Shown here: positions 1-51,509 of the stretch, piece by piece
Position numbering within the stretch: position 1 is the first letter of the stretch
Layout of the letters: each line of letters starts with the position of its first letter
Assembly (NCBI GenBank): GCA_046731415.1
Contig: JBKPLD010000089.1
Coordinates: 1 to 51,509 of the forward strand
DNA from: Verrucomicrobiota bacterium
GTDB lineage: Bacteria; Verrucomicrobiota; Verrucomicrobiia; Chthoniobacterales; UBA10450
Length of the DNA: 51,509 bases
Direction of reading: 5' to 3'
Translations under genes and position numbers: made by a program
Notes under the pieces: model-generated
Databases searched by the model: none
The model's input: the letters and a program-made list of their open reading frames with translations, nothing else
What the model was told of the DNA's origin: nothing

Positions 1-1403
1 GCCTCGAACATGATCGCGAAGTGATACCACAGCGCGAGCGCGGTTGGTTTGGTGGAGACTCGCGCAAACATGTGAGCCATACCGACTGCGAAAGTAGGAG
101 CGCCCCCTGCCCGATTAAACATCGTCGATTCCCCCAGATTCGCTGCGAGCTTCTGCATTTCTGCCTCAGTTATTGGAAAACCAGTCGCGGAAACCCTTGC
201 GACGACTTCGGTTGGCGTTCCTTTTGTGTTAATAGCGAAATACTCTCCAGGTTGAAGGACGCACGCTGCAATCATCGCCATCAAGGCAACCATCATTTCG
301 GTCACCATCGCGCCGTAGCCGATGCTGCGTATCCGGGATTCGCGTCTGATCATTTTCGGTGTCGTGCCAGAAGCAATTAGAGAATGAAAACCTGACACGG
401 CGCCGCAAGCGATGGTGATGCATACAAATGGAAACACTGGACCGGCAAAAACGAGGCCGCTGCCATCAATGAATTTGGTGATTGCCGGCATTTGCAATGT
501 CGGATTGATCAGCATCACGGCAGCCGCAAGCATCGCGACGGTGCCGAGTTTCAAGAACGTGCTCAGGTAATCGCGCGGCGTCAGTAGCATCCACACCGGC
601 AGGATCGAGGCCGCGAGCCCATACATCATGATGGCCCAGGCCAGCCATTTCTGGTCGTGACGAAACCAACTCTCGATCACGGGAAAGTGCGCGAGAAATT
701 GTCCACCCCACACGCCAAACGCCAGACCGAGTAAACCGAAAATTGTGACCGCGGTCACGCTCACTTTGCCCGTGCGCAATCCAATTCCCATGATCAACGC
801 GATTGGAATGGTAGTCGCAATCGTGAAAACACCCCAGGGACTCTCCGCGAGAGCTTGCACGACAACGAGCGCGAGAACTGCCAGCAAAATAATCATGATC
901 GCCAGAACACTAACGAGAGCGAGCAGACCAACGCCGCGCCCAATTTCTTCTCTTACCATTTGCCCAAGCGTTTTGCCGCCCCGCCGGATCGAGGCAAAAA
1001 GAACGATCATATCGTGAACGCCGCCGCCTAGCGTTGCGCCGATCAAGATCCAGAGAGTACCGGGAAGAAAACCGAATTGCGCCGCCAGTACGGGCCCAAC
1101 CAGCGGCCCGGGACCGGCAATGGCTGCAAAGTGATGCCCGAAAACCATCCAGCGGTTTGTGGGCACATAATCCTTGTTGTCATTTTGAAGCACGGCCGGT
1201 GTGGCACGGTCCTCGTTGAGCACGAGCACTTTTGTGGCCAGCCATTTACTGTAAAAACGATAGCTGATCGATAATGCGCAAAATCCAGCGGTAACGATCC
1301 AAAGTGCGCTGATGCGTTCCCCGCGAGATAACGCTAGCATCGCCACTGCCCACGTGCCTAACGCGGTAACGGCGAACCAGAGCAATTTTTTCCAGACGCT
1401 CAT
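1..1403 (-). CDS. cstA: carbon starvation protein A (CstA-family peptide/pyruvate transporter); N-terminal ~467 codons, C-terminus lies beyond the left edge
   Basis: Absent from the supplied ORF track because there is no in-window stop. Manual minus-strand translation from ATG 1403-1401 gives MSVWKKLLWFAVTALG...NRWMVFGHHFAAIAGPGPLVGPVLAAQFGFLPG...FPFVCITIACGAVSGFHSLIASGTTPKM...LWYHFAIMFE. These are hallmark CstA segments, and the frame stays open to position 1. Confidence 0.85.
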   Translation of the reverse strand, partial: MSVWKKLLWFAVTALGTWAVAMLALSRGERISALWIVTAGFCALSISYRFYSKWLATKVLVLNEDRATPAVLQNDNKDYVPTNRWMVFGHHFAAIAGPGPLVGPVLAAQFGFLPGTLWILIGATLGGGVHDMIVLFASIRRGGKTLGQMVREEIGRGVGLLALVSVLAIMIILLAVLALVVVQALAESPWGVFTIATTIPIALIMGIGLRTGKVSVTAVTIFGLLGLAFGVWGGQFLAHFPVIESWFRHDQKWLAWAIMMYGLAASILPVWMLLTPRDYLSTFLKLGTVAMLAAAVMLINPTLQMPAITKFIDGSGLVFAGPVFPFVCITIACGAVSGFHSLIASGTTPKMIRRESRIRSIGYGAMVTEMMVALMAMIAACVLQPGEYFAINTKGTPTEVVARVSATGFPITEAEMQKLAANLGESTMFNRAGGAPTFAVGMAHMFARVSTKPTALALWYHFAIMFE

Positions 1404-1447
1404 TAATCTTGCAGTGTAATTGAAATTGTTGCGCTCCGCTACAAGGT

Positions 1448-2203
1448 GTGATCTATCTTCCGGTGCGATTTAAGCATAAAATACGCAAGCTTGTAGATGG
1501 CCGTAGCCTGGCCAGCGCGAGGAAGCATACGCTCAGACTGCTCCGAACCAGCCGGTTTCCCCTGAATAAAAAACAAGTCATCGAAACAATCGATGCGGTT
1601 GGGTTCGAGCAGATTCGCAAGAAATATGCTGTGGCAAATCCTGGGGCAGACTGGCCGAAATATCTCGATCTCGACCGCTGGATTGGAATCAACATCCGGC
1701 GAATTCGTCAGATCGAACTCGATTTGGCGCGCCCCAAGCGCATCCTCGATCTCGGCTGCGGCGCAGGATACTTTCTCTACATAGCTCAGCTGCTGGGTCA
1801 CTCCGGACTGGGCCTTGATATGGATCGTCTGTCCATGTTCCGCGAAGTCACGCGACTACTTGGGGTGCGCCGCGTAGTCCAGCGAATCGAAGCTTTTCGG
1901 CCGTTGCCCGATTTTGGACAGAAATTCGATCTCGTCACGGCTTTCATGATTTGCTTTAACAACCACAAAATGCCGGACGTCTGGAAAGTCCCCGAGTGGG
2001 AATTCTTTCTCAATGACCTGGCAAAACATCTCACACCGCGCGGCCGCGTCTGGCTCGAACTAAACCAGGAGTATGACGGCACTTTCTACACGGCCGAGTT
2101 AAAGGAATTCTTTCAAAAACGCGGCGCCCGGATCAATGAGCAGAAAGTGACCTTTAATTCAGGGATTCGCGCGCCTGCTTCAACTTTTCCAGTTGCTCGC
2201 TGA
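1448..2203 (+). CDS. class I SAM-dependent methyltransferase (substrate unknown)
   Basis: 251-aa ORF with the SAM-binding motif I 'ILDLGCGAGYF' followed by 'GLGLDMD'. It has a non-ATG (GTG) start and no internal ATG near the 5' end, so the start is uncertain. Its 3' end overlaps the valS 3' end by 50 bp (convergent). Confidence 0.65.
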   Translation: MIYLPVRFKHKIRKLVDGRSLASARKHTLRLLRTSRFPLNKKQVIETIDAVGFEQIRKKYAVANPGADWPKYLDLDRWIGINIRRIRQIELDLARPKRILDLGCGAGYFLYIAQLLGHSGLGLDMDRLSMFREVTRLLGVRRVVQRIEAFRPLPDFGQKFDLVTAFMICFNNHKMPDVWKVPEWEFFLNDLAKHLTPRGRVWLELNQEYDGTFYTAELKEFFQKRGARINEQKVTFNSGIRAPASTFPVAR

Positions 2204-4820
2204 AATCCTTCAGGCGTCGGCGATGCTCTTCAACAACGATTGCGGGAGCGCGATCGACGAAGGATTTGTTCTCCAATTTTTTCTCTACGGCTCGTGCTTC
2301 GGTTTCGATTCTTGAAATTTCCTTGTCGAGCCGCTGCTGTTCCCCTGCCCTGTCCGCGGCGGCCACGCTCAAAAAGATCTCGCCTAGCGGCGTGACCGCG
2401 ACCGGATTTCCGAGTTGCGCCTGATATTTGGGATCCAGCTCGACTTCGTCGGCATTCATTAGCCGGGTCAGCGTGGGAATTTCTGTGGAAATTAATTTAT
2501 TATCTGAGCGTAAAATAAACCGTAGTTTACTGTTCGACGGAAGCTTAGCCCCGGCACGAAGGTTGCGCCCCGCCTGTATAGTCTTGTAAATGGCTGAAAC
2601 AAGCCGGCGCTTGCCCGCCAGGTCAGCGATGTTATCCAACGCGATCTCCTCCGGCGGCGCGGCGAATTGAATCGAATCTTTTCCAAAGCCGAGTAACGAC
2701 CAGAGCTCTTCGGTCATATGCGGCATCAAGGGATGCAGCAAGCGCAATATCGCTGAAAGCGAAATGTCCATCACGGCCAGCGCAGCGTTCTTCTTTGCCT
2801 GGTCGTCGCCGAAAATTTCGGTCTTGGCGGCTTCAACAAACCAGTCGCAGTAATCGCTCCAGACAAAGTCGTAAAGGCGTTGTGCGACCGTGTTGAACTG
2901 ATATTCACGAAAAGCGGCCTCGATTGCGTCGATTGTTTCATTCAAGCGCGCGAGCAATTCCAAGGCGTAGATCGATAGCCTCTGGTTGTCGACTTTTGGA
3001 GCGGAATCGCTCGCTCCGTGCATCTGCCGAAAGCGTGCGACGTTCCAAAGTTTCGTCGCGAAGTTTCGACCTTCTTCAATTTGCTTTTCATCAAAGCGAA
3101 TGTCCTGGCCTCTGGGCGCAATCCGCATCAAGCCGAACCGCAATCCGTCGGCGCCGTACTTATCGATCAATTCGAGTGGATCGGGCGAATTACCCAGGGA
3201 CTTCGACATTTTGCGACCGAGCTTGTCGCGAATGAGTCCTGTAAAATAGACGTCGTGGAATGCAATATTATCCCCGACGCCGTCTGATTTCCCCGGCTTG
3301 AATTCCAAGCCAGCGATGATCATGCGCGCTACCCAGAAGAAAATGATGTCGGGAGCCGTCACCAGCGCACTGGTCGGATAAAACTTTCTTCGCGTTTGTT
3401 CATCCATCGTTTCATAAGCCCATAACCACGATGAAAACCAGGTATCGAGGGTGTCCTGATCTTGCGTCCAATTTTCAGCATCAACAGGAGGTTCGACACC
3501 AACATAAATTTCCTTATTGGCTTGGGATTTGAGATCTGGAATTGGGGATTTCCGGTACCACGCCGGGATCCGATGGCCCCACCAAACTTGTCGGCTGATG
3601 CACCAATCACGAATGTTGTCCAGCCACTGTGCGTACACTTTCTCCCAATGCGGAGGAAAAAATCGAATCAGGTGATCGCGCACCACAGCGAGTGCCTCCT
3701 TTGTTTTTGGGTAACGCAAAAACCATTGTTCGCTGATGCGCGGCTCAATTGGCACGTCGCTACGATCACTGAATCCGACATTGTTTTCGTAAGGCTCCGT
3801 TTTCGCAAGCGCTCCCCTCACCTGCAATAATTCCTCTGCTTTGTGCCGCGCCTGAAACCGGTCGAGGCCATCCAACTCCCGAACCGCGGGACAATTGATT
3901 CGGCCGTCGGCATGCAGCACGTCGACCACAGGCAGGTTATGTCGCTGACCGATTTCGAAATCCAATGCATCGTGTCCAGGCGTTACTTTCAAAACGCCGG
4001 TGCCGAACTTGGGATCGATTGCTTCATCGGCAATGATCGGAATTTTCTCACGCGCAAGCGGACGCCACGCGTGCTTGCCCAGGAGATCGGCGTATCGCTT
4101 GTCACCTGGATGAAAGGCCATCGCAGTATCGGCCATGATTGTTTCCGGACGAGTAGTTGCGACTTCCAGGAAACGGCCGGGCTGCTCCACAATTTCGTAG
4201 CGAACAAAATAAAGCTTTCCTTTCTGCGGTTTGGAAATCACCTCTTCATCCGAAACCGCAGTTTGCGCAGCCGGGTCCCAATTGATCATGCGGCTGCCGC
4301 GGTAAATCAGCCCTTTGCGATAGAGGTCGACAAAAACTTTTTGGACAGCCGCAACATACGCATCGTCGAGCGTGTAGCGCTGACGCGACCAGTCACAGGA
4401 ACAGCCCAGGCGTTTAAGCTGCTCGATAATGATGCCGCCATGTTTATCCTGCCATTCTAGCACGCGGCGCAGGAATTCTTCGCGGCCGAGATCATGCCGC
4501 GTTTTGTTTTCCGTTCGCCGCAGATGTTTCTCGACTGCCGTTTGCGTTCCAATTCCGGCGTGATCCACGCCTGGCAGCCAAAGCACTTCAAAGCCCTGCA
4601 TTCGCGCGCGACGCGCAAGGATATCCTGAATGGAATTGTTGAGCACGTGGCCGAGCGTCAGCACGCCGGTAATGTTTGGCGGAGGCATCACGATAGAGAA
4701 CGACGCTTTGGATGAATTCGGGTTCGCAACGAAATCGCGATTTTCCGTCCAGCGCTGATACCATTTCGGTTCAACCGATTTTGGATCGTATCTCTTTGGG
4801 AGTTCGGGCATCGCGATCAA
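2154..4820 (-). CDS. valS: valine--tRNA ligase
   Basis: 888-aa ORF with the class I aaRS HIGH-type motif 'PPPNITGVLTLGHV', the KMSKS motif 'GRKMSKSLGNSP' and a C-terminal coiled-coil. The track start is TTG at 4820. ATG at 4811 (MPELPKRYDP) is the more likely start. Confidence 0.97.
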   Translation of the reverse strand: MIAMPELPKRYDPKSVEPKWYQRWTENRDFVANPNSSKASFSIVMPPPNITGVLTLGHVLNNSIQDILARRARMQGFEVLWLPGVDHAGIGTQTAVEKHLRRTENKTRHDLGREEFLRRVLEWQDKHGGIIIEQLKRLGCSCDWSRQRYTLDDAYVAAVQKVFVDLYRKGLIYRGSRMINWDPAAQTAVSDEEVISKPQKGKLYFVRYEIVEQPGRFLEVATTRPETIMADTAMAFHPGDKRYADLLGKHAWRPLAREKIPIIADEAIDPKFGTGVLKVTPGHDALDFEIGQRHNLPVVDVLHADGRINCPAVRELDGLDRFQARHKAEELLQVRGALAKTEPYENNVGFSDRSDVPIEPRISEQWFLRYPKTKEALAVVRDHLIRFFPPHWEKVYAQWLDNIRDWCISRQVWWGHRIPAWYRKSPIPDLKSQANKEIYVGVEPPVDAENWTQDQDTLDTWFSSWLWAYETMDEQTRRKFYPTSALVTAPDIIFFWVARMIIAGLEFKPGKSDGVGDNIAFHDVYFTGLIRDKLGRKMSKSLGNSPDPLELIDKYGADGLRFGLMRIAPRGQDIRFDEKQIEEGRNFATKLWNVARFRQMHGASDSAPKVDNQRLSIYALELLARLNETIDAIEAAFREYQFNTVAQRLYDFVWSDYCDWFVEAAKTEIFGDDQAKKNAALAVMDISLSAILRLLHPLMPHMTEELWSLLGFGKDSIQFAAPPEEIALDNIADLAGKRRLVSAIYKTIQAGRNLRAGAKLPSNSKLRFILRSDNKLISTEIPTLTRLMNADEVELDPKYQAQLGNPVAVTPLGEIFLSVAAADRAGEQQRLDKEISRIETEARAVEKKLENKSFVDRAPAIVVEEHRRRLKDFSEQLEKLKQARESLN

Positions 4821-5043
4821 TCATCCAAAGCCAGAGCGCGTTTGCAACTGGGGGGCAGGCAGCCCTGCCTGACTCGGCGGGCGGGCTGCTAGCCTGCTCG
4901 GATTTGGAGAGGCTCGTTTCCAATCAACGCGACAACTCCCGGCAGGCGAGCGACGTGTCTGCCGAGACAGCCTGGCAGGGCTATCTTCCATTTATGTGGG
5001 GGAGAGTTGCAGCAGGTCACAACCGCGCTGAGTTTCGCGCTGC

Positions 5044-5847
5044 ATGAGTGATTCACGCCCAATTGGCGTTTTCGATTCTGGCGTCGGCGGCCTTACCGTA
5101 GTGAAGGCGCTGCGTGATTCGCTGCCAAACGAAAACATTTTTTATCTTGGTGACACGGCCCGTGTTCCGTACGGCCCGAAAAGCCCTGAAACCGTTCAGC
5201 GCTATGCCGTGGAACTGGCGGGAATCCTCACGCAGAAAAACGCGAAGGCCCTGGTTGTCGCGTGTAATACAGTTTCATCAGTCGCGCTGCCATTGTTAAC
5301 AAATAAATTTTCCGTGCCGGTGATCGGTGTGATCGAGCCCGGTGCGCGAGCTGCGTTGCAGGCGACCCGCAACCGGCACATCGGCGTGATCGGAACCCGT
5401 GCGACGATTCGCAGTGGCGCCTACGAAAAAGCGTTGCGGGCAGCGGACGACAATGTGCGCGTAAGCACTCGAGCGTGTCCGTTGCTTGTCCCTCTAATTG
5501 AAGAAGGACTGCTCAACGACGAAGTGACGGACCGGATGATTCTGCGATATCTCGAGCCCATGCTTGCTGACGGGATCGACACCCTGGTGCTTGGTTGTAC
5601 CCATTATCCCCTTCTCACGAACGCGATCGCACGAGCGCTCAAACGCCAGGTCATGCTTGTCGATTCCGCGCAAAATTGCGCGCGCGCGGTGGAAAAAACA
5701 TTGGATCGACAATCGCTTCGAGCGTCGCTGCCAAATCGTGGTGAGCTACACGTCGCTCTCACGGACGCGGCCGATAATTTCCTTAACGTCGCCCGCGACG
5801 CGCTGCAATTGAGTTTCGGCGAGATCGAGCTGCAACCTTTGCCTTAG
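5044..5847 (+). CDS. murI: glutamate racemase
   Basis: 267-aa ORF with 'IGVFDSGVGGLTV', 'VVACNTVS' and 'LVLGCTHYPLL', the two catalytic-Cys motifs of MurI. Confidence 0.95.
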   Translation: MSDSRPIGVFDSGVGGLTVVKALRDSLPNENIFYLGDTARVPYGPKSPETVQRYAVELAGILTQKNAKALVVACNTVSSVALPLLTNKFSVPVIGVIEPGARAALQATRNRHIGVIGTRATIRSGAYEKALRAADDNVRVSTRACPLLVPLIEEGLLNDEVTDRMILRYLEPMLADGIDTLVLGCTHYPLLTNAIARALKRQVMLVDSAQNCARAVEKTLDRQSLRASLPNRGELHVALTDAADNFLNVARDALQLSFGEIELQPLP

Positions 5848-6175
5848 GTTTTCGCAGGCTTCTCGCTACGAGAACGTAGGAATGGTCAATCATTTTTCGC
5901 AGCTCAGGATCAGGAATGCCACCTTCAATCTCGACGCTGTTCCAGTGTTTTTTGTTCATGTGATAACCCGGCGTGACTTGCTCGTATCGATCGCGCAGTT
6001 CGAGCGCCAAATCAGGGTCGCATTTCAGATTCACGCTGGTCGGCACTTCTTCCAGAGTTGCTAGTGCGAACATTTTACCGCTGACTTTGAACACCAGAAC
6101 AGAGGGCCCAAATGGCGTGCCCTCGGTTGCGAAAGGTTTGCTTAGGCAGTATTCGCGGAATTGCGCGAGATCCAT
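5783..6175 (-). CDS. MmcQ/YjbR-family DNA-binding protein
   Basis: 130-aa ORF with 'YCLSKPFATEGTPFG...LVFKVSGKMFA...LKCDP...PGYHMNKKHWNSV', typical of the YjbR family. Its ATG overlaps the glyQS stop by 1 nt (TGATG). The basic C-terminal tail overlaps the murI 3' end by 65 bp. Confidence 0.75.
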   Translation of the reverse strand: MDLAQFREYCLSKPFATEGTPFGPSVLVFKVSGKMFALATLEEVPTSVNLKCDPDLALELRDRYEQVTPGYHMNKKHWNSVEIEGGIPDPELRKMIDHSYVLVARSLRKPKAKVAARSRRNSIAARRGRR

Positions 6176-7548
6176 CAGACGAGCCGTTCGCGCAAGATTG
6201 CCGGCAACTCTTGAATCGCGACCCGTTCCTGTTTCATCGAATCGCGATCGCGCAACGTCACTGTGTCACGCAGCGCGGCATTCTTTTCCCCCAGGGTTTC
6301 AAAATCAACGGTCACTCCGAACGGGGTGCCAATTTCGTCCTGACGCCGGTATCGCCGGCCGATGGCGCCACTTTCGTCATAGAAAACAACCATGTGCGGT
6401 CGCAAGAGCTCGACAATCTCTTTCGCTTTTGCCACGAGCTGTGGGTTGTTCTTTAGGAGCGGAAATACACCACACTTGATCGGAGCAATTCGCGGATGAA
6501 AACGCAGCACGATGCGCATCTCCATTTTTCCTTTTTCATCTGGCGCCTGATCTTCCAAATAGGCCTCGCAGATTAGCGCCAATACTGTGCGATCGACACC
6601 TGCGCTGGGCTCGACAACGTGAGGCACAAATCGCTGTTTCGTTTCCTCGTCAAAATATTCGAGAGATTTTCCGCTCGCCTTCTGGTGTTGCGACAAGTCA
6701 TAATCAGTCCGATAGGCGACGCCCTCGAGTTCCTGTCGTCCAAACGGAAAATCGTATTCGATGTCGTATGTCCCCTTTGAATAGAAGGCGCGCTCTTCGT
6801 CAGGCACTGTCAGCAGATGAAGTTTGCTGCGCGGAATCCCGATATTTTCGTAAAACGCCAGGCGCTCTTCCTTCCAATAGTCGAGCAATTCCATTCCCTG
6901 TTTCGGCGGACAAAAATATTCGAGTTCCATCTGTTCGAATTCGCGTGAGCGGAAAGTAAAGTTGCGCGGGTTAATTTCATTGCGAAACGCCTTGCCGATC
7001 TGCGCGATGCCGAATGGCAGTTTCCTGCGCGAGACTTCGAGGATGTTTTTGAATTGAACGAAGATCGATTGTGCTGTTTCAGGGCGAAGGTAGGCGATGG
7101 AACTTTCGTCCGCTGCGGCACCGACATGTGTCTCAAACATTAAGTTGAACTGACGCGGCGCGGTTAGATCCTTGCCGCCGCAATTGGGACACTGCTTAAT
7201 CCCTTTCTTTTCAGGGATCTGATCTGCGCGCAAATGTGCTTTGCACGTCCGGCAATCGACCATCGGATCCGAGAAACCTTCGACGTGTCCGGATGCCGTC
7301 AGCACCGCCGGATGCGTTAGAATCGATCCGTCCATACCAACGACGTCGTCTCGCTCATGAACGGTCACGTGCCACCAGTAATTTTTGAGGTTCCGCTTTA
7401 ACTCAACACCGAGCGGCCCGTAATCCCAAAGGCCGTTCAACCCACCATAGATCTCGCTCGATTGGAAAATGAAACCGCGCCGTTTGCACAAGCTGACGAT
7501 CTTTTCCATACGCTGCGTGTCGTTCGGCGCGCTCATTTTTTCGCCCAC
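6175..7548 (-). CDS. glyQS: glycine--tRNA ligase (single-chain alpha2 type)
   Basis: 457-aa ORF with 'RGFIFQSSEIYGGLNGLWDYGPLG', 'YLRPETAQSIF' and 'FRNEINPRNFTFRSREFEQMELEYF', which are class II GlyQS motifs. Confidence 0.95.
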   Translation of the reverse strand: MGEKMSAPNDTQRMEKIVSLCKRRGFIFQSSEIYGGLNGLWDYGPLGVELKRNLKNYWWHVTVHERDDVVGMDGSILTHPAVLTASGHVEGFSDPMVDCRTCKAHLRADQIPEKKGIKQCPNCGGKDLTAPRQFNLMFETHVGAAADESSIAYLRPETAQSIFVQFKNILEVSRRKLPFGIAQIGKAFRNEINPRNFTFRSREFEQMELEYFCPPKQGMELLDYWKEERLAFYENIGIPRSKLHLLTVPDEERAFYSKGTYDIEYDFPFGRQELEGVAYRTDYDLSQHQKASGKSLEYFDEETKQRFVPHVVEPSAGVDRTVLALICEAYLEDQAPDEKGKMEMRIVLRFHPRIAPIKCGVFPLLKNNPQLVAKAKEIVELLRPHMVVFYDESGAIGRRYRRQDEIGTPFGVTVDFETLGEKNAALRDTVTLRDRDSMKQERVAIQELPAILRERLV

Positions 7549-7569
7549 AGATTACACGATCAGGAATCG

Positions 7570-7637
7570 TTGTAGAGGCGTTTGTGCCAAACGCCTTTGC
7601 CTTTTGGTTCGGCGGGCTGACACAGCCGCCGCTACAA
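7570..7637. repeat. palindromic intergenic element, family B variant (TTGTAG...CTACAA ends, two internal hairpins)
   Basis: The sequence is ttgtagaggcgtttgtgccaaacgcct...cggcgggctgacacagccgccgctacaa. The aggcgtttg/caaacgcct stem is 9 bp. Related copies lie at 12046, 16768, 29108, 38552 and 42938. Confidence 0.7.
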
Positions 7638-7646
7638 GGAAATCGA

Positions 7647-8099
7647 TTACGTTTGCGTTTCGACCGTTACTTCAGTTTTCACCGAGTTGGCAATGAAACA
7701 TTGCTCGTGCGCTGCGTGATTTATCTCCTCGATCTCTTGCGCAGTCGGTTGCTTGTCGCCTGAGAATTTCAACCGCTGATTTAGAGTCACCCGCGTAATG
7801 GCAAGTCTGCCTTCCGAATTCTTTTCCATGTGGCCCACTGCGTCGTCAACATACTCGTCGAGCACGAATTTCTTTTTCGCTGCAATGGCGAGAAACGTGA
7901 GCATGTGACAGCTCGAAAGCGACGCCACAAATGCTTCTTCCGGATCAACGAGCTTTGGGTTTCCGAGATAGGCGGGAGCCGCGGACGCCTGCATTTCGTG
8001 ACCGCCGTCAAATTTCCAGCTGTGATCGCGTGAATACTTCTGATACTCGAACGGCGTGTCGCCGCGTTTCCAGGTCAGAGTTATTTTATGTTCGGACAT
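7647..8099 (-). CDS. OsmC/Ohr-family peroxiredoxin-like protein
   Basis: 150-aa ORF with the two conserved Cys contexts 'SLSSCHMLTF' and 'HEQCFIANS'. Confidence 0.85.
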   Translation of the reverse strand: MSEHKITLTWKRGDTPFEYQKYSRDHSWKFDGGHEMQASAAPAYLGNPKLVDPEEAFVASLSSCHMLTFLAIAAKKKFVLDEYVDDAVGHMEKNSEGRLAITRVTLNQRLKFSGDKQPTAQEIEEINHAAHEQCFIANSVKTEVTVETQT

Positions 8100-8151
8100 A
8101 TTGTTTAGATAGAATGGGTGGCGCCGGAGAGCAAGCGGAGGGACAGAGATA

Positions 8152-8223
8152 TGCGCGATGCTGGTATCGAACCAGCGACCCCTTGCGTGTGAAGCAAGTG
8201 CTCTACCACTGAGCTAATCGCGC
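8152..8223 (-). tRNA. tRNA-Val (anticodon CAC)
   Basis: The reverse complement folds as a canonical 72-nt cloverleaf: GCGCGAT-TA-GCTC-AGTGGTA-GAGC-A-CTTGC-TTCACAC-GCAAG-GGGTC-GCTGG-TTCGATA-CCAGC-ATCGCGC-A. All four stems are perfectly paired, and no CCA is encoded. Confidence 0.92.
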
Positions 8224-8384
8224 GTACGGAGAAGCAATTAGAAACAAGGAATTGGAAATTACAAGTCCTGCAAGTCCAAGAGAGATTTCCGTCAGCGGTC
8301 ACCTCGGCAAAAGTCGCGGTTTCGAACCTTGCATATTGTTTTTGTTTGCCTACGAGGGAAATAACCTGCAGAAATAACACCCTT

Positions 8385-9725
8385 ATGGGCCTGGTGGAGC
8401 AAGTTCTCGAAGTTGTTAAGAAGCGTAATCCCAATGAGCCTGAGTTTCTTCAGGCGGTGACTGAAGTGCTGGAATCGATCCGGCCGGTGATCGAACGTCA
8501 CAAAAAGTACCGAGATGGAAAAATTCTCGAGCGCCTTGTCGAGCCCGAGCGGATGATTCAGTTCCGGGTTCCCTGGATCGATGACAAAGGCCAGATTCAG
8601 GTTAACCGTGGTTTCCGGGTCCAGATGAACAGCGCGCTCGGTCCCTACAAGGGAGGCCTGCGTTTTCATCCGACCGTGTCCGCCAGCATCATCAAGTTCC
8701 TCGCGTTCGAACAAGTCTTTAAGAATTCGCTCACGAATCTGCCGATGGGCGGTGGCAAGGGCGGAGCTGATTTCGATCCAAAAGCGAAATCCGATAACGA
8801 GGTCATGCGCTTTTGCCAATCCTTCATGACCGAACTCTTCCGTCACGTAGGCCCCAACACTGACGTGCCTGCAGGCGATATCGGCGTGGGCGGCCGCGAG
8901 ATCGGGTATCTCTTTGGCCAATACAAACGGCTGGCTAACGAATTTACCGGAGTATTAACCGGCAAGGATCCCAATTGGGGCGGATCACTCATGCGCCCGG
9001 AAGCGACTGGTTACGGCGCTGTGTATTTCGCGCAGGAAATGCTCAAGACCCGTGACCAAACTGTCGAAGGCAAGATTTGCACCGTCTCTGGAGCGGGCAA
9101 CGCCGCGCAATTTACCGTCGAGAAATTGATCGCGTGCGGCGCAAAGCCCGTCACCATGTCCGACTCCGGTGGATTCATTTACGACAAGAATGGCATCACG
9201 CAGGAGAAGCTGGAATGGGTAATGCACCTCAAGAACGTTCGACGCCGCCGAATCAAGGAATATGCCGATCGCTTCCGCGGCACGAAGTACGTGGCGGGTC
9301 AGAGGCCATGGAGCGTCAAGTGTGACTGCGCTTTTCCGTGCGCCACGCAGAACGAAATCACAAAGGATGACGCGGGGAAGCTGATCGACAACGGTTGTTA
9401 TCTTGTCTCCGAGGCGGCAAACATGCCAACAGTCCCCACGGGAGTTGATCTTTTCCTTGAGAAAAAGATTCTGTTCGGTCCGGGTAAAGCGGCAAATGCG
9501 GGGGGCGTCGCGACCTCCGGGCTTGAGATGAGCCAGAACTCAATGCGCCTGCCCTGGCCGCGCGAAGAAGTTGATTCCCGTTTGCGTCACATCATGTCCA
9601 CGATCCATCGAATCGCCTGGGGAACGGCGGAGGAATATGGTCGCCCGGGTAATCTCGTTGTCGGTGCGAACATTGCCGGGTTCGTGAAAGTGGCTAATGC
9701 GATGCTCGATCAAGGCGTCGTGTAA
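8385..9725 (+). CDS. gdhA: NADP-type glutamate dehydrogenase (GdhA class, ~446 aa)
   Basis: The ORF runs 8346-9725. The likely start is ATG 8385 (MGLVEQVLEVVKKRNPNEPEFLQAV, the typical GdhA N-terminus). It has 'RVQMNSALGPYKGGLRFHP' and the catalytic Lys motif 'PMGGGKGGADFDPK'. Confidence 0.93.
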   Translation: MGLVEQVLEVVKKRNPNEPEFLQAVTEVLESIRPVIERHKKYRDGKILERLVEPERMIQFRVPWIDDKGQIQVNRGFRVQMNSALGPYKGGLRFHPTVSASIIKFLAFEQVFKNSLTNLPMGGGKGGADFDPKAKSDNEVMRFCQSFMTELFRHVGPNTDVPAGDIGVGGREIGYLFGQYKRLANEFTGVLTGKDPNWGGSLMRPEATGYGAVYFAQEMLKTRDQTVEGKICTVSGAGNAAQFTVEKLIACGAKPVTMSDSGGFIYDKNGITQEKLEWVMHLKNVRRRRIKEYADRFRGTKYVAGQRPWSVKCDCAFPCATQNEITKDDAGKLIDNGCYLVSEAANMPTVPTGVDLFLEKKILFGPGKAANAGGVATSGLEMSQNSMRLPWPREEVDSRLRHIMSTIHRIAWGTAEEYGRPGNLVVGANIAGFVKVANAMLDQGVV

Positions 9726-9803
9726 AATTCTCAGTAACAAGACGTCCGTTTCGCGCGATTAAATGCAGGCGCGTAAAATTCTGCCGAAACCGAATATTAT
9801 TGT

Positions 9804-10145
9804 ATGAAGACGACCACTGTTGATCAAGCAACTGCGAATGAAACAGAAACCGGATTGAGACGATTGATTCTATTGGTTCTTCTGCTTTCAGCTCTGTTGT
9901 GGGCAGGAGGCTGTGAAGGATATTATTCTGCTTATCCTGGCTACGGCCCTTATTATGGATCCGGTCCGTATTACGCGGGGTATCCCGGCGGCGTCAGCGT
10001 CGCAGTTTACGACAGACCCTATTATGTTCGTGGCCCTGGTTACTGGTCTGGCGGCGCTTATTACGTTTGGAAGCCTGGCCATTGGGTGTGGCGGCATGGT
10101 CAAAAAGTTTGGATTCACGGCCATTACGTTGTGCGAGGATACTAA
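9804..10145 (+). CDS. small Tyr/Gly/Pro/Trp-rich lipoprotein (YXWGXW-repeat type)
   Basis: 113-aa ORF with a lipobox-like 'LLSALLWAGGC'. The mature part is YYSAYPGYGPYYGSGPYYAGYPGG...YYVWKPGHWVWRHGQKVWIHGHYV. Confidence 0.6.
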   Translation: MKTTTVDQATANETETGLRRLILLVLLLSALLWAGGCEGYYSAYPGYGPYYGSGPYYAGYPGGVSVAVYDRPYYVRGPGYWSGGAYYVWKPGHWVWRHGQKVWIHGHYVVRGY

Positions 10146-10181
10146 GCTCTTTCTCTGCAGGGGGGAGGGTGCCTGGGCGCG

Positions 10182-10775
10182 CTACCAAGCCGTGCCCAGT
10201 CCACCTAACAGACCGAGAAAAGCGCCGACAAGCATTTCCGAAAGATCATGGCGCTTCAGATAAAGGCGCGACCAGAAGACCAGCAGGGCCAGTCCGAACG
10301 CTACCGTCCCAGCGACCGGATTAACCACGAACAGGATGATTGCGCTATAGAAAGCAAAAAGCGCGTGCAACGACAACTTGATCCGAAAATTGATCACTGC
10401 AGCGATAATCAGCAACAGCAGCGTTATCATCGCGCCGTGCAATGCGAACGCCGGCGGGCGCAATAGCAAGAGGACAATCACGGCCGCCGTCGAAATTGAA
10501 ATTGCCCATGGATAAAATCGGACGCGTTCAGCGTGGATGGAAACGTCCGGATCGCTCCACCGACCTGATTGGCATCCGCGAAAAAGCAATAGTGCCATCG
10601 GCAAAATCACTGTCACCAACAGAGTCAGCAAAAGCGCCAGACCTGCACGATTAGCGAGGCGCAACGCAATGATAATGGCCACGGAAAGAGTGATGAAAAC
10701 CAGCGGATGTCCAACCCAGGAGACCCATCGCGCAAACACAACAGTCGGCCTGGGATCGATCTTGTCGCGATTCAC
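10182..10775 (-). CDS. polytopic membrane protein, PAP2-like (acid phosphatase superfamily) candidate
   Basis: 197-aa ORF with about 6 hydrophobic helices. 'KLSLHALF' and 'SRLYLKRHDLSEMLVGAFLG' resemble PAP2 motifs C2/C3, though the last acidic residue is shifted. The GTG start overlaps the fahA stop (GTGA). Confidence 0.45.
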   Translation of the reverse strand: MNRDKIDPRPTVVFARWVSWVGHPLVFITLSVAIIIALRLANRAGLALLLTLLVTVILPMALLLFRGCQSGRWSDPDVSIHAERVRFYPWAISISTAAVIVLLLLRPPAFALHGAMITLLLLIIAAVINFRIKLSLHALFAFYSAIILFVVNPVAGTVAFGLALLVFWSRLYLKRHDLSEMLVGAFLGLLGGLGTAW

Positions 10776-12040
10776 TTGTCACTTTTACTTCCCATGATGC
10801 GCCCGCTTACTTCGCCAAAGCCGACTCGATAGCCGTCACCCTGACACCAGCCAGTGATGGTCAATCGGTCACCGTCTTCGAGCCATTTGCGCGTTTCATC
10901 ATTTGGAAGCTTTAACGGATTCGCGCCGCGCCACGTCAGCTCTAACATGCAACCGCGCGATTCTTCAGTTGCTCCGCTGATTGTTCCGCTGGCTAGCAGA
11001 TCGCCGGGTTGCAAATTGCAGCCGTTAATCGTGTGATGAGCGAGTTGTTGGGTAATGCTCCAGTAAAGATTTTGAAAATTGGTGCGCGTGATGACGTGCG
11101 CCGCCTTCATTGATGATGTTTGCAAGCTCGCTTCGAGTTCAATGTCGAACGTGAAATCGTCCTTTGTTCGCAGGTATGGCATCGGTTTGGGATTCTGCGC
11201 CGGCAGCGGTTTTCGGAAAGGCTCGAGCGCCTCCAATGTCACCACCCATGGTGAGATGCTGGTGCAAAAATTCTTCGCCAGGAACGGACCAAGCGGCTGG
11301 TACTCCCATGCCTGAATGTCGCGCGCACTCCAATCGTTCATTAGAACCAAGCCAAAGATATGGTCGAACGCGCGATCAATCGGCACCGGTTCGCCCAACG
11401 AATTTCCCGGGCCGATCAGGAACGCCATTTCCAGCTCGTAGTCGAGGCTCTTTGTCGGACCGAAAGTGGGTGCCGACGCATCGGGTGGCTTGACCTGCCC
11501 TTGTGGCCGACGCACATCGGTGCCGCTGATTACAACTGAACTGGCGCGTCCGTGATACGCTACAGGCAACCATTTCCAATTTGGCATCAGCGCGTTTTCC
11601 GGCCCACGCAACATTGAGCCGACGTTGTGCGCATGGTGATACGACGAATAGAAATCAGTGTAATTCGCAATACGCACTGGCAGTTTCATGGTCACGGTCT
11701 TTTGCGCCTGAAAGACCCGCGCCCGCAGCCTGGCGTTATCACGCAGAATCGGCGTTTTAGACGAGAGAAGACGTTGAAGGACTGCGCGCGCCTTGCGCCA
11801 TGCCGGACGACCGAGCGCAAGGAACGCATTGAGCGAATCTTCTGAAAAAGGTTTTCGGCCCTGAAATTCCGGGGAGCGGAAATGGCCGAGTTCTTCGAGA
11901 ACAGAAAGATCGACGATCAAATCGCCAATGGCGACTCCAGCGCGCGGTTTGCCTCCTTTCGGCTGAAAGATGCCGAAGGGAAGATTTTGTATCGGAAAAT
12001 GCGAATCAGGCGAAACGTCGATGAATGATTTGAGTGACAT
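10772..12040 (-). CDS. fahA: fumarylacetoacetase (fumarylacetoacetate hydrolase)
   Basis: 422-aa ORF. The N-terminus 'SFIDVSPDSHFPIQNLPFGIF' and 'DYELEMAFLIGPGN' are characteristic of eukaryote-like FAH. Confidence 0.93.
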   Translation of the reverse strand: MSLKSFIDVSPDSHFPIQNLPFGIFQPKGGKPRAGVAIGDLIVDLSVLEELGHFRSPEFQGRKPFSEDSLNAFLALGRPAWRKARAVLQRLLSSKTPILRDNARLRARVFQAQKTVTMKLPVRIANYTDFYSSYHHAHNVGSMLRGPENALMPNWKWLPVAYHGRASSVVISGTDVRRPQGQVKPPDASAPTFGPTKSLDYELEMAFLIGPGNSLGEPVPIDRAFDHIFGLVLMNDWSARDIQAWEYQPLGPFLAKNFCTSISPWVVTLEALEPFRKPLPAQNPKPMPYLRTKDDFTFDIELEASLQTSSMKAAHVITRTNFQNLYWSITQQLAHHTINGCNLQPGDLLASGTISGATEESRGCMLELTWRGANPLKLPNDETRKWLEDGDRLTITGWCQGDGYRVGFGEVSGRIMGSKSDK

Positions 12041-12045
12041 TTTAG

Positions 12046-12163
12046 CTGTAGCGGCGCTCTATGAGCGCCGAGACCAAGTGATGCAATTTTGTAAGTTGGG
12101 CATTTGAGAAGGCAAGTTACAAACTAGCGCTAGATCATTCGGCGGTCATGACCGCCGCTACAG
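12046..12163. repeat. palindromic intergenic element, family B (118 bp)
   Basis: The sequence is ctgtagcggcgctctatgagcgccg...cggcggtcatgaccgccgctacag. The outer ends pair (ctgtagcg/cgctacag) and each arm is itself a hairpin. The right end supplies the stop codon of the 12158-13072 ORF. Confidence 0.8.
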
Positions 12164-13072
12164 CAACTTTAGCGCGCGCAAATCGTCGCGCGGCTCATCG
12201 AAGCTGCAACTTCCAAAGGAGACAACGAATTTTCGCCGATATTGCAGACGTTTAATATCGATCCGCCATTCGCGCCACGCGAAAAAATCGTCAGTGAACG
12301 AAAACGAATCCACATTTTCGTCTTCGAGCATCATCGCAGTTTGATTGGTGTCCCAACGATGCTCCGCAGCCAGCATCGCTGCACCGAGGACATTCAGGAA
12401 ACCGTGCATCTTCGTTTGGACTTCGTCTCGGTATTGGCGCCGCGGATGATGGAGACCCGCCGTAAACTTTATTGGCACTTGATGCGTGGCCGGAGTTACG
12501 AGTGCTTTGGCAATTTGCATTGAAGTTGGAAACGCATCCGCAGTTACGCCACCGGTACGCAGTTTGTAACCAAAGGTCGCTGAGTCAGCATCAGAGTTAA
12601 ATTCGGAGAGCAACGCGATGGCCTGTTCTGCTCTGTCTGGCGGTGCCTCCCAGAAAACCGGCAAATCGCCGAGAATCGATTTCGCTTCCTTCAGCAAAGC
12701 GATGTCGACGTCGTGCGGCAAAAACATCTCAAGATGACTGATCGATACGAGATCGACGTTGTGTCTCGATAACGAGCGAATCGCAGCGTCCGCATCATCG
12801 AGCGCTTCAAGAAAAGCATCGACGCTGGCAGTCTTTGGTCCGAGCGCGGCGACGCGAAGTGGATGTTGAGCATCAAATTCCGACAGGAGTTGTCTCGTCG
12901 CATCGAACTGTTCAGTGGAGAGAACGAATGCGCCAAGCATCCACGCGTCCGGAGAACGGACGTATTCAGCCTGATTTCTTAACGCCGGTTCGAGCCTGAG
13001 ACTACAGGGCGGAAACATTCCCGCATAATCCACTGAGTGCGCGAGCAAGGTACGAAGTGAATCGGCCGGCAT
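12158..13072 (-). CDS. conserved hypothetical protein (function unknown)
   Basis: 304-aa ORF with coding-like composition and no recognisable catalytic family. Notable strings are 'DYAGMFPP', 'GYKLRTGG' and 'KFTAGLHHPRR'. Confidence 0.6.
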   Translation of the reverse strand: MPADSLRTLLAHSVDYAGMFPPCSLRLEPALRNQAEYVRSPDAWMLGAFVLSTEQFDATRQLLSEFDAQHPLRVAALGPKTASVDAFLEALDDADAAIRSLSRHNVDLVSISHLEMFLPHDVDIALLKEAKSILGDLPVFWEAPPDRAEQAIALLSEFNSDADSATFGYKLRTGGVTADAFPTSMQIAKALVTPATHQVPIKFTAGLHHPRRQYRDEVQTKMHGFLNVLGAAMLAAEHRWDTNQTAMMLEDENVDSFSFTDDFFAWREWRIDIKRLQYRRKFVVSFGSCSFDEPRDDLRALKLL

Positions 13073-13104
13073 ATTGGTCGATGGTTAATCGTCAGTTAGC
13101 CGGG

Positions 13105-14052
13105 CTAATCACTAGAGGCAAGTTCTGGCGCCATATCGAAAGACGCGCGCAAGACATCGCCGGGAGCGATTGTTTGAATCCCTTCCTTGTCTTCAAAGGC
13201 CCGTTGTTGATGATGGTCAGTGAGTCCCCAGCATGGTTCAATGCAAAGGAACGGACCACCGTCCGACCACAAGGTCAGGTACGGCACTCCGGTTAAATCG
13301 AGGGTGACCCAGCGGCCACTGGGAGGATCGACATAGGAAAATTGGCGGCGCGGTACGTCCAGAAGCTCGAGAATGACGGAACCGGGCAACTCGGTTTTGG
13401 AAAACGGCATCTCGCCGCCGGCAAACTCAATATCACGCGTCTGCCCCGAAAGATAATTTCCCGGCGAAAAATGCCGCCTGTAAAGACCTCGAGGCATTTG
13501 CAGGTGAAAAGTTTCAAAGGACGCCGCCGCGAATCCTGGATGCAACCCGAATGAAATGTGCGCATCCAGCTCGGACTCCTCGTTTCGAAACTCGAAAAGT
13601 ACGCCGACTTTATTCGCGTCGATCGTGTAGGTAAGATTCACACTGACTTTCAGCGGATATTCATTCGGTGAGAAATCATTCGGCGTTATCGAATACTGCA
13701 ATGACGCGCCGCTTCCCTGAAGAGAAGTTCCGGTGAAGTGCCACCTTTTGGAGCGGAGGAATCCGTGATTGCCGCCTTTGATCTCTCGTCCTCGGTACAA
13801 ACTGTGTCCGTCTTTAAGTCGATGGAGATAGTAACCCATAACGGTCGCATGATTCGCCCAGCCCTGAGGCGGCGTCGACAGATCGTTATCGCGATAAAGA
13901 AAACCGACCCATTCCCCTTCCTCGTTCACTCTGGCAAGACTGATTAATTCTGCGCCCGGGCGGGAAACAATGATCCGCAGGCCGTTCTCCTCATCGGTCA
14001 GGGCGTCGAGATGCTTTTCCTCGCGGTCTTCTTCGCTGTGCGAGAACTTCAT
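13105..14052 (-). CDS. aldose 1-epimerase (galactose mutarotase-like) family protein
   Basis: 315-aa ORF with 'NHGFLRSKRWHF' and 'SFGLHPGF', which match mutarotase-fold His motifs. Confidence 0.7.
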   Translation of the reverse strand: MKFSHSEEDREEKHLDALTDEENGLRIIVSRPGAELISLARVNEEGEWVGFLYRDNDLSTPPQGWANHATVMGYYLHRLKDGHSLYRGREIKGGNHGFLRSKRWHFTGTSLQGSGASLQYSITPNDFSPNEYPLKVSVNLTYTIDANKVGVLFEFRNEESELDAHISFGLHPGFAAASFETFHLQMPRGLYRRHFSPGNYLSGQTRDIEFAGGEMPFSKTELPGSVILELLDVPRRQFSYVDPPSGRWVTLDLTGVPYLTLWSDGGPFLCIEPCWGLTDHHQQRAFEDKEGIQTIAPGDVLRASFDMAPELASSD

Positions 14053-14079
14053 CGTGGTGACTTTGCAGGCGATTTTCGC

Positions 14080-14185
14080 CCCTCCCTTCGCAAGGGAGAG
14101 GGCTAGAGTGAGGGTTTAGTCTTACTGTCCACGAGTGTCGTCGATCCCCTCACCTCAATCCTCTCCCCTTCGCCAACGGGAGAGG
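14080..14185. repeat. ~35-bp imperfect inverted repeat pair (GGGAGAGG..TGAGGG type) with nested hairpins
   Basis: The left arm is ccctcccttcgcaagggagagggctagagtgaggg. The right arm is ccctcacctcaatcctctccccttcgccaacgggagagg, approximately the reverse complement of the left. The arms are separated by a ~32-nt spacer. Confidence 0.7.
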
Positions 14186-14220
14186 CGGTTTGTTCGGCAC
14201 GTTAGTAGTGTACCGCGAAT

Positions 14221-15483
14221 TCACGGGAACAGGCCGCGCATCTTTTTAGCTTTAAGAACGCGCTCGACACCAATGGCCATGGCCGCTGTGCGATGAGAAA
14301 TCTTGTGCGCTTTTGCGCGTTTGATTACCTGCGCAAAGGAATGCTCCAGGATGCGGAAAAGCTTGTCAGTCACTTCCATCTCCGTCCACAGATAGGATTG
14401 CAGGCCCTGCACCCACTCAAAGTAGGAAACAATCACGCCGCCTGCGTTGCATAAAATGTCCGGGATCACAAAGATTTCGTCCCATCGCTTTTCCAAGATC
14501 AGGTCGGCTTCAGGCGTGGTTGGTCCATTGGCAGCTTCGGCGAGGATTCGGCATTTGAGTTGGCCGGCGTTCTTTCCGTTAATGACGCGATCGACTGCTG
14601 CCGGCACGAGGATGTCGCACGGCTTGGTGAGCAGTTCGTTCGGGTCGACATGATCATCCTGGGCGAAGGCCCGCAAAGTCCCCTTCTTAAAAATGTGCTG
14701 TTCGGCGGCTTGGATATCTATTCCTTTCGGGTTGTAGATCGCCGCATGTGCGTCGCTGATACCAATAACCTTGACGCCAGTCTTGTAGCCAAGGGAGAGA
14801 GCCGCCACTGAACCGACATTGCCGAATCCCTGTACGATAGCAGTGCATTTTTCGGGATCCATTTTGAGCATGTTCATTGCGCGCTCGATCAAGTAAACCA
14901 CACCGCGGCCGGTTGCCTCGCGGCGGCCTTCTGTTCCGCCGATGGCGACCGGTTTGCCGGTTACGATTTCACTCACGGAATACCCTTGATGAACCGAGTA
15001 GGTATCCATGAACCAAGCCATGACCTGCTCATTCGTACCCATGTCCGGGCCCATGATGTCGGTATGCGGTCCGACAAAGGGAATCATCTCCTGCATATAA
15101 CGTCGGGAAACCGCTTCCAACTCAGTGCGGGACAATTTCGCAGGATCCACTGCGACCCCGCCTTTCGCTCCGCCGTACGGCAAATTGGACAGCGCACATT
15201 TCCAGCTCATCCACATGGCCAGTGCGGCCGTTTCGCCCATGGAGAGAGACGGAGCGAAGCGAGTTCCTCCCTTTGTCGGGCCAAGCGTCAAATGATGTTG
15301 AACGCGGTAACCCTGGAAAGTTCTGGTGCTGCCGTCATCCATGTGCACTGGAAGGGTCACGGCAATGGCGCGTTTTGGAAACATCAAGCGCTCGCGATCG
15401 TTCTTATCGATACTCAAGTAATCGGCAATGACCTGAAATTGATCACACGCCATTCGAAACACGTCGTCGTTGTAGATACTCAT
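14221..15483 (-). CDS. Glu/Leu/Phe/Val dehydrogenase family, ~420-aa glutamate dehydrogenase type
   Basis: 420-aa ORF with 'GYRVQHHLTLGPTKGGTRF' and 'PYGGAKGGVAVDP' (catalytic Lys) and the Rossmann motif 'VQGFGNVG'. Confidence 0.92.
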   Translation of the reverse strand: MSIYNDDVFRMACDQFQVIADYLSIDKNDRERLMFPKRAIAVTLPVHMDDGSTRTFQGYRVQHHLTLGPTKGGTRFAPSLSMGETAALAMWMSWKCALSNLPYGGAKGGVAVDPAKLSRTELEAVSRRYMQEMIPFVGPHTDIMGPDMGTNEQVMAWFMDTYSVHQGYSVSEIVTGKPVAIGGTEGRREATGRGVVYLIERAMNMLKMDPEKCTAIVQGFGNVGSVAALSLGYKTGVKVIGISDAHAAIYNPKGIDIQAAEQHIFKKGTLRAFAQDDHVDPNELLTKPCDILVPAAVDRVINGKNAGQLKCRILAEAANGPTTPEADLILEKRWDEIFVIPDILCNAGGVIVSYFEWVQGLQSYLWTEMEVTDKLFRILEHSFAQVIKRAKAHKISHRTAAMAIGVERVLKAKKMRGLFP

Positions 15484-15657
15484 GAAATAAATACGCTAGC
15501 TAGACTGGTCGGTCGCCAAATGCAGTTGCTATTTGGTGCTGGGCAAAAGGAGCCGTCAACCGCGAAACCGTTCGTGAGTTAACCCCGAAAGCCGCAACAC
15601 CATAAGTTCGACAACCGCATTTGCAACCCGTAGCGTCCGTTCGAAAAATTAACTACA

Positions 15658-16773
15658 ATGAGAATTGAGACCATAGCAGTCCATGCGGGCCATACTGTTG
15701 ATCCGGCGACCGGGGCGGTTTCGTTGCCGATTCATCTTTCAACTACCTTCGAGCGAGATGCGGAGGGCACGTACTCGCGCGGGTTCATGTACACGCGCAA
15801 CAACAATCCAAACCGCCAGACACTGGAACAGGGAATCAGCGCGCTGGAAGGCGGCGCAGCCGCCGCAGCTTTCGCATCTGGGACGGGTGCAAGCATGTCC
15901 ATCTTTCAGGCACTTGCGCCCGGCGATCACGTCCTCGCGCACGCCGATGCGTACTACGGAACATCGCGGTTACTGCGAGAAATTTTCCAGCGCTGGGGAC
16001 TCGACATTAGCTTCGTCGATATGAGCGATCTTAGCTCCGTTGAAAAGGCGCTGCGCTCGAAGACAAAGCTGGCCTGGATGGAAACCCCATCCAATCCGCT
16101 GCTAAAAATTGTCGATCTTGAGGCTGTTACGCAGATTGTCCACGAAGCGGGGGCGATCTGCGTTTGCGATAACACGTGGGCGCCAACGCTGCAGCGGCCA
16201 TTCGATGTGGGTGCGGATTTGGTCCTGCATTCCACCACAAAATATTTCGGCGGCCATTGCGACGTTCTCGGTGGAATAGTCGTTGCGAAAGTTGAGAGCG
16301 ATTTGTTCGAACGTATCCGCGGTATTCAATACGAGGGCGGAGCAGTCCCCTCGCCTTTTGATTGCTGGCTGATACTGCGCGGAATGCGCACCCTACCATG
16401 GCGGATGCGCGCGCATTCGGAAAACGCGGTGAAAGTCGCCGATTTCCTTTCAGGACATCGAAAGGTGACACGCGTCCATTATCCTGGATTGAAGTCGCAT
16501 CCTGGACATGAGATTGCTGCAAAACAGATGTCGATGTTTGGCGGAATGCTCTCTTTTGAGGTTAAGAATGGACGTGACGCAGCAATGTCAGTCGCCGCCA
16601 AAACGAAAATCTTTACCCGGGCGACGAGTCTCGGCGGAGTGGAGAGCCTGATTGAACACCGAGCATCGATTGAGGGCGCTGGGACAACTTCACCCGAAGG
16701 TCTCTTGCGAGTATCAATCGGCCTCGAGAATGCGGATGACTTAATCGAAGATCTCGATCAGGCGTTGTTGTAG
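15658..16773 (+). CDS. PLP-dependent trans-sulfuration enzyme (cystathionine gamma-synthase/beta-lyase/gamma-lyase family)
   Basis: 371-aa ORF with 'YTRNNNPNR' and the PLP-Lys motif 'HSTTKYFGGHCDVLGG'. The stop codon TAG (16771-16773) lies inside the repeat at 16768. Confidence 0.9.
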   Translation: MRIETIAVHAGHTVDPATGAVSLPIHLSTTFERDAEGTYSRGFMYTRNNNPNRQTLEQGISALEGGAAAAAFASGTGASMSIFQALAPGDHVLAHADAYYGTSRLLREIFQRWGLDISFVDMSDLSSVEKALRSKTKLAWMETPSNPLLKIVDLEAVTQIVHEAGAICVCDNTWAPTLQRPFDVGADLVLHSTTKYFGGHCDVLGGIVVAKVESDLFERIRGIQYEGGAVPSPFDCWLILRGMRTLPWRMRAHSENAVKVADFLSGHRKVTRVHYPGLKSHPGHEIAAKQMSMFGGMLSFEVKNGRDAAMSVAAKTKIFTRATSLGGVESLIEHRASIEGAGTTSPEGLLRVSIGLENADDLIEDLDQALL

Positions 16774-16831
16774 AGGTGCTTGTGCCAGGCGCCGATCTTT
16801 TCTCGGGCGTTTGATACAAACGCCTCTACAA
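16768..16831. repeat. palindromic element, family B variant; candidate bidirectional terminator
   Basis: The sequence is ttgtagaggtgcttgtgccaggcgcc...gggcgtttgatacaaacgcctctacaa. The TTGTAG and CTACAA ends contain the stop codons of the two convergent flanking genes. Confidence 0.75.
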
Positions 16832-18427
16832 TGCGCGGTTTATTTTTCGTCGAAAGATATCCACGATGTCCTGCACTTCGTTCACCCGAAGTAGATAAGC
16901 GCAACTAAAGAATGCCGCAGCGGCACATGCAATCGCAATGAGCAGCTCGCATAACTTTGGGAGAAACCGCAGCTGAGCCCAGCCACCAAGCCACCAGTAA
17001 TTTGCCGCCCAGCAGACCAACGCCAGCACCGCGCCGGCAAGACACATTTTTCCCAGGCCAATTAGCAGCTGCCGCGTTTCCAGTCTGCGCACGTGGCGTC
17101 GCATCAACGCGTAAAGCAATAGAAAATTCATCGTCGCAACGAGACTCGTCGAAAAGGCAAGGCCGCGATGTCCCCATCCAAGTCGAAATGTGAAAAGCCA
17201 ATTCAATAAAAGGTTCGCGCCGATCGCAATGAAACTGACAATCATTGGCGTGTTGCGTTTGCCGATTGCATAAAATGCGGGCGTTAGCACCCTCAAACCT
17301 GCATAGCAAACGAGGCCGATTGCGTAAAATTCCAGCGCACCGGCGGTCTCGCGCGTCATTTCCGCATTAAACCGCCCATGCTGATAGATCACGCTAATGA
17401 TTGGTGATGCAAACATCGCCAGTCCAATCGCGGATGGAATGGTGAGCAAAAATGCGAGCCGTATCCCGCGAGCCAGAATCGCGCGGAACTCGTTCATGTT
17501 TCCGACCGCTGCGCTTTTTGATACCAGTGGAAGCGTAACCGTCCCGATCGCCACGCCAAAGAGTCCCAAAGGCAACTGCATCAGACGAAACGCAATGTTT
17601 AACCAACTGACCGGGCCGTTGCCAAGACTCGCCGCAAATCCGCTGTTGATGAGCACGTTGACTTGAACGGCGCTGGCGGCGATCACAGCAGGCCCCATGA
17701 GTGTGAGCACAGTACGCACCCCTTCGTCGCGCCATCGAAAATCGGCGTGGTATTTGTAACCGACGCGCCAGAGCGAAGGGAATTGTCCGATCAATTGCCA
17801 GGCTCCACCCACCAATGTCCCGCTTGCCAGTCCCACGAGCGACCGAGCGCCGAACTGCGGATCCAACCACCAGCCAATTGCAACACCGGCGATGATTGAA
17901 CCGAGATTAAAATAACTCGACGCCATGGCCGGTGGACCGAAAACGTGCTTGGCATTGAGCATGCCCATCACCAGCGCAGCAAGTGACACGAGCAACATGA
18001 AAGGCCACATGATGCGCGTCAGCAAAACCGTGAGAGCGGTCTTATCCGGAGACCAGCTTCCCCATGTTAGAAGATCCACAAGTTGCGGCGCGAAAATGAT
18101 ACCGAGCAGCGTGACGACGCTCATGAAAACGGCTGTGAGTGTCGCAACCTTGTTGGCCAGTCGCCACGCTGATTGATCGCCTTCGACCGCGATTTTTTTT
18201 GAAAACGTCGTGATGAATGCCGTCGATAACGCGCCTTCAGCGAATAAATCACGCAGCAGATTCGGCAACCGAAACGCCATCAGAAACGCGTCGAGATTTC
18301 TTCCCGCGCCGAAAAGGCCGGCAAACACCATCTCGCGAATCAAGCCAAGAAGCCGACTCGACAGAATCGCCATGCCTACAATTCCTGCCGCTCGCGTGCT
18401 TCCTCGCCGATCTTCGGCCGCAGTCAT
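16826..18427 (-). CDS. murJ: lipid II flippase MurJ
   Basis: 533-aa polytopic ORF with 'LSRLLGLIREMVFAGLFGAG...DAF..AFRLPNLLRDLFAEGALS', the MurJ/MviN N-terminal signature. Confidence 0.93.
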   Translation of the reverse strand: MTAAEDRRGSTRAAGIVGMAILSSRLLGLIREMVFAGLFGAGRNLDAFLMAFRLPNLLRDLFAEGALSTAFITTFSKKIAVEGDQSAWRLANKVATLTAVFMSVVTLLGIIFAPQLVDLLTWGSWSPDKTALTVLLTRIMWPFMLLVSLAALVMGMLNAKHVFGPPAMASSYFNLGSIIAGVAIGWWLDPQFGARSLVGLASGTLVGGAWQLIGQFPSLWRVGYKYHADFRWRDEGVRTVLTLMGPAVIAASAVQVNVLINSGFAASLGNGPVSWLNIAFRLMQLPLGLFGVAIGTVTLPLVSKSAAVGNMNEFRAILARGIRLAFLLTIPSAIGLAMFASPIISVIYQHGRFNAEMTRETAGALEFYAIGLVCYAGLRVLTPAFYAIGKRNTPMIVSFIAIGANLLLNWLFTFRLGWGHRGLAFSTSLVATMNFLLLYALMRRHVRRLETRQLLIGLGKMCLAGAVLALVCWAANYWWLGGWAQLRFLPKLCELLIAIACAAAAFFSCAYLLRVNEVQDIVDIFRRKINRAL

Positions 18428-18514
18428 CGGCGAACAAAGAACAGCGTCCGACGATTTACGAAAGCAAAAAATTTGTTCAGAAAAGGACGCAGCAGTGTGT
18501 GAGTCCTACCTTGG

Positions 18515-19468
18515 CTATTTTAAAAACAGATTCATGCCATCGAGATCGATGATGGCATGGCAGTTGTATAGCGTATCCATTCCCAGAATCCCAAACATTT
18601 TGCTGTTCCGCTGCCACGGGGCGAAATTGGGCAGTGCAGCCACGCCGAATTTTCCTGGTGGCACTTTGAAGTCGCCAACTCTGAGATCATTGATCTGCGC
18701 GGCATTAACTCTTCTCTTAGTTCCGGTAGGGAAACGCGCAGACACATTTGTCGGTTGGAAGCCGATTCCGAGCGTGTGGAAGGCAGATTCGGTAAAAGTT
18801 GTAACGAATGCGCCTGTATCAACGAGCAAACGAGCGGGTTGTCCGTGAATCGAACACGGAGCGGTCAAGGCCCCGTTTGCCTCCTCTCGCAAAGGCACTC
18901 TTGTGAATTTTTCTGACGCCGCAACGCTGCTGAGGTGGGTCTGCCGCGTCCAAGCCAATTTAAAGAAAATGAGTTTAGTGCGGCAATTAATCACCGCCTT
19001 ATATCGTGTGAGGACGTCAAGACCAAGAACCCCATCGACGTGAGCGTTGCCACTATCCGAGCGGCTTGAATTACGCAGTGTCACTAGAACGCTGCCAAAA
19101 TTCATGTTGCCGGCAGTGAATGTTTGCGCGAAAGCCACGGGCAAATCCTGATCATTGATTTTCGCTGATCGGATGTACCCCATGCCACCTTGCGATGGCC
19201 TTATACCGAATGTCGAGGCGACGCTGGCGTCCACGATTACCTGGCTCGCGCCGGTATCGACTAACAAATTTGCGCGCTGTCCGTTGATGCGGACGGATAT
19301 TATCATTTTGTTTAAAGGACCGTAATGCACTCGAACAGCCTTGTATCCGCTTAACCGCGTTGGTTTGTCTTTAACGGAAGCCAAAGTCCAAGACGGAACG
19401 ATCAATAGAGCAGCGAAGACGAAACGAATACATCTAACGCGGGTCGACAGTGCTTCGTGAGCGATCAT
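18515..19468 (-). CDS. secreted aspartic protease with two retropepsin-like domains in one chain
   Basis: 317-aa ORF with a signal-peptide-like N-terminus. It carries two copies of the catalytic motif ('LLVDTGASQVIV' and 'LLVDTGAFVTTF'), each followed by a 'G(V/I)LG(L/M)D(V/T)L' motif. Confidence 0.7.
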   Translation of the reverse strand: MIAHEALSTRVRCIRFVFAALLIVPSWTLASVKDKPTRLSGYKAVRVHYGPLNKMIISVRINGQRANLLVDTGASQVIVDASVASTFGIRPSQGGMGYIRSAKINDQDLPVAFAQTFTAGNMNFGSVLVTLRNSSRSDSGNAHVDGVLGLDVLTRYKAVINCRTKLIFFKLAWTRQTHLSSVAASEKFTRVPLREEANGALTAPCSIHGQPARLLVDTGAFVTTFTESAFHTLGIGFQPTNVSARFPTGTKRRVNAAQINDLRVGDFKVPPGKFGVAALPNFAPWQRNSKMFGILGMDTLYNCHAIIDLDGMNLFLK

Positions 19469-19479
19469 TCAGATCACTG

Positions 19480-20235
19480 CTACATTCCCGTCGGGCAATC
19501 GATGAAGGCCCATGGAATGTTGAACAGCCCGGATAAATGAGCGGCCAGGCCTTTTACGCCAAAAACCTCGGTGGCGTAATGTCCGCCAAGCAGCAGATTC
19601 ATCCGAAGTTCATCAGCTGCCACTGCCGCCCAATGCGGCGCTTCCCCCGTGATAAATGTGTCGATCCCCTCTTGCGCAACCTTGAAAATCTCCGAGCCGG
19701 CGCCGCCCGTGATGATCCCGATCGTTCCAGTTTTCTTTGGGCCGAACATAAAAGCTTTTACTGGACCACTCAGCGCTTTTTCTAGTTTGCGATTGACTTC
19801 ATCGCGCGACAAGGCGGTGCGCGTTTTCAACCCAATCAGTTGGCCCTTTTCTTCGAAGAACGGTTGATTCGATTTAAGTCCGAGCGCTGCAGCGAGCTGC
19901 GCGTTATTTCCGACTTGTGAATGGAGATCGAGCGGCAGATGTGCGCTGTAAAGCGCGATGTTGTTTTCAAAGGCCAGTTCCAGTTGCCGCCGCAACACGC
20001 CAGTTACCGGTTGCAAGCCTGGCCAAAACAAACCGTGATGCACAATCACGAGATCGATACTTTGCTTTGCAGCGGCTTCCAGGACCCGGGTCGAGGCGTC
20101 AACGCTCGCCCCGATTTTAGTAACGCCTCCGGAGTTTTCGATCTGCAGGCCGTTGAGTGCATTGTCCCAATCGCCTATTTCACGAATACGCAGAAGATCA
20201 TTTGTATAGCTAACAATTTCAGAGAGCGACGTCAT
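19480..20235 (-). CDS. Nif3-like dinuclear metal centre protein (GTP cyclohydrolase 1 type 2 homologue / YbgI family)
   Basis: The ORF runs 19480-20313. The likely start is ATG 20235 (MTSLSEIVSYTNDLL). It has 'DLVIVHHGLFW', 'ALYSAHLPLD' and 'GGHYATE' motifs, and it overlaps the cyclase 3' end by 17 nt. Confidence 0.85.
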   Translation of the reverse strand: MTSLSEIVSYTNDLLRIREIGDWDNALNGLQIENSGGVTKIGASVDASTRVLEAAAKQSIDLVIVHHGLFWPGLQPVTGVLRRQLELAFENNIALYSAHLPLDLHSQVGNNAQLAAALGLKSNQPFFEEKGQLIGLKTRTALSRDEVNRKLEKALSGPVKAFMFGPKKTGTIGIITGGAGSEIFKVAQEGIDTFITGEAPHWAAVAADELRMNLLLGGHYATEVFGVKGLAAHLSGLFNIPWAFIDCPTGM

Positions 20236-21778
20236 GGTTAGGTTCGTATTGTACGGCAAAGATCGACAACCGTCCCTCGATCCCGCGCACTTCCTGTGGC
20301 GGCAGCTCCTCAAAACTGAAGGAATTACCGGAACGATCTCGCACCGCCGCGGTCACCAGGAGCGGTTGTCCTGTCGTTTTTGTCAGCCCCTGCATGCGCG
20401 AAGCGATATTCACGGTGTTCCCAATGGCGGTGAACTCGAGTCTTTGGGGCGAACCGATGCTCCCCACAATCGCGGGTCCCGAATGAATTCCAATTCCAAT
20501 TTGGATCGGTGCGCGACCTTTTACTGCAAGATCATCATTCAGCTTTTTAACAGCGGCGAGAATTTCCCGGCCGGCGGCAACCGCGTCGCCGGCGTGATTG
20601 GAGCGCGATTCGCCCACGCCGAAGATCGCCATGAATCCGTCCCCCAAATATTTATTCACCATTCCACGATGTTTTTCCTCTACTACGCGAACGGTTACCC
20701 GGAAAAACTCGTTCATTACTTCGACCACGTCGCTCGGTGCGGATACGCTGGTTCGTGCAGTCCACGAACGCATGTCCACAAACATGACCGTGATCTCTTC
20801 CTCAACGCCGCTCAATCCTGGGTCGTGCGCCAGAATTTGTTCGGCTGCGCGTCTGCCGACGTGCAAACCGAATGTCTGGCGTAACCTTTCCTTGTCTCTG
20901 AGCTCGCGGACCATGTTATCGAATTCTCCCAGTAAGCGCCCGAATTCATCCGCACGCGCCACTCCGAGATCGACATCGAATCTGCCATGCGAGACTGCGT
21001 CCGCTGCGGCACGCAGTTGATCAATCGGTTTCGCGACCAGCCAGCTCATCATTAATGCAGTGAAAATCCCGAACGCGATACCGACGATACCTACAAATAC
21101 CGCAAACCATTCTGCATTAACTGTCGGGGACCGCGGCGCAAACATAAGCAATAAAAGTGAAGCGATCGGGCAGATCGATGCGGATACCGCCCACACGATT
21201 CCGCGGCCGCGCAACGAGAGTGTGAAAACGTCCGGGATCAGATCGGCGCGCTCGCCTCGAAAAAAAACGGGAAACAATCCCCAGTAACTGGCCAGTTCCA
21301 CCAAAAAGAATGAATGGGTGACTGCAATGAAACCGGAAACGCAAAATGAAATCGGCAAATGCCAGAGCAACCGCGGATCAAGTGGATTTTGAACCAGCAG
21401 AAGCGCTCCGACAAAAACCGGAATGCACAAAAACCAGGCAACACCACAAATCGCAGCGGCAAACCACGGGAGATGAATCAATCGGCGGCGCGCTCGGGTA
21501 AGCGACGCAGAATCGATAGCCGATCCCGCGCGAAGGCGATGAAATAGTGCACGAAATGAAAAGATTCGCCTAAGCCACACGAAAACGCCGATTGGATAGA
21601 CTGCGATATTGTAAATCACGACCGTGTCGAAGAAACGCTGCTTCAACGCTGGCGAGACCAGCAACGGTTCGATGACCGTTGCATTGTACCAGATGTTGAA
21701 CGCGCTTCCGAGAATTTGCGGAATTACGGGCGCCAATGCTGTGAGCAAGAGGCCGTAGCGTTCGCGCGCCGTGCTCAT
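20219..21778 (-). CDS. membrane-bound class III adenylate/guanylate cyclase with HAMP domain
   Basis: The ORF runs 20219-21847. It has N-terminal TM helices, then a HAMP-like 'VAKPIDQLRAAADAVSHGRFD', then the cyclase homology domain 'ITVMFVDMRSWT...KYLGDGFMAIFG...IGIHSGPAIVGSIG...EFTAIGNTVNIASR'. ATG 21778 overlaps the stop of the upstream MBL gene (ATGA). Confidence 0.85.
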   Translation of the reverse strand: MSTARERYGLLLTALAPVIPQILGSAFNIWYNATVIEPLLVSPALKQRFFDTVVIYNIAVYPIGVFVWLRRIFSFRALFHRLRAGSAIDSASLTRARRRLIHLPWFAAAICGVAWFLCIPVFVGALLLVQNPLDPRLLWHLPISFCVSGFIAVTHSFFLVELASYWGLFPVFFRGERADLIPDVFTLSLRGRGIVWAVSASICPIASLLLLMFAPRSPTVNAEWFAVFVGIVGIAFGIFTALMMSWLVAKPIDQLRAAADAVSHGRFDVDLGVARADEFGRLLGEFDNMVRELRDKERLRQTFGLHVGRRAAEQILAHDPGLSGVEEEITVMFVDMRSWTARTSVSAPSDVVEVMNEFFRVTVRVVEEKHRGMVNKYLGDGFMAIFGVGESRSNHAGDAVAAGREILAAVKKLNDDLAVKGRAPIQIGIGIHSGPAIVGSIGSPQRLEFTAIGNTVNIASRMQGLTKTTGQPLLVTAAVRDRSGNSFSFEELPPQEVRGIEGRLSIFAVQYEPNHDVAL

Positions 21779-22689
21779 TTTTTCGGGAGGGTCCATGGCT
21801 GGAAATAATCGAGCAGAATTAGGCGGCCGCGATTTGCTTGTTCGCAATCGCGCCGCACCCGCGAGAAATCCGTAAGCGGTCCGAATTGAAATCCGTCATG
21901 CAATGGTCGAAAAAAATTGTCCTGGTGACTTGGCAAAAAATAGCGCGGCCGCAAACGTTCGAGCGCGCTGGGCAATCGCGTACGTGAATCTGGCAAGGCC
22001 GTCCCCAAGATCGCAAGGTCGACCTGCTCATGCGGTGGCAATTGTGCAGGTGTTCCACCAGAATCGACATAAATGCGCTCGCCAGCAATTTCGATGAGAA
22101 ATGCCAGTGGTTCTCCACAAACCCAGTCAGCCGGACGTTGCGGGGGGCCAGAACCCCGCGTTTCGCGTTGATCGAAGGGTACCTTTCCAAAAAGGCGGTC
22201 ATGCTTGGCAGGTAACACGCGAATTTTCCATGGCCCAATCCGCCGCACGTCTCCGGCGGTTACCGCATCACCCGAAGGGGCGCCGGCTCGTTTCGCAAGA
22301 TCGACAGCCGAGGATGAAGCAATGAGACGACCCTGCGTTTTCGACATGACAATCGGAACATCGAGCAAGTGATCGAAATGCCCGTGGGTGATCAGGATCG
22401 AATCAACCCTGGGTGCGACATGTCGCATTCCGTCTGCAACGAGATGCATATCCGGCTGAAGACGCGAACCAAGTGCGATACTCAAAAGGTCCACACGCGA
22501 AAAATACGGATCGACCAACAGCGCGTGCCCTTCGAATTCGAACTGATATCCATTCGTACCAAGATATGTGACGCGCACTCCGTCGCGCGGGGTTGAGCCA
22601 GAATCCTTGACAACGAGGTCGGTATAAGAATTTAGCCCCGCGCCTAGAGCCGAGGAGAATCCAAGCAAAAGAAGAAGCGCGCCTTTCAA
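21775..22689 (-). CDS. secreted MBL-fold metallo-hydrolase
   Basis: 304-aa ORF with the signal peptide 'MKGALLLLLGFSSALGAG' and the metal motif 'ILITHGHFDHL'. Confidence 0.8.
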   Translation of the reverse strand: MKGALLLLLGFSSALGAGLNSYTDLVVKDSGSTPRDGVRVTYLGTNGYQFEFEGHALLVDPYFSRVDLLSIALGSRLQPDMHLVADGMRHVAPRVDSILITHGHFDHLLDVPIVMSKTQGRLIASSSAVDLAKRAGAPSGDAVTAGDVRRIGPWKIRVLPAKHDRLFGKVPFDQRETRGSGPPQRPADWVCGEPLAFLIEIAGERIYVDSGGTPAQLPPHEQVDLAILGTALPDSRTRLPSALERLRPRYFLPSHQDNFFRPLHDGFQFGPLTDFSRVRRDCEQANRGRLILLDYFQPWTLPKK

Positions 22690-22783
22690 TGTTTGCGATC
22701 GATTCTATCGAGCCGCTGCGCTGCGGCCAACTGCAAGTTTGCTTGACGAATCCGACAGCTCTTGTGAACCTTCAATAATTGAA

Positions 22784-23197
22784 ATGAGCGTGGAGTACAC
22801 GGACGCACCAACCAGTCGCCCTGAGTCGGTTGCGGGAGATACGATGCCCTGTCCATACTGCGGGCATCTCCTGCCGAAAGATGCCGAACACTGCGACAGA
22901 TGTGATTGGAAGCGCAGTGCGACTCAAACAGCGGAAGGTAAAGCGAGCGACGCCATCGCAGTTATCTTTAGTATCATTCCCGGTTTGGGACATATTTACA
23001 AAGGACACAAGCTTGCGGGGTTTCTCTGGATGTTCGGTGCGATCCCAGTCGGAATTTTCGTATTACTGGCGGCATTCGCATCTGCCGGCTGGGGTCTCGG
23101 TCTCTTTTTCTTCTATCTCGCTGCGGTAATGCTTCACGCCTACGCAGTGGACGACCGCGTCGTGCCACCGAAAGAAGACGAGGGCGAAGAATACTGA
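22784..23197 (+). CDS. zinc-ribbon membrane protein (function unknown)
   Basis: The ORF runs 22739 (TTG)-23197, with a plausible ATG at 22784. It has 'CPYCGHLLPKDAEHCDRCDW' (CxxC...CxxC) followed by two hydrophobic helices. Confidence 0.55.
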   Translation: MSVEYTDAPTSRPESVAGDTMPCPYCGHLLPKDAEHCDRCDWKRSATQTAEGKASDAIAVIFSIIPGLGHIYKGHKLAGFLWMFGAIPVGIFVLLAAFASAGWGLGLFFFYLAAVMLHAYAVDDRVVPPKEDEGEEY

Positions 23198-23221
23198 TCT
23201 CGTTTTAATCGCTAAACGCAG

Positions 23222-23329
23222 GTCGTCCTGAGCGGGAGCGAAGGAATCTCACAATCGAAGCTTGGATTGCCTTGCACCGAGGAAAATCAATCCCGCCTAT
23301 GGGAGGTCTCTCACTCCGTTCGGGATGAC
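23222..23329. repeat. MITE-like element, family A (108 bp, ~28-bp imperfect terminal inverted repeats)
   Basis: The sequence is gtcgtcctgagcgggagcgaaggaatctcac...gaggtctctcactccgttcgggatgac. It shares the internal 'tcgaagcttgg' with the copy at 35599 and lies between convergent genes. Confidence 0.75.
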
Positions 23330-23348
23330 TGTTCGCGGCGCAAGCACG

Positions 23349-24047
23349 TTAGTGCCCAATAATCCATGTCACATCTCCCGAGGACGGATTGACTCGCGAA
23401 GCTGGAAATTGCGGATCGCCTTCGAGGACGCGGTCAATCAAATGACCATTTTTCGATGCATCGACCAGGAAACAGACGTGCCGCGCATGATTGATGAGCG
23501 GGAACGTAAATGTCAATCGCCAGGCATCTAACTTTGGGACAAAGTTTGCGATCACTCGCCTTCCCGTTTCATCTAACCCGACAGTTCCAGGAAAAAGCGA
23601 TGCTGTGTGTCCATCATCTCCGAGGCCCAGAAGGATCAGGTCGTGCCGATAAATCGGTTCCCCCCGCTGCGTCGCCATCAGGTCGAGTTGATCCTGGTAT
23701 TCCTGCGCCGCGATTTGTGGGTCGATTTCACCGCGCATACGCAGGATTGATTTCTCCGGCACCGCGGCGGGCACGAGAAGGGTTTCTCGTGCCATTCTGA
23801 AGTTGCTCTCTCGATTATCTGGAGGGACGCACCGCTCGTCTCCGAATGTAATTTGGGTCAATTCCCATGGCAGATCGTGCCCGATTGCGGCAAGCCGGGC
23901 ATAAACTGGAATGGGAGTGTGCCCGCCAGAAAGCGCGATCCGGAATTCGTTGCGTTCACCCAGGGCGTTGTGCGCCTGATCGAGGATAAAATCCACGGCG
24001 TCGGTTGTGAAGTTGCTTGTGCGAATAATCTGCGCCGCGGATTTCAT
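23349..24047 (-). CDS. pgl: 6-phosphogluconolactonase
   Basis: 232-aa ORF with 'RIALSGGHTP' and 'DLILLGLGDDGHTASLFPG'. Confidence 0.9.
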   Translation of the reverse strand: MKSAAQIIRTSNFTTDAVDFILDQAHNALGERNEFRIALSGGHTPIPVYARLAAIGHDLPWELTQITFGDERCVPPDNRESNFRMARETLLVPAAVPEKSILRMRGEIDPQIAAQEYQDQLDLMATQRGEPIYRHDLILLGLGDDGHTASLFPGTVGLDETGRRVIANFVPKLDAWRLTFTFPLINHARHVCFLVDASKNGHLIDRVLEGDPQFPASRVNPSSGDVTWIIGH

Positions 24048-24145
24048 AGCGATACTGGATTCTAGATGCTAGATGCTGATTTTCACGTGGACTTCAGCTT
24101 GCATCCAGCATCAAGGATCAAACATCCAGCGTGACCTGCGTCCGT

Positions 24146-24661
24146 TCAGATCGCGCAATGTGATTTCCCGCGCTTTTGCAGATAACGCTGATGATATTCT
24201 TCCGCGCGCCAGAAAGGCGGCGCACGTTCAATTTGCGTTACCACTGGCCGGTCAAAACGCCCACTGGTATCGATCTTTTTCCTGGATGCTTCCGCCGCCG
24301 ACCTTTGTTCCGGTGAATGATAAAAAATTACTGAGCGATACTGTGTCCCAACGTCGGGACCCTGCCTGTTCAAGGTTGTGGGGTTATGGTTCGACCAGAA
24401 TACGTCCAGGAGTTGATCGTAGGTGATTCCTGACGGATCAAATTCGACTTCGACGACTTCGGCGTGGCCGGTCTTGTCAGTGCAGACATCTTCGTAGGTC
24501 GGGTTCTCTTTCGTTCCGCCAGCATAACCGACTGCTGTGGACAAGACGCCCCTCAAATTGCGGAAAGTTTCTTCAACTCCCCAAAAACAGCCTGCACCAA
24601 ACATTGCCTTTTCCGTTCTCATCAGAAGCAAAATGGAACGATTCTGGGAACCGTGCAACAT
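24146..24661 (-). CDS. msrA: peptide-methionine (S)-S-oxide reductase
   Basis: It has '[11 protein letters not shown]' (catalytic Cys) and '[12 protein letters not shown]'. The true start may be an internal Met (24622 or 24604). Confidence 0.92.
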
Positions 24662-24778
24662 CAGCGGTGCATCCGCCGAGATGCTTACTCCTTTTCTTTT
24701 TTGCGTTGATATTGCCCTAAAGTCTTAGTAGCCAACGTTTGCCAAATCTGGCAGAACAACGGCCAATCTTTTCATCGA

Positions 24779-26065
24779 ATGAATTTCTCCATCATGACTC
24801 TTGATCAAACTCGCCCGATCCTGCCTGTTCGGCTTCTCAACGGCTGTGGCACCTTGCTGGACAAAAGCCGGATTCCGCGCACGCCCATTCGAGCAGTTGA
24901 TTTAATTGAAACGGCGAAGCGCCGTTGCGGCCTTGATGATTTTGGCGGAGGCGACTTTTTCGAAGGTCTCTCACAATTGCTGGCTTCCTGTCAGCGCGAA
25001 TCCCGACTCAACCTCGTCGGAAGAATTGTCCTGCGGGCCGATCTCATACGCACATTGTGTTCACGTTTGTTCATGCAACGGGATCGGCAGATGTATCCGA
25101 GCATCAGTCGGCAAGAAATTCGCGAACCGCTTTTCATCGTTGGTTTGCCACGCAGCGGCACGACTCTGTTGCATACCTTGCTCGCCTTGGACCCCGAACA
25201 CCGAGTCCCCCTTACCTGGGAAGTTATGACCCCATCCCCACCTACTCGCGATAATGAAAAGCGGCGAATTCAACGGGCAATCAGCAGTTGTAATTGCTTC
25301 AACTGGCTGGCACCCACGTTTCACCACGCCCACCCAGTTGGCGCAGAGCTTCCGCAAGAGTGTGTCAGTCTCATGGCACCGACGTTCATGAGTGATCAGT
25401 TCGATGCGATGTACTATGTCCCTTCGTATCGGAGCTGGTTCTTTCGCCAGGATTTGCGACCGGCTTACGAATATCACCGCCGTTTCCTTCAACATCTGCA
25501 AGTTCGGCAGCGCGCGCCGCGTTGGGTGCTCAAAGCCCCCACGCATATGTTCGCCCTGCCAAGTCTGCTGACTGTCTATCCTGACGCGCTTTTTATCCAG
25601 ACCCACCGAGCACCGCTCGATGCCATGGCTTCGGTATCCAGTTTGATAACGATTCTCCGCCGCGTGTTTAGCGATGCAGTCGATCCATTCACAGTTTGCC
25701 GCGAGGCAATCGATTACTGGTCGAAAACACTGGATAGATTCTTGCAGGATCGAGATGGATTGGGAGAGCAGCGCATTTGCGACGTAAATTATGTTGAGAT
25801 CCGTCGTGATCCTCTCGCGGCGTTACGGCGTATTTACGCGCACTTCGGTTGGTCGTTGTGCCAGAAAGTAGAACAACGGATGCGCCGGGCGCTGGCAAGC
25901 CAGCCCGAGGATCGACATAGGCTTCATCGGTACGATCTCTCACAGTTTGGCGTACACGAGGCAGAAAGCGCTGCTCGATTTGCAGCGTATTGCGATCGGT
26001 TTGGCCTGGCCGCAGGCAGGAAACGTACATCTGACGCGGAAGCGGAAGAGTTACTTAAGATGTAA
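24779..26065 (+). CDS. sulfotransferase-family protein (PAPS-dependent type)
   Basis: 428-aa ORF. 'FIVGLPRSGTTLLHTLL' matches the 5'-phosphosulfate-binding loop of sulfotransferases. Confidence 0.78.
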   Translation: MNFSIMTLDQTRPILPVRLLNGCGTLLDKSRIPRTPIRAVDLIETAKRRCGLDDFGGGDFFEGLSQLLASCQRESRLNLVGRIVLRADLIRTLCSRLFMQRDRQMYPSISRQEIREPLFIVGLPRSGTTLLHTLLALDPEHRVPLTWEVMTPSPPTRDNEKRRIQRAISSCNCFNWLAPTFHHAHPVGAELPQECVSLMAPTFMSDQFDAMYYVPSYRSWFFRQDLRPAYEYHRRFLQHLQVRQRAPRWVLKAPTHMFALPSLLTVYPDALFIQTHRAPLDAMASVSSLITILRRVFSDAVDPFTVCREAIDYWSKTLDRFLQDRDGLGEQRICDVNYVEIRRDPLAALRRIYAHFGWSLCQKVEQRMRRALASQPEDRHRLHRYDLSQFGVHEAESAARFAAYCDRFGLAAGRKRTSDAEAEELLKM

Positions 26066-26167
26066 CCACAGCAACTCGATTTCCGAGTTTCCAGACACAC
26101 TGGAATTACGCCGCAGTCTTATAAGAAGGGTTTGCCGGAGCTACTGGCATGAGGAAACTTCGCTGAC

Positions 26168-26488
26168 ATGACCTTTGAAGTGCGTCGTGTGATTACGGCC
26201 GATCACCCCAGCTTGCCGGGACATTTCCCAGATGCGCCTCTCGTACCAGGCGTATTGATCCTTGATGAAGTTCTCGCAGCGTTGCGTGTTTGGCAGGACG
26301 ACTATGAGCTAACTGCGATCCGGACGGTGAAGTTTTTGCATCCATTAAAACCTGGACAGCAGTTTACGATCTGTCTTTCCGCGAACAATAATGAAGCGAG
26401 TGAAATCAATTTTTCTTGCCGCATCGAAGGGCGCGTGATCGTTGAGGGCCAACTTGAAGTTTCGTGCAGGACCAAGGTGACTTCGTGA
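26168..26488 (+). CDS. hotdog-fold (3R)-hydroxyacyl-ACP dehydratase, ApeI-like
   Basis: 106-aa ORF with 'ADHPSLPGHFPDAPLVPGVLILDEV', a FabZ/ApeI-type active-site His context. Confidence 0.7.
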   Translation: MTFEVRRVITADHPSLPGHFPDAPLVPGVLILDEVLAALRVWQDDYELTAIRTVKFLHPLKPGQQFTICLSANNNEASEINFSCRIEGRVIVEGQLEVSCRTKVTS

Positions 26489-27702
26489 ACACACCACTTT
26501 CCGACGCGCAGACCTTCAAGGTACAGCCGAGCGATCCGCGCCTGGCTGAATACCTGAAGGAATATCCAGCGCCGGTATTTAGTGAACGACTCTATCAAAG
26601 CATCGAGCTGATAGAGGCTTATAGCGTCGAAATCGCTATCGATCTGGCCTGCCAGTTGAAGTTGGTCGATTACCTCAGCCAGTGGCAATCGGTCGATGAC
26701 TTATGTCGTCTCCTTTCGTTTCAGCCCTCCTTCAAGTTCGCATTACATTGGATCCTCGAACGTCTGGTCGGAATCGATTGCGTCGAGGCACGGAGCGACG
26801 GGGATACTCGCTGTTATCGTCTTCGGCGTTCGTTGCGGAAACCGAATCTTGAAAACCTGCGTGCAGCAGCTCTGCAAACCGATCCTGCGAACGCGGCAAC
26901 TTTGGATCTGCTGGATCACGCCGCGAACCTCTATCCAGTTATCGCCAACGGGGAACAAAGCGGTGATCGCAATTTGCTGGGACCACAGGGGGTGCCGCTG
27001 TGGCTGAATTATTTTAACAACGACAATTCAACTTATGCAGTAAACAACTGGGTCGGCGCGGCACTCGCCGCACACCGCGTCTCCAATCGACGCGCGTTTC
27101 GAATTTTGGAAGTCGGCGCCGGCCCCGGCAGCGCCACCGAAATTTTGCTGCGCTTGTTTGAGGAGCGGGGACTTTTGCCACGAGTGGAACGTTATCTCGT
27201 CACAGAGCCGAACGCGTTTTTCCTGCGATGCGGCCAACGCAAGCTCGCAAGACAGTATCCTGGTCTTCCGCTCGAATGGGGCACACTCAACCTTGATTTG
27301 CCGTGGAGTACTCAAGGTATCAACCCGGGTGAATTCGACCTGGTATACGCCGTTAACGTGATGCACATATCCAAAGATCTCTTGTTTAGCTTGAATGAAG
27401 CGCGTTCGGCTTTAGCGAGTGACGGCTGGCTCGTGATCGGGGAATGTCTGCGCCCCTATTTCAATCAACCAATCTATCCCGAACTGATGTTTCAGATCCT
27501 TGAGAGTTTCATAAACGTCCAGACCGACCCTGAGATTCGCCCGAACCCCGGCTTTCTCACTGCAGAACATTGGCGGCGTGCGTTTGCTCGCGCAGGTTTT
27601 CAGCGCGTCGAAGTCGCGCCGGAGATCGATCGCATTCGCGAAATTTATCCACATTTCTTCACCGGCGGGATTTGCGGGCAAAACATCATTTCTGACAAAT
27701 GA
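26464..27702 (+). CDS. SAM-dependent methyltransferase with an N-terminal winged-helix/dimerisation-like domain (ApeB-like)
   Basis: 412-aa ORF with motif I 'RILEVGAGPGSATE'. The start is GTG at 26464 or GTG at 26485 (GTGA overlap with the upstream stop). Confidence 0.75.
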   Translation: MQDQGDFVNTPLSDAQTFKVQPSDPRLAEYLKEYPAPVFSERLYQSIELIEAYSVEIAIDLACQLKLVDYLSQWQSVDDLCRLLSFQPSFKFALHWILERLVGIDCVEARSDGDTRCYRLRRSLRKPNLENLRAAALQTDPANAATLDLLDHAANLYPVIANGEQSGDRNLLGPQGVPLWLNYFNNDNSTYAVNNWVGAALAAHRVSNRRAFRILEVGAGPGSATEILLRLFEERGLLPRVERYLVTEPNAFFLRCGQRKLARQYPGLPLEWGTLNLDLPWSTQGINPGEFDLVYAVNVMHISKDLLFSLNEARSALASDGWLVIGECLRPYFNQPIYPELMFQILESFINVQTDPEIRPNPGFLTAEHWRRAFARAGFQRVEVAPEIDRIREIYPHFFTGGICGQNIISDK

Positions 27703-28619
27703 CCTCGGACGTTCTCGAGCCAAAATCATCGGAGACCGTGCATTGGACGGGCTTGCCAGAACGCGGCACAGCGGCTTCGCTGCGGTCACTCGGTTGGATC
27801 GCGACGCACATCGGACGTTGGGCGGCAAGGCTCCTGTTATATCCGATTACATTTTATTTTGTAATTACGGCAGGCGCAGCTCGTCGGACGTCGTACGAAT
27901 ATTTCAAGCAAATGCGCGGCCACCCGGCGCGCTGGTGGCATGTATTTCGTCATTTTCATTGCTTCGCGGCGACAATTCTGGATCGCGTTTACCTGTTGCG
28001 CGGTGAGTTCGATCGCTTTGACGTAAAGCTTCACGGCAAAGAAATGCTTCACCGCCGAGTGGATAGCGGAAAGGGCTGCGTTCTATTAGGCTCACATTTG
28101 GGCAGTTTCGAGGTATTGCGAGCGCTTGGAGTAATGCAGCGAAACTTTCCACTCAAGGTTTTAATGGATGCAAACCACAACCAAAACGTCACCCGTTTTC
28201 TGGACGCACTGAACCCGCTGGTCGCAAGCACCGTAATAGCCCCAGATCGGGTGGACACGTTGCTGACCGTTAAGGAAAGTTTGGACGCGGGGTTCTTCGT
28301 CGGCACGTTGGGCGACCGCGTGTCGAGTGGCGATAAGACAACTCGCTGTCAATTCCTTGGCCGCCAAGCGGCGTTCCCGGTTGGGCCAATTGTGCTTGCT
28401 GCCATGACGCATTGTCCTGTTATTTTGTTTTTCGGTCTCTACCGCGGCGGGAATCGTTACGAAATTTACTTCGAACATTTTGCCGAGGAGATCACATTGG
28501 ATCGCGATCGCAGGGCTGAGGAGATCCAGCTATGGATGCAACGTTACGCCGAGCGCTTGGAGCATTACGCGCGCACTGCGCCTTATAATTGGTTTAATTT
28601 CTATCCATTTTGGGATTAG
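27699..28619 (+). CDS. LpxL/HtrB-type (lysophospholipid) acyltransferase (ApeD-like)
   Basis: 306-aa ORF with an N-terminal TM segment and 'GKGCVLLGSHLGSFEV' (an H-x4-D/E acyltransferase motif). It has an ATGA overlap with the upstream methyltransferase. Confidence 0.72.
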   Translation: MTSDVLEPKSSETVHWTGLPERGTAASLRSLGWIATHIGRWAARLLLYPITFYFVITAGAARRTSYEYFKQMRGHPARWWHVFRHFHCFAATILDRVYLLRGEFDRFDVKLHGKEMLHRRVDSGKGCVLLGSHLGSFEVLRALGVMQRNFPLKVLMDANHNQNVTRFLDALNPLVASTVIAPDRVDTLLTVKESLDAGFFVGTLGDRVSSGDKTTRCQFLGRQAAFPVGPIVLAAMTHCPVILFFGLYRGGNRYEIYFEHFAEEITLDRDRRAEEIQLWMQRYAERLEHYARTAPYNWFNFYPFWD

Positions 28620-28661
28620 GTCTGCCGTGCAGATGCCGAAGTAAGCTGCAAGCGCGAAGCA

Positions 28662-29105
28662 ATGCGTAACGAACCGCCGATCAACAAAGCAGAAATTCGC
28701 AAGCTAATCCCCCACTCCGGTACCATGTGTTTGTTGGATGAGGTAACTCAGTGGGATGATCGATCGATTACCTGTGTGAGTAATACTCACCGTGACCGCT
28801 CTAATCCATTGCGTCGCGACGGACGATTATCTGCTCTGCACGCTTTCGAATACGGCGCGCAAGCGGCAGCAGTCCACGGCGGATTGCGAGCGCGTTCCGT
28901 GGGCGCAATCGCGCCACCTGGCTATTTGGCTGCCTTGCGCGACGCGCGCTTACATGTGGCGTCCCTGGACGACATCCAGAGCGCGCTACAAGTACACGCT
29001 GTGCGCTTATTCGGAGACCGCGTCAATTGTGTCTATGAATGTCGCGTCTCTGCGCGCGATAGGCCTCTAGCCGAAGGCCGAGTTACAATCGTCGAGCGCC
29101 AATGA
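28662..29105 (+). CDS. hotdog-fold dehydratase, ApeP-like
   Basis: 147-aa ORF with 'LIPHSGTMCLLDEVTQWDD...ALHAFEYGAQAAAVHG', typical of the ApeP-type dehydratase family. Confidence 0.68.
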   Translation: MRNEPPINKAEIRKLIPHSGTMCLLDEVTQWDDRSITCVSNTHRDRSNPLRRDGRLSALHAFEYGAQAAAVHGGLRARSVGAIAPPGYLAALRDARLHVASLDDIQSALQVHAVRLFGDRVNCVYECRVSARDRPLAEGRVTIVERQ

Positions 29106-29107
29106 AT

Positions 29108-29197
29108 CTGCTGTAGCGCCGCTCTGCGAGCGCTGACATAACATTTAGCGTCACCGTTGCGTTGCATTACGGCGGTCATAGACCGCCGCTACAGCAG
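29108..29197. repeat. palindromic intergenic element, family B (90 bp)
   Basis: The sequence is ctgctgtagcgccgctctgcgagcgc...cggcggtcatagaccgccgctacagcag. It lies between the convergent ApeP-like gene and fabG. Confidence 0.8.
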
Positions 29198-29199
29198 TC

Positions 29200-29943
29200 T
29201 CACATCACAATCCCGCCATCTACGCACAAAACCTGCCCGGTGATATAACCACCTTCACCAGACGCAAGAAATGCCACTGCGCTGGCGATGTCTTCAGGCG
29301 TCCCTGTTTTGCCGAGTGGAATTTTTGATTGAATGGTATTTTTAATCTCGTCGGAAAGTCCGGCAGTCATGTCCGTCGTAATAAATCCCGGAGCCACAGC
29401 GTTGACGGTGATATTGCGGCTCGCAAGCTCGCGGGCAAGCGACTTGGTAAGACCGATCAAGCCCGCTTTGCTGGCCGCATAATTTGTTTGCCCTGCATTG
29501 CCCATCAAACCGATGACTGAACTGATGTTGATGATGCGACCGCTGCGCTGCTTGATCATGACGCGAATGATTGCCTGCGCAAAGCTAAATGCGCCGCGCA
29601 AATTCGTGTTAAGAACTGAATCCCAATCCTCGAGCGACATTCGCATGGCAAGCACGTCGCGCGTTACACCGGCGTTGTTAACCAGAATGTCGGTCCGGCC
29701 AAAATCCTCGAGAATACGGGCACCGATTTTTTGGACTGCAGCGTGATCCGCAACATCGACCGTGTAGGCCTTCGCCGCATCAGCACGAACTGCGTTGATT
29801 TGATCAGCGATCTTCTTTGCGTTTGCTTCCGTGCGGCTCACGCATGCCACTCGCGCTCCGTCGTTCGCCAGCCGCAACGCGATGGCTTGTCCAATTCCCC
29901 GACCCGCTCCGGTAACGATCGCAACTTGATTCTCAAATCTCAT
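29200..29943 (-). CDS. fabG: 3-oxoacyl-[ACP] reductase
   Basis: 247-aa SDR with 'VAIVTGAGRGIGQAIA', 'NNAGV' and the 'YAASKAG' catalytic Tyr-x3-Lys. The length and C-terminus 'GGYITGQVLCVDGGIVM' are FabG-like. Confidence 0.9.
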   Translation of the reverse strand: MRFENQVAIVTGAGRGIGQAIALRLANDGARVACVSRTEANAKKIADQINAVRADAAKAYTVDVADHAAVQKIGARILEDFGRTDILVNNAGVTRDVLAMRMSLEDWDSVLNTNLRGAFSFAQAIIRVMIKQRSGRIINISSVIGLMGNAGQTNYAASKAGLIGLTKSLARELASRNITVNAVAPGFITTDMTAGLSDEIKNTIQSKIPLGKTGTPEDIASAVAFLASGEGGYITGQVLCVDGGIVM

Positions 29944-30036
29944 ATAGTTTTTCGATTTCGAAGAATAGCTTTCGATGTTGCGTTATGTCGAGGGCGCGCC
30001 CTGTACTAACGAGCCAAACGCGTTCATCGACTCGAA

Positions 30037-30750
30037 CTAAACCGCTCCGTAGCGGCGTTGGCGGCGCCCAAATTCTTCCACAGCGGCTACAAGATCTTTT
30101 TTTGTGAAATCGGGCCACAGTTTGGGTGTGAGATACAATTCGGTGTAGGAGGTCTGCCAAAGAAGGAAGTTGGATAAACGCATTTCGCCTGAAGTGCGAA
30201 TCAGTAGATCGGGATCGGGGTAGTAGCGTGTATAAAGATGTTTGCTGAACATCTCGACATCGACCATTGCCCTGTCGATGTGACCGAGCTCGATGGCGCG
30301 AAGTAAACTCTTGATGCCATCGATAATTTCGAGACGGCCGCCATAACTCAGGGCAAGAATGAGAGTCAAACCAGTATTCCCAGCGGTTTGTTCTATGGTT
30401 CTATGAAGTTGCTCCTGCGAACTCACGGGTAAATCAGTCAGCCGGCCGATCGCCTGAAGACGAACATTTTTCTCCACCAATTCAGGCGTCTTTTCCTTTA
30501 AGAATTTTTCGAGCAGGCGCATGAGCGCGAGGACTTCAGCTTTGGGTCGCTGCCAGTTTTCAGCTGAGAAAGCGTAAAGGGTGAGATATTCGACCTTTAA
30601 TTCACCACATCCTTCCACGCATTCGCGAACAGCCTGGGCCCCTGCTTCGTGTCCCTTGATGCGCGGGAGACCACGCGCCCTGGCCCAGCGGCCGTTACCA
30701 TCCATGATGATTGCAATGTGACGAGGAACGCTCTTCACGCTCGAAGCCAT
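30037..30750 (-). CDS. uppS: isoprenyl transferase (undecaprenyl-diphosphate synthase)
   Basis: 237-aa ORF with 'HIAIIMDGNGRWA', 'YLTLYAFSAENWQRP' and 'LIRTSGEMRLSNFLLWQ'. Confidence 0.95.
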   Translation of the reverse strand: MASSVKSVPRHIAIIMDGNGRWARARGLPRIKGHEAGAQAVRECVEGCGELKVEYLTLYAFSAENWQRPKAEVLALMRLLEKFLKEKTPELVEKNVRLQAIGRLTDLPVSSQEQLHRTIEQTAGNTGLTLILALSYGGRLEIIDGIKSLLRAIELGHIDRAMVDVEMFSKHLYTRYYPDPDLLIRTSGEMRLSNFLLWQTSYTELYLTPKLWPDFTKKDLVAAVEEFGRRQRRYGAV

Positions 30751-30752
30751 GG

Positions 30753-32751
<1,999 letters not shown>

Positions 32752-32761
32752 AAAACGTCGT

Positions 32762-33169
32762 TTATCCAGTTGGCCGCGCGACCTTGATCACAGGCAGTGG
32801 AAAACGCATCCGCAACTCGTTTTCCAGGTAAATCTCCACGTGATGTAGTCCGTATTGCTGAAACTGCACTCCGCCAAAATAATGGACGTTCGTCGCGTGG
32901 CCTTCCATTTCCTTCAAAGCAAATTCCACTTCCGCCTGAGCGATAACTTGTTGTTCGTCGACGCCGACAATCCGGGATTTTTGCCTGAATTTTCCGGCGC
33001 CGCTGCACCAACGCGTCCAGATGCAGAGCCGGATGTAATTAATCGGCAAGGCAGGCGCTGGAATAACACTCAGCACGCCAACGAGCGTTTGCATCCCGTT
33101 GATTTCGCACCGGACGTCCTCACAAAGAACAGCACTTTGCAGATCGGGAAGAATAACGTCAGTGCCCAT
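32762..33169 (-). CDS. hypothetical protein, beta-rich (resembles the DUF6941-type small proteins, from memory)
   Basis: 135-aa ORF lying 10 nt upstream of the 32188-32751 ORF. I recognised no catalytic motifs. Confidence 0.5.
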   Translation of the reverse strand: MGTDVILPDLQSAVLCEDVRCEINGMQTLVGVLSVIPAPALPINYIRLCIWTRWCSGAGKFRQKSRIVGVDEQQVIAQAEVEFALKEMEGHATNVHYFGGVQFQQYGLHHVEIYLENELRMRFPLPVIKVARPTG

Positions 33170-33179
33170 CGCTAAATGA

Positions 33180-34040
33180 TTACATGATCCCGCGCGCCAG
33201 CAGCGTCAACAATCCAATGCCGAGCACAATTCGATAAATGGCAAAAGGCACAAACCCCCGCGCGCGCACCCAATTCATAAACCAGGCCACCACGGCCAGT
33301 GCTACAAAAAACGAAACGATGAATCCGATGGCGAGTACGATCAACGCATGTGGATTCATTGCCAGCGGTGCGATGTCTCCCTCGCGATGGTGTGGCATAA
33401 CTGTCTTCAAAAAATCAAATCCCGTGGCCACCACCATGGTCGGCATCGATAAGAAAAACGAAAATTCGAGCGCCGCTGGACGCGACAGACCTGCGACCTG
33501 ACCTGCGGCGATTGTGGACATCGAGCGGGAAGTGCCGGGGAAGATGGCGGAAAGAATTTGTGCAGCACCGATCCAGGCCGCCTGTGGCAGAGTCATTTCT
33601 TCCATGTGCATTGTCCGCGGTCGGGTAAAAACAGTGTCAACGATCCACATCACAATTCCACCGATGAGAAGCGCAAAGGCCATTACCCATAGATTTTCCA
33701 GGTTTTTACCAATTTGTTTCGTAAGCGCCCAGGCTGGAACTGCAGTGACGACAAACGCGATTAACGTAAGGCTTAACGGATGCGTCAAAACCGTGCGATT
33801 GCCGCGTGCCCCTCTTGGAAATGTGCGAACAAATCCCAGGATGCGGTGCCAAAAATAAACTGGCAACGCCAGAATGGCGCCGAGCTGGATAACGATCGTG
33901 TACATCTTCCAGAATCCGTCGTGAAGATCGATATGCAGCAACGCCTCGCAGATACGCAAATGCGCGGTTGAACTTACCGGAAGAAATTCAGTCAGTCCTT
34001 CGACGATTCCCAGAAAAACTGACAACAGATATTCGTGCAT
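33180..34040 (-). CDS. uppP: undecaprenyl-diphosphate phosphatase (BacA/UppP)
   Basis: 286-aa polytopic ORF with 'GLTEFLPVSSTAHL' and 'PGTSRSMSTI' BacA motifs. Confidence 0.93.
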   Translation of the reverse strand: MHEYLLSVFLGIVEGLTEFLPVSSTAHLRICEALLHIDLHDGFWKMYTIVIQLGAILALPVYFWHRILGFVRTFPRGARGNRTVLTHPLSLTLIAFVVTAVPAWALTKQIGKNLENLWVMAFALLIGGIVMWIVDTVFTRPRTMHMEEMTLPQAAWIGAAQILSAIFPGTSRSMSTIAAGQVAGLSRPAALEFSFFLSMPTMVVATGFDFLKTVMPHHREGDIAPLAMNPHALIVLAIGFIVSFFVALAVVAWFMNWVRARGFVPFAIYRIVLGIGLLTLLARGIM

Positions 34041-34071
34041 CCTTGAATCGTTGAATGGTTAAAGGTTTAAT

Positions 34072-34116
34072 CAGTTAAATGGTTCTGCCTCTTCCAACTC
34101 TTTGACCATTTAACTG
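34072..34116 (-). terminator. perfect 12-bp inverted repeat (cagttaaatggt / accatttaactg) with a 21-nt loop, just downstream of glnB
   Basis: Read directly from the sequence: arms at 34072-34083 and 34105-34116. There is no U-tract, so it could equally be a protein-binding palindrome upstream of uppP. Confidence 0.3.
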
Positions 34117-34132
34117 CGTGAGCGCTCCGCGG

Positions 34133-34516
<384 letters not shown>

Positions 34517-34595
34517 TCATGGAATATGCTAGTTGCGATAGCGGCATTGAAATCTCATTTGCACGGGGTCGACTCGCAGCGCATAACTTCCGCCG

Positions 34596-35588
34596 ATGAA
34601 GTTCGTTTTTTGCATTTTTGCGGTCGCCGCAATCACATCATTCGTACAGGCGCAGGAACAAAGCCCTCCGCAGGAAAAAACCACACCGCCGCCTCGAGTT
34701 TATCCCGTTGCTTTGCCTAATTACGATGAGGAAACCGCTACGCGGTTACAAATTTTTTTGGACAACAACGATTTCGGCCCCGGGAAAATTGATGGAAGAA
34801 TGGGCGAATTTTTCCGCAAAGCGCTTATCTCATACAAGCATGCCCAAGCAATGCCAAAAACTGGCGCGGTCGATCAATGGATGCTCGATCAAGTGCCCGC
34901 GACTTACACGACTTACACGATCAGGGATGAAGATCTAAAGTTGGTCGGCAACGTGCCAGGCAGTCGTGCCGAACAGGCCAAATTAAAATGGTTGCCTTAT
35001 ACGTCGCTGCTCGAGTTCGTCGCCGAGCGCTTTCATTCGGCCGAATCCTACATTCAAAAACTTAATCCTGGAAAAAACTGGGAACAACTTCAGCCTGGCG
35101 ACACTTTGAAAGTGCCGAATGTATTGCCCTTTGAGGTTGAGAAATTCACCGAAGGAAAGGTCCCTGAAAATCCGACGTTCGCTTCCCGTAAGATTTTTGT
35201 CGATACACACGAGCATCTTCTGGAGGTCTTCGATCAGCACCGGCTGGTCTGTGTGTTTCCGATTACGCCTGGATCGAAAACATTGCCGGCGCCGGTAGGC
35301 ACCTGGAAAATTCTTGGCGCAAACGTCTGGCCGTGGTTCCGCTACGATGAAGGCATGCTCAACTATGGCGTGCGCACCGAAAACTATTACAATCTGCCGC
35401 CAGGCCCGAACAATCTCGTCGGCATTCTCTGGATGGGATTGAACAAGCCTGGCATCGGTATTCACGGCACCAACAATCCCGAGACAATTGGGCGCGCTGC
35501 CAGTCACGGCTGCATTCGTCTGGCCAACTGGGACGCCGCGCGGGTAAAAGATCTGGTGAGCGTTGGCAACACCGTTCTTATCTTCTAA
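34596..35588 (+). CDS. L,D-transpeptidase (YkuD domain) with an N-terminal peptidoglycan-binding-like domain
   Basis: 330-aa ORF with a signal peptide, 'LQIFLDNNDFGPGKIDGRMG' (PG-binding-like) and the catalytic 'IGIHGTNNPETIGRAASHGCIRLAN'. Confidence 0.88.
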   Translation: MKFVFCIFAVAAITSFVQAQEQSPPQEKTTPPPRVYPVALPNYDEETATRLQIFLDNNDFGPGKIDGRMGEFFRKALISYKHAQAMPKTGAVDQWMLDQVPATYTTYTIRDEDLKLVGNVPGSRAEQAKLKWLPYTSLLEFVAERFHSAESYIQKLNPGKNWEQLQPGDTLKVPNVLPFEVEKFTEGKVPENPTFASRKIFVDTHEHLLEVFDQHRLVCVFPITPGSKTLPAPVGTWKILGANVWPWFRYDEGMLNYGVRTENYYNLPPGPNNLVGILWMGLNKPGIGIHGTNNPETIGRAASHGCIRLANWDAARVKDLVSVGNTVLIF

Positions 35589-35598
35589 TACTCCATTT

Positions 35599-35705
35599 GT
35601 CACCCGAACGAATGTGAGGGATCTCGCAGTCGAAGCTTGGCACTCTCAGATTCAAATGCATGAACAACGAGGCTATGTGTGATCCCTCGCTTCGCTCGGG
35701 ATGAC
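35599..35705. repeat. MITE-like element, family A (107 bp)
   Basis: The sequence is gtcacccgaacgaatgtgagggatctcgc...gatccctcgcttcgctcgggatgac. It starts 11 nt after the ldt stop codon. Confidence 0.8.
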
Positions 35706-35748
35706 CGTGTGACCGCCGGCAACACCGCCCTCATTTTGTGATAACGTT

Positions 35749-35854
35749 GTCACCCCGAACGAATGTGAGGGACCTCACAGTCGAAGTTGAAGGTCCTGGT
35801 TGACTTGTGTGATCCATCAGCTTGTGCGAGGTCCCTCGCTCCGCTCGGGATGAG
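35749..35854. repeat. MITE-like element, family A (106 bp)
   Basis: The sequence is gtcaccccgaacgaatgtgagggacctcac...gaggtccctcgctccgctcgggatgag. It is a second tandem copy with a divergent core. Confidence 0.8.
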
Positions 35855-35994
35855 CCGGGCGGTCGGCACCACGGCCATCATGCTTGTAGCCAATAATGGA
35901 CCGTCCGGCGCCTCCGGCGAGCGCGCCCTACCAAATTCCCAAAAAAATTCGCGCTGAATCGCATCCTTAGGCGTCTAGGCTTTAGATCGACCTA

Positions 35995-36528
35995 ATGGAT
36001 CCTAGTGAACGCGAACAATATCAGGCGGCCATTCACGGCGATCGAGAGGCATTTGAAATGATCATTCGTCGACATAGCCGGACACTTTTCGCAGTCGCTT
36101 ACGGTATTCTGCAAAACCGCGAAGAAGCAGAGGACGTCGTGCAAGATTCGTTGGTCAAAGCGTGGAAAACGCGCTGGCGGGTCCGCGATCCTGAAAAATT
36201 TCCCGCCTGGTTCGCAACCATCGCGCGACACAAGGCCCACGACGTTTTTCGCAAACGCCGCACTGTTCCTTTGCCGAAACAACTGACGGAAGCATTCGAA
36301 CCAGAAATAGCGGGCGCGAGTCCGTTAGATGAACAATTGCATTCCGCGCTTGCCGCGCTGCCAGAACTTCATCGAGCCGCGCTCACGTTGCGCTATTTCG
36401 AGGAAATGGATTATCGCACCATTGAAAACACTCTTGGTCTGACCAATGGCGCGCTGCGCGGGATTCTCGGTCGCGCCCTCTCTGCCATGCGGAAACAACT
36501 TCGTCCGGCCCTCGTCTCAATGGATTAA
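35995..36528 (+). CDS. ECF-type RNA polymerase sigma-70 factor
   Basis: 177-aa ORF with region 2 'AEDVVQDSLVKAW...FPAWFATIARHKAHDVFRKR' and region 4 'LTLRYFEEMDYRTIENTLGLTNGALRGILGRA'. Confidence 0.88.
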   Translation: MDPSEREQYQAAIHGDREAFEMIIRRHSRTLFAVAYGILQNREEAEDVVQDSLVKAWKTRWRVRDPEKFPAWFATIARHKAHDVFRKRRTVPLPKQLTEAFEPEIAGASPLDEQLHSALAALPELHRAALTLRYFEEMDYRTIENTLGLTNGALRGILGRALSAMRKQLRPALVSMD

Positions 36529-36532
36529 GCGT

Positions 36533-38557
36533 ATGGCAACGATCCACGACGAAATCGACACCTGGGTGACTGCCGAACTGCACGGCGAGCTTTCTGAAAG
36601 CGAACGGAGCGCGCTTCATACGCACCTGGTCGATTGCGCCGCGTGCCGAAAAACCCATCAGGAAATCAAAACTATGAACAAAATTCTGGAAGAAACTCTC
36701 GCACAGGAAAAACCCGATCCGGTGTTTGAACAGCGCATGCTGGCTGGTTTTCGGAGTCGCGTTCCTCAACGAAGCGGACTTGTAAAACTGCTCGTCGATC
36801 TAATGCGCTTTCGCGCAACCCAAATCGCGGCAGTCGCCGCTGTGTTGCTCGGGCTTGTACAGATTGGACGCTTGGTCACTGGCGAAACGTTTAATGTGTC
36901 CCGCGGTCGTGAGCGCGATGCGGGAACGGAATTCGCCGCACCGCAGCCGCCAGAATCACGTCCAAGTCAGGCCGGAGCGCTGAGCAGATCAGAGCAGATC
37001 GGCGGGGGACGACCACAAGACCTTGCCATTGAGGCGCCGGCCCCGCCGGCCGCAGCCAGATCAAAATTCCGCGAAGAAGACAAAGCAGCTGCGACGGTTG
37101 CGCCGGCCAAAACCGCGCAGTCGGAAGCCAGTGATGTCGCAGCGAACGTAGTTCCAGAGAACACTACCGTTGGAAAAGAAGGTGCGGCAAGCACGGTTGA
37201 AACGCCCGCTGGGGAAGCGGCCAATCGCAAACTGATCCGCAACGCAACTGTCGAGCTGGAGATCGTCAGCTTTGATACCGCCGTCCAGAAGATCACTGCA
37301 TTCGCGAACGAAGAACGCGGGTATGTCGCTACGACGGATTCCGAGAAACAGGCAAACGGCAAACTGAAGGGCCAGGTTGTCGTTAAGGTGCTGCCGCAGA
37401 ACCTGGATCACTTTCTCCAAAAGATTCGAAGCCTTGGTGAATTAAAAAACCAGACGCTTGGAACTGAGGACGTGACCAAGGCATATTTCGATACCGATGC
37501 GCGCCTGAAAAACGCGCGCGTTATGGAGCAGCGTTTGATCGAGATGCTCAAGACGAAGACCGGCAAGGTCTCCGATCTGTTGCAGGTGGAAAAAGAACTT
37601 GGGCGTGTGCGCGAAGAGATCGAGAAGATGCAGGGCGAGTTAAAATACTGGGACTCTCAGGTTCAATTCGCCACCGTGACGATTTCGCTGGCAGAAAAGG
37701 ATATGGAAGAACCGGCGGCCTTCCTGTTGAGGGAGCGCGCTCAGCTGGCACTCTACGCGCCCGATGTCGAGAAGATTTACAACGAAATCAAAAGCACGGC
37801 CTCGCCAAAGGTCCAGATTACCAACGCGCAACTAAACCGTGACTATTCCGGCCGCGTCTCTGCGCAGGTGAGCATGTTGATCGCTCCGGAAGAAAGCGAC
37901 GGGGTCATTGGCCGTGTCAAAGCTGCCGGACGCGTGGAAAATTTCCAAACGCAGATCCAACGCATCGCGCAAGGTGGCACCGGCATGTCACCAAATGCCA
38001 GGACCAAGCGTGACAAGGTGGAACTCAACGTCACCATCTCTCGCGAGGAACAGGAGCAAGCTCTCCAGCAAACAAGCTTGCGCATTCGCACGTCGTCCGT
38101 GGACGACAAGGCAAAGCAGCTTCGAGCTCTCACGGAGAAACAAGGCGGACGCATTCGCAGTTCTACCTTCAGTCGCGATCCGGATGGCCGCGCAGTAGCG
38201 AATGTTTCTATTCGCGTACCGATGAAAAATTATGGGGCGCTCATGCAATCATTCGACTCGTTAGGCAAAGTCGAGAACGTCAGTGTGCAACGCCAGGACC
38301 GTACGGATGCGCAGGTCAACGAAGCAAACGCACCGGCGGACGTTTCGATCCAGGTTTACAGTCAGGGCAATATCGTTGCCGAAGAGAGCGGCTTGCTTGC
38401 CACGCTGCGGCGCACACTTGCGCAAAGCGCCGGCGCAATCGCGTGGAGCTTGCGCATGATTGGTGTTGCGGTCGCGTTTCTCGCGCCCTGGGCGATTGCT
38501 TTTGTCGCCGCTATTTGGATCACGCGACGCGCGATTCGCGCGCGATCGAAGCTGTAG
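36533..38557 (+). CDS. membrane anti-sigma factor (zf-HC2) fused to a large periplasmic DUF4349-like/coiled-coil region with a C-terminal TM anchor
   Basis: ATG 36533 lies 4 nt after the sigma stop. It has 'HLVDCAACRKTHQEI' (an HxxxCxxC anti-sigma zinc motif) and a TM helix around 'IAAVAAVLLGLV'. 'RKLIRNATVELEI...' to '...VREEIEKMQGELKYWDSQVQFATVTISL' resembles DUF4349 (from memory). There is a C-terminal TM segment 'MIGVAVAFLAPWAIAFVAAIWI'. Confidence 0.75.
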   Translation: MATIHDEIDTWVTAELHGELSESERSALHTHLVDCAACRKTHQEIKTMNKILEETLAQEKPDPVFEQRMLAGFRSRVPQRSGLVKLLVDLMRFRATQIAAVAAVLLGLVQIGRLVTGETFNVSRGRERDAGTEFAAPQPPESRPSQAGALSRSEQIGGGRPQDLAIEAPAPPAAARSKFREEDKAAATVAPAKTAQSEASDVAANVVPENTTVGKEGAASTVETPAGEAANRKLIRNATVELEIVSFDTAVQKITAFANEERGYVATTDSEKQANGKLKGQVVVKVLPQNLDHFLQKIRSLGELKNQTLGTEDVTKAYFDTDARLKNARVMEQRLIEMLKTKTGKVSDLLQVEKELGRVREEIEKMQGELKYWDSQVQFATVTISLAEKDMEEPAAFLLRERAQLALYAPDVEKIYNEIKSTASPKVQITNAQLNRDYSGRVSAQVSMLIAPEESDGVIGRVKAAGRVENFQTQIQRIAQGGTGMSPNARTKRDKVELNVTISREEQEQALQQTSLRIRTSSVDDKAKQLRALTEKQGGRIRSSTFSRDPDGRAVANVSIRVPMKNYGALMQSFDSLGKVENVSVQRQDRTDAQVNEANAPADVSIQVYSQGNIVAEESGLLATLRRTLAQSAGAIAWSLRMIGVAVAFLAPWAIAFVAAIWITRRAIRARSKL

Positions 38558-38602
38558 CGGCGCTCTATGAGCGCCGGCGGCGGTCACAGACCGCCGCTAC
38601 TG
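38552..38602. repeat. palindromic element, family B, compact copy (51 bp)
   Basis: The sequence is ctgtagcggcgctctatgagcgccggcggcggtcacagaccgccgctactgg. The anti-sigma stop TAG (38555-38557) lies inside it. Confidence 0.8.
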
Positions 38603-38671
38603 GAAAAGGGAATCATTCTTGCCCCCTCGGCAAACGAGTCATAGGTTACTTATATTTTCCGGAGGTTGCCG

Positions 38672-40474
38672 ATGAAATCTCAAGGCGGTATCAGCTATAG
38701 CAACGCGGCGGTCGCTGCTTGTCCTAAACATTTGCTCCAATTCGCAGTCGATCAGCGATACGACGATTACACATCGGTCGACCATGCGGTCTGGCGATTC
38801 ATCATGCGCCAGAACATTTTTTTCCTGAAGGAATACGCCCACAAGGTTTATTTCCAGGGTCTTCTCAACACGGGCATTTCGTTCGAGCGCATCCCGCGTA
38901 TCGAAGAAATGAACGATATCCTGGCGAAAATCGATTGGGGCGCGGTGGCAGTAGACGGTTTCATTCCGCCGGCGGCGTTCATGGAGTTTCAAGCCTATAA
39001 GGTGCTCGTGATCGCCTGCGACATGCGGCAAATACATCACATCGAATACACGCCTGCGCCGGACATTGTACACGAAGCCGCAGGCCACGCTCCAATCATT
39101 GTCGATCGTGAATACTCAAATTATTTGCAGCGCTTCGGTGAAGTGGGCGCGAAAGCAATGTCGTCCAGGAAAGATTTCGAGCTGTACCAAGCGATCCGCC
39201 ACTTATCGATCTTGAAGGAGCGCCCGAATGTCGATCCGAAGGAACTCGATGAAGCAACCAAACTGGTGGAACATCGCCAGAAAAATCTCGGCGAACCCTC
39301 GGAGATGGCGCTACTCTCCCGTTTGCACTGGTGGACCGTCGAATATGGGCTCATCGGTACGCTCGAGAATCCAAAAATTTACGGCGCTGGTCTGCTTTCC
39401 TCGATCGGTGAATCGGTCTCGTGCCTCGAACCTGAGGTAAAGAAAATCCCCTACTCTATCGACGCTCAGAACTACGCGTTCGATATCACTACGAGGCAAC
39501 CCCAGCTTTTCGTCTGCCGCGATTTTCAGCATCTCAAGGACGTTCTTGAAGAATTTGCCAGCAAGATGGCGTTCAAAGTTGGCGGACTCGAAGGCATCAA
39601 CAAAGCCGTTGAATGTAATAACACCGCGACCTGTGAATATTCATCCGGTCTCCAGGTCAGCGGGATTTTCACCGAGGTTATCACGGACGAAAATAATTCT
39701 CCCATTTATTTGCGCACAACGGGCAAGACCGCGCTGGCGTTCCAAAGCAAAGAACTCGAAGGGCACGGTATTGATTATCACAAGGACGGTTTTGGTTCGC
39801 CAGTCGGCAAATGGAAACAAACCTCAACGGCGCCAAAGGCGCTCACCAACGATCAACTGCACGCGCTTGGGATTGTCGAGGGTAAGAAAGCGAAGATTGA
39901 GTTTGTCAGCGGCGTAGTTGTGTCAGGAAAGGTTGAGAAAATTTTGCGAGGCGACGGGAAACTGTTGTTGATCACATTCTCAAACTGCAAGGCCAAGTAC
40001 CGTGACCAAGTCCTCTTCCAGCCCGAGTGGGGTGTTTACGACATGGCCGTTGGCGAACGAATCAGTTCGGTATTTAACGGAGCAGCAGATAAGGACGCCT
40101 ACAATCAGGTGGCGCTCGTTCCAAAGGAACGCACCATCAAGATTCCTTCTACGCCGGAGCGCGAGCGACTCGAGAATCTTTACGCTCAGGTCCGCAAGAT
40201 TCGCGAGAGCAAAACCGGTTATGAACGGCTTGGCGAAATTTGGGAGACACAGCAAGCCGAACATCCCGAAGACTGGCTGTTGTCGATGGAAATTTTTGAA
40301 ATCCTCGACACAACCGACCAACAGCCGGAATTGAAAGCCAGGATCGAGAAGTTTCTGAACGAGAAAAAATCGAAGAGCAAAGATCTGGCGACGCTGATCA
40401 GTTGGGGGTTCCGCCTGGTGAAATACCATAAGAAGCCGGAATACCAGTCTGCGTTGCACGGCTCGTCGAAATAG
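38672..40474 (+). CDS. phhA: aromatic amino acid hydroxylase (phenylalanine-4-hydroxylase-like), long form with a ~300-aa C-terminal extension
   Basis: ATG 38672 is preceded by GGAGG (38661-38665). It has 'PDIVHEAAGHAPII' (2-His iron ligands), 'HWWTVEYGLIG' (Glu ligand) and 'IYGAGLLSSIGES'. Residues ~300-600 have no family I recognise. Confidence 0.8.
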   Translation: MKSQGGISYSNAAVAACPKHLLQFAVDQRYDDYTSVDHAVWRFIMRQNIFFLKEYAHKVYFQGLLNTGISFERIPRIEEMNDILAKIDWGAVAVDGFIPPAAFMEFQAYKVLVIACDMRQIHHIEYTPAPDIVHEAAGHAPIIVDREYSNYLQRFGEVGAKAMSSRKDFELYQAIRHLSILKERPNVDPKELDEATKLVEHRQKNLGEPSEMALLSRLHWWTVEYGLIGTLENPKIYGAGLLSSIGESVSCLEPEVKKIPYSIDAQNYAFDITTRQPQLFVCRDFQHLKDVLEEFASKMAFKVGGLEGINKAVECNNTATCEYSSGLQVSGIFTEVITDENNSPIYLRTTGKTALAFQSKELEGHGIDYHKDGFGSPVGKWKQTSTAPKALTNDQLHALGIVEGKKAKIEFVSGVVVSGKVEKILRGDGKLLLITFSNCKAKYRDQVLFQPEWGVYDMAVGERISSVFNGAADKDAYNQVALVPKERTIKIPSTPERERLENLYAQVRKIRESKTGYERLGEIWETQQAEHPEDWLLSMEIFEILDTTDQQPELKARIEKFLNEKKSKSKDLATLISWGFRLVKYHKKPEYQSALHGSSK

Positions 40475-40545
40475 TTTGAGCAGCGCCGCGGCGCCACCGG
40501 AATTTGTGATGTCGAGCCATCTCTGGTCCTAGTTTTTAAGAGTTA

Positions 40546-40584
40546 GAGATTCCTCGACTTCACCGGGTTCCGCTCGGGAACGAC
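40546..40584. repeat. family A terminal-repeat remnant (inverted orientation)
   Basis: The sequence is gagattcctcgacttcaccgggttccgctcgggaacgac. A weak partner 'gtgatgtcgagccatctc' lies at ~40506-40523. Confidence 0.45.
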
Positions 40585-40615
40585 AGGCGGACTAGGCGTG
40601 GTTTAGTTTCGCTCG

Positions 40616-41956
40616 TTACTTCCCGACGACTAGACTTGAACCGTAAGCTCCGGATAGCTTTCCGCTTCGCGCAAAGTCGCGCATCATGACGAAGTAGCCC
40701 GGCGCATACCGCGTTGAAACACGCTCACCATTTGGGGCGACTTCGTACTCGGTCATTCCATGCTCGGCGTGAGGAAATAGTGCGAGCGTGATTGGTTTCC
40801 CTTCCGTAATCAGGATCCTGACGCGGCGGCTGGTCTCAGCGCTGGTCGCTTCGAGATCGTCCTCTCCGAGAATCCACAACTGTGGGGCTTTGACGGAGCG
40901 AAGCGTTGGCATGGGATCATAACGGAATGGCGTTCCCCAGATGAACTCCTTGCCCTTCTCTCGAAGCTCAGCTTCGGAGTACGGCAAAAAGAAGTGTGTA
41001 TAATTGCCATGCAGGTCTTTGTACCAAGGTTCATGTCGGTACTTGGCTCTTATAGCATCGAAACGTTCGAAGCCGTTGGTGAAATTGCTCTCGAATATCG
41101 CTTCGGCCGCGGATGCTACCTCCAGCGCTTTGGAAATTTCTTCCTGAGTATGACCTTTGAGGCGCATCTCAAGCGCAACCTCCTCTTGGTCTTCATCGAT
41201 GACGGAGACGGCCAGACCGAAGCTAACAATAACGAAATCGACCGGCGCGCGTGTCGCAGCGAGTGGCGCGACCCATCCGCCCTGGCTGCCGCCTTGATAT
41301 CCGATCCTGCCGCAGCGCGTACCCGCGATTCGCTTTGCTTCTCGCATCGCAGCGACGGCGTCATCTGCGAGTGTATCGAAATCCTGCGTGTATTTGCCTC
41401 CCGAGCCACCGGTCCCGCGCTTGTCATAAACAAAGACGCCGACGTTCTCGGCCGGTAACAGTCGTTGGAGCGCGTAGGATTCGCGCGCAGGTTCTCGTTC
41501 CGCTCCGTGAATGAGAACCACGATCGGAACCGGGTTTTCGCCTTTAGGCAGCACTAGTCGGCCAGCAAGCTTAATTCCGCCACGACCCTCAAACACTGTG
41601 TCAGTCACATCGAACGGGATCCGGGACGCCTTTTTGCCGTCGAATTGAATCCCACCCTTCGCACAGGTGGTGAACGACGCGGTATGACCGTCTGGATGAT
41701 CCGTCCACCCCAGCGTGCTTGTCCACGAGCCGTCGTGCGCCTGGTGCAAAACGCCGGTCGTCCCATCGAATTTACGCCAACGAAATGTTTTGTCTTCAGA
41801 TGGTGCGATGTCGACGATTCCTCCGTCCGGAAAGCGGTAAGCGCCTGCTTGGCAATCATCGCCGGTGCTTTCCGTCGCAAGAGCACCGCCGAAAGAGGCT
41901 GAGAGACTGAAAATGACAAACCCAAACAACAAGAAGTGAACCTTGAAACAATGCAT
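40616..41956 (-). CDS. secreted alpha/beta hydrolase (S9 peptidase / dienelactone-hydrolase-like)
   Basis: 446-aa ORF with a signal peptide, the nucleophile elbow 'IGYQGGSQGGW' and a C-terminal 'FPHAEHGM' (catalytic His context). Confidence 0.72.
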   Translation of the reverse strand: MHCFKVHFLLFGFVIFSLSASFGGALATESTGDDCQAGAYRFPDGGIVDIAPSEDKTFRWRKFDGTTGVLHQAHDGSWTSTLGWTDHPDGHTASFTTCAKGGIQFDGKKASRIPFDVTDTVFEGRGGIKLAGRLVLPKGENPVPIVVLIHGAEREPARESYALQRLLPAENVGVFVYDKRGTGGSGGKYTQDFDTLADDAVAAMREAKRIAGTRCGRIGYQGGSQGGWVAPLAATRAPVDFVIVSFGLAVSVIDEDQEEVALEMRLKGHTQEEISKALEVASAAEAIFESNFTNGFERFDAIRAKYRHEPWYKDLHGNYTHFFLPYSEAELREKGKEFIWGTPFRYDPMPTLRSVKAPQLWILGEDDLEATSAETSRRVRILITEGKPITLALFPHAEHGMTEYEVAPNGERVSTRYAPGYFVMMRDFARSGKLSGAYGSSLVVGK

Positions 41957-42066
41957 TTCCCTTTATGATGCAATCTGGTCCTGTTCCAGATTCGAAAATT
42001 CGCGACAACAGGATGAATGATCGCGATGGGCCACGCCAAAAACTCAGGTGAGATAGAGCGCGACTT

Positions 42067-42915
42067 TTAGATTCTTTCGTCTTTGAAGTGCCGTTTGCCT
42101 TTCAGCGCCTTTGCGTATTCGTCCTTGCTCAGAATATTCTCATCGAGTTGCATGTCGGTGCGAAGAAAGTTTTGGAACCAATTTTCGATTCGCTGTCGAT
42201 CTTTGAGCACTTCCTCCGTAATGTAATTGGCGTCGATGTTAATGCAGATTGCGCCAACGATTCCGAATTCTTTTCGTTTGATTGGAATCGTGGTGCATTT
42301 GAATTTTCGCGCTCCGATGTTCAGCTCGTAATTCAATTTGTCTTCGTTCAACAGCTGTCGGCGTTTGAGATCAATTAGCAGATTCGTTGTACCATCGCGT
42401 AAATGGCGCCCCGTGACATTGTTTTCGAGCGTGATCAACGAGTGCGCCGGATCTGCCAGGTTGTGTAGCAAAATCTCGATTCCGGTATTCGGAAACGATT
42501 TCCCAATCAAACGCACAATCCGCGCGTAGTTTTCGAGAAATTCCTGTGTGTCGTCGGCGATCGTTTTGCCGTCGTATTTCTCGAACAACTGCGCGTAAAC
42601 CTTTTGTTCAGCTGGTTCGAGTTGTGCGCGCACGTTATTTTGTTCTCCGATGAAAATGAGCTGCCGTGCGGCGGTGTGATCCCGGTTCTTGAGGAAGTAA
42701 TGCATGCCCAACCGAAAATCTTTCAGGCTGAATTCTCCGAAGTTTTCGCGCGTGACCGTGAATGGATAGAAGTCGTAATCTTCCAGATTCCGGCCAAATT
42801 TGCGGCGTTGTTCCTTGTACTTGCCCCAAACAAACCCTATCGTCAGAAAGAGCACCGACACAATGATCGACGCGACGACGTTGACGCTGAGTTCGCTTTG
42901 CAGGGCTTTGATCAT
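42067..42915 (-). CDS. membrane-anchored YheO-like PAS-domain protein (candidate sensor/regulator)
   Basis: 282-aa ORF with the N-terminal TM 'VVASIIVSVLFLTIGFVW'. 'EILLHNLADPAHSLITLENNVTGRHLRDGTTNL' and 'GIVGAICINID' resemble the YheO-type PAS domain (from memory). I saw no obvious C-terminal HTH. Confidence 0.5.
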   Translation of the reverse strand: MIKALQSELSVNVVASIIVSVLFLTIGFVWGKYKEQRRKFGRNLEDYDFYPFTVTRENFGEFSLKDFRLGMHYFLKNRDHTAARQLIFIGEQNNVRAQLEPAEQKVYAQLFEKYDGKTIADDTQEFLENYARIVRLIGKSFPNTGIEILLHNLADPAHSLITLENNVTGRHLRDGTTNLLIDLKRRQLLNEDKLNYELNIGARKFKCTTIPIKRKEFGIVGAICINIDANYITEEVLKDRQRIENWFQNFLRTDMQLDENILSKDEYAKALKGKRHFKDERI

Positions 42916-42937
42916 GGGAAAAACATTTTCGGTGCCG

Positions 42938-43018
42938 CTCTAGCCATCGGTCTGCAGCCGATGCCTGCCTGGAACGCAGTCCTTAGCGAAAATGGCTCAC
43001 AGAGCTGTGGCTACAACG
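42938..43018. repeat. degenerate family B element (reverse orientation)
   Basis: The sequence is ctctagccatcggtctgcagccgatgcc...ggctcacagagctgtggctacaacg. Its reverse complement aligns with ctgtagcggcgctctatgagcgcc...cggtcacagaccgccgctacag. Confidence 0.5.
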
Positions 43019-43043
43019 TACTGCTGACGCCGAGACTAACGGG

Positions 43044-43736
43044 TTACAGATTTCCGGCCAAGCTGGAAATACTGATATTCTCCAGTGTAACGGCTGCGGG
43101 ACGAGAGAGCGCGTATGCCACGGCACTGGCGACATCCTCTGGCGAGATCATCTTATGTCTAGGCCATTTCCCTTCGATCTGAGTCCAGATGTCGGTGTCT
43201 GTCGCGGCGGGGTAAACGTTAATCACTCGTATCTTGCGGTCGCGCAATTCTTCGCGCACGCATTGCGAGAATCCTTCAAGCGCGAATTTGCTCATGCAAT
43301 AAGCGCTCCAGTTGGCGAACCCAGTCTTCGCCGCGATGGAAAGTATGTTGACGACGCTGGAGCCAGGCGGCATCGCCGGGGCAAGGTGCTGCATTAACAT
43401 AAACGGCGCGGTGATATTGACTCCCACCGTTTGCTCCCATTCAACCGCTGTGATTTCACAAAAGGGCTTCACGACCGCGATGCCTGCATTGTTAACGAGC
43501 AGATCCACGGGCTTCGTTCCAACCTGCTCAATGAGGTCGGAAACACCGGACGGGACAGCAAGGTCATGGATCAGGCGAACCACACGCCCGCAATGCTGCT
43601 TCACTGCATTGCAAACGTCGGCTAAAGCAACGGTATCGCGTCCGTGGAGAAGCAATTCGACATTCGGTGCCGCCAGTTTCTCGGCAATTGCGCGACCAAT
43701 TCCGCGACTCGCCCCGGTGATTAGATAGCGTGTCAT
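43044..43736 (-). CDS. short-chain dehydrogenase/reductase; by context a candidate sepiapterin reductase or dihydropteridine reductase
   Basis: 230-aa ORF with 'LITGASRGIGRAIAEKL', 'NNAGI' and 'YCMSKFA' (Tyr-x3-Lys). The pterin role is inferred only from the neighbouring genes. Confidence 0.8.
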   Translation of the reverse strand: MTRYLITGASRGIGRAIAEKLAAPNVELLLHGRDTVALADVCNAVKQHCGRVVRLIHDLAVPSGVSDLIEQVGTKPVDLLVNNAGIAVVKPFCEITAVEWEQTVGVNITAPFMLMQHLAPAMPPGSSVVNILSIAAKTGFANWSAYCMSKFALEGFSQCVREELRDRKIRVINVYPAATDTDIWTQIEGKWPRHKMISPEDVASAVAYALSRPAAVTLENISISSLAGNL

Positions 43737-43799
43737 AAAAATTGCCAGAGCGCGACGGTCACTCGACCCTGAGCTCGTGGCCGAAGGGCCGGGCGCGCC

Positions 43800-43820
43800 G
43801 GACGGCTCGGCGAGCCGTCC
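43800..43820 (-). terminator. perfect 9-bp stem / 3-nt loop hairpin (ggacggctc-ggc-gagccgtcc) just downstream of the PTPS gene
   Basis: Read directly from the sequence. There is no U-tract, and the GGACGG...CCGTCC stem motif recurs in the family C repeats. Confidence 0.3.
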
Positions 43821-43831
43821 CTATCATTGCG

Positions 43832-45043
43832 TTACATTCGCCGCAAGGTAAACCGGTTATTGGCTGTTTCCCATAAGCGCAGCCTAACGAGTTGTTGATT
43901 CACGCGATTGTCGATCTTCGGCCAGAGCGCGCGGACGATGTTCTCCCCGGTCGAAGGCGCCTTGCGGAAATCTTCTGTTTCCAGATCGAGATGCCGATCC
44001 CGCCACGGTTCCAACGATTTCTGTATGGCGTTCCTCAACGCAACAAAATCGTAGAGCGTTCCGCTGCGCTCATCGTAGTCGCCGCCGATTGTAGTTTCCG
44101 TCAGATAACCATGGCCATGACCCAGCGGATTGTTGCACTTGCCATAAAGCTTTGCGTTTTCGGCATCCGACAGAGTCGCGGCGTACAAACGGTGTGCAGC
44201 ATAAAATCCCATCTGCATTCCAAGAAACACCCTTCCGTTCTTCCAAACCTCGGCAAAAAAATCTGCGCGCTCGTGCAGGCGCACGCGATCCAGCAGCGCC
44301 ATCGAGCTCGCACGTTGGTAGATGTAACCCGCCAAACTCTCCGTCGTGATGGGACGGTTGGCCAAACCAGCTACATCGTCATTGAGATAACGGTGGTCAA
44401 GCTCGTCGGTTAAACGACGCAAACAAGCATCGATCGCGTCGTAACGGACCAGCGGTTGGACAGTGAAGGCTTTCGCCGATCGGTAGGTCAGTCGAACGCG
44501 ATAATTATGCCCGTGAATGGAAGTGGCCGATCCAAACATACGCGCGTTTTCATCAGCGTTTAACCGGGGCGACATCGTTTTGCGTGCCGCTGAAAATTCG
44601 AACCAGTAATTCGCCTCGCAGGCGCCGTTGGAGTAAAAAGTCGCGCTACGCTCGGGCGACTCAGTCAGATGACAGGCAACGAGCTTAGCATTGTCGTCGG
44701 AAAACGAAGAGGCAACATCGACATACAGTTGCTGCGCGATATTTTCGGCGGTCGGAGGAACGTCACGGAAGGAAGGATTGTCTTCGTTCAGGAACTTGTG
44801 ATCAAATCGCTGCCGCACAATTTTGCCGGCACGCTCCTTGATTTCGCTGATGTTAATCAGCATTCCCGTATTCGAATCAACGGGACCGGCGAACACAAAA
44901 TAGGCTGCGAAATTGCGACCGCTCCCGTGGCGCGCGTTCGTTTCGGGACCAAAGGCGGCCAGATTTTCGTTGTCGCTCCACTGGGCGACATGCAAGCGGC
45001 GAGAAGCCGAAAATTCGAGACGCTTGCTGACTGTCAGGAGCAT
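43832..45043 (-). CDS. 6-pyruvoyl-tetrahydropterin synthase family protein with three tandem PTPS/T-fold repeats
   Basis: 403-aa ORF with three ~134-aa repeats. Repeat 1 has FSASRRL...FGPETNARHGSGRNF...DHKFLNED...TAEN. Repeat 2 has FSAARK...FGSATSIHGHNY...DHRYLNDD...TTES. Repeat 3 has FYAAHRLY...YGKCNNPLGHGHGY...RDRHLDLE...TGEN. Confidence 0.8.
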   Translation of the reverse strand: MLLTVSKRLEFSASRRLHVAQWSDNENLAAFGPETNARHGSGRNFAAYFVFAGPVDSNTGMLINISEIKERAGKIVRQRFDHKFLNEDNPSFRDVPPTAENIAQQLYVDVASSFSDDNAKLVACHLTESPERSATFYSNGACEANYWFEFSAARKTMSPRLNADENARMFGSATSIHGHNYRVRLTYRSAKAFTVQPLVRYDAIDACLRRLTDELDHRYLNDDVAGLANRPITTESLAGYIYQRASSMALLDRVRLHERADFFAEVWKNGRVFLGMQMGFYAAHRLYAATLSDAENAKLYGKCNNPLGHGHGYLTETTIGGDYDERSGTLYDFVALRNAIQKSLEPWRDRHLDLETEDFRKAPSTGENIVRALWPKIDNRVNQQLVRLRLWETANNRFTLRRM

Positions 45044-45082
45044 GATTCAGCAAACACGTTGCTGGTCATTGCGCAACTTATC

Positions 45083-45216
45083 GGAAGTCAGGCATCTTGT
45101 CGCCAGAGGACGCGTTTGCCGTGGCGAACCTGACTGGACGGGCGGCATCTTGCCGTCCATGATATTTCGACAAGCGAGCCGCTTGTTACCCAAAACAGGC
45201 TAGAAGCATGTCTTCC
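45083..45216 (+). repeat. family C structured repeat, copy 1 (134 bp)
   Basis: The sequence is ggaagtcaggcatcttgtcg...gtggcgaacctgactggacgggcggcatcttgccgtccat...ctagaagcatgtcttcc. Its first ~78 nt are ~85% identical to copy 2 and the last ~17 nt are shared. Confidence 0.8.
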
Positions 45217-45223
45217 AAGAATT

Positions 45224-45243
45224 AGTCAAACATTCTTTTGACT
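45224..45243. promoter_or_regulatory. 20-bp palindrome AGTCAAA-N6-TTTGACT, candidate ArsR-family operator upstream of arsR-like gene
   Basis: agtcaaacattcttttgact has perfect 7-bp arms and ends 29 nt before the ATG at 45272. A near-identical site lies at 45978-45997. Confidence 0.5.
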
Positions 45244-45271
45244 TACTCGGAATCCTCATATCTTAAAATCA

Positions 45272-45901
45272 ATGAAACATATGGGATGGCGGCAGCGATT
45301 GTTCAAAAGCACGAGAGGGAAAATTCTCGACCTCCTGCGAACACGAGAGCGAACAGTGAACGAACTCGCAGCAGAGTTGCGGCTGACCGATAACGCCGTG
45401 CGAGCGCACCTTGCCAGCCTCGAGCGCGATAGACTCGTGTCCCAGTCAGGTCTCAAACGAGGCGTTCGCAAACCGCACACGACTTATTCTCTTGGGCCGG
45501 AAGCCGAACAACTGTTTCCGAAGGCATACGGGCGGCTGGTGTCGCTTCTCATGTCAATATTCTCATGGCAGATTAAGCCAGGAAACCTGCGCGCCGGGAT
45601 GCGCTCCGCTGGGCGAGCAGTAGCCCGGGAACACCTGCCTGGGTTGAAGGGCAAAACCCGTCGGCAAAGAATCGATGCTGCACTACGCATTCTCAAGGAA
45701 CTCGGAGGTGCGGCCACTTTTCGTGAAGAAGACGGCAAGCACTTTATCCATGGCAACGGCTGCCCGATTGCTGCGGCTACGGCGAACCATCCCGAAGCAT
45801 GCTTGCTTGCGGAATCATTGCTCACCAGCGTCATCGGCTCGCCCGTAAAAGAACGTTGTATCCGGGGACCGACGCCCTCCTGCCGGTTCGAGGTGAAATA
45901 G
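45272..45901 (+). CDS. ArsR-family winged-helix transcriptional regulator with a Cys-containing C-terminal domain
   Basis: 209-aa ORF with 'TRGKILDLLRTRERTVNELAAELRLTDNAVRAHLASLERDRLV' (an ArsR-type HTH) and C-terminal 'GNGCPIAAATANHPEAC...PSCRF'. Confidence 0.8.
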   Translation: MKHMGWRQRLFKSTRGKILDLLRTRERTVNELAAELRLTDNAVRAHLASLERDRLVSQSGLKRGVRKPHTTYSLGPEAEQLFPKAYGRLVSLLMSIFSWQIKPGNLRAGMRSAGRAVAREHLPGLKGKTRRQRIDAALRILKELGGAATFREEDGKHFIHGNGCPIAAATANHPEACLLAESLLTSVIGSPVKERCIRGPTPSCRFEVK

Positions 45902-45977
45902 GTATTCCTTCGCCCGTTTGGCGGAACGAAAGACATCCGTTCATTGCGCCAGTTTCGTAATTTAGAATACAATAAAT

Positions 45978-45997
45978 AGTCAAATAATTAATTGACT
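45978..45997. promoter_or_regulatory. 20-bp palindrome AGTCAAA-N6-ATTGACT, second candidate operator, upstream of the doxX-like gene
   Basis: agtcaaataattaattgact has the same 7-6-7 architecture as 45224-45243 (6/7 in the right arm). It ends 33 nt before ATG 46030. Confidence 0.45.
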
Positions 45998-46029
45998 TAT
46001 TACGATAGAATCAACCACCATTGCCAGCC

Positions 46030-46437
46030 ATGAATACAACCGATAACCAATCACACGCCGCGACGAATTCGCCTTCATATCAAGCATATTGGATCCTTCA
46101 TTTTGGATTCACCGTTGCCCCGATCCTCGCCGGGTTGGACAAGTTTTTCCACCTGCTGACGAATTGGGACCAGTACCTTCCTGGAGTAGTAGCGAATGCG
46201 TCGCCAATAGCGCCGCACACGCTGATGCTTATTGTTGGCGTGATCGAGATTGTGGCCGGACTTGGAGTTTGGCTTAAACCACGGATTTTCGCCTACGTCG
46301 TGGCCGCCTGGCTTGCGGTGATCATAGTAAATCTGTTACTGATCCCCGGGTACTTCGATGTGGCGCTGCGGGACTTTGGACTATTACTTGGCGCCCTTGC
46401 CCTGGCTCGATTGAGCCAGCAGTTCTCGCGCGGCTAA
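46030..46437 (+). CDS. DoxX-like small integral membrane protein
   Basis: The ORF runs 46021 (TTG)-46437, with ATG at 46030. It has four hydrophobic helices, and 'ILHFGFTVAPILAGLDKFF' and 'GVIEIVAGLGVWLKP' are DoxX-like. Confidence 0.65.
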   Translation: MNTTDNQSHAATNSPSYQAYWILHFGFTVAPILAGLDKFFHLLTNWDQYLPGVVANASPIAPHTLMLIVGVIEIVAGLGVWLKPRIFAYVVAAWLAVIIVNLLLIPGYFDVALRDFGLLLGALALARLSQQFSRG

Positions 46438-46467
46438 TCGATCGTCCGCTAACGGCGCAAAGTAGGC

Positions 46468-46662
46468 GGAAGTCAGGCAGCTTGTCCACCACAGGACGGA
46501 TTCGCCGTGGCGAACCTGACCGGACGGACGGCATCTTGCCGTCCATCTGTAAAGCTGGAAGCTTTACTTCCCCCGGCCGGCGGGTTTCCAGCCTGCCGAG
46601 CCTATTGCCGGTTCGACAAGCAAGATGCTTGTCGGTCGAGACAAGCTGGAAGCATGTCTTCC
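46468..46662 (+). repeat. family C structured repeat, copy 2 (195 bp, with extra internal hairpins)
   Basis: The sequence is ggaagtcaggcagcttgtcc...gtggcgaacctgaccggacggacggcatcttgccgtccat...cgacaagcaagatgcttgtcg...ctggaagcatgtcttcc. It has the same orientation as copy 1 and abuts the folE stop codon. Confidence 0.8.
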
Positions 46663-47291
46663 TAATCTTTCAACAGCGAAAGGAACTCAGACCGGGTGCG
46701 CGCGTCGTCCTTGAAAACACCGAGCAGACAGGATGTTTTCATGACTGAGTTCTGCTTTTCAACACCTCGCATCATCATGCAGAGATGCTTAGCCTCCACC
46801 ACCACCGCCACGCCAGAGGGCTCAAGGCAATTCATGAGTGACTCGGCAATCTGCGTGGTGAGATTCTCCTGAATCTGCAAGCGCCGGGCAAAAACGTCGA
46901 CAATACGCGCAACCTTGGAAAGGCCGATTACCTTTCCGTTTGGAATGTACGCCACGTGCGCGCGGCCAATGAACGGAAGCAGATGATGCTCGCATAGCGA
47001 ATAAAGTTCGATGTCTTTTACCAGAATGATCTCGCTCGCGCTGGACTCGAACACAGCGTCGTTAATGATCTCATCGAGATCCTGGCGATAACCTTGCGTG
47101 AGAAATTCCAAAGCATGTGCCGCTCGATCTGGAGTCCGACGCAGCCCTTCGCGGTCGACGTCTTCGCCAATGCTGTGAAGTAATTCCCGATACGCTTTCG
47201 CGATCTTATCGAGGTCCTTTTCCTGGAGTCGATTGTTCTCGCGCGCGAAGGGCTCCTCAACATCGAGATCGGAATTGCGTCGTTGAATCAT
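46662..47291 (-). CDS. folE: GTP cyclohydrolase I (FolE type IA)
   Basis: 209-aa ORF with '[22 protein letters not shown]' and '[15 protein letters not shown]'. Confidence 0.95.
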
Positions 47292-47328
47292 AAGTTGTGT
47301 TGGAATTAACTTAGCACAATCTCAATGT

Positions 47329-47355
47329 GTCATGTCGAGCGAAGTCGAGATATCC
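47329..47355. repeat. solitary family A terminal-repeat-like half site
   Basis: The sequence is gtcatgtcgagcgaagtcgagatatcc. It lies between the hmgA stop and the folE start. Confidence 0.45.
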
Positions 47356-47416
47356 CGTGACGGCACTGGCCAGTCATTTCACGCGATTCTTCAACGTCGT
47401 TTGGATGCCACTGCAG

Positions 47417-48601
47417 CTAATCGAGCCAGCTCTGAGGATATTTTGGATCATCCAACGCCAGCGACTCTTCGGTCAGATCAAGCGTGTGCTGGGTGTCGAA
47501 CATCACGGCGAGCTCTTCCGTGCGCGTTGCATTCCTGCTTGCCAGGATCGTCCCCGGGTGTGGCCCGTGCGGAATCCCGCGAGGATGCAGCGTAATCGAA
47601 CCGCTCTCAATTCCGCGCCGTGAACCAAAATTCCCGCGCACGTAAAAGAGAACCTCATCAGCTTCCACGTTGTCGTGCACCCACGGAATTCTTACCGCTT
47701 CTGGATGCGTATCGAGCATCCGCGGCGCAAAAGTGCAAACTACATAACCGCGAATTTCAAAAGTCTGATGAATCGGTGGCGGCTGATGGACCGTACCGGT
47801 GATCGGCTCGAAATCCTGTGCGTTGAACGTGAACGGGTAGAGATAACCATCCCAGCCGACCGCGTCGAACGGATGATGAGCCAGCGTGACCCGCGTGAGT
47901 CGTGCCCCATCTTTTACGAGAACATCGGCGTCTTCCTCCTTATCGACCGTAATTATTTCGCGAGGGCCGTGAAGGTCGCGCTCGGAGTACGGCGCGCCCA
48001 TTTTGATTTGCCCTTCGTGGTTCAGGTAGCGCTGCGGGATCCGAACAGGGCCGACTGATTCGAGAATGAGATAGTCCTCCTCTTCAATCTGGTCCGGCAC
48101 GAGCCTGTAGGTGATTCCGCGCGGTATGACGATGTAATCCTCGGCGCGGTACGGTAGTTTGCCGAAGACCGATTCCATTACGCCGCCGCCGTGAAACACG
48201 AAAATGATTTCGTCGGCGCCGCCGTTTTTGTAATATTGAAATTTGTCGTACGCCTTCGCTGGCCTGCCGCGATAGGCGATTACATCTTGATTAAACAACA
48301 TGGGGACGCGTCCCGTGTAGAGATCGCCGCGCCGCGGGATATTTGCGGTCTTCAAATGGTGATGTCGCAGCGGGCTGTCAGTCACCTTTTTCGGTTCCCA
48401 GTGTTTGAGTAACTCGACATTGCGCACGCGCGTAGGCGGCCGCAGGTGATACATAATCGAGTACGCCTCATCAAATCCCTGTGTTGTGAAGACGTGCTCA
48501 TAGGCGATGCCTTCGTTCTTGTACGAAGGTGTCGATCCGTTGCGATGGAACCAGATATGATGTTTCCTCGGAATCTCTCCGAGTCTTTGATAATACGGCA
48601 T
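47417..48601 (-). CDS. hmgA: homogentisate 1,2-dioxygenase (short ~390-aa form)
   Basis: 394-aa ORF with the N-terminus 'MPYYQRLGEIPRKHHIWF' and a cupin region 'ADEVLFYVRGNFGSRRGIESGSITLHPRGIPHGPHPG'. GGAGG lies 8 nt upstream of the ATG. Confidence 0.9.
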   Translation of the reverse strand: MPYYQRLGEIPRKHHIWFHRNGSTPSYKNEGIAYEHVFTTQGFDEAYSIMYHLRPPTRVRNVELLKHWEPKKVTDSPLRHHHLKTANIPRRGDLYTGRVPMLFNQDVIAYRGRPAKAYDKFQYYKNGGADEIIFVFHGGGVMESVFGKLPYRAEDYIVIPRGITYRLVPDQIEEEDYLILESVGPVRIPQRYLNHEGQIKMGAPYSERDLHGPREIITVDKEEDADVLVKDGARLTRVTLAHHPFDAVGWDGYLYPFTFNAQDFEPITGTVHQPPPIHQTFEIRGYVVCTFAPRMLDTHPEAVRIPWVHDNVEADEVLFYVRGNFGSRRGIESGSITLHPRGIPHGPHPGTILASRNATRTEELAVMFDTQHTLDLTEESLALDDPKYPQSWLD

Positions 48602-48618
48602 TGTCGTTTCCTCCCCTT

Positions 48619-49758
48619 TTACAAATTACCTCTGGCTTCTTGTTCGCGTTCAATGGCTTCGAAGAGCGCCTTGAAATTGCCTTTGCCAAAGCTCTTTGCG
48701 CCTTTGCGTTGAATAATTTCGAAAAAGAGCGTGGGACGGTCCTCTACCGGTTTGGTAAATATTTGCAGCAAATAACCTTCATCATCGCGATCAACAAGGA
48801 TGCCCAGGCGCTTTAGAGCGTTGAGCTCTTCATCGATATGACCCACACGATCGAGCAACGTTTCATAGTAAGTCGAAGGAATCTGCAAGAATTCGACGCC
48901 GCGTTTTTGCAGGCCCGTTACCGTTTCGATGATGTTGTTTGTCGCCATGGCGATGTGCTGCACACCTTCGCCGTCATAAAACTCAAGATATTCTTCCACC
49001 TGCGATTTCTTTTTACCTTCTGCTGGCTCATTGATCGGAAACTTCACGAATCCGTTCCCATTGCTCATTACCTTGCTCATCAGTGCAGAGTACTCGGTGG
49101 AAATATCTTTATCGTCGAAAGTGAGAATGTTCCGAAATCCCATCACCTCTTCGTAAAACTTTACCCATGGATTCATCTGACCCCATCCAACATTGCCCAC
49201 GCAATGATCGACATGTTGCAGTCCGGTCTCAGGCGGGTTGTAGGCCGATTCCCATCTGCGGAACCCAGGCAGGAACGGGCCGCGGTAATTGTCGCGCTCA
49301 ACGAAAAGATGAACGACATCGCCATAGGTGTGGATGCCGCTTACGACAACCTCGCCATGCTCATCTGACAGTGTCTTGGGCTCCATGTAACTCTTTCCGC
49401 CACGCTTCGTGGTTTCTTTCCAGGCAGAGGTAGCGTCCCCCACGCGCAACGCCAGCGTCTTTACACCATCTCCATGCTTGTAAATGTGATCCGCGATCGG
49501 GTTCTTCGCTCGGATCGGCGTCGTTAGCACGAACGTGATTTTGTTCTGTCGAATCGCGTAGCTCGCTCGATCTCGTACGCCAGTCTCAGGCCCAGAGTAG
49601 GCAAGGCTCTGAAATCCAAAGGCTGTTTTGTAAAAATTCGCCGCCTGTTTGGCGTTACCGACGTAGAACTCAACGTAATCGGTGCCGTGCAGCGGCAGAA
49701 AATCTTCCTCGATTACCGGTGCTTTCTTAGTTTTTGGAGCAGCAATTGTCGTTGGCAT
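48619..49758 (-). CDS. hppD: 4-hydroxyphenylpyruvate dioxygenase
   Basis: The ORF runs 48619-49797. ATG 49758 is preceded by GGGAGG. It has 'HGTDYVEFYVGNAKQAANFY', 'GVQHIAMATNNI' and the C-terminus 'FFEIIQRKGAKSFGKGNFKALFEAIEREQEARGNL'. Confidence 0.93.
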   Translation of the reverse strand: MPTTIAAPKTKKAPVIEEDFLPLHGTDYVEFYVGNAKQAANFYKTAFGFQSLAYSGPETGVRDRASYAIRQNKITFVLTTPIRAKNPIADHIYKHGDGVKTLALRVGDATSAWKETTKRGGKSYMEPKTLSDEHGEVVVSGIHTYGDVVHLFVERDNYRGPFLPGFRRWESAYNPPETGLQHVDHCVGNVGWGQMNPWVKFYEEVMGFRNILTFDDKDISTEYSALMSKVMSNGNGFVKFPINEPAEGKKKSQVEEYLEFYDGEGVQHIAMATNNIIETVTGLQKRGVEFLQIPSTYYETLLDRVGHIDEELNALKRLGILVDRDDEGYLLQIFTKPVEDRPTLFFEIIQRKGAKSFGKGNFKALFEAIEREQEARGNL

Positions 49759-49837
49759 AATGACCTCCCGAATCTCTGGCGCTGAATACGCCTCCAACTA
49801 TAAGTTCGGCGCCCACGCGTCGCAAGGTTGCTTGCTT

Positions 49838-49862
49838 GTCATTCCGAGCGAGCTCGAGATAC
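49838..49862. repeat. solitary family A terminal-repeat-like half site
   Basis: The sequence is gtcattccgagcgagctcgagatac, upstream of hppD. Confidence 0.45.
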
Positions 49863-49997
49863 AGCACCCGGGAGGAGCGACATGGTTGGTGGCGCAACTA
49901 CGAGAGAGTCAGCGACAAACGCGCGAGTGCCGATCTCGCCCGTCTCAATCCGCCGTTTAACGCGAATGTCGGTTAAATGTCCTTTTTGCCGGGAGGG

Positions 49998-51509
49998 CTA
50001 TCTCAACGAGACATCGTCTATCCGGAAGGTCGTGGACAACGAATAATCGGTTGTACAGCGGAATTGCAGTCGGATCGTCTGCCCCCGGTAAGCAGCAAGG
50101 CTAAACGATTTTTGTGAATAATTCCCAGGGGTTGTTTTGTCCCTGTTGCTGTAGGTGGCGATGGTTTGAAGTAATGTGCCGCTGGCATTGCGGACCTCCA
50201 CGTACAAGAAATCATAGGCCTGTGTCGTACCCTCCTGAGAGCTGCAGTTGAACCAGAAAGTTAGGCTTCCTGTAGCCGTGGTGGGGATGCTGACTGTTTG
50301 ATAAGTGTGTCCGCACACGTTGTTGTTCACGCCAAAATAGATGTAACCCGTGCCGCCGTGAGGATAATTGCCGTTGTTGGTATAAAAGGCGCCAGAACCC
50401 GACATGACCCAGGGCGATATGCTGCCTTCAAGTCCGCCATTAACGATCAATTGACTCGGAGTCCCTGTGGGCGTTGCCGTCGCGGTTGCGGTAGCAGTCG
50501 GAGTAGCTGTAGCTGTAGCCGTCGCGGTAGGAGTCGCAACCGGGGTCGCCGTGGGAGTTGCCGTTGCTGTCGCTGTTGCCGTTGGTGTCGGTGTCGGGCT
50601 GCCAGTTGCGAGCTTGAAGCTGCCAATGCGTGTGCGCCAGTTGTACGAGGTGTTCGAGGAATAGTATTCGTTTGTGTACCAGAAGGTCATGTCGTCCACA
50701 GGATCGATCGTCAACGAGCTGTAATCGCCCCAGCGATTACCGCTGCCGGTTTGGCTGCCCGCGCCGTCATAAAGATGAGCTTCGCCTTGAGCCAGAGTGT
50801 TGAGCGGGTCTGATCGCCAAACGCCCCGCATAACGAAGCTGGGGATGAATACTTGAGCTCGAAGCGCTAAAGCCGATGGCGAGATTCCCCTGCCCATCCA
50901 TCGCCGCACTCCCCATCCAGCGCCAGGTTGTGTCAGGCTGATAAGTGCTCTGCTGATAGATGGTGACTGGTCCGGAAGTCACGTTGCGCAGTTCAAACCA
51001 GCGAATTCCCGCCACGCCGCCAGAGCTTGCAGTAAAATTGCCGACCACCGATTCGTGATCGCCGAAATTCCGATAAGCCAGGCGAAACATCAAACGGTCC
51101 CCAATGCCGTCGAGATAATTTGAGCTGGTGACTCCGCTTTGAGGTACACAGGCCCGGCTGGTAGGACAAAGCGCGGTAAAACCGGCCGCCGGCGGATTGG
51201 CAAAGGTGGTAAAAGTCGAGTTCGCAGGAGTAACGAAATCCACATGGAAATGATAGGTGGTGTAATTTGGATTCGTGGCTTGGCCGGGAAATCCCACGAA
51301 ACTGTTTGGAGCACCGGTTGGCGGTAATCTCGACCCATCGAGATCTGCGGGCAGAAACGGATCGACTGATCCACCAAGAGGTCCCACCGGACTAACAAAT
51401 GTAGCAGGTTGTCCGGCCAGCATTTTCGTCCGGTCAAAGGCAAACGGCTGAGGACTGAGGTACTGCGTGCCCGACGAATTGAAAACGTTCATGCTCGTGT
51501 AATAGGCAT
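49998..51509 (-). pseudogene. secreted multi-domain protein (N-terminal propeller/sialidase-like region, Thr/Pro/Ala linker, C-terminal jelly-roll/CBM-like domain); frameshifted and 5'-truncated by the window edge
   Basis: Two overlapping minus-strand ORFs (50767-51492 and 49998-50909) read as one protein if 1 nt is removed near 50811-50820: ...IHPQLRYAGRLA|SDPLNTLAQGEAHLY.... The upstream frame remains open to position 51509. 'NRWGDYSSLTIDPVDDMTFWYTNEY' is typical of BNR/sialidase-like folds (recollection). Confidence 0.6.
50454..50606 (-). repeat. coding imperfect hexanucleotide repeat (GTNGCN on + strand) encoding a (T-P/T-A)n linker
   Basis: It translates as TGSPTPTPTATATATATPTATPVATPTATATATATPTATATATATPTGTPS. 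Confidence 0.85.

Follow-up and report, generated by a model that had tools for sequence, protein, structure and literature searches.

What can a group of genes of aryl-polyene tailoring type produce when the enzymes that would build the chain are missing from the locus, and does the sulfotransferase gene that precedes them belong to the same unit? These questions are raised by a 51.5 kb stretch of DNA (the window, i.e., the whole stretch that was analysed) from Candidatus Udaeobacter (Chthoniobacterales, Verrucomicrobiota), an abundant and uncultured soil bacterium. The features of interest are listed below; the term cassette refers to the genes HD1-MT-AT-HD2 (two hotdog proteins, a methyltransferase and an acyltransferase).

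24779–26065, + strand: Stf-type PAPS sulfotransferase, 428 aa (Pfam Sulfotransfer_3)
26124–26167, + strand: conserved element of about 40 nt, GGTTTGCCGGAGCTACTGGCATGAGGAAACTTCGCTGAC, directly 5′ of HD1
26168–26488, + strand: HD1, short hotdog protein of ApeI-like type, 106 aa, dehydratase subunit bearing the catalytic His
26485–27702, + strand: stand-alone PKS-type C-methyltransferase (MT), 405 aa, GTG start at 26485
27699–28619, + strand: LpxL/LPLAT-family acyltransferase (AT), 306 aa (Pfam Lip_A_acyltrans)
28662–29105, + strand: HD2, ApeP-like hotdog subunit, 147 aa, without the catalytic His and providing a Glu
29106–29199, no strand assigned: convergent HD2-fabG intergenic region with strong predicted structure
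29200–29943, − strand: canonical 3-oxoacyl-ACP reductase FabG, 247 aa (TIGR01830)

The six ORFs lie at the coordinates and on the strands given by the first-pass annotation, and the flanks are housekeeping genes, as it described, with pgl and msrA on the upstream side and uppS and purA on the downstream side. Of the two gene overlaps that it reported, the 4 nt overlap of MT and AT (ATGA) stands, while the 25 nt overlap of HD1 and MT depends on the start chosen, since the GTG at 26485 gives a 4 nt overlap (GTGA). The alternative GTG at 26464 would lengthen the methyltransferase to 412 aa, but most orthologues are called from 26485. The family assignments largely hold, except for the identities ApeB, ApeD and cluster-type KR, which are replaced below.

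HD1 scores 29.7 bits against Pfam FabA and 25.6 bits against ApeI-like (gathering score 28.5), is 37% identical to E. coli ApeI (tblastn, E 4e-8), and its solved-structure matches are FabZ and ApeI (6qsr_A). HD2 matches ApeP-like at 20.8 bits (E 3e-4; gathering score 27), and its top solved-structure match is ApeP (6qsr_B, E 1e-4). Both hotdog proteins thus score under the gathering thresholds of the ApeI-like and ApeP-like families, an observation that counts against the reading favoured below; their orthologues carry unmarked precomputed matches to the same two families. The FabZ His is present in ApeI-like proteins, which carry Asp in place of the Glu, whereas in ApeP-like proteins the Glu is retained and the His is missing. 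H19 of HD1 aligns to FabZ His54 and, like H13 and E34, does not vary among 62 orthologues; HD2 has R at the His54 position and E63 at the position of FabZ Glu68, like E. coli ApeP, and E63 is invariant in 56 orthologues. ApeI and ApeP form a heterodimer with a single active site (PMC8041823), and the pair encoded here carries the residue signature predicted for such a heterodimer.

The methyltransferase matches Pfam Methyltransf_12 and, by phmmer, the C-methyltransferase domain (C-MT) of CurJ (5thy, E 4.6e-23). Its AlphaFold model (pLDDT 96) has as top Foldseek matches CurJ C-MT (TM 0.75–0.80), AprA MT2, DszA C-MT, citrinin CMeT, PsoF and CalH. H294 and E320 align to the 'NVLH' and 'E' positions of CurJ and, together with the SAM motif E209-G211-G213, are invariant in 82 sequences. 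The protein had been annotated as ApeB-like. No similarity to ApeB was detected at the BLAST level and the CurJ C-MT fold was matched over the full length, so that the ApeB identity was rejected. Judged from sequence and predicted fold, it is a full-length PKS-type C-methyltransferase, and C-methylation is the putative chemistry that homology suggests for it. For pathways of xanthomonadin type, O-methylation of the aryl head group has been suggested as the role of a methyltransferase (PMC3949708). Other lineages carry this methyltransferase family alone, or beside an acyltransferase, a deacetylase and a GT without hotdog genes, and for this reason its target could differ from a 3-oxoacyl-ACP.

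The acyltransferase exceeds the cut-off of Lip_A_acyltrans (29.8 against 22.3 bits), and its H133-x4-E138 motif shows no variation across 71 orthologues. It had been taken for ApeD, which gave no match in the tblastn search with the E. coli Ape proteins; its counterpart is the C-terminal acyltransferase domain of ApeJ (residues 246–549, 32% identity over 308 aa, E 1e-43). The proposed role of the ApeJ acyltransferase is to use the ACP-bound chain for acylation of GalNAc in the aryl-polyene lipid (bioRxiv 10.1101/2020.12.19.423268).

The convergent fabG had been grouped with the tailoring genes as a cluster-type KR, but its product is of the canonical FAS II housekeeping type, scoring 331 bits against the TIGR01830 equivalog (cut-off 297.75), and the proteobacterial full cluster has a KR of another FabG subtype. 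Of 68 informative loci, 57 have fabG next to the cassette, an adjacency kept in three unrelated genomic contexts. The intergenic region between HD2 and fabG has a minimum free energy of −46.8 kcal/mol (z = −4.8), with 0 of 200 shuffles folding equally well, and looks like a bidirectional terminator.

Neither tblastn with the complete set of 18 E. coli Ape proteins nor an ACP profile revealed a KS, CLF, ACP, adenylating enzyme, thioesterase, LolA or MMPL gene in the window, in agreement with the original description of the locus. This is not the effect of an assembly split, as orthologous loci are found far from the ends of 1.2–4.0 Mb contigs. Eighty loci were recovered, about 75 of them from Chthoniobacterales species genomes, and in these genomes no KS, CLF, ACP, ligase or exporter/MMPL gene was found within about 10 kb of the cassette. 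HD1-MT is kept in all recovered loci, and AT-HD2 and FabG in most; four loci (L063, L066, L067 and L077) have HD1-MT without a nearby AT-HD2, which counts against the favoured reading. Also on that side, no RNA run was found to contain the locus.

The membership of these genes in the aryl-polyene/xanthomonadin tailoring set is borne out by their homologues in full clusters. The same four genes (46–74% identity) occur inside complete clusters of Gammaproteobacteria (L076, L080 and L073), which add a ligase, ACP, KS, CLF, KR, LolA, MMPL, a polysaccharide deacetylase and a halogenase-like gene, a parts list that matches the arcuflavin cluster of Azoarcus (PMC3949708). In the MT tree L073, where ligase and ACP are present, is sister to the Chthoniobacterales clade. 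Given the position of the four genes inside complete gammaproteobacterial clusters of xanthomonadin/APE type, the Udaeobacter form is a reduced derivative, i.e., a xanthomonadin/aryl-polyene-type type II PKS cluster that has lost KS/CLF, ACP, ligase, the cluster KR and LolA/MMPL from the locus.

With most of the ancestral pathway genes gone from the locus, the cassette might be a decaying, functionless remnant of a horizontally acquired pigment cluster. This is very improbable and already contradicted by the selection data: dN/dS is low (0.08–0.26, and 0.05–0.26 when all six genes are taken), indicating purifying selection, and the ORFs are intact across the approximately 75 species genomes at identities as low as 54%. 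The invariant catalytic residues and the retention of translational coupling and gene fusions also argue against decay. In-frame fusions of HD1 to the methyltransferase are found in L048, L049, L058, L059 and P0130, and natural MT-hotdog fusions also occur.

The sulfotransferase is a real Stf-type enzyme (Sulfotransfer_3, 149.5 bits, E 2e-43). Its solved-structure matches are 2zq5 (E 2e-58) and 2z6v (E 2e-42), the mycobacterial enzymes Stf1 and Stf9, whose family is associated with sulfated lipids of the cell envelope. The PAPS-binding loop residues P124, R125, G127 and T128 are conserved, as are R277 and S285. That it forms one operon with the four downstream genes, yielding a sulfated, methylated acyl lipid, is in keeping with this kinship, with purifying selection on the gene (dN/dS 0.11–0.17), with a gap to HD1 of 102 nt in which no terminator is predicted, and with its co-directional placement upstream of the cassette in 46 of the 60 informative loci (18/18 in the close Udaeobacter clade). 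However, the remaining 14 informative loci, all from Chthoniobacterales, keep the cassette without it and are spread across several separate cassette clades in the MT+AT tree, and the comparison across related genomes does not support the sulfotransferase as an integral member, as the first-pass annotation had made it. A conserved gene on the opposite strand separates it from HD1 in 10 genomes, the cassette and fabG in other genomic contexts have no sulfotransferase within the fetched loci, and none was found in any proteobacterial full cluster recovered.

The upstream element (26124–26167) also weighs against a single operon. Among 19 Udaeobacter sequences it hardly varies, whereas the remaining intergenic DNA is variable and rich in indels. 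The element is specific to the cassette, being recognisable in loci without a sulfotransferase (L028, L060 and L042) as well as in those with one. It has no match in Rfam and is a candidate promoter or leader of the cassette. A single sulfated-lipid operon is accordingly doubtful; the sulfotransferase is a facultative neighbour outside the cassette core, separately signalled and confined to some lineages, where it at most decorates the lipid of the cassette.

Alternatively, the missing partners (KS/CLF, ACP, ligase and exporter) could be encoded at another site of the Udaeobacter genome, and the pathway would then yield a genuine aryl-polyene pigment lipid. In L028 and L048 the cassette adjoins halogenase-like genes belonging to the family that also occurs in full cluster L076. 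The antiSMASH arylpolyene rule requires an APE-type KS. No KS lies within 20 kb here, while an antiSMASH survey of the Udaeobacter AEW3 MAG reported an 'arylpolyene' region with 16% gene similarity (PMC7343977), although that call could be a FAS locus. The Azoarcus arcuflavin cluster, of similar parts list, is itself divided between two distant loci (PMC3949708). Set against a split cluster are the local absence of KS/CLF, ACP, ligase and MMPL across so many species genomes and several rearranged contexts, and the housekeeping rather than cluster type of the linked reductase. Two further points argue weakly in the same direction: among the 120 best homologues of the ligase of L073, the nearest outgroup, the named top matches are from Gammaproteobacteria, and the one recurrent soil-derived ligase group that was inspected is an ordinary proteobacterial xanthomonadin-type cluster. 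A split cluster is therefore possible but rather unlikely.

The reading that we favour, with a probability of about 0.5, is that the cassette and the housekeeping-type fabG modify an ACP-bound chain, which is then transferred to an envelope lipid. As only four tailoring genes are left beside an ordinary fatty-acid reductase, a modified membrane lipid is the probable product. We infer the following substrates and order of steps. The trans-acting methyltransferase would C-methylate an ACP-bound 3-oxoacyl chain at C2, and FabG would reduce the C2-methylated chain. The ApeI/ApeP-type heterodimer would dehydrate it at a single active site composed of HD1 His19 and HD2 Glu63, and the ApeJ-type acyltransferase would shift the finished chain from ACP to a hydroxyl group on a lipid or glycolipid of the envelope. 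The chain is most likely supplied by housekeeping FAS II (AcpP, FabF), the alternative being unlinked KS/ACP genes.

The closest known systems are the xanthomonadin/arcuflavin-type clusters (Xanthomonas pig; Azoarcus arcM-arcV and arcA-arcL; MAG loci L076, L080, L073 and L089), which have in common with the window the ApeI-like DH, the ApeP-like DH and the LpxL-family acyltransferase. The same PKS-type methyltransferase occurs in full clusters L073, L076, L080, L082 and L083 (46–74% identity to the window proteins over the shared genes), the ApeI-AT and ApeP-KR adjacencies are native to such clusters, and halogenase-like genes are found beside them as beside some Chthoniobacterales cassettes. 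Besides these genes, full clusters carry an aryl-acid ligase, KS and CLF, a dedicated ACP, a KR of their own subtype, LolA and MMPL for export, and a polysaccharide deacetylase or GT; a UbiE-type methyltransferase and a XanB2 chorismatase are frequent additions. The Udaeobacter locus has none of these, and the full clusters lack the sulfotransferase.

In the APE cluster of E. coli CFT073 and Xenorhabdus doucetiae (apeA-apeR), ApeI corresponds to HD1, ApeP (6qsr_B) to HD2, the C-terminal domain of ApeJ to the acyltransferase, which lacks the GT2 half of ApeJ, and E. coli ApeQ to FabG (40% identity). Counterparts of ApeC/O/R, ApeE/F, ApeH, ApeK, ApeL/M/N and ApeG were not found in the window by tblastn. 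The combination of an Stf homologue, methyl-branch chemistry and a lipid acyltransferase recalls, by analogy only, the logic of mycobacterial sulfolipids, but there the chain-building and acyl-transfer enzymes are of other families (PKS and PapA), and here the cassette and the sulfotransferase are not conserved together.

The PKS C-methyltransferases (CurJ C-MT, AprA MT2, DszA C-MT, citrinin CMeT, PsoF and CalH) share the whole fold of the window methyltransferase, lid and class I core (TM 0.60–0.80), and CurJ C-MT shares its His-Glu dyad. Unlike them, the window enzyme is encoded beside hotdog subunits and a lipid acyltransferase, with no PKS/KS partner at the locus. PsoF and CalH are stand-alone and trans-acting. 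AmxMT1, encoded in an anammox FAS II cluster, is described as a stand-alone protein of C-MT fold that binds an ACP (PMC9821293).

The best-supported reading of this locus is that a four-gene cassette, HD1-MT-AT-HD2, would supply in trans the steps of a PKS module that follow the ketosynthase, together with off-loading of the chain. The cassette genes and their two neighbours are six open reading frames, which lie at the positions first assigned to them and whose families were confirmed by profile searches.

24779-26065 (+), sulfotransferase (ST)
26168-26488 (+), hotdog protein HD1
26485-27702 (+), methyltransferase (MT)
27699-28619 (+), acyltransferase (AT)
28662-29105 (+), hotdog protein HD2
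29200-29943 (-), fabG, convergent with the cassette

The most likely start of MT is the GTG at 26485, which gives 4 nt overlaps (GTGA and ATGA) running through HD1-MT-AT; 405 aa is the MT length called in most orthologues. The spacer between the convergent HD2 and fabG genes (29106-29199) contains a long, very stable fold (-46.8 kcal/mol, z = -4.8) with no U tract, and marks the 3′ end of the cassette.

Related loci were recovered by a genome scan with an alignment of 12 MT sequences, using one genome per species, and the proteins of the window were mapped onto them along with the full Ape set. The scan returned 80 loci, the closest named Candidatus Udaeobacter, Chthoniobacterales or Verrucomicrobiota. 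The arrangement HD1-MT-AT-HD2 is kept through the order Chthoniobacterales, down to about 54% identity; in one clade the genes run AT-HD2-HD1-MT, and an in-frame fusion joins HD1 to MT. Orthologous loci sit in contigs 1.2-4.0 Mb long, hundreds of kb in from the ends, which rules out an assembly artefact as the source of the arrangement. Four loci (L063, L066, L067 and L077) carry ST, HD1 and MT with no AT-HD2 within 7-10 kb downstream, so the two halves of the cassette are separable. All six genes are under purifying selection (dN/dS 0.05-0.26), and the catalytic residues are invariant in every enzyme.

The flanks are housekeeping, as the first-pass annotation had described them: msrA, pgl, uppS and purA are found among genes of ordinary metabolism, and the other ORFs examined in the window include tRNA synthetases, amino-acid dehydrogenases, MurJ and uppP. 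The window further encodes aromatic amino-acid catabolism and an ECF sigma/anti-sigma factor pair. Genes for aromatic amino-acid breakdown and pterin recycling flank the locus on both sides (38666-50909 and 10772-12040), among them an unusually long biopterin-dependent hydroxylase (602 aa), a 403 aa protein with three PTPS stretches, an SDR, a homogentisate-dioxygenase-like protein, HPPD and fumarylacetoacetase. A paralogous pair of Glu/Leu/Phe/Val-type amino-acid dehydrogenases is found at 8346-9725 (+) and 14221-15483 (-), less than 6 kb apart.

The absence of a ketosynthase (KS) and an ACP, also claimed for the locus, was borne out. Neither is detectable across the whole 51.5 kb window, and nor is a chain-length factor (CLF), thioesterase, ligase, LolA or MMPL gene. 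ApeO, ApeR and ApeC (KS and chain-length factor) gave no tblastn match in the window at E 0.01, and no KS, CLF, ACP, ligase or exporter gene occurs within about 10 kb in any Chthoniobacterales locus. A profile built from seven ACPs matched four proteobacterial loci (L073, L076, L089 and L090) and nothing in the window or the Chthoniobacterales loci, where ApeH, ApeL and ApeM were also without a match. Ligase and LolA/MMPL genes are all present in three proteobacterial loci (L076, L080 and L089).

Such a pattern would also arise if the cluster were split, with a partner locus carrying KS, CLF and ACP elsewhere in the Udaeobacter genome. An antiSMASH analysis of the Udaeobacter AEW3 MAG reported 'arylpolyene' and 'ladderane' regions at 16% and 8% gene similarity, respectively, the positions of which are not listed in the supplements of that study (PMC7343977), and a cluster of this type can be split, as in Azoarcus (PMC3949708). 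On these two grounds a partner locus is a credible minority possibility, although an unlikely one. Homologue searches for it were uninformative or weakly negative: the KS of L076 recovered only matches of 68-80% identity, of which those with a named source were almost all from Gammaproteobacteria, while the ligase of L073 recovered mostly Competibacteraceae-type matches. The single recurrent group of 448 aa, soil-derived matches that was examined belongs to an ordinary xanthomonadin-type cluster.

The two hotdog proteins point to the dehydration step of the cassette. By profile search, the 106 aa HD1 matches the FabA and ApeI-like families and the 147 aa HD2 the ApeP-like family. The Pfam scores are below the gathering thresholds, both for HD1 (ApeI-like, 25.6 bits; threshold 28.5) and HD2 (ApeP-like, 20.8 bits; threshold 27), and orthologues of both bear unmarked precomputed matches to the same two families. 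Their best solved relatives are chains A (HD1) and B (HD2) of a single entry, 6qsr, which we take to be the Xenorhabdus ApeI:ApeP complex. When the two hotdog types are aligned with FabZ, H19 of HD1 occupies the position of FabZ His54, and the catalytic His is kept in ApeI-like proteins, E. coli ApeI included. ApeP-like proteins have Arg or Asn at this position and keep the catalytic Glu; HD2 has R there and E63 at the position of Glu68, the same pattern as E. coli ApeP. Both H19 and E63 are invariant in orthologues. ApeI and ApeP form a heterodimer with a single active site (PMC8041823), and the residue pattern of HD1 and HD2 is, judged by alignment, the signature of that heterodimer. The locus holds an ApeI/ApeP-type dehydratase pair together with an LpxL-family acyltransferase.

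The MT (405 or 412 aa) had been proposed as ApeB, but BLASTP against E. coli ApeB gave no match at E 10. Its profile family is Methyltransf_12, and a sequence search of solved structures returned PKS C-methyltransferases: the CurJ C-MT (E 4.6e-23), and also AprA MT2, the DszA/DisA C-MT, PsoF, citrinin CMeT and LovB. An AlphaFold model built on 40 homologues (pLDDT 96) matched the CurJ C-MT (5thy) by Foldseek with E 1e-23 and TM 0.75-0.80 over 388 columns. The best structural matches were the same enzymes at full length, comprising the N-terminal helical lid and the class I SAM-MT core, with the trans-acting PsoF and CalH ranking after CurJ. PDB 7dmb is the trans-methyltransferase CalH according to the fold search, which ruled out its assignment to the anammox AmxMT1. 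H294 and E320 of MT align with 'NVLH' and 'E' of CurJ, the positions of a His-Glu dyad, and are invariant, as is the SAM-binding motif, across 82 family members. The dyad and its role have been described, as has a stand-alone enzyme with the fold of MT that binds an ACP and whose gene belongs to a FAS II cluster (PMC9821293). MT is classed as a PKS-type C-methyltransferase and is predicted to methylate a 3-oxoacyl or malonyl substrate, carried on ACP, at its alpha-carbon.

In-frame fusions of HD1 and MT in one Chthoniobacterales clade (L048:9494-11218, L049, L058 and L059) argue that HD1 and MT share one carrier-bound intermediate. Independent hotdog-MT and MT-hotdog fusions occur in other lineages (P0130 and P0248). 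More than 1,400 close relatives of MT occur in metagenomes. Distant members of the family (L087, L091:7657-11227, L092; L086) are solitary genes transcribed divergently from folE, a gene with a GWxTD domain and one for a fabH-type KAS III, and another of the same set is beside Lip_A_acyltrans, polysaccharide deacetylase and GT2 genes, with no hotdog genes. The folE and fabH neighbours were considered as dialkylresorcinol DarA/DarB and rejected, being true FolE and FabH-type KAS III by NCBIfam. In pathways of the xanthomonadin type, O-methylation of the aryl head is presumed to be carried out by a methyltransferase (PMC3949708), and this precedent, with the contexts of the distant members, calls for caution regarding the target of the window MT. 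A separate UbiE-type methyltransferase in L073, L080 and L083 could perform aryl-head O-methylation.

All 18 proteins of the reference E. coli CFT073 ape cluster were compared with the window. The AT (306 aa), originally likened to ApeD, does not match that protein; its best match is the C-terminal half of ApeJ (residues 246-549, 32% identity, E 1e-43), a glycosyltransferase-acyltransferase fusion. The acyltransferase part of ApeJ has been proposed to transfer the aryl polyene from ACP to the GalNAc of a lipid anchor (bioRxiv 10.1101/2020.12.19.423268). AT scores above threshold for Lip_A_acyltrans (PF03279; 29.8 bits, threshold 22.3), and its H133-x4-E138 motif is invariant in 71 sequences. 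An exact-sequence look-up of the window AT returned no record.

The neighbouring fabG had been counted as part of the cluster-type accessory set, but its product is a housekeeping FabG of canonical type, with 331 bits on the TIGR01830 equivalog (cut-off 297.75). The FabG of L048 scores 333 bits on the same model, and the cluster KR of L080 falls below the cut-off (255 bits) and fits another FabG model. Of the tailoring set as proposed, its APE/xanthomonadin-type character stands, while the ApeD-type AT, ApeB and the cluster-type KR do not. Of 68 informative loci, 57 have fabG next to the cassette, and the link holds in at least three unrelated contexts:

Context 1: msrA-ST-cassette-fabG-uppS
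Context 2: fused E1/E2 2-oxoacid dehydrogenase, then cassette, fabG and holB
Context 3: halogenase-halogenase-fabG operon beside AT-HD2-HD1MT

This persistence of FabG is the main argument for the cassette working with the fatty-acid machinery. No description of a reduced, FabG-linked cassette was found in the literature searched. The dehydrogenase of context 2 is a single chain of 1104 aa (E1 alpha, E1 beta, lipoyl and E2 catalytic parts; L031:6338-9652), and sits directly upstream of HD1 in L031 and in the L039/L060 clade. In two Chthoniobacterales genomes (L048:4879-7982 (-) and L028:11096-13927 (-)), a fabG operon beside the cassette includes two CmlS/QhpG-like flavin halogenase/monooxygenase genes, as in context 3, and the same family occurs in a full proteobacterial cluster (L076:11368-12798 (-)).

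The ST (428 aa) belongs to Sulfotransfer_3 (PF13469; 149.5 bits, E 2e-43) and matches 2zq5 (E 2e-58). The residues for PAPS binding (the PRxGT loop, R277 and S285) are conserved and dN/dS is 0.11-0.17; ST is, on its sequence, a genuine enzyme of predicted Stf-type PAPS sulfotransferase activity. Its link to the cassette is loose. Of 60 informative loci, 46 carry ST (18/18 in the close Udaeobacter clade, 11/16 in the intermediate and 17/26 in the most distant group), and the loci lacking it are scattered over several separate clades of the MT+AT tree. Among the fetched loci, ST adjoins msrA wherever it occurs, and is never found with the cassette and fabG in the other genomic contexts; it is also missing from the full proteobacterial clusters. 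In ten genomes ST and HD1 are separated by a conserved gene on the opposite strand, about 211 aa in product length (L053, L054, L063, L066, L067, L068, L074, L077, L079 and L081; e.g., L063:9003-9674 (-)), and in L070 it lies between msrA and HD1. Its product has a hydrophobic N-terminus and no Pfam family. The incomplete occurrence, scattered absences and intervening gene speak against the original placement of ST as an integral member of the operon. About 40 nt just 5′ of HD1 (26124-26167) are nearly invariant across Udaeobacter, the remaining spacer being variable, and this element is recognisable in loci without ST, which suggests that transcription or translation signals of its own, a promoter (TTGC, about 17 nt, GAAACT) or a leader, precede the cassette. 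Scans for consensus promoters and terminators did not exceed the number of sites in shuffled sequence, and no Rfam family was matched. A look-up of public RNA runs found none that contains the locus.

Under the best-supported reading, a 3-oxoacyl-ACP would be C-methylated by MT, reduced at the keto group by FabG and dehydrated by the HD1:HD2 heterodimer, after which the ApeJ-type AT would move the chain from ACP to the hydroxyl of a lipid or glycolipid. A wider reading, quite improbable when taken as a whole, is that of a KS-less type II PKS remnant wired into the FAS of the most abundant soil verrucomicrobia. Here, MT would C-methylate 3-oxoacyl-AcpP from the housekeeping FAS, and FabG and the ApeI/ApeP-type dehydratase would process an alpha-methyl intermediate that FabZ would be expected to handle poorly. 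The AT would then attach the chain, methyl-branched (or 2-methyl-2-enoyl), to a glycolipid of the outer membrane, and in most Udaeobacter the neighbouring Stf-type enzyme would also sulfate that lipid. If true, methyl-branched acyl lipids would be made here by a new route, and Udaeobacter would gain a candidate lipid marker.

Candidatus Udaeobacter is among the most abundant bacterial groups of soil, is uncultured, and has a streamlined genome. In such a genome, a cassette kept under purifying selection throughout the order probably matters for the cell envelope. Genome-mining rules based on KS would miss a KS-less locus of this kind. If FAS II supplies the chain, the cassette would be a rare example in which PKS tailoring enzymes act in trans on primary fatty-acid intermediates, and would point to a new lipid class and possible biomarker. 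The locus shows that, of an aryl-polyene pathway, the half for 'attachment and beta-processing' can be retained where the half that builds the polyketide is missing.

Compared with the E. coli ape cluster, HD1 is 37% identical to ApeI (E 4e-8) and FabG is 40% identical to ApeQ. Complete clusters holding the same four genes as the cassette are found in MAGs labelled Gammaproteobacteria, Competibacteraceae and Rhodospirillales, with identities to the window proteins of 46-57% (MT), about 60% (AT) and 59-74% (HD2). They add genes for an AMP-ligase, ACP, polysaccharide deacetylase, LolA-like protein, MMPL, KS, CLF and KR, and a flavin halogenase-like gene, a parts list that agrees with that of the arcuflavin cluster of Azoarcus, which is of the xanthomonadin type (PMC3949708). 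In a related cluster that lacks the PKS-type MT, the native order is ligase-ApeI-AT-LolA-MMPL-KS-CLF-ApeP-KR. Full APE/xanthomonadin-type clusters carry KS, CLF, ACP, ligase and LolA/MMPL, whereas the Udaeobacter locus is without all of these. In the MT tree, the entire Chthoniobacterales clade has as its sister L073, a locus in which ligase and ACP are still present, and from this position and the match to the full clusters, the Udaeobacter cassette reads as that cluster minus its flanks and middle.

Follow-up and report, generated by a model that had tools for sequence, protein, structure and literature searches.

The window analysed here, a stretch of 51,509 nucleotides from a soil Verrucomicrobium related to Candidatus Udaeobacter (Chthoniobacterales), raises the question of why genes for the synthesis of a tetrahydropterin lie among those for phenylalanine and tyrosine catabolism. 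We put the probability at about 0.7 that the region is a conserved supercluster, in which the upper homogentisate pathway is combined with a dedicated three-gene module for tetrahydrobiopterin (BH4)-type tetrahydropterin synthesis. The module most likely represents a dedicated supply of this pterin for the aromatic amino acid hydroxylase encoded beside it, and the original prediction, which had read the locus in this way, is supported as far as sequence analysis goes.

Six relevant genes had been predicted within about 11 kb, and profile matches confirmed the position and family of every one. The gene on the plus strand (from 38666 or 38672 to 40474, the ATG at 38672 being the likely start) encodes a long-form pterin-dependent aromatic amino acid hydroxylase (PAH) of 602 aa, which scored 803 bits against NCBIfam NF010657, "aromatic amino acid hydroxylase" (cutoff 346), and also matched Biopterin_H. 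It aligned with the solved 592-aa PAH 7vgm over aa 19-559, the C-terminal half included, with an E value of 7e-159; the iron site (His-x4-His...Glu) is kept, the residues of HEAAGH and WWTVEYG align with those of 7vgm, and the predicted membership in this hydroxylase family was borne out. The protein is also 57-59% identical to the PAHs adjoining the corresponding PTPS gene in Zixibacteria-type loci.

The remaining five genes lie on the minus strand. 4-Hydroxyphenylpyruvate dioxygenase (HPPD) is encoded by hppD (48619-49758; TIGR01263, 460 bits, cutoff 277), whose start was read directly in the sequence as the ATG at 49758 with GGAGG just upstream. It is separated by 17 nt from hmgA (47417-48601), and GGAGG precedes the ATG of each gene, exactly as had been claimed. 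The 394-aa hmgA product exceeded the Pfam gathering scores for both HgmA_N and HgmA_C, and its score on TIGR01015 was just 57 bits, far under the cutoff of 511, which indicated a short and divergent homogentisate 1,2-dioxygenase (HGD). Its PDB matches were HGDs only, with the His/Glu/His iron ligands aligned, and the gene adjoining that for HPPD in Zixibacteria-type clusters shows 37-40% identity to it. Further along are folE, for a GTP cyclohydrolase I of the FolE type (46662-47291; TIGR00063, 258 bits, cutoff 182), the PTPS gene (43832-45043, 403 aa; PF01242, 207 bits in three stretches) and a gene for a classical SDR of 230 aa (43044-43736; adh_short, 155 bits). Fumarylacetoacetase (FAH; 10772-12040, minus strand) is encoded about 27 kb away, outside the cluster proper, and both its N- and C-terminal domains (FAA_hydrolase_N and FAA_hydrolase) were matched, in agreement with the prediction. 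Equally as foreseen, the searches detected no PCD (phhB), no tyrosine or other aminotransferase and no maleylacetoacetate isomerase in the whole window; PCD and dihydropteridine reductase (DHPR) were missing both from the window and from the 10 kb around the PTPS gene in 80 related loci.

The family and the C-x5-HGH motif that had been assigned to the PTPS gene both stood, but the original prediction had overlooked that the product is not a plain PTPS, since repeat alignment resolved the 403-aa chain into three fused PTPS modules. Module 1 (aa 1-137; 44633-45043, minus strand) has a degenerate zinc/Cys site and retains Asp81-His82 and Glu100; these three residues are invariant among 45 diverse homologues, all of which lack the catalytic Cys in this module. 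Module 2 (aa 138-270; 44234-44632, minus strand) retains HGH, Asp216-His217, Glu235 and Glu258, with the Cys missing and the first zinc His replaced by Arg. Its H177, H179, D216, H217 and E258 were each found in 44 of the 45 homologues, as was Arg154, while E235 was found in all. Module 3 alone (aa 271-403 and the stop codon; 43832-44233, minus strand) has a complete zinc site together with the C-x5-HGH Cys, and the motif there reads CNNPLGHGH (aa 303-311). The residues concerned, His284, Cys303-x5-His309-Gly-His311, Glu367 and Glu392 (H23, C42, H48, H50, E107 and E133 in rat numbering), are all six invariant (45/45 homologues). C-x5-HGH is the signature of PTPS-II, while QueD carries C-x3-HGH and PTPS-III E-x-x-HGH (PMC5041015), and among the 254 proteins of 380-440 aa that were retrieved, 234 had exactly one C-x5-HGH and no C-x3-HGH. 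Module 3 is the predicted catalytic module, of the PTPS-II type.

In sequence comparison with the PDB, the best matches of module 3 were the human, C. elegans and rat PTPS (E = 1e-21 to 3e-20), and Foldseek superimposed it on the same three enzymes with TM scores of 0.90-0.93 and rmsd of 1.2-1.4 Å; an animal PTPS was the best Foldseek match of each module. The AlphaFold model of the whole chain (mean pLDDT 96.6, pTM 0.93) indicated that the three modules are tightly packed. No PDB chain covered more than one-third of this model in Foldseek (TMq at most 0.32), and weak matches to FolE2 and urate oxidase extended over several modules. Two-module relatives of about 275 aa occur in Omnitrophota and Limnocylindria. 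We found no description of a three-module PTPS or of its supercluster in the literature searched, and the fusion of three copies is previously undescribed. From structural data on rat PTPS, together with the monomer model, the fused chain most likely folds as a single-chain pseudo-trimer, two of which would build the hexamer-like particle usual for PTPS. The zinc/Cys site would then lie in module 3, and the Asp-His pair would reach it in trans from the other chain (module 1 or 2), giving about 2 active sites per particle versus the usual six.

The SDR carries TGASRGIG, NNAG, Ser133 and YCMSK. Its orthologues, encoded directly after the fused PTPS in other phyla, are 52-57% identical to it, compared with about 30% for unrelated SDRs. 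Sepiapterin reductase of Chlorobium tepidum (2bd0) ranked 2nd among PDB matches with the orthologue profile and 7th with the single sequence, and clavaldehyde dehydrogenase slightly outscored it against the profile. We consider this enzyme a candidate for the final step of the sepiapterin reductase type, although sequence alone does not separate it from other classical SDRs. A grouping with generic FabG-like enzymes would have counted against the original prediction; the SDR is not the housekeeping enzyme of this kind, for which a candidate lies elsewhere (29200-29943), and its orthologues accompany folE and the PTPS fusion in other phyla.

Across 80 related genomes, the core order is hppD-hmgA-folE-PTPS-SDR-yheO-like, with the long-form PAH on the opposite strand, and gene set, order and orientation were identical in all 44 Chthoniobacterales loci spanning all seven core genes, where this synteny persists despite gain and loss of inserts. 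Beyond the order, we sampled 12 contexts of the fused PTPS; folE adjoined it in all 12 and the orthologous SDR in 10. Long PAH and homogentisate-pathway genes flanked the pterin module in six of these, mostly from Zixibacteria, which hold long PAH, HGD and HPPD, directly convergent, plus FAH-family and aminotransferase genes. PCD lies between the pterin module and PAH in five of the six, and acetoacetyl-CoA synthetase and flavin reductase are likewise present in five; the flanks otherwise differ between the Verrucomicrobiota and the Zixibacteria-type loci. Since the same arrangement occurs in another phylum, the predicted link between the pterin module and the catabolic genes reflects a genuine functional unit rather than chance proximity. 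Such an arrangement is unusual, as predicted, when set against the textbook phhAB operons, yet it is no peculiarity of this window, being the rule in two large uncultured lineages.

The cluster also holds further genes. A secreted, S9/S33-like alpha/beta-hydrolase (40616-41956, minus strand; Pfam Peptidase_S9 and Hydrolase_4) was found in only 11 of 58 related loci spanning the yheO-PAH interval and is an optional insert outside the core. The YheO-like PAS_6 protein (42067-42915, minus strand; PF08348, 62.8 bits, aa 127-232), encoded by the last gene of the PTPS-SDR unit, has a hydrophobic N-terminal segment and no detectable HTH, and is possibly a sensor or regulator; its gene is present in 69 of 80 related loci with the highest median identity among the cluster genes (91%), and is missing from the Zixibacteria-type clusters. 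Between folE and the PTPS gene lie two plus-strand genes, one for an ArsR/SufR-like regulator with a Cys-rich C-terminal part (45272-45901; HTH_5, weak SufR match) and one for a small membrane protein that is weakly DoxX-like (46021-46437; DoxX at E = 0.019 only). The regulator gene occupies this position in 31 of 75 related loci and is accompanied by the DoxX-like gene in 30 of the 75; the pair is a single optional insert. Because these two genes interrupt the cluster, a single operon is excluded in this window, and there are at least three transcription units; promoter and terminator scans gave results at chance level.

In the pathway that we propose, FolE would convert GTP to dihydroneopterin triphosphate, from which the three-module PTPS would form 6-pyruvoyl-tetrahydropterin. 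The SDR would then reduce the carbonyls of the side chain, yielding a cofactor similar to tetrahydrobiopterin. With this cofactor, the long-form PAH would hydroxylate phenylalanine to tyrosine; after a transamination presumably encoded elsewhere, HPPD and the short HGD would lead to maleylacetoacetate, and the distant FAH would complete the breakdown of both amino acids. The genes may be co-regulated, and the cofactor would presumably be recycled, although the window encodes no PCD or DHPR to account for this.

The pterin could instead serve a purpose other than PAH, as a pigment or UV screen (compare the cyanobacterial biopterin glycosides), a redox buffer or a signal, its genes lying beside the catabolic ones through history or shared regulation. 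Bacterial pterins do have documented non-cofactor roles (PMC13259868). In half of the 12 outside contexts, no PAH gene lies within 10 kb of the module, which leaves room for further users of the pterin. We nevertheless regard this reading as unlikely, as the module adjoins long PAH and homogentisate genes in both Verrucomicrobiota and Zixibacteria-type genomes whose other flanks differ, and the PCD gene is placed between module and PAH in five of the six PAH-bearing outside loci. PCD is not known to have any role but to recycle the pterin that such hydroxylases use. Both roles could also exist side by side.

In another reading, the SDR would be a DHPR-like recycling enzyme acting on quinonoid dihydropterin, and a reductase encoded elsewhere would reduce the side chain. 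Animal DHPR, at about 240 aa, likewise belongs to the SDRs, no further recycling enzyme is encoded in the window, and the Zixibacteria-type clusters have an extra Flavin_Reduct gene. This appears very improbable, however, given that the SDR gene remains beside those for FolE and the fused PTPS in contexts that lack PAH and that the best 60 PDB matches include zero DHPR structures, against the high ranks of the bacterial sepiapterin reductase. Nor does it look like a pteridine reductase of the FolM/PTR1/PruA kind, whose motif TGX3RXG (PMC13259868) is replaced by TGASRGIG. That the fused PTPS is QueD (6-carboxy-tetrahydropterin synthase) for queuosine (preQ0), or a PTPS-III-type folate bypass, is scarcely credible, although the whole chain passes the QueD equivalog TIGR03367 (108.9 bits, cutoff 89.25), NCBI and JGI records label its relatives "6-carboxytetrahydropterin synthase", and module 2 weakly matches E. 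coli QueD structures. Single modules reach just 35-43 bits each on that model, and both the pass and the database naming arise because three weak scores are summed. Moreover, the sole Cys-bearing module has neither the QueD nor the PTPS-III signature, queC, queE, queF, folB, folK and folP are absent from the window and from beside the gene in all sampled contexts, and its regular companion is an SDR, an enzyme required in neither pathway. The predicted distinction from QueD therefore held, in line with the animal PTPS matches of the modules.

Among known systems, the animal BH4 pathway (GTP cyclohydrolase I, PTPS and sepiapterin reductase, with recycling by PCD and DHPR) has the three enzyme families in common with the module, in a like logical order. 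Module 3 is closest to animal PTPS in sequence and fold and shares its Cys-x5-HGH site, the animal PAH is also a Biopterin_H hydroxylase, and PCD is present in the Zixibacteria-type versions as in animals, whereas the window is without PCD or DHPR. In contrast to the animal system, the genes here lie together with those of the catabolic pathway, PTPS has three modules joined in one chain and only one catalytic Cys, the SDR is more like sepiapterin reductase of the bacterial (Chlorobium) type than that of animals, and the 602-aa PAH has a C-terminal half of about 300 aa extra. The full-length likeness of this hydroxylase is to the solved bacterial 7vgm; we did not find which pterin that enzyme uses in the literature searched.

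In Pseudomonas-type phhABC (PAH, PCD and aromatic aminotransferase), PAH likewise feeds the homogentisate pathway and cofactor-related genes lie beside the hydroxylase gene (PMC3458870), but the window has no phhB or phhC. Tetrahydromonapterin is made there by FolX and FolM, the role of FolM being as described in PMC13259868. Where that route depends on FolX and a TGX3RXG pteridine reductase, the route here would use a PTPS of type II and a classical, TGX3GXG-bearing SDR, and the PAH is of the long NF010657 form versus about 260-300 aa in Pseudomonas. Cyanobacteria, with PTPS-II and biopterin glucosides, share the PTPS-II signature with the module (PMC5041015), and the sepiapterin reductase of C. 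tepidum is similar to the SDR. In the cyanobacterial and Chlorobium BH4 producers, PTPS consists of one module; the pterins are known chiefly in the form of glycosides and are not known to come from a module adjoining PAH. Finally, bimodular T-fold enzymes (GTP cyclohydrolase IB/FolE2, urate oxidase and type II QueF, the terms unimodular and bimodular being applied to QueF [PMC5372742]) also have tandem T-fold modules, with several barrel wedges per chain; in contrast to these, the fused PTPS has three modules, which would by themselves complete the trimer ring and share the catalytic residues between them.

The ORF listing and profile searches bore out all six genes named in the original prediction, together with their coordinates. 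On the forward strand, a long aromatic amino acid hydroxylase (PAH) of 602 aa begins at 38666 or 38672 and ends at 40474 (NF010657, 803 bits against a cutoff of 346), and the reverse strand carries an SDR of 230 aa (43044-43736; adh_short), a PTPS-family protein of 403 aa with three PF01242 stretches (43832-45043), folE (46662-47291; TIGR00063, 257.6 bits against a cutoff of 181.6, model positions 1-179 of 180), a short HGD gene, hmgA (47417-48601; 394 aa), and the HPPD gene, hppD (48619-49758; TIGR01263, 460.5 bits against a cutoff of 277). Direct reading of the sequence also gave the predicted 17-nt spacer between hppD and hmgA, with GGAGG before both, and the fumarylacetoacetase (FAH) expected at 10772-12040 was present there as a two-domain protein. 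A window-wide search likewise found no pterin-4a-carbinolamine dehydratase (PCD, phhB), aromatic aminotransferase or maleylacetoacetate isomerase; a 197-aa ORF overlapping the FAH stop (10182-10775) was considered as the isomerase and rejected, its sole match being a weak one to PAP2.

The same stretch holds four genes that the original prediction did not mention: a secreted alpha/beta-hydrolase (40616-41956) and a YheO-like PAS_6 protein (42067-42915), both on the reverse strand, and an ArsR/SufR-like regulator with a Cys-rich C-terminal part (45272-45901) and a small DoxX-like membrane protein (46021-46437), both on the forward strand. Profile searches assigned the remainder of the window to housekeeping genes. 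Because the regulator and membrane-protein genes lie on the forward strand within it, the cluster here would form at least three transcription units, namely, hppD-hmgA-folE, PTPS-SDR-yheO (possibly with the hydrolase) and PAH; a promoter and terminator scan gave counts no higher than the chance level. Directly upstream of PAH and on the same strand, overlapping ORFs for an ECF sigma factor and a zf-HC2/DUF4349 anti-sigma protein occupy 35995-38557, and the order sigma, anti-sigma, PAH is retained in 37 related loci; PAH could be under ECF control. Near the 3' end of the window, two overlapping reverse-strand ORFs (49998-50909 and 50767-51492, together 49998-51492), the former with a long linker rich in Thr, Pro and Ala (TPTPTATATATATPTATP...), resemble fragments of a single large secreted protein bearing no relation to the pterin finding.

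The PTPS of the window has thousands of close relatives (83-89% identical), and those with an organism name belong to Candidatus Udaeobacter or Verrucomicrobia. Scanning one genome per species yielded 80 Chthoniobacterales/Udaeobacter loci (68-88% identity), onto which the window proteins were mapped. The order hppD, hmgA, folE, PTPS, SDR, yheO-like, with PAH on the opposite strand, was found in 44 of the 44 loci covering the seven core genes, with median intergenic gaps of about 80-130 nt, and the SDR adjoins PTPS in 76 of the 80. The ArsR and membrane-protein pair, inserted between folE and PTPS, occurs in 31 of 75 related loci and is absent from the others, and the hydrolase is found in 11 of 58. 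The constant core order alongside these variable inserts indicated that the core was retained as inserts came and went, and the six genes on the same strand could constitute a single operon in many relatives.

In an unrelated locus (L083), folE likewise has an ArsR gene beside it, together with genes for ArsP, thioredoxin and DsbD. Locus L001 (DATIOX010000065.1), labelled Candidatus Dormiibacterota, holds a version of the cluster whose proteins are 88-95% identical to those of the window and is probably a mis-binned Udaeobacter contig. Loci L018 (from 1055) and L021 (from 321) carry, beside an ArsR gene, a folE-like gene whose product is just 53-54% identical to the FolE of the window, which points to some Udaeobacter genomes having a second FolE paralogue. 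Within the cluster, conservation is highest for the YheO-like protein (median identity 91% over 69 related loci versus 75% for PTPS). This protein carries a hydrophobic segment at its N terminus, shows no detectable HTH and is missing from the Zixibacteria-type clusters examined; it is perhaps a sensor or regulator of the pterin or Phe genes.

From the gene identities, motifs and context reported here, we infer all of the chemistry in the following route. FolE would convert GTP to dihydroneopterin triphosphate, the fused PTPS, acting as a PTPS-II, would convert this to 6-pyruvoyl-tetrahydropterin, and the SDR would reduce the latter to a tetrahydrobiopterin (BH4)-type cofactor. With that cofactor, the long PAH would convert Phe to Tyr, an enzyme encoded outside the window would yield 4-hydroxyphenylpyruvate from Tyr, and HPPD and HGD would act next, with the distant FAH last. 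PAH aligns over aa 19-559 with 7vgm, a solved 592-aa "phenylalanine-4-hydroxylase" (E = 7e-159), and the HEAAGH and WWTVEYG segments of the 2-His-1-carboxylate iron site are conserved between the two; searches for literature on this PDB entry found nothing relevant. HGD scores 57.5 bits with TIGR01015 against a cutoff of 510.75. Since it passes both HgmA_N and HgmA_C, its PDB matches are HGDs only, with the His/Glu/His ligands aligned, and its gene adjoins that of HPPD in two phyla, it probably works like HGD as a short, divergent branch beyond the reach of TIGR01015. Amino acid dehydrogenases of the Glu/Leu/Phe/Val type flank the FAH region (8346-9725, forward; 14221-15483, reverse), and a Cys/Met PLP enzyme lies at 15658-16773; a Phe/Tyr-directed dehydrogenase could be a putative substitute for the missing aminotransferase.

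To define the PTPS, the protein was split at about aa 137 and 270 and the parts were aligned with rat PTPS and E. coli QueD, part of the rat sequence being confirmed by its PDB match; this gave three full modules. In PTPS-II, three zinc-binding His and the pterin-anchoring Glu correspond to rat His23, His48, His50, Glu107 and Glu133, and the catalytic triad consists of Cys42 plus Asp88-His89 from a neighbouring subunit. These residues, in rat numbering, were surveyed in a diverse set of 45 full-length relatives (38-87% identical) drawn from Verrucomicrobia, Zixibacteria and unnamed MAGs. The predicted C-x5-HGH motif of the PTPS-II type is present in module 3, as CNNPLGHGH at aa 303-311, and this module keeps His23, Cys42, His48, His50, Glu107 and Glu133 in 45/45, so that the zinc and pterin residues H284, H309, H311, E367 and E392 are all invariant, and has Asp88-His89 changed to W-R-D-R-H. 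The full zinc/pterin set is absent from modules 1 and 2. Module 1 keeps Asp88-His89 and Glu107 in 45/45, lacks the Cys throughout and has often lost zinc ligands; module 2 keeps His48, His50, Asp88, His89 and Glu133 in 44/45 and Glu107 in 45/45, with Arg replacing the first zinc His in 44/45 and no Cys. With the Cys and the Asp-His pair in different modules, a triad would have to be assembled in trans, either between modules or between chains.

Module 3 matches animal PTPS in sequence (human 3i2b, C. elegans 2g64 and rat 1b66; PDB, E = 1e-21 to 3e-20). Modelling with AlphaFold from the alignment of 45 sequences gave a mean pLDDT of 96.6 and a pTM of 0.93, and Foldseek with this model put animal PTPS at the top (TM 0.90-0.93 on the target, rmsd 1.2-1.4 A), followed by QueD, with no PDB chain spanning more than one third of the model, that is, one module. 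A typical PTPS-II assembles six identical single-module subunits, each of about 120-145 aa, while the window protein has 403 aa in three modules. In rat PTPS, an active site joins the zinc/Cys site of one subunit to Asp88-His89 of a subunit of the opposite trimer, and given this arrangement the simplest reading of the fused PTPS would be a single-chain pseudo-trimer that dimerises, the pseudo-threefold packing being taken solely from the pTM of the monomer model. For its Asp-His, the module 3 site would then draw on module 1 or 2 of the partner chain, giving about two active sites per particle. Module 2, near-invariant in HGH, Asp-His, both Glu and the Arg replacing the first zinc His yet devoid of the Cys, could provide another pterin-binding or catalytic site of a different kind, in which case the product might be a pterin other than plain BH4, or the pathway might be product regulated. 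Taken as a whole, an undescribed "trimodular" T-fold enzyme, in which one chain forms a trimer ring with the zinc/Cys site in module 3, an in-trans Asp-His general base and possibly a second site in module 2, is a tentative reading to which we give a probability of about 0.4.

The class of this PTPS had to be weighed against two alternatives. NCBI and JGI records name the three-module proteins 6-carboxytetrahydropterin synthase, that is, QueD (PTPS-I), and the whole protein does exceed the cutoff of the QueD equivalog model TIGR03367 (108.9 versus 89.25 bits). This pass is the sum of three module scores (39, 43 and 35 bits), each below threshold; C-x3-HGH is lacking, 234 of the 254 retrieved proteins of 380-440 aa have one C-x5-HGH, the PTPS-II signature (PMC5041015), and no C-x3-HGH, and no queC, queE or queF was found in the window or in the 12 contexts examined outside Chthoniobacterales. 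QueD was thus rejected, and the grouping with QueD that the original prediction had named as counting against it did not hold on motif, per-module scores or gene context. A PTPS-III folate bypass enzyme, which would carry E-x-x-HGH (PMC5041015), was likewise rejected, since HGH is preceded by P-L-G in module 3 and by T-S-I in module 2. A single distant three-module protein (P0212, 30% identical) has C-x3-HGH in its last module, with folE nearby and neither SDR nor PAH; it is probably a member of another subfamily resembling QueD and was left out of the PTPS-II tally.

The SDR is of the classical type, with the Ser-Tyr-Lys triad and an NADP-type Gly-rich motif (TGASRGIG, NNAG, Arg33, Ser133, Tyr146-x3-Lys150). 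Since TGASRGIG has Gly at the diagnostic position of TGX3RXG, the N-terminal motif that marks FolM/PTR1/PruA pteridine reductases (PMC13259868), a FolM/PTR1-type reductase was rejected. With the single SDR sequence, Chlorobium tepidum sepiapterin reductase (SR; 2bd0) ranked 7th in PDB (85 bits), and with a profile of six PTPS-linked orthologues it ranked 2nd (152.5 bits), behind clavaldehyde dehydrogenase (157.7 bits), a likeness that is suggestive and not diagnostic of SR function. Gene context is the stronger argument for a candidate SR: the SDR lies with GTP cyclohydrolase I and PTPS-II in the window, in 76/80 related loci and in 10/12 outside contexts, and SDRs directly after the fused PTPS in other phyla are 52-57% identical to that of the window, the usual identity of unrelated classical SDRs being about 30%. 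That the SDR is a dihydropteridine reductase (DHPR)-like recycling enzyme is a minor rival to this candidate SR. C. tepidum SR forms the L-threo isomer, and the stereochemistry of the pterin here is therefore not predictable.

A PTPS homologue search among 50%-identity representatives found full-length three-module relatives down to about 30% identity as well as two-module ones, the named members of the whole set including Ardenticatena maritima (Chloroflexota), Zixibacteria/GN15, Omnitrophota and Limnocylindria. Gene context was read for 12 distinct three-module proteins; folE adjoins PTPS in all 12 and the SDR in 10. In six (L084, L087, L088, L089, L090 and L092), the pterin module is directly convergent with a catabolic block that contains a long PAH, an FAH-family hydrolase, an aminotransferase, a short HGD and HPPD (6/6), PCD (5/6), and acetoacetyl-CoA synthetase plus flavin reductase (5/6). 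By identity clusters, two of the six block-linked PTPS group with proteins named Zixibacteria/Zixiibacteriota and one with candidate division GN15. Zixibacteria-type proteins are 57-59% (PAH), 67-72% (FolE), 45-50% (PTPS) and 37-40% (HGD) identical to those of the window. The predicted association of pterin genes with Phe/Tyr genes hence recurs, with other flanks and gene order, in at least two phyla. PAH is absent within 10 kb of the pterin module in the other six contexts, which indicated that the module is a self-contained unit and may have users besides PAH.

Two observations concern the PTPS fusion itself. The three-module protein of Ardenticatena maritima (L081/L082, 10001-11257), encoded in the gene order PTPS-folE-SDR with overlapping stop and start codons, has a QueD-type C-x3-HGH in module 2 and a PTPS-II-type C-x5-HGH in module 3, and with these two motif types may be bifunctional. 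Two-module relatives of about 275 aa (P0181-P0259; Omnitrophota, Limnocylindria) match window modules 2 and 3, have the Cys motif in the last module and may represent an intermediate stage of the fusion series.

Cofactor recycling is the main gap in the proposed pathway. With Zixibacterial proteins as queries on the window and the 80 related loci, and with window ORFs of at least 150 aa searched against Pfam, no PCD, aminotransferase, flavin reductase or acetoacetyl-CoA synthetase was found in the window or the 80 loci, and neither PCD nor DHPR was found in the window or within 10 kb of PTPS in the 80 relatives. To our knowledge, the sole job of PCD is to recycle the pterin of the hydroxylase, and its recurrent absence from the Verrucomicrobial version and presence in Zixibacteria raise the question of how the cofactor is recycled. 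Either the enzymes are encoded elsewhere, or spontaneous carbinolamine dehydration is combined with another reductase, or de novo supply compensates. In Zixibacteria-type clusters, the interval from PAH to the FAH-family gene holds the acetoacetyl-CoA synthetase gene and one for a flavin reductase of about 320 aa (Flavin_Reduct, PF01613; L087 16272-17252, L088 15945-16907, L090 16555-17526, L092 16317-17282), the latter a candidate dihydropterin-recycling enzyme; neither gene was found in the Verrucomicrobial clusters searched.

A specialist would expect the biology from the gene names; what is not obvious is how the enzyme is built, the spread across abundant uncultured lineages, the misnaming in databases and the gap at the recycling step. 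The misnaming is a systematic annotation error, in which thousands of three-module PTPS are called 6-carboxytetrahydropterin synthase solely through added weak module scores. Udaeobacter is among the most abundant soil bacteria, and if the trimodular reading is true, Udaeobacter and Zixibacteria use a cofactor pathway whose key enzyme is mislabelled QueD across public databases. The fused PTPS would also be a natural case of a homo-oligomer turned into a single chain, with the catalytic residues then shared out among the copies. In the literature searched, we found no description of a three-module PTPS with catalytic residues split among modules, or of a pterin module joined to a long-PAH/homogentisate cluster; earlier mention of either is possible.

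As far as we know, cofactor supply for bacterial PAH is well worked out for the tetrahydromonapterin (FolX/FolM) route only. The cluster points to a second, BH4-type route that is dedicated, physically tied to the catabolic genes and present in two large, uncultured, environmentally abundant lineages; it offers a ready three-gene test set for heterologous pterin production and, for the long-form PAH family, which already has a solved structure, a natural candidate cofactor. BH4-type pathways with PTPS-II exist in some bacteria (PMC5041015), and PAH in E. coli and Pseudomonas uses tetrahydromonapterin that FolX and FolM produce, according to work cited in PMC13259868. Bacterial PAH has usually been described together with phhB and phhC (PMC3458870). 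In the phhAB(C) operon, PCD and usually an aminotransferase adjoin PAH, while neither was found in the window or the 80 related loci, and the Zixibacteria-type versions have both (PCD in 5/6).

Follow-up and report, generated by a model that had tools for sequence, protein, structure and literature searches.

The gene at 43832..45043 on the minus strand of the window (the whole 51,509-nucleotide stretch of Verrucomicrobiota DNA that was analysed) is a triple fusion of units that normally assemble as a 6-pyruvoyl-tetrahydropterin synthase (PTPS) trimer. It has an ATG start and a stop codon at 43832-43834, and its 403-amino-acid product was delimited from the open reading frame list, three PF01242 matches and an AlphaFold2 model. 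The evidence is best explained, with reasonable though not high confidence, by a tetrahydrobiopterin-type PTPS with PTPS-II chemistry, whose single chain arose by an ancient triplication within the gene and unites all three subunits of the usual trimer, with labour divided between a pocket in the third unit and an Asp-His dyad in the first, and with two chains forming a head-to-head dimer.

The product consists of three full-length PTPS/T-fold units in tandem, designated R1 (residues 1-138, 44630..45043), R2 (residues 139-270, 44234..44629) and R3 (residues 271-403, 43835..44233), all on the minus strand. The whole protein matched PF01242 in three stretches (E = 6e-62, 207.4 bits against a cutoff of 22.4), and each isolated third covered positions 2-119 of the 121 in the model at 65-76 bits (R1, E = 3.8e-21; R2, 6.7e-18; R3, 2.7e-21). 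By BLASTP the thirds matched one another at 22-26% identity (E = 5e-8, 2e-11 and 2e-5) and human PTPS at 40% (R1, E = 9e-25), 31% (R2, 9e-14) and 35% (R3, 7e-29). AlphaFold2 modelled the 403-residue single chain as one rigid body of 12 strands (pLDDT 96.9, pTM 0.93), in which the secondary-structure pattern of the T-fold, a four-stranded antiparallel sheet with two antiparallel helices, is seen three times and the junctions between units are 4-residue hairpin turns at residues 138-141 and 268-271. Each unit was superposed by Foldseek on human, rat or C. elegans PTPS with a TM score of 0.90-0.93 and an rmsd of 1.3-1.4 Å. Three tandem units had been proposed in a first-pass annotation, which also suggested repeat self-alignment and structural superposition as checks; PF01242 per third, AlphaFold2 and Foldseek agree on three, and the mutual matches of the thirds and the fit of three T-fold units to PTPS chains bear the proposal out.

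Catalytic columns were defined by alignment to human PTPS residues H24, C43, H49, H51, D89, H90 and E134. In R3 these columns hold H284, C303, H309, H311, R348, D349 and E392, and only this unit has all three zinc-ligand histidines (the N-terminal His and the HGH pair). The first ligand, His284, is encoded at 44192..44194; catalytic Cys303 and the ligands H309 and H311 lie in the 100% conserved block K302-Y313 (KCNNPLGHGHGY, 44105..44140), which carries the signature CxxxxxHGH as C303-NNPLG-H309GH311. Glu392, the equivalent of the pterin-anchoring Glu, is encoded at 43868..43870 and is also 100% conserved. The dyad, on the other hand, has a degenerate counterpart in R3, R348-D349 (43997..44002). 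A shifted dyad within the R3 string RDRH was considered and rejected; H351 aligns two residues past the dyad, at an Asn/Tyr position, and is variable in relatives. Sequence matches to the PDB entries 3i2b, 2g64 and 1b66 (E = 1e-21 to 3e-20) were confined to residues 272-401.

In R1 the same columns hold R15, T35, S41, R43, D81, H82 and E128, with none of the three zinc-ligand histidines (0/3) and an intact dyad, D81-H82 (44798..44803). R2 holds R154, A173, H177, H179, D216, H217 and E258; two of the three ligand histidines are present, in H177-G178-H179 (44507..44515), with the spacing A-x3-HGH and no Cys, and its dyad D216-H217 (44393..44398) is intact. All of these features are on the minus strand. 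The motif strings quoted in the first-pass annotation were all found at the expected places: FSASRRL at residue 11, HGSGRNF at 39 and DHKFLNED at 81 in R1; HGHNY at 177 and DHRYLNDD at 216 in R2; and FYAAHRL at 280, KCNNPLGHGHGY at 302 and RDRHLDLE at 348 in R3. Its reading of them also stands, namely that the pocket is lost in R1, that R2 keeps HGHNY and lacks the first His and the Cys, that the full metal/Cys block is found only in R3, and that the dyad is intact in R1 and R2 and altered in R3.

Conservation was assessed in 43 non-redundant relatives (less than 80% mutual identity, identity range 36-78%) that share the motif pattern and represent at least five phyla; 45 columns were invariant. 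The R3 pocket (H, C, H, H and E) and the R1 dyad (D81 and H82) were each conserved in 100% of these sequences, and the R1 Asp was invariant in 39/39 aligned triples. By contrast, the pocket of R1 and the dyad of R3 varied more than background: the most common residue reached frequencies of 0.30-0.58 in the R1 pocket columns and only 0.26 and 0.40 in the R3 dyad columns, against a background of about 0.63. R2 residues R154, H177, H179, H217, T233, T234, E235 and E258 were 100% conserved, position 173 was A or S, and D216 was conserved in 95%. The complementary motif decay, first noticed in this single sequence, is on this alignment a real pattern under selection and not a quirk of one protein, and a division of labour among R1, R2 and R3 is backed by the conservation of the residues concerned. 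In other triple subfamilies (24-50% identity) the units are positional orthologues, the R3 pocket was complete in 33 of 34 representatives and the R1 Asp-His was retained in 29 of the 34; the combination of R3 pocket and R1 dyad persists even in triple subfamilies whose R2 is unrecognisable. That the R2 pocket and the R2 dyad occur together could simply be due to decay of the unit as a whole.

The Asp-His dyad of PTPS is reported by Nar et al. (1994) to reach the pocket from a protomer of the opposite ring, and His89 of rat PTPS is reportedly contributed by the other trimer (Nar 1994; Ploom 1999). A protomer of the opposite ring likewise provides the triad histidine of QueD2 and EcQueD, and the catalytic Zn of AbQueD2 is held by two HGH histidines and the triad histidine of the opposite protomer, with the N-terminal histidine not used (PMC9894224). 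Because the dyad enters from the opposite ring in this family, complementation would be expected between chains and not inside one pseudo-trimer. In the proposed mechanism, triplication within an ancestral gene would have placed the three subunits of a canonical trimer in one chain, joined by 4-residue beta-hairpins that mimic the inter-subunit beta4-beta1' contact of the PTPS trimer. If the hairpins imitate this contact, one chain should close the barrel alone, and the topology and pTM of the model likewise suggest unaided closure of a 12-stranded barrel. The outcome after fusion is shown by conservation: R3 retains the complete pocket (Zn ligands H284, H309 and H311, base C303 and anchor E392), R1 is left with the Asp81-His82 dyad only, the pocket of R1 and the dyad of R3 having decayed together, and R2 holds a strictly conserved Cys-less pocket (R154, A173, H177, H179 and E258) together with a dyad of its own.

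Two such chains would be expected to stack head-to-head about a two-fold axis that runs through R2, an arrangement in which the R1 dyad of the partner chain, as proposed from its conservation, would complete each R3 pocket and R2 would pair with R2'. Among the three pairings that the two-fold axis permits, only R1'-R3 joins an always-complete pocket to a nearly always-complete dyad, and complementation of pocket and dyad between two stacked chains, R3 with R1' and R2 self-paired, appears the most likely arrangement. The R1'-R3 pairing would give two complete sites per dimer, compared with six per hexamer, the remaining sites being two Cys-less R2/R2' sites and two dead R1/R3' sites. The Cys-less sites probably bind a ligand or metal. 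Barrel closure, dimerisation and R1'-R3 pairing are in each case predictions and not observations. The first-pass annotation had envisaged one pseudo-trimer with a reduced number of composite sites; this holds in so far as a single rigid body with PTPS-like beta4-beta1' pairing is predicted, but the complementation is expected between two pseudo-trimers. Two-unit relatives showed no consistent correlation between the pocket of the N-terminal unit and the dyad of the C-terminal unit.

Other accounts of the three-unit chain were weighed against this dimer. The first-pass annotation had named a mis-assembled or concatenated tandem gene array as one finding that would overturn its interpretation, and an artefact was therefore considered, either three neighbouring PTPS genes joined through faulty sequencing or assembly or a tandem array in decay; no evidence for either was found. 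The frame is unbroken here and in at least 50 independent species-level genomes from several phyla (one continuous tblastn alignment spanning residues 1-402), more than 100 metagenome proteins, 403-420 residues long, match the entire query at 83-89% identity, the linkers are 4-residue hairpins inside a confident fold, and the 45 invariant columns indicate strong purifying selection. The intact relatives and confident fold refute an artefact, the probability of which is close to nil. The protein could instead be a monomeric single-chain pseudo-trimer in which R1 and R2 are barrel-closing scaffolds, the R3 pocket needs no trans dyad or draws on a residue in cis, and the Asp-His pairs of R1 and R2 are purely structural. 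The self-contained, rigid AlphaFold2 body would suit a monomer, as would five divergent triple subfamilies in which the R1 His is absent (DR, DF or DG) and R3 is still H-C-H-H, indicating that the R1'-R3 pairing rule is not universal. A structural role should, however, guard all dyads equally, whereas the R3 dyad is among the most variable positions and the R1 dyad is invariant; passive scaffolding leaves the invariant R2 residues (R154, H177, H179, E258 and TTE) unexplained, and known family members take the triad histidine from the opposite ring. A monomer is regarded as unlikely.

The strict conservation of all R2 pocket residues, including the substitutions R154 and A/S173, would also be explained if R2 were a second, chemically distinct active site, in which two His and the His217 of the partner hold a metal as in QueD2, Arg154 takes the place of the first His, and two steps are catalysed or a different pterin is made. 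The Zn of AbQueD2, held by the HGH pair and the trans triad histidine, is in keeping with such a site. The general-base position, however, is only A or S, with no Cys or Glu, the scheme is without biochemical precedent, and a non-catalytic site, binding pterin or a dimer-bridging metal, accounts for this conservation as well, leaving a second active site quite improbable. An extended form of the division of labour can be put forward tentatively, and is at present doubtful: the protein may be the first single-chain self-closing T-fold barrel with units made obligately different after intragenic triplication, R3 serving as the catalytic pocket, R1 as the trans dyad donor, and R2 as a Cys-less site on the dimer two-fold axis that binds a pterin or a dimer-bridging metal (H177 and H179 with the partner H217, as in QueD2), with a regulatory or assembly role that has no counterpart in known PTPS.

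The genes around the triple PTPS point to a pterin cofactor pathway. A GTP cyclohydrolase I (FolE), the source of dihydroneopterin triphosphate, is encoded at 46662..47291 on the minus strand (TIGR00063, 257.6 bits against a cutoff of 181.6), and downstream of the PTPS gene lies a short-chain dehydrogenase/reductase (SDR; 43044..43736, minus strand; adh_short, E = 3e-45) that is a candidate sepiapterin-reductase-type enzyme for the last step. The SDR matched Chlorobium tepidum sepiapterin reductase 2bd0 over its full length (E = 5e-23), although as the seventh-best PDB match, with generic SDRs matching better. The cofactor is likely used by a long-form pterin-dependent aromatic amino acid (phenylalanine) hydroxylase, whose gene lies on the plus strand at 38666..40474 (NCBIfam PRK14056, 803 bits; PDB 7vgm, E = 7e-159), and synteny supports two minus-strand genes for tyrosine breakdown, 4-hydroxyphenylpyruvate dioxygenase (HPPD; 48619-49797), acting after phenylalanine hydroxylation, and a homogentisate-dioxygenase-like gene (47417-48601). 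Among 80 related loci, collected with a 9-sequence alignment, the PTPS gene has folE next to it in nearly all and the SDR gene next to it in most; the long phenylalanine hydroxylase adjoins it in most triple-PTPS loci. The folE-PTPS-SDR trio is conserved in nearly all 80 loci, which come from Verrucomicrobiota, Zixibacteria, Ignavibacteriales, Thermoanaerobaculaceae, Anaerolineae, Chloroflexaceae, Herpetosiphon and Poribacteria. A pterin-4a-carbinolamine dehydratase gene flanks the cluster in six related loci, and none was found in the window. On the basis of this conserved context, FolE would supply dihydroneopterin triphosphate, the triple PTPS would convert it to 6-pyruvoyl-tetrahydropterin, and the adjacent SDR would reduce the latter to a tetrahydrobiopterin-type cofactor serving the neighbouring phenylalanine hydroxylase, which would feed the HPPD/homogentisate route.

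Close relatives carry the NCBI label '6-carboxytetrahydropterin synthase', and the protein was also considered as a merely triplicated QueD of the queuosine/preQ0 pathway. This naming, weak matches of R2 to the QueD chains of E. coli and P. aeruginosa, and a whole-protein score of 108.9 bits on TIGR03367 (QueD, cutoff 89.25) speak for QueD. That score, however, was reached by summing three partial unit matches of 39.4, 42.9 and 35.4 bits, all under the cutoff, and R3 fits animal PTPS (E = 1e-21) far better than QueD. The only Cys-bearing pocket is spaced Cx5HGH and not Cx3HGH; CxxxxxHGH is the signature of PTPS-II (tetrahydrobiopterin-type), and CxxxHGH that of QueD (PTPS-I) (PMC5041015). The neighbours are folE, SDR, phenylalanine hydroxylase, HPPD and the homogentisate-dioxygenase-like gene, with the trio recurring across phyla, and no queC, queE or queF was found among the genes scanned at 38.6-49.8 kb. 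QueD function was judged very unlikely from motif spacing and gene context. Since R3 has the Cx5HGH signature and the conserved folE-PTPS-SDR cluster stands beside a phenylalanine hydroxylase, the protein is probably a true 6-pyruvoyl-tetrahydropterin synthase that is publicly mislabelled as QueD.

PTPS is a well-known enzyme, and its triple variant is widespread although undescribed. Neither a describing paper nor a solved structure of a triple T-fold was found in the PDB or in the literature on tandem, triple or bimodular PTPS or T-fold proteins, a search in which 'PTPS' also returns protein tyrosine phosphatases. The novelty suspected in the first-pass annotation is upheld to that extent, but the architecture is not rare, and database proteins with two or three PTPS units are abundant in several phyla. 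It offers a clean natural case of the evolution that follows when the subunits of a homo-oligomeric enzyme with shared active sites are fused, from a symmetric six-site hexamer to what would be an asymmetric assembly with pocket and helper dyad in separate units, and the pattern of decayed pieces may reveal which units face each other. To our knowledge the T-fold superfamily has only one- and two-unit chains, and the protein, if the interpretation is true, would be a three-unit self-closing member. Thousands of database 'QueD' entries are more likely to be biopterin-pathway enzymes, and phenylalanine catabolism in Udaeobacter-type Verrucomicrobiota, which are abundant in soil, and in several other phyla appears to run on a tetrahydrobiopterin-type cofactor of their own making.

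The T-fold unit is common to the triple PTPS and animal PTPS (rat 1B66/1GTQ, human 3I2B and C. elegans 2G64; PTPS-II of COG0720). R3 agrees with the animal enzyme in its Zn histidine triad, its Cx5HGH Cys and its anchoring Glu, and the expected reaction and partners (GTP cyclohydrolase I and a reductase) are also the same. Animal PTPS, however, is a homohexamer of 140-residue chains with six identical sites, whereas the triple PTPS is one 403-residue chain with a complete pocket in R3 only and with pocket and dyad in separate units. E. coli QueD (4NTM/4NTK) and A. baumannii QueD2 (7V0F) share its family and fold, but are single-unit chains in 2x3 or 2x4 rings with Cx3HGH or Cx4HGH and a queuosine context; the Zn site of QueD2 (two HGH His and a trans His) is a possible model for the R2 site.

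Tandem T-folds are also found in urate oxidase, type II QueF and GTP cyclohydrolase IB, but with two per chain and not three, so that no single chain of these bimodular proteins closes a ring alone. Foldseek superposition on urate oxidase and GTP cyclohydrolase IB was poor (rmsd 16-18 Å). In bimodular QueF the catalytic elements are divided between the halves. Bimodular QueF is treated in PMC5372742. Uncharacterised two-unit PTPS proteins of Chloroflexaceae, Herpetosiphon aurantiacus DSM 785, Roseiflexus and Poribacteria share the folE/SDR context of the triple PTPS. Their C-terminal unit is the R3 orthologue and always H-C-H-H; in the N-terminal unit the Cys is often absent, yet the pocket is often still complete, and at about 270 residues in total they are unable to close a three-unit ring alone. 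The pathway of Chlorobium tepidum, like that proposed for this cluster, leads through GTP cyclohydrolase I, PTPS and an SDR (2BD0) to a biopterin-type cofactor, but the Chlorobium PTPS, unlike the triple PTPS, is a single-unit protein.

A minus-strand ORF (43832-45043) with an ATG start encodes the triple PTPS, a protein of 403 amino acids. Every motif string cited in the first-pass annotation was found in this protein at the position given for it, and the proposed three tandem PTPS units were borne out by a Pfam search of the whole protein, in which PF01242 (PTPS) matched in three stretches (E 6e-62). When the thirds were scanned separately, R1 (residues 1-138), R2 (139-270) and R3 (271-403) each gave a full-length PF01242 match (E 3.8e-21, 6.7e-18 and 2.7e-21). 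Pairwise identity among the thirds is 22-26% (E 5e-8 to 2e-11), and their identity to human PTPS is 40%, 31% and 35%, respectively. The repeat signal lies far beyond chance, and the triplication is old.

Over its full length the triple PTPS shares 83-89% identity with more than 100 proteins from metagenomes, 403-420 amino acids long, some of them named from Candidatus Udaeobacter or Verrucomicrobia. One genome per species was scanned with an uninterrupted match to residues 1-402 as the criterion; such matches occurred in Verrucomicrobiota (Chthoniobacterales/Udaeobacter), a Bryobacteraceae bin, Ignavibacteriales, Zixibacteria and Thermoanaerobaculaceae, and the same scan recovered shorter triples of about 360 amino acids in Anaerolineae. 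The metagenome relatives and the unbroken frame in several bacterial groups rule out an assembly artefact. An exhaustive HMMER search over 1.8 billion cluster representatives returned 2510 matches, the best 150 of which include 34 proteins of 355-425 amino acids and 58 of 255-300, the latter mostly two-unit proteins with a few fragments of triples. The triple PTPS is widespread among uncultured bacteria of soil and sediment, and since its units are positional orthologues between triple subfamilies, the sequences point to a single origin. The locus from the bin labelled Bryobacteraceae (L018, Acidobacteriota; JBJMGJ010000342.1) has Verrucomicrobiota-like synteny (HPPD, HGD-like, folE, PTPS, SDR, YheO), with a protein identity of 61-87%; it represents either horizontal transfer or mis-binning.

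Catalytic columns were read off an alignment to human PTPS residues H24, C43, H49, H51, D89, H90 and E134. The corresponding residues are R15, T35, S41, R43, D81, H82 and E128 in R1; R154, A173, H177, H179, D216, H217 and E258 in R2; and H284, C303, H309, H311, R348, D349 and E392 in R3, in agreement with the motif losses and retentions first described for each unit. Conservation was assessed in 43 relatives, which share less than 80% identity with one another and 36-78% with the window protein. The R3 pocket (H284, C303, H309, H311, E392) and the R1 Asp-His dyad (D81, H82) are 100% conserved, whereas the most common residue reaches a frequency of 0.30-0.58 in the R1 pocket columns and 0.26 and 0.40 in the R3 dyad columns, under a background of about 0.63. 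The complementary degeneration of the repeats had thus been read correctly, and the pattern is under selection. R2 is in a third state, distinct from R1 and R3: conservation is 100% at R154, H177, H179, H217, T233, T234, E235 and E258 and 95% at D216, and residue 173 is either Ala or Ser. Among 34 more distant triple subfamily representatives (24-50% identity), 33 have a complete R3 pocket and 29 retain the R1 Asp-His, even with an unrecognisable R2; in some other distant subfamilies R2 is a full H-C-H-H + D-H unit.

An AlphaFold2 model built from a 39-sequence alignment (pLDDT 96.9, pTM 0.93) contains twelve strands, with the PTPS pattern of beta1, helical insertion, beta2, two helices, beta3 and beta4 occurring three times. 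The junctions from beta4 to the next beta1 comprise only 4 residues (138-141 and 268-271). Nar (1994) reportedly found that the barrel of the canonical trimer forms where the N-terminal strand of one subunit pairs with the C-terminal strand of its neighbour. The same pairing of neighbouring subunits is described in the QueD2 paper (PMC9894224). The inter-unit hairpins of the model would be a covalent form of this subunit-subunit contact, so that one chain would be expected to close a 12-stranded barrel alone. Foldseek searches of the PDB matched single-unit PTPS and QueD chains only (TM 0.90-0.93, rmsd 1.3-1.4 A over 135 columns), and found neither a chain spanning more than one unit at sensible rmsd nor a solved triple T-fold.

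The complementary loss had been placed within one pseudo-trimer, and this location is not favoured by the known enzymes. In the D3 hexamer, pocket-dyad pairs are reciprocal, each on one two-fold axis. In rat PTPS the triad histidine is reported to come from a protomer of the opposite ring (Nar 1994, 'His89 from B'; Ploom 1999, 'Cys A42, Asp B88, His B89'). An opposite-ring protomer likewise supplies this histidine in QueD2 and E. coli QueD (PMC9894224), and by analogy complementation most likely operates between chains. Two fused chains stacked head-to-head would retain just one two-fold axis, so exactly one unit would pair with its own copy and the remaining two would pair crosswise. This allows three arrangements, and only that with R2 self-paired, the R3 pocket with the R1' dyad and the R1 pocket with the R3' dyad (primes denoting the partner chain) would, judging by conservation, join the always-complete pocket to the nearly always-complete dyad and the decayed pocket to the decayed dyad. 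The predicted dimer would have two complete sites, two Cys-less conserved R2/R2' sites and two dead sites. Against this pairing rule stand five divergent triple subfamilies in which the R1 histidine is absent, and the two-unit relatives, which give no clean pocket-dyad correlation.

The R3 motif is Cx5HGH, the signature of PTPS-II (biopterin), and not Cx3HGH (QueD) or ExxHGH (PTPS-III) (PMC5041015). In a PDB sequence search, only R3 gave a strong match to animal PTPS (E 1e-21). The protein is probably a 6-pyruvoyl-tetrahydropterin synthase; most likely it carries out step two in making a tetrahydrobiopterin-type cofactor for phenylalanine catabolism. Its relatives' public name, '6-carboxytetrahydropterin synthase', is probably an over-annotation; the TIGR03367 cutoff is exceeded only as the sum of three partial unit matches.

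Directly downstream of the PTPS gene lies an SDR gene (43044-43736), whose product aligns full-length to Chlorobium tepidum sepiapterin reductase (2bd0, E 5e-23), with generic SDRs scoring higher. Together with GTP cyclohydrolase I (folE, 46662-47291), these genes form a trio kept in nearly all of 80 related loci across phyla, in triple and double forms alike. A long-form phenylalanine (aromatic amino acid) hydroxylase (38666-40474, plus strand, 602 aa; NCBIfam PRK14056, 803 bits; PDB 7vgm, 592 aa, E 7e-159), roughly double the size of the classical PhhA of bacteria, is a neighbour of the pterin genes at most loci with a triple PTPS. HPPD is also in the neighbourhood, and between it and folE lies a gene (47417-48601, minus strand) for a 394-aa protein with weak Pfam matches to HgmA_N (E 1e-7) and HgmA_C (E 9e-6); its identity across Verrucomicrobiota loci is 79-97%, and a divergent cupin of the homogentisate-dioxygenase type is the probable assignment. 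No pterin-4a-carbinolamine dehydratase gene was found by tblastn in the whole window; one lies beside folE-PTPS-SDR in six loci of Ignavibacteriales, Zixibacteria and Anaerolineae (L028, L035, L038, L039, L052, L053). In Udaeobacter-type loci folE and the PTPS gene are separated by two ORFs (45272-46437, plus strand): one, divergently oriented, for an ArsR-type HTH regulator of 209 aa, and a hydrophobic one of 138 aa with no Pfam match. In Zixibacteria and Ignavibacteriales, folE and the PTPS gene are directly adjacent. A YheO-like PAS-domain protein (42067-42915, minus strand, 282 aa), whose position just downstream of the SDR is conserved in Verrucomicrobiota loci, may regulate the cluster. 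The ECF-type sigma factor (177 aa) and the protein of 703 aa encoded after it, which carries DUF4349 and a zf-HC2 anti-sigma motif (35995-38557, plus strand), are a typical sigma/anti-sigma pair, unconnected with the triple PTPS.

Two-unit PTPS proteins of about 270 amino acids are encoded beside folE and SDR in Chloroflexaceae, Herpetosiphon, Roseiflexus and Poribacteria (L054-L080; for example L058, Herpetosiphon aurantiacus DSM 785, CP000875, 8001-8798). Every C-terminal unit carries H-C-H-H. In the N-terminal unit the Cys is often missing, and in some proteins Glu occupies its column (H-E-H-H), which recalls the ExxHGH motif of PTPS-III. With two units, a three-unit ring cannot be closed. 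No paper or structure on a three-unit PTPS, or on any three-unit T-fold chain, was found in the literature or the PDB. Known forms are single-unit PTPS/QueD and T-fold proteins with two units (urate oxidase, bimodular QueF, GCH-IB); the chemistry and pathway of the triple PTPS are ordinary, and its novelty lies in the architecture and in how its units divide the labour.
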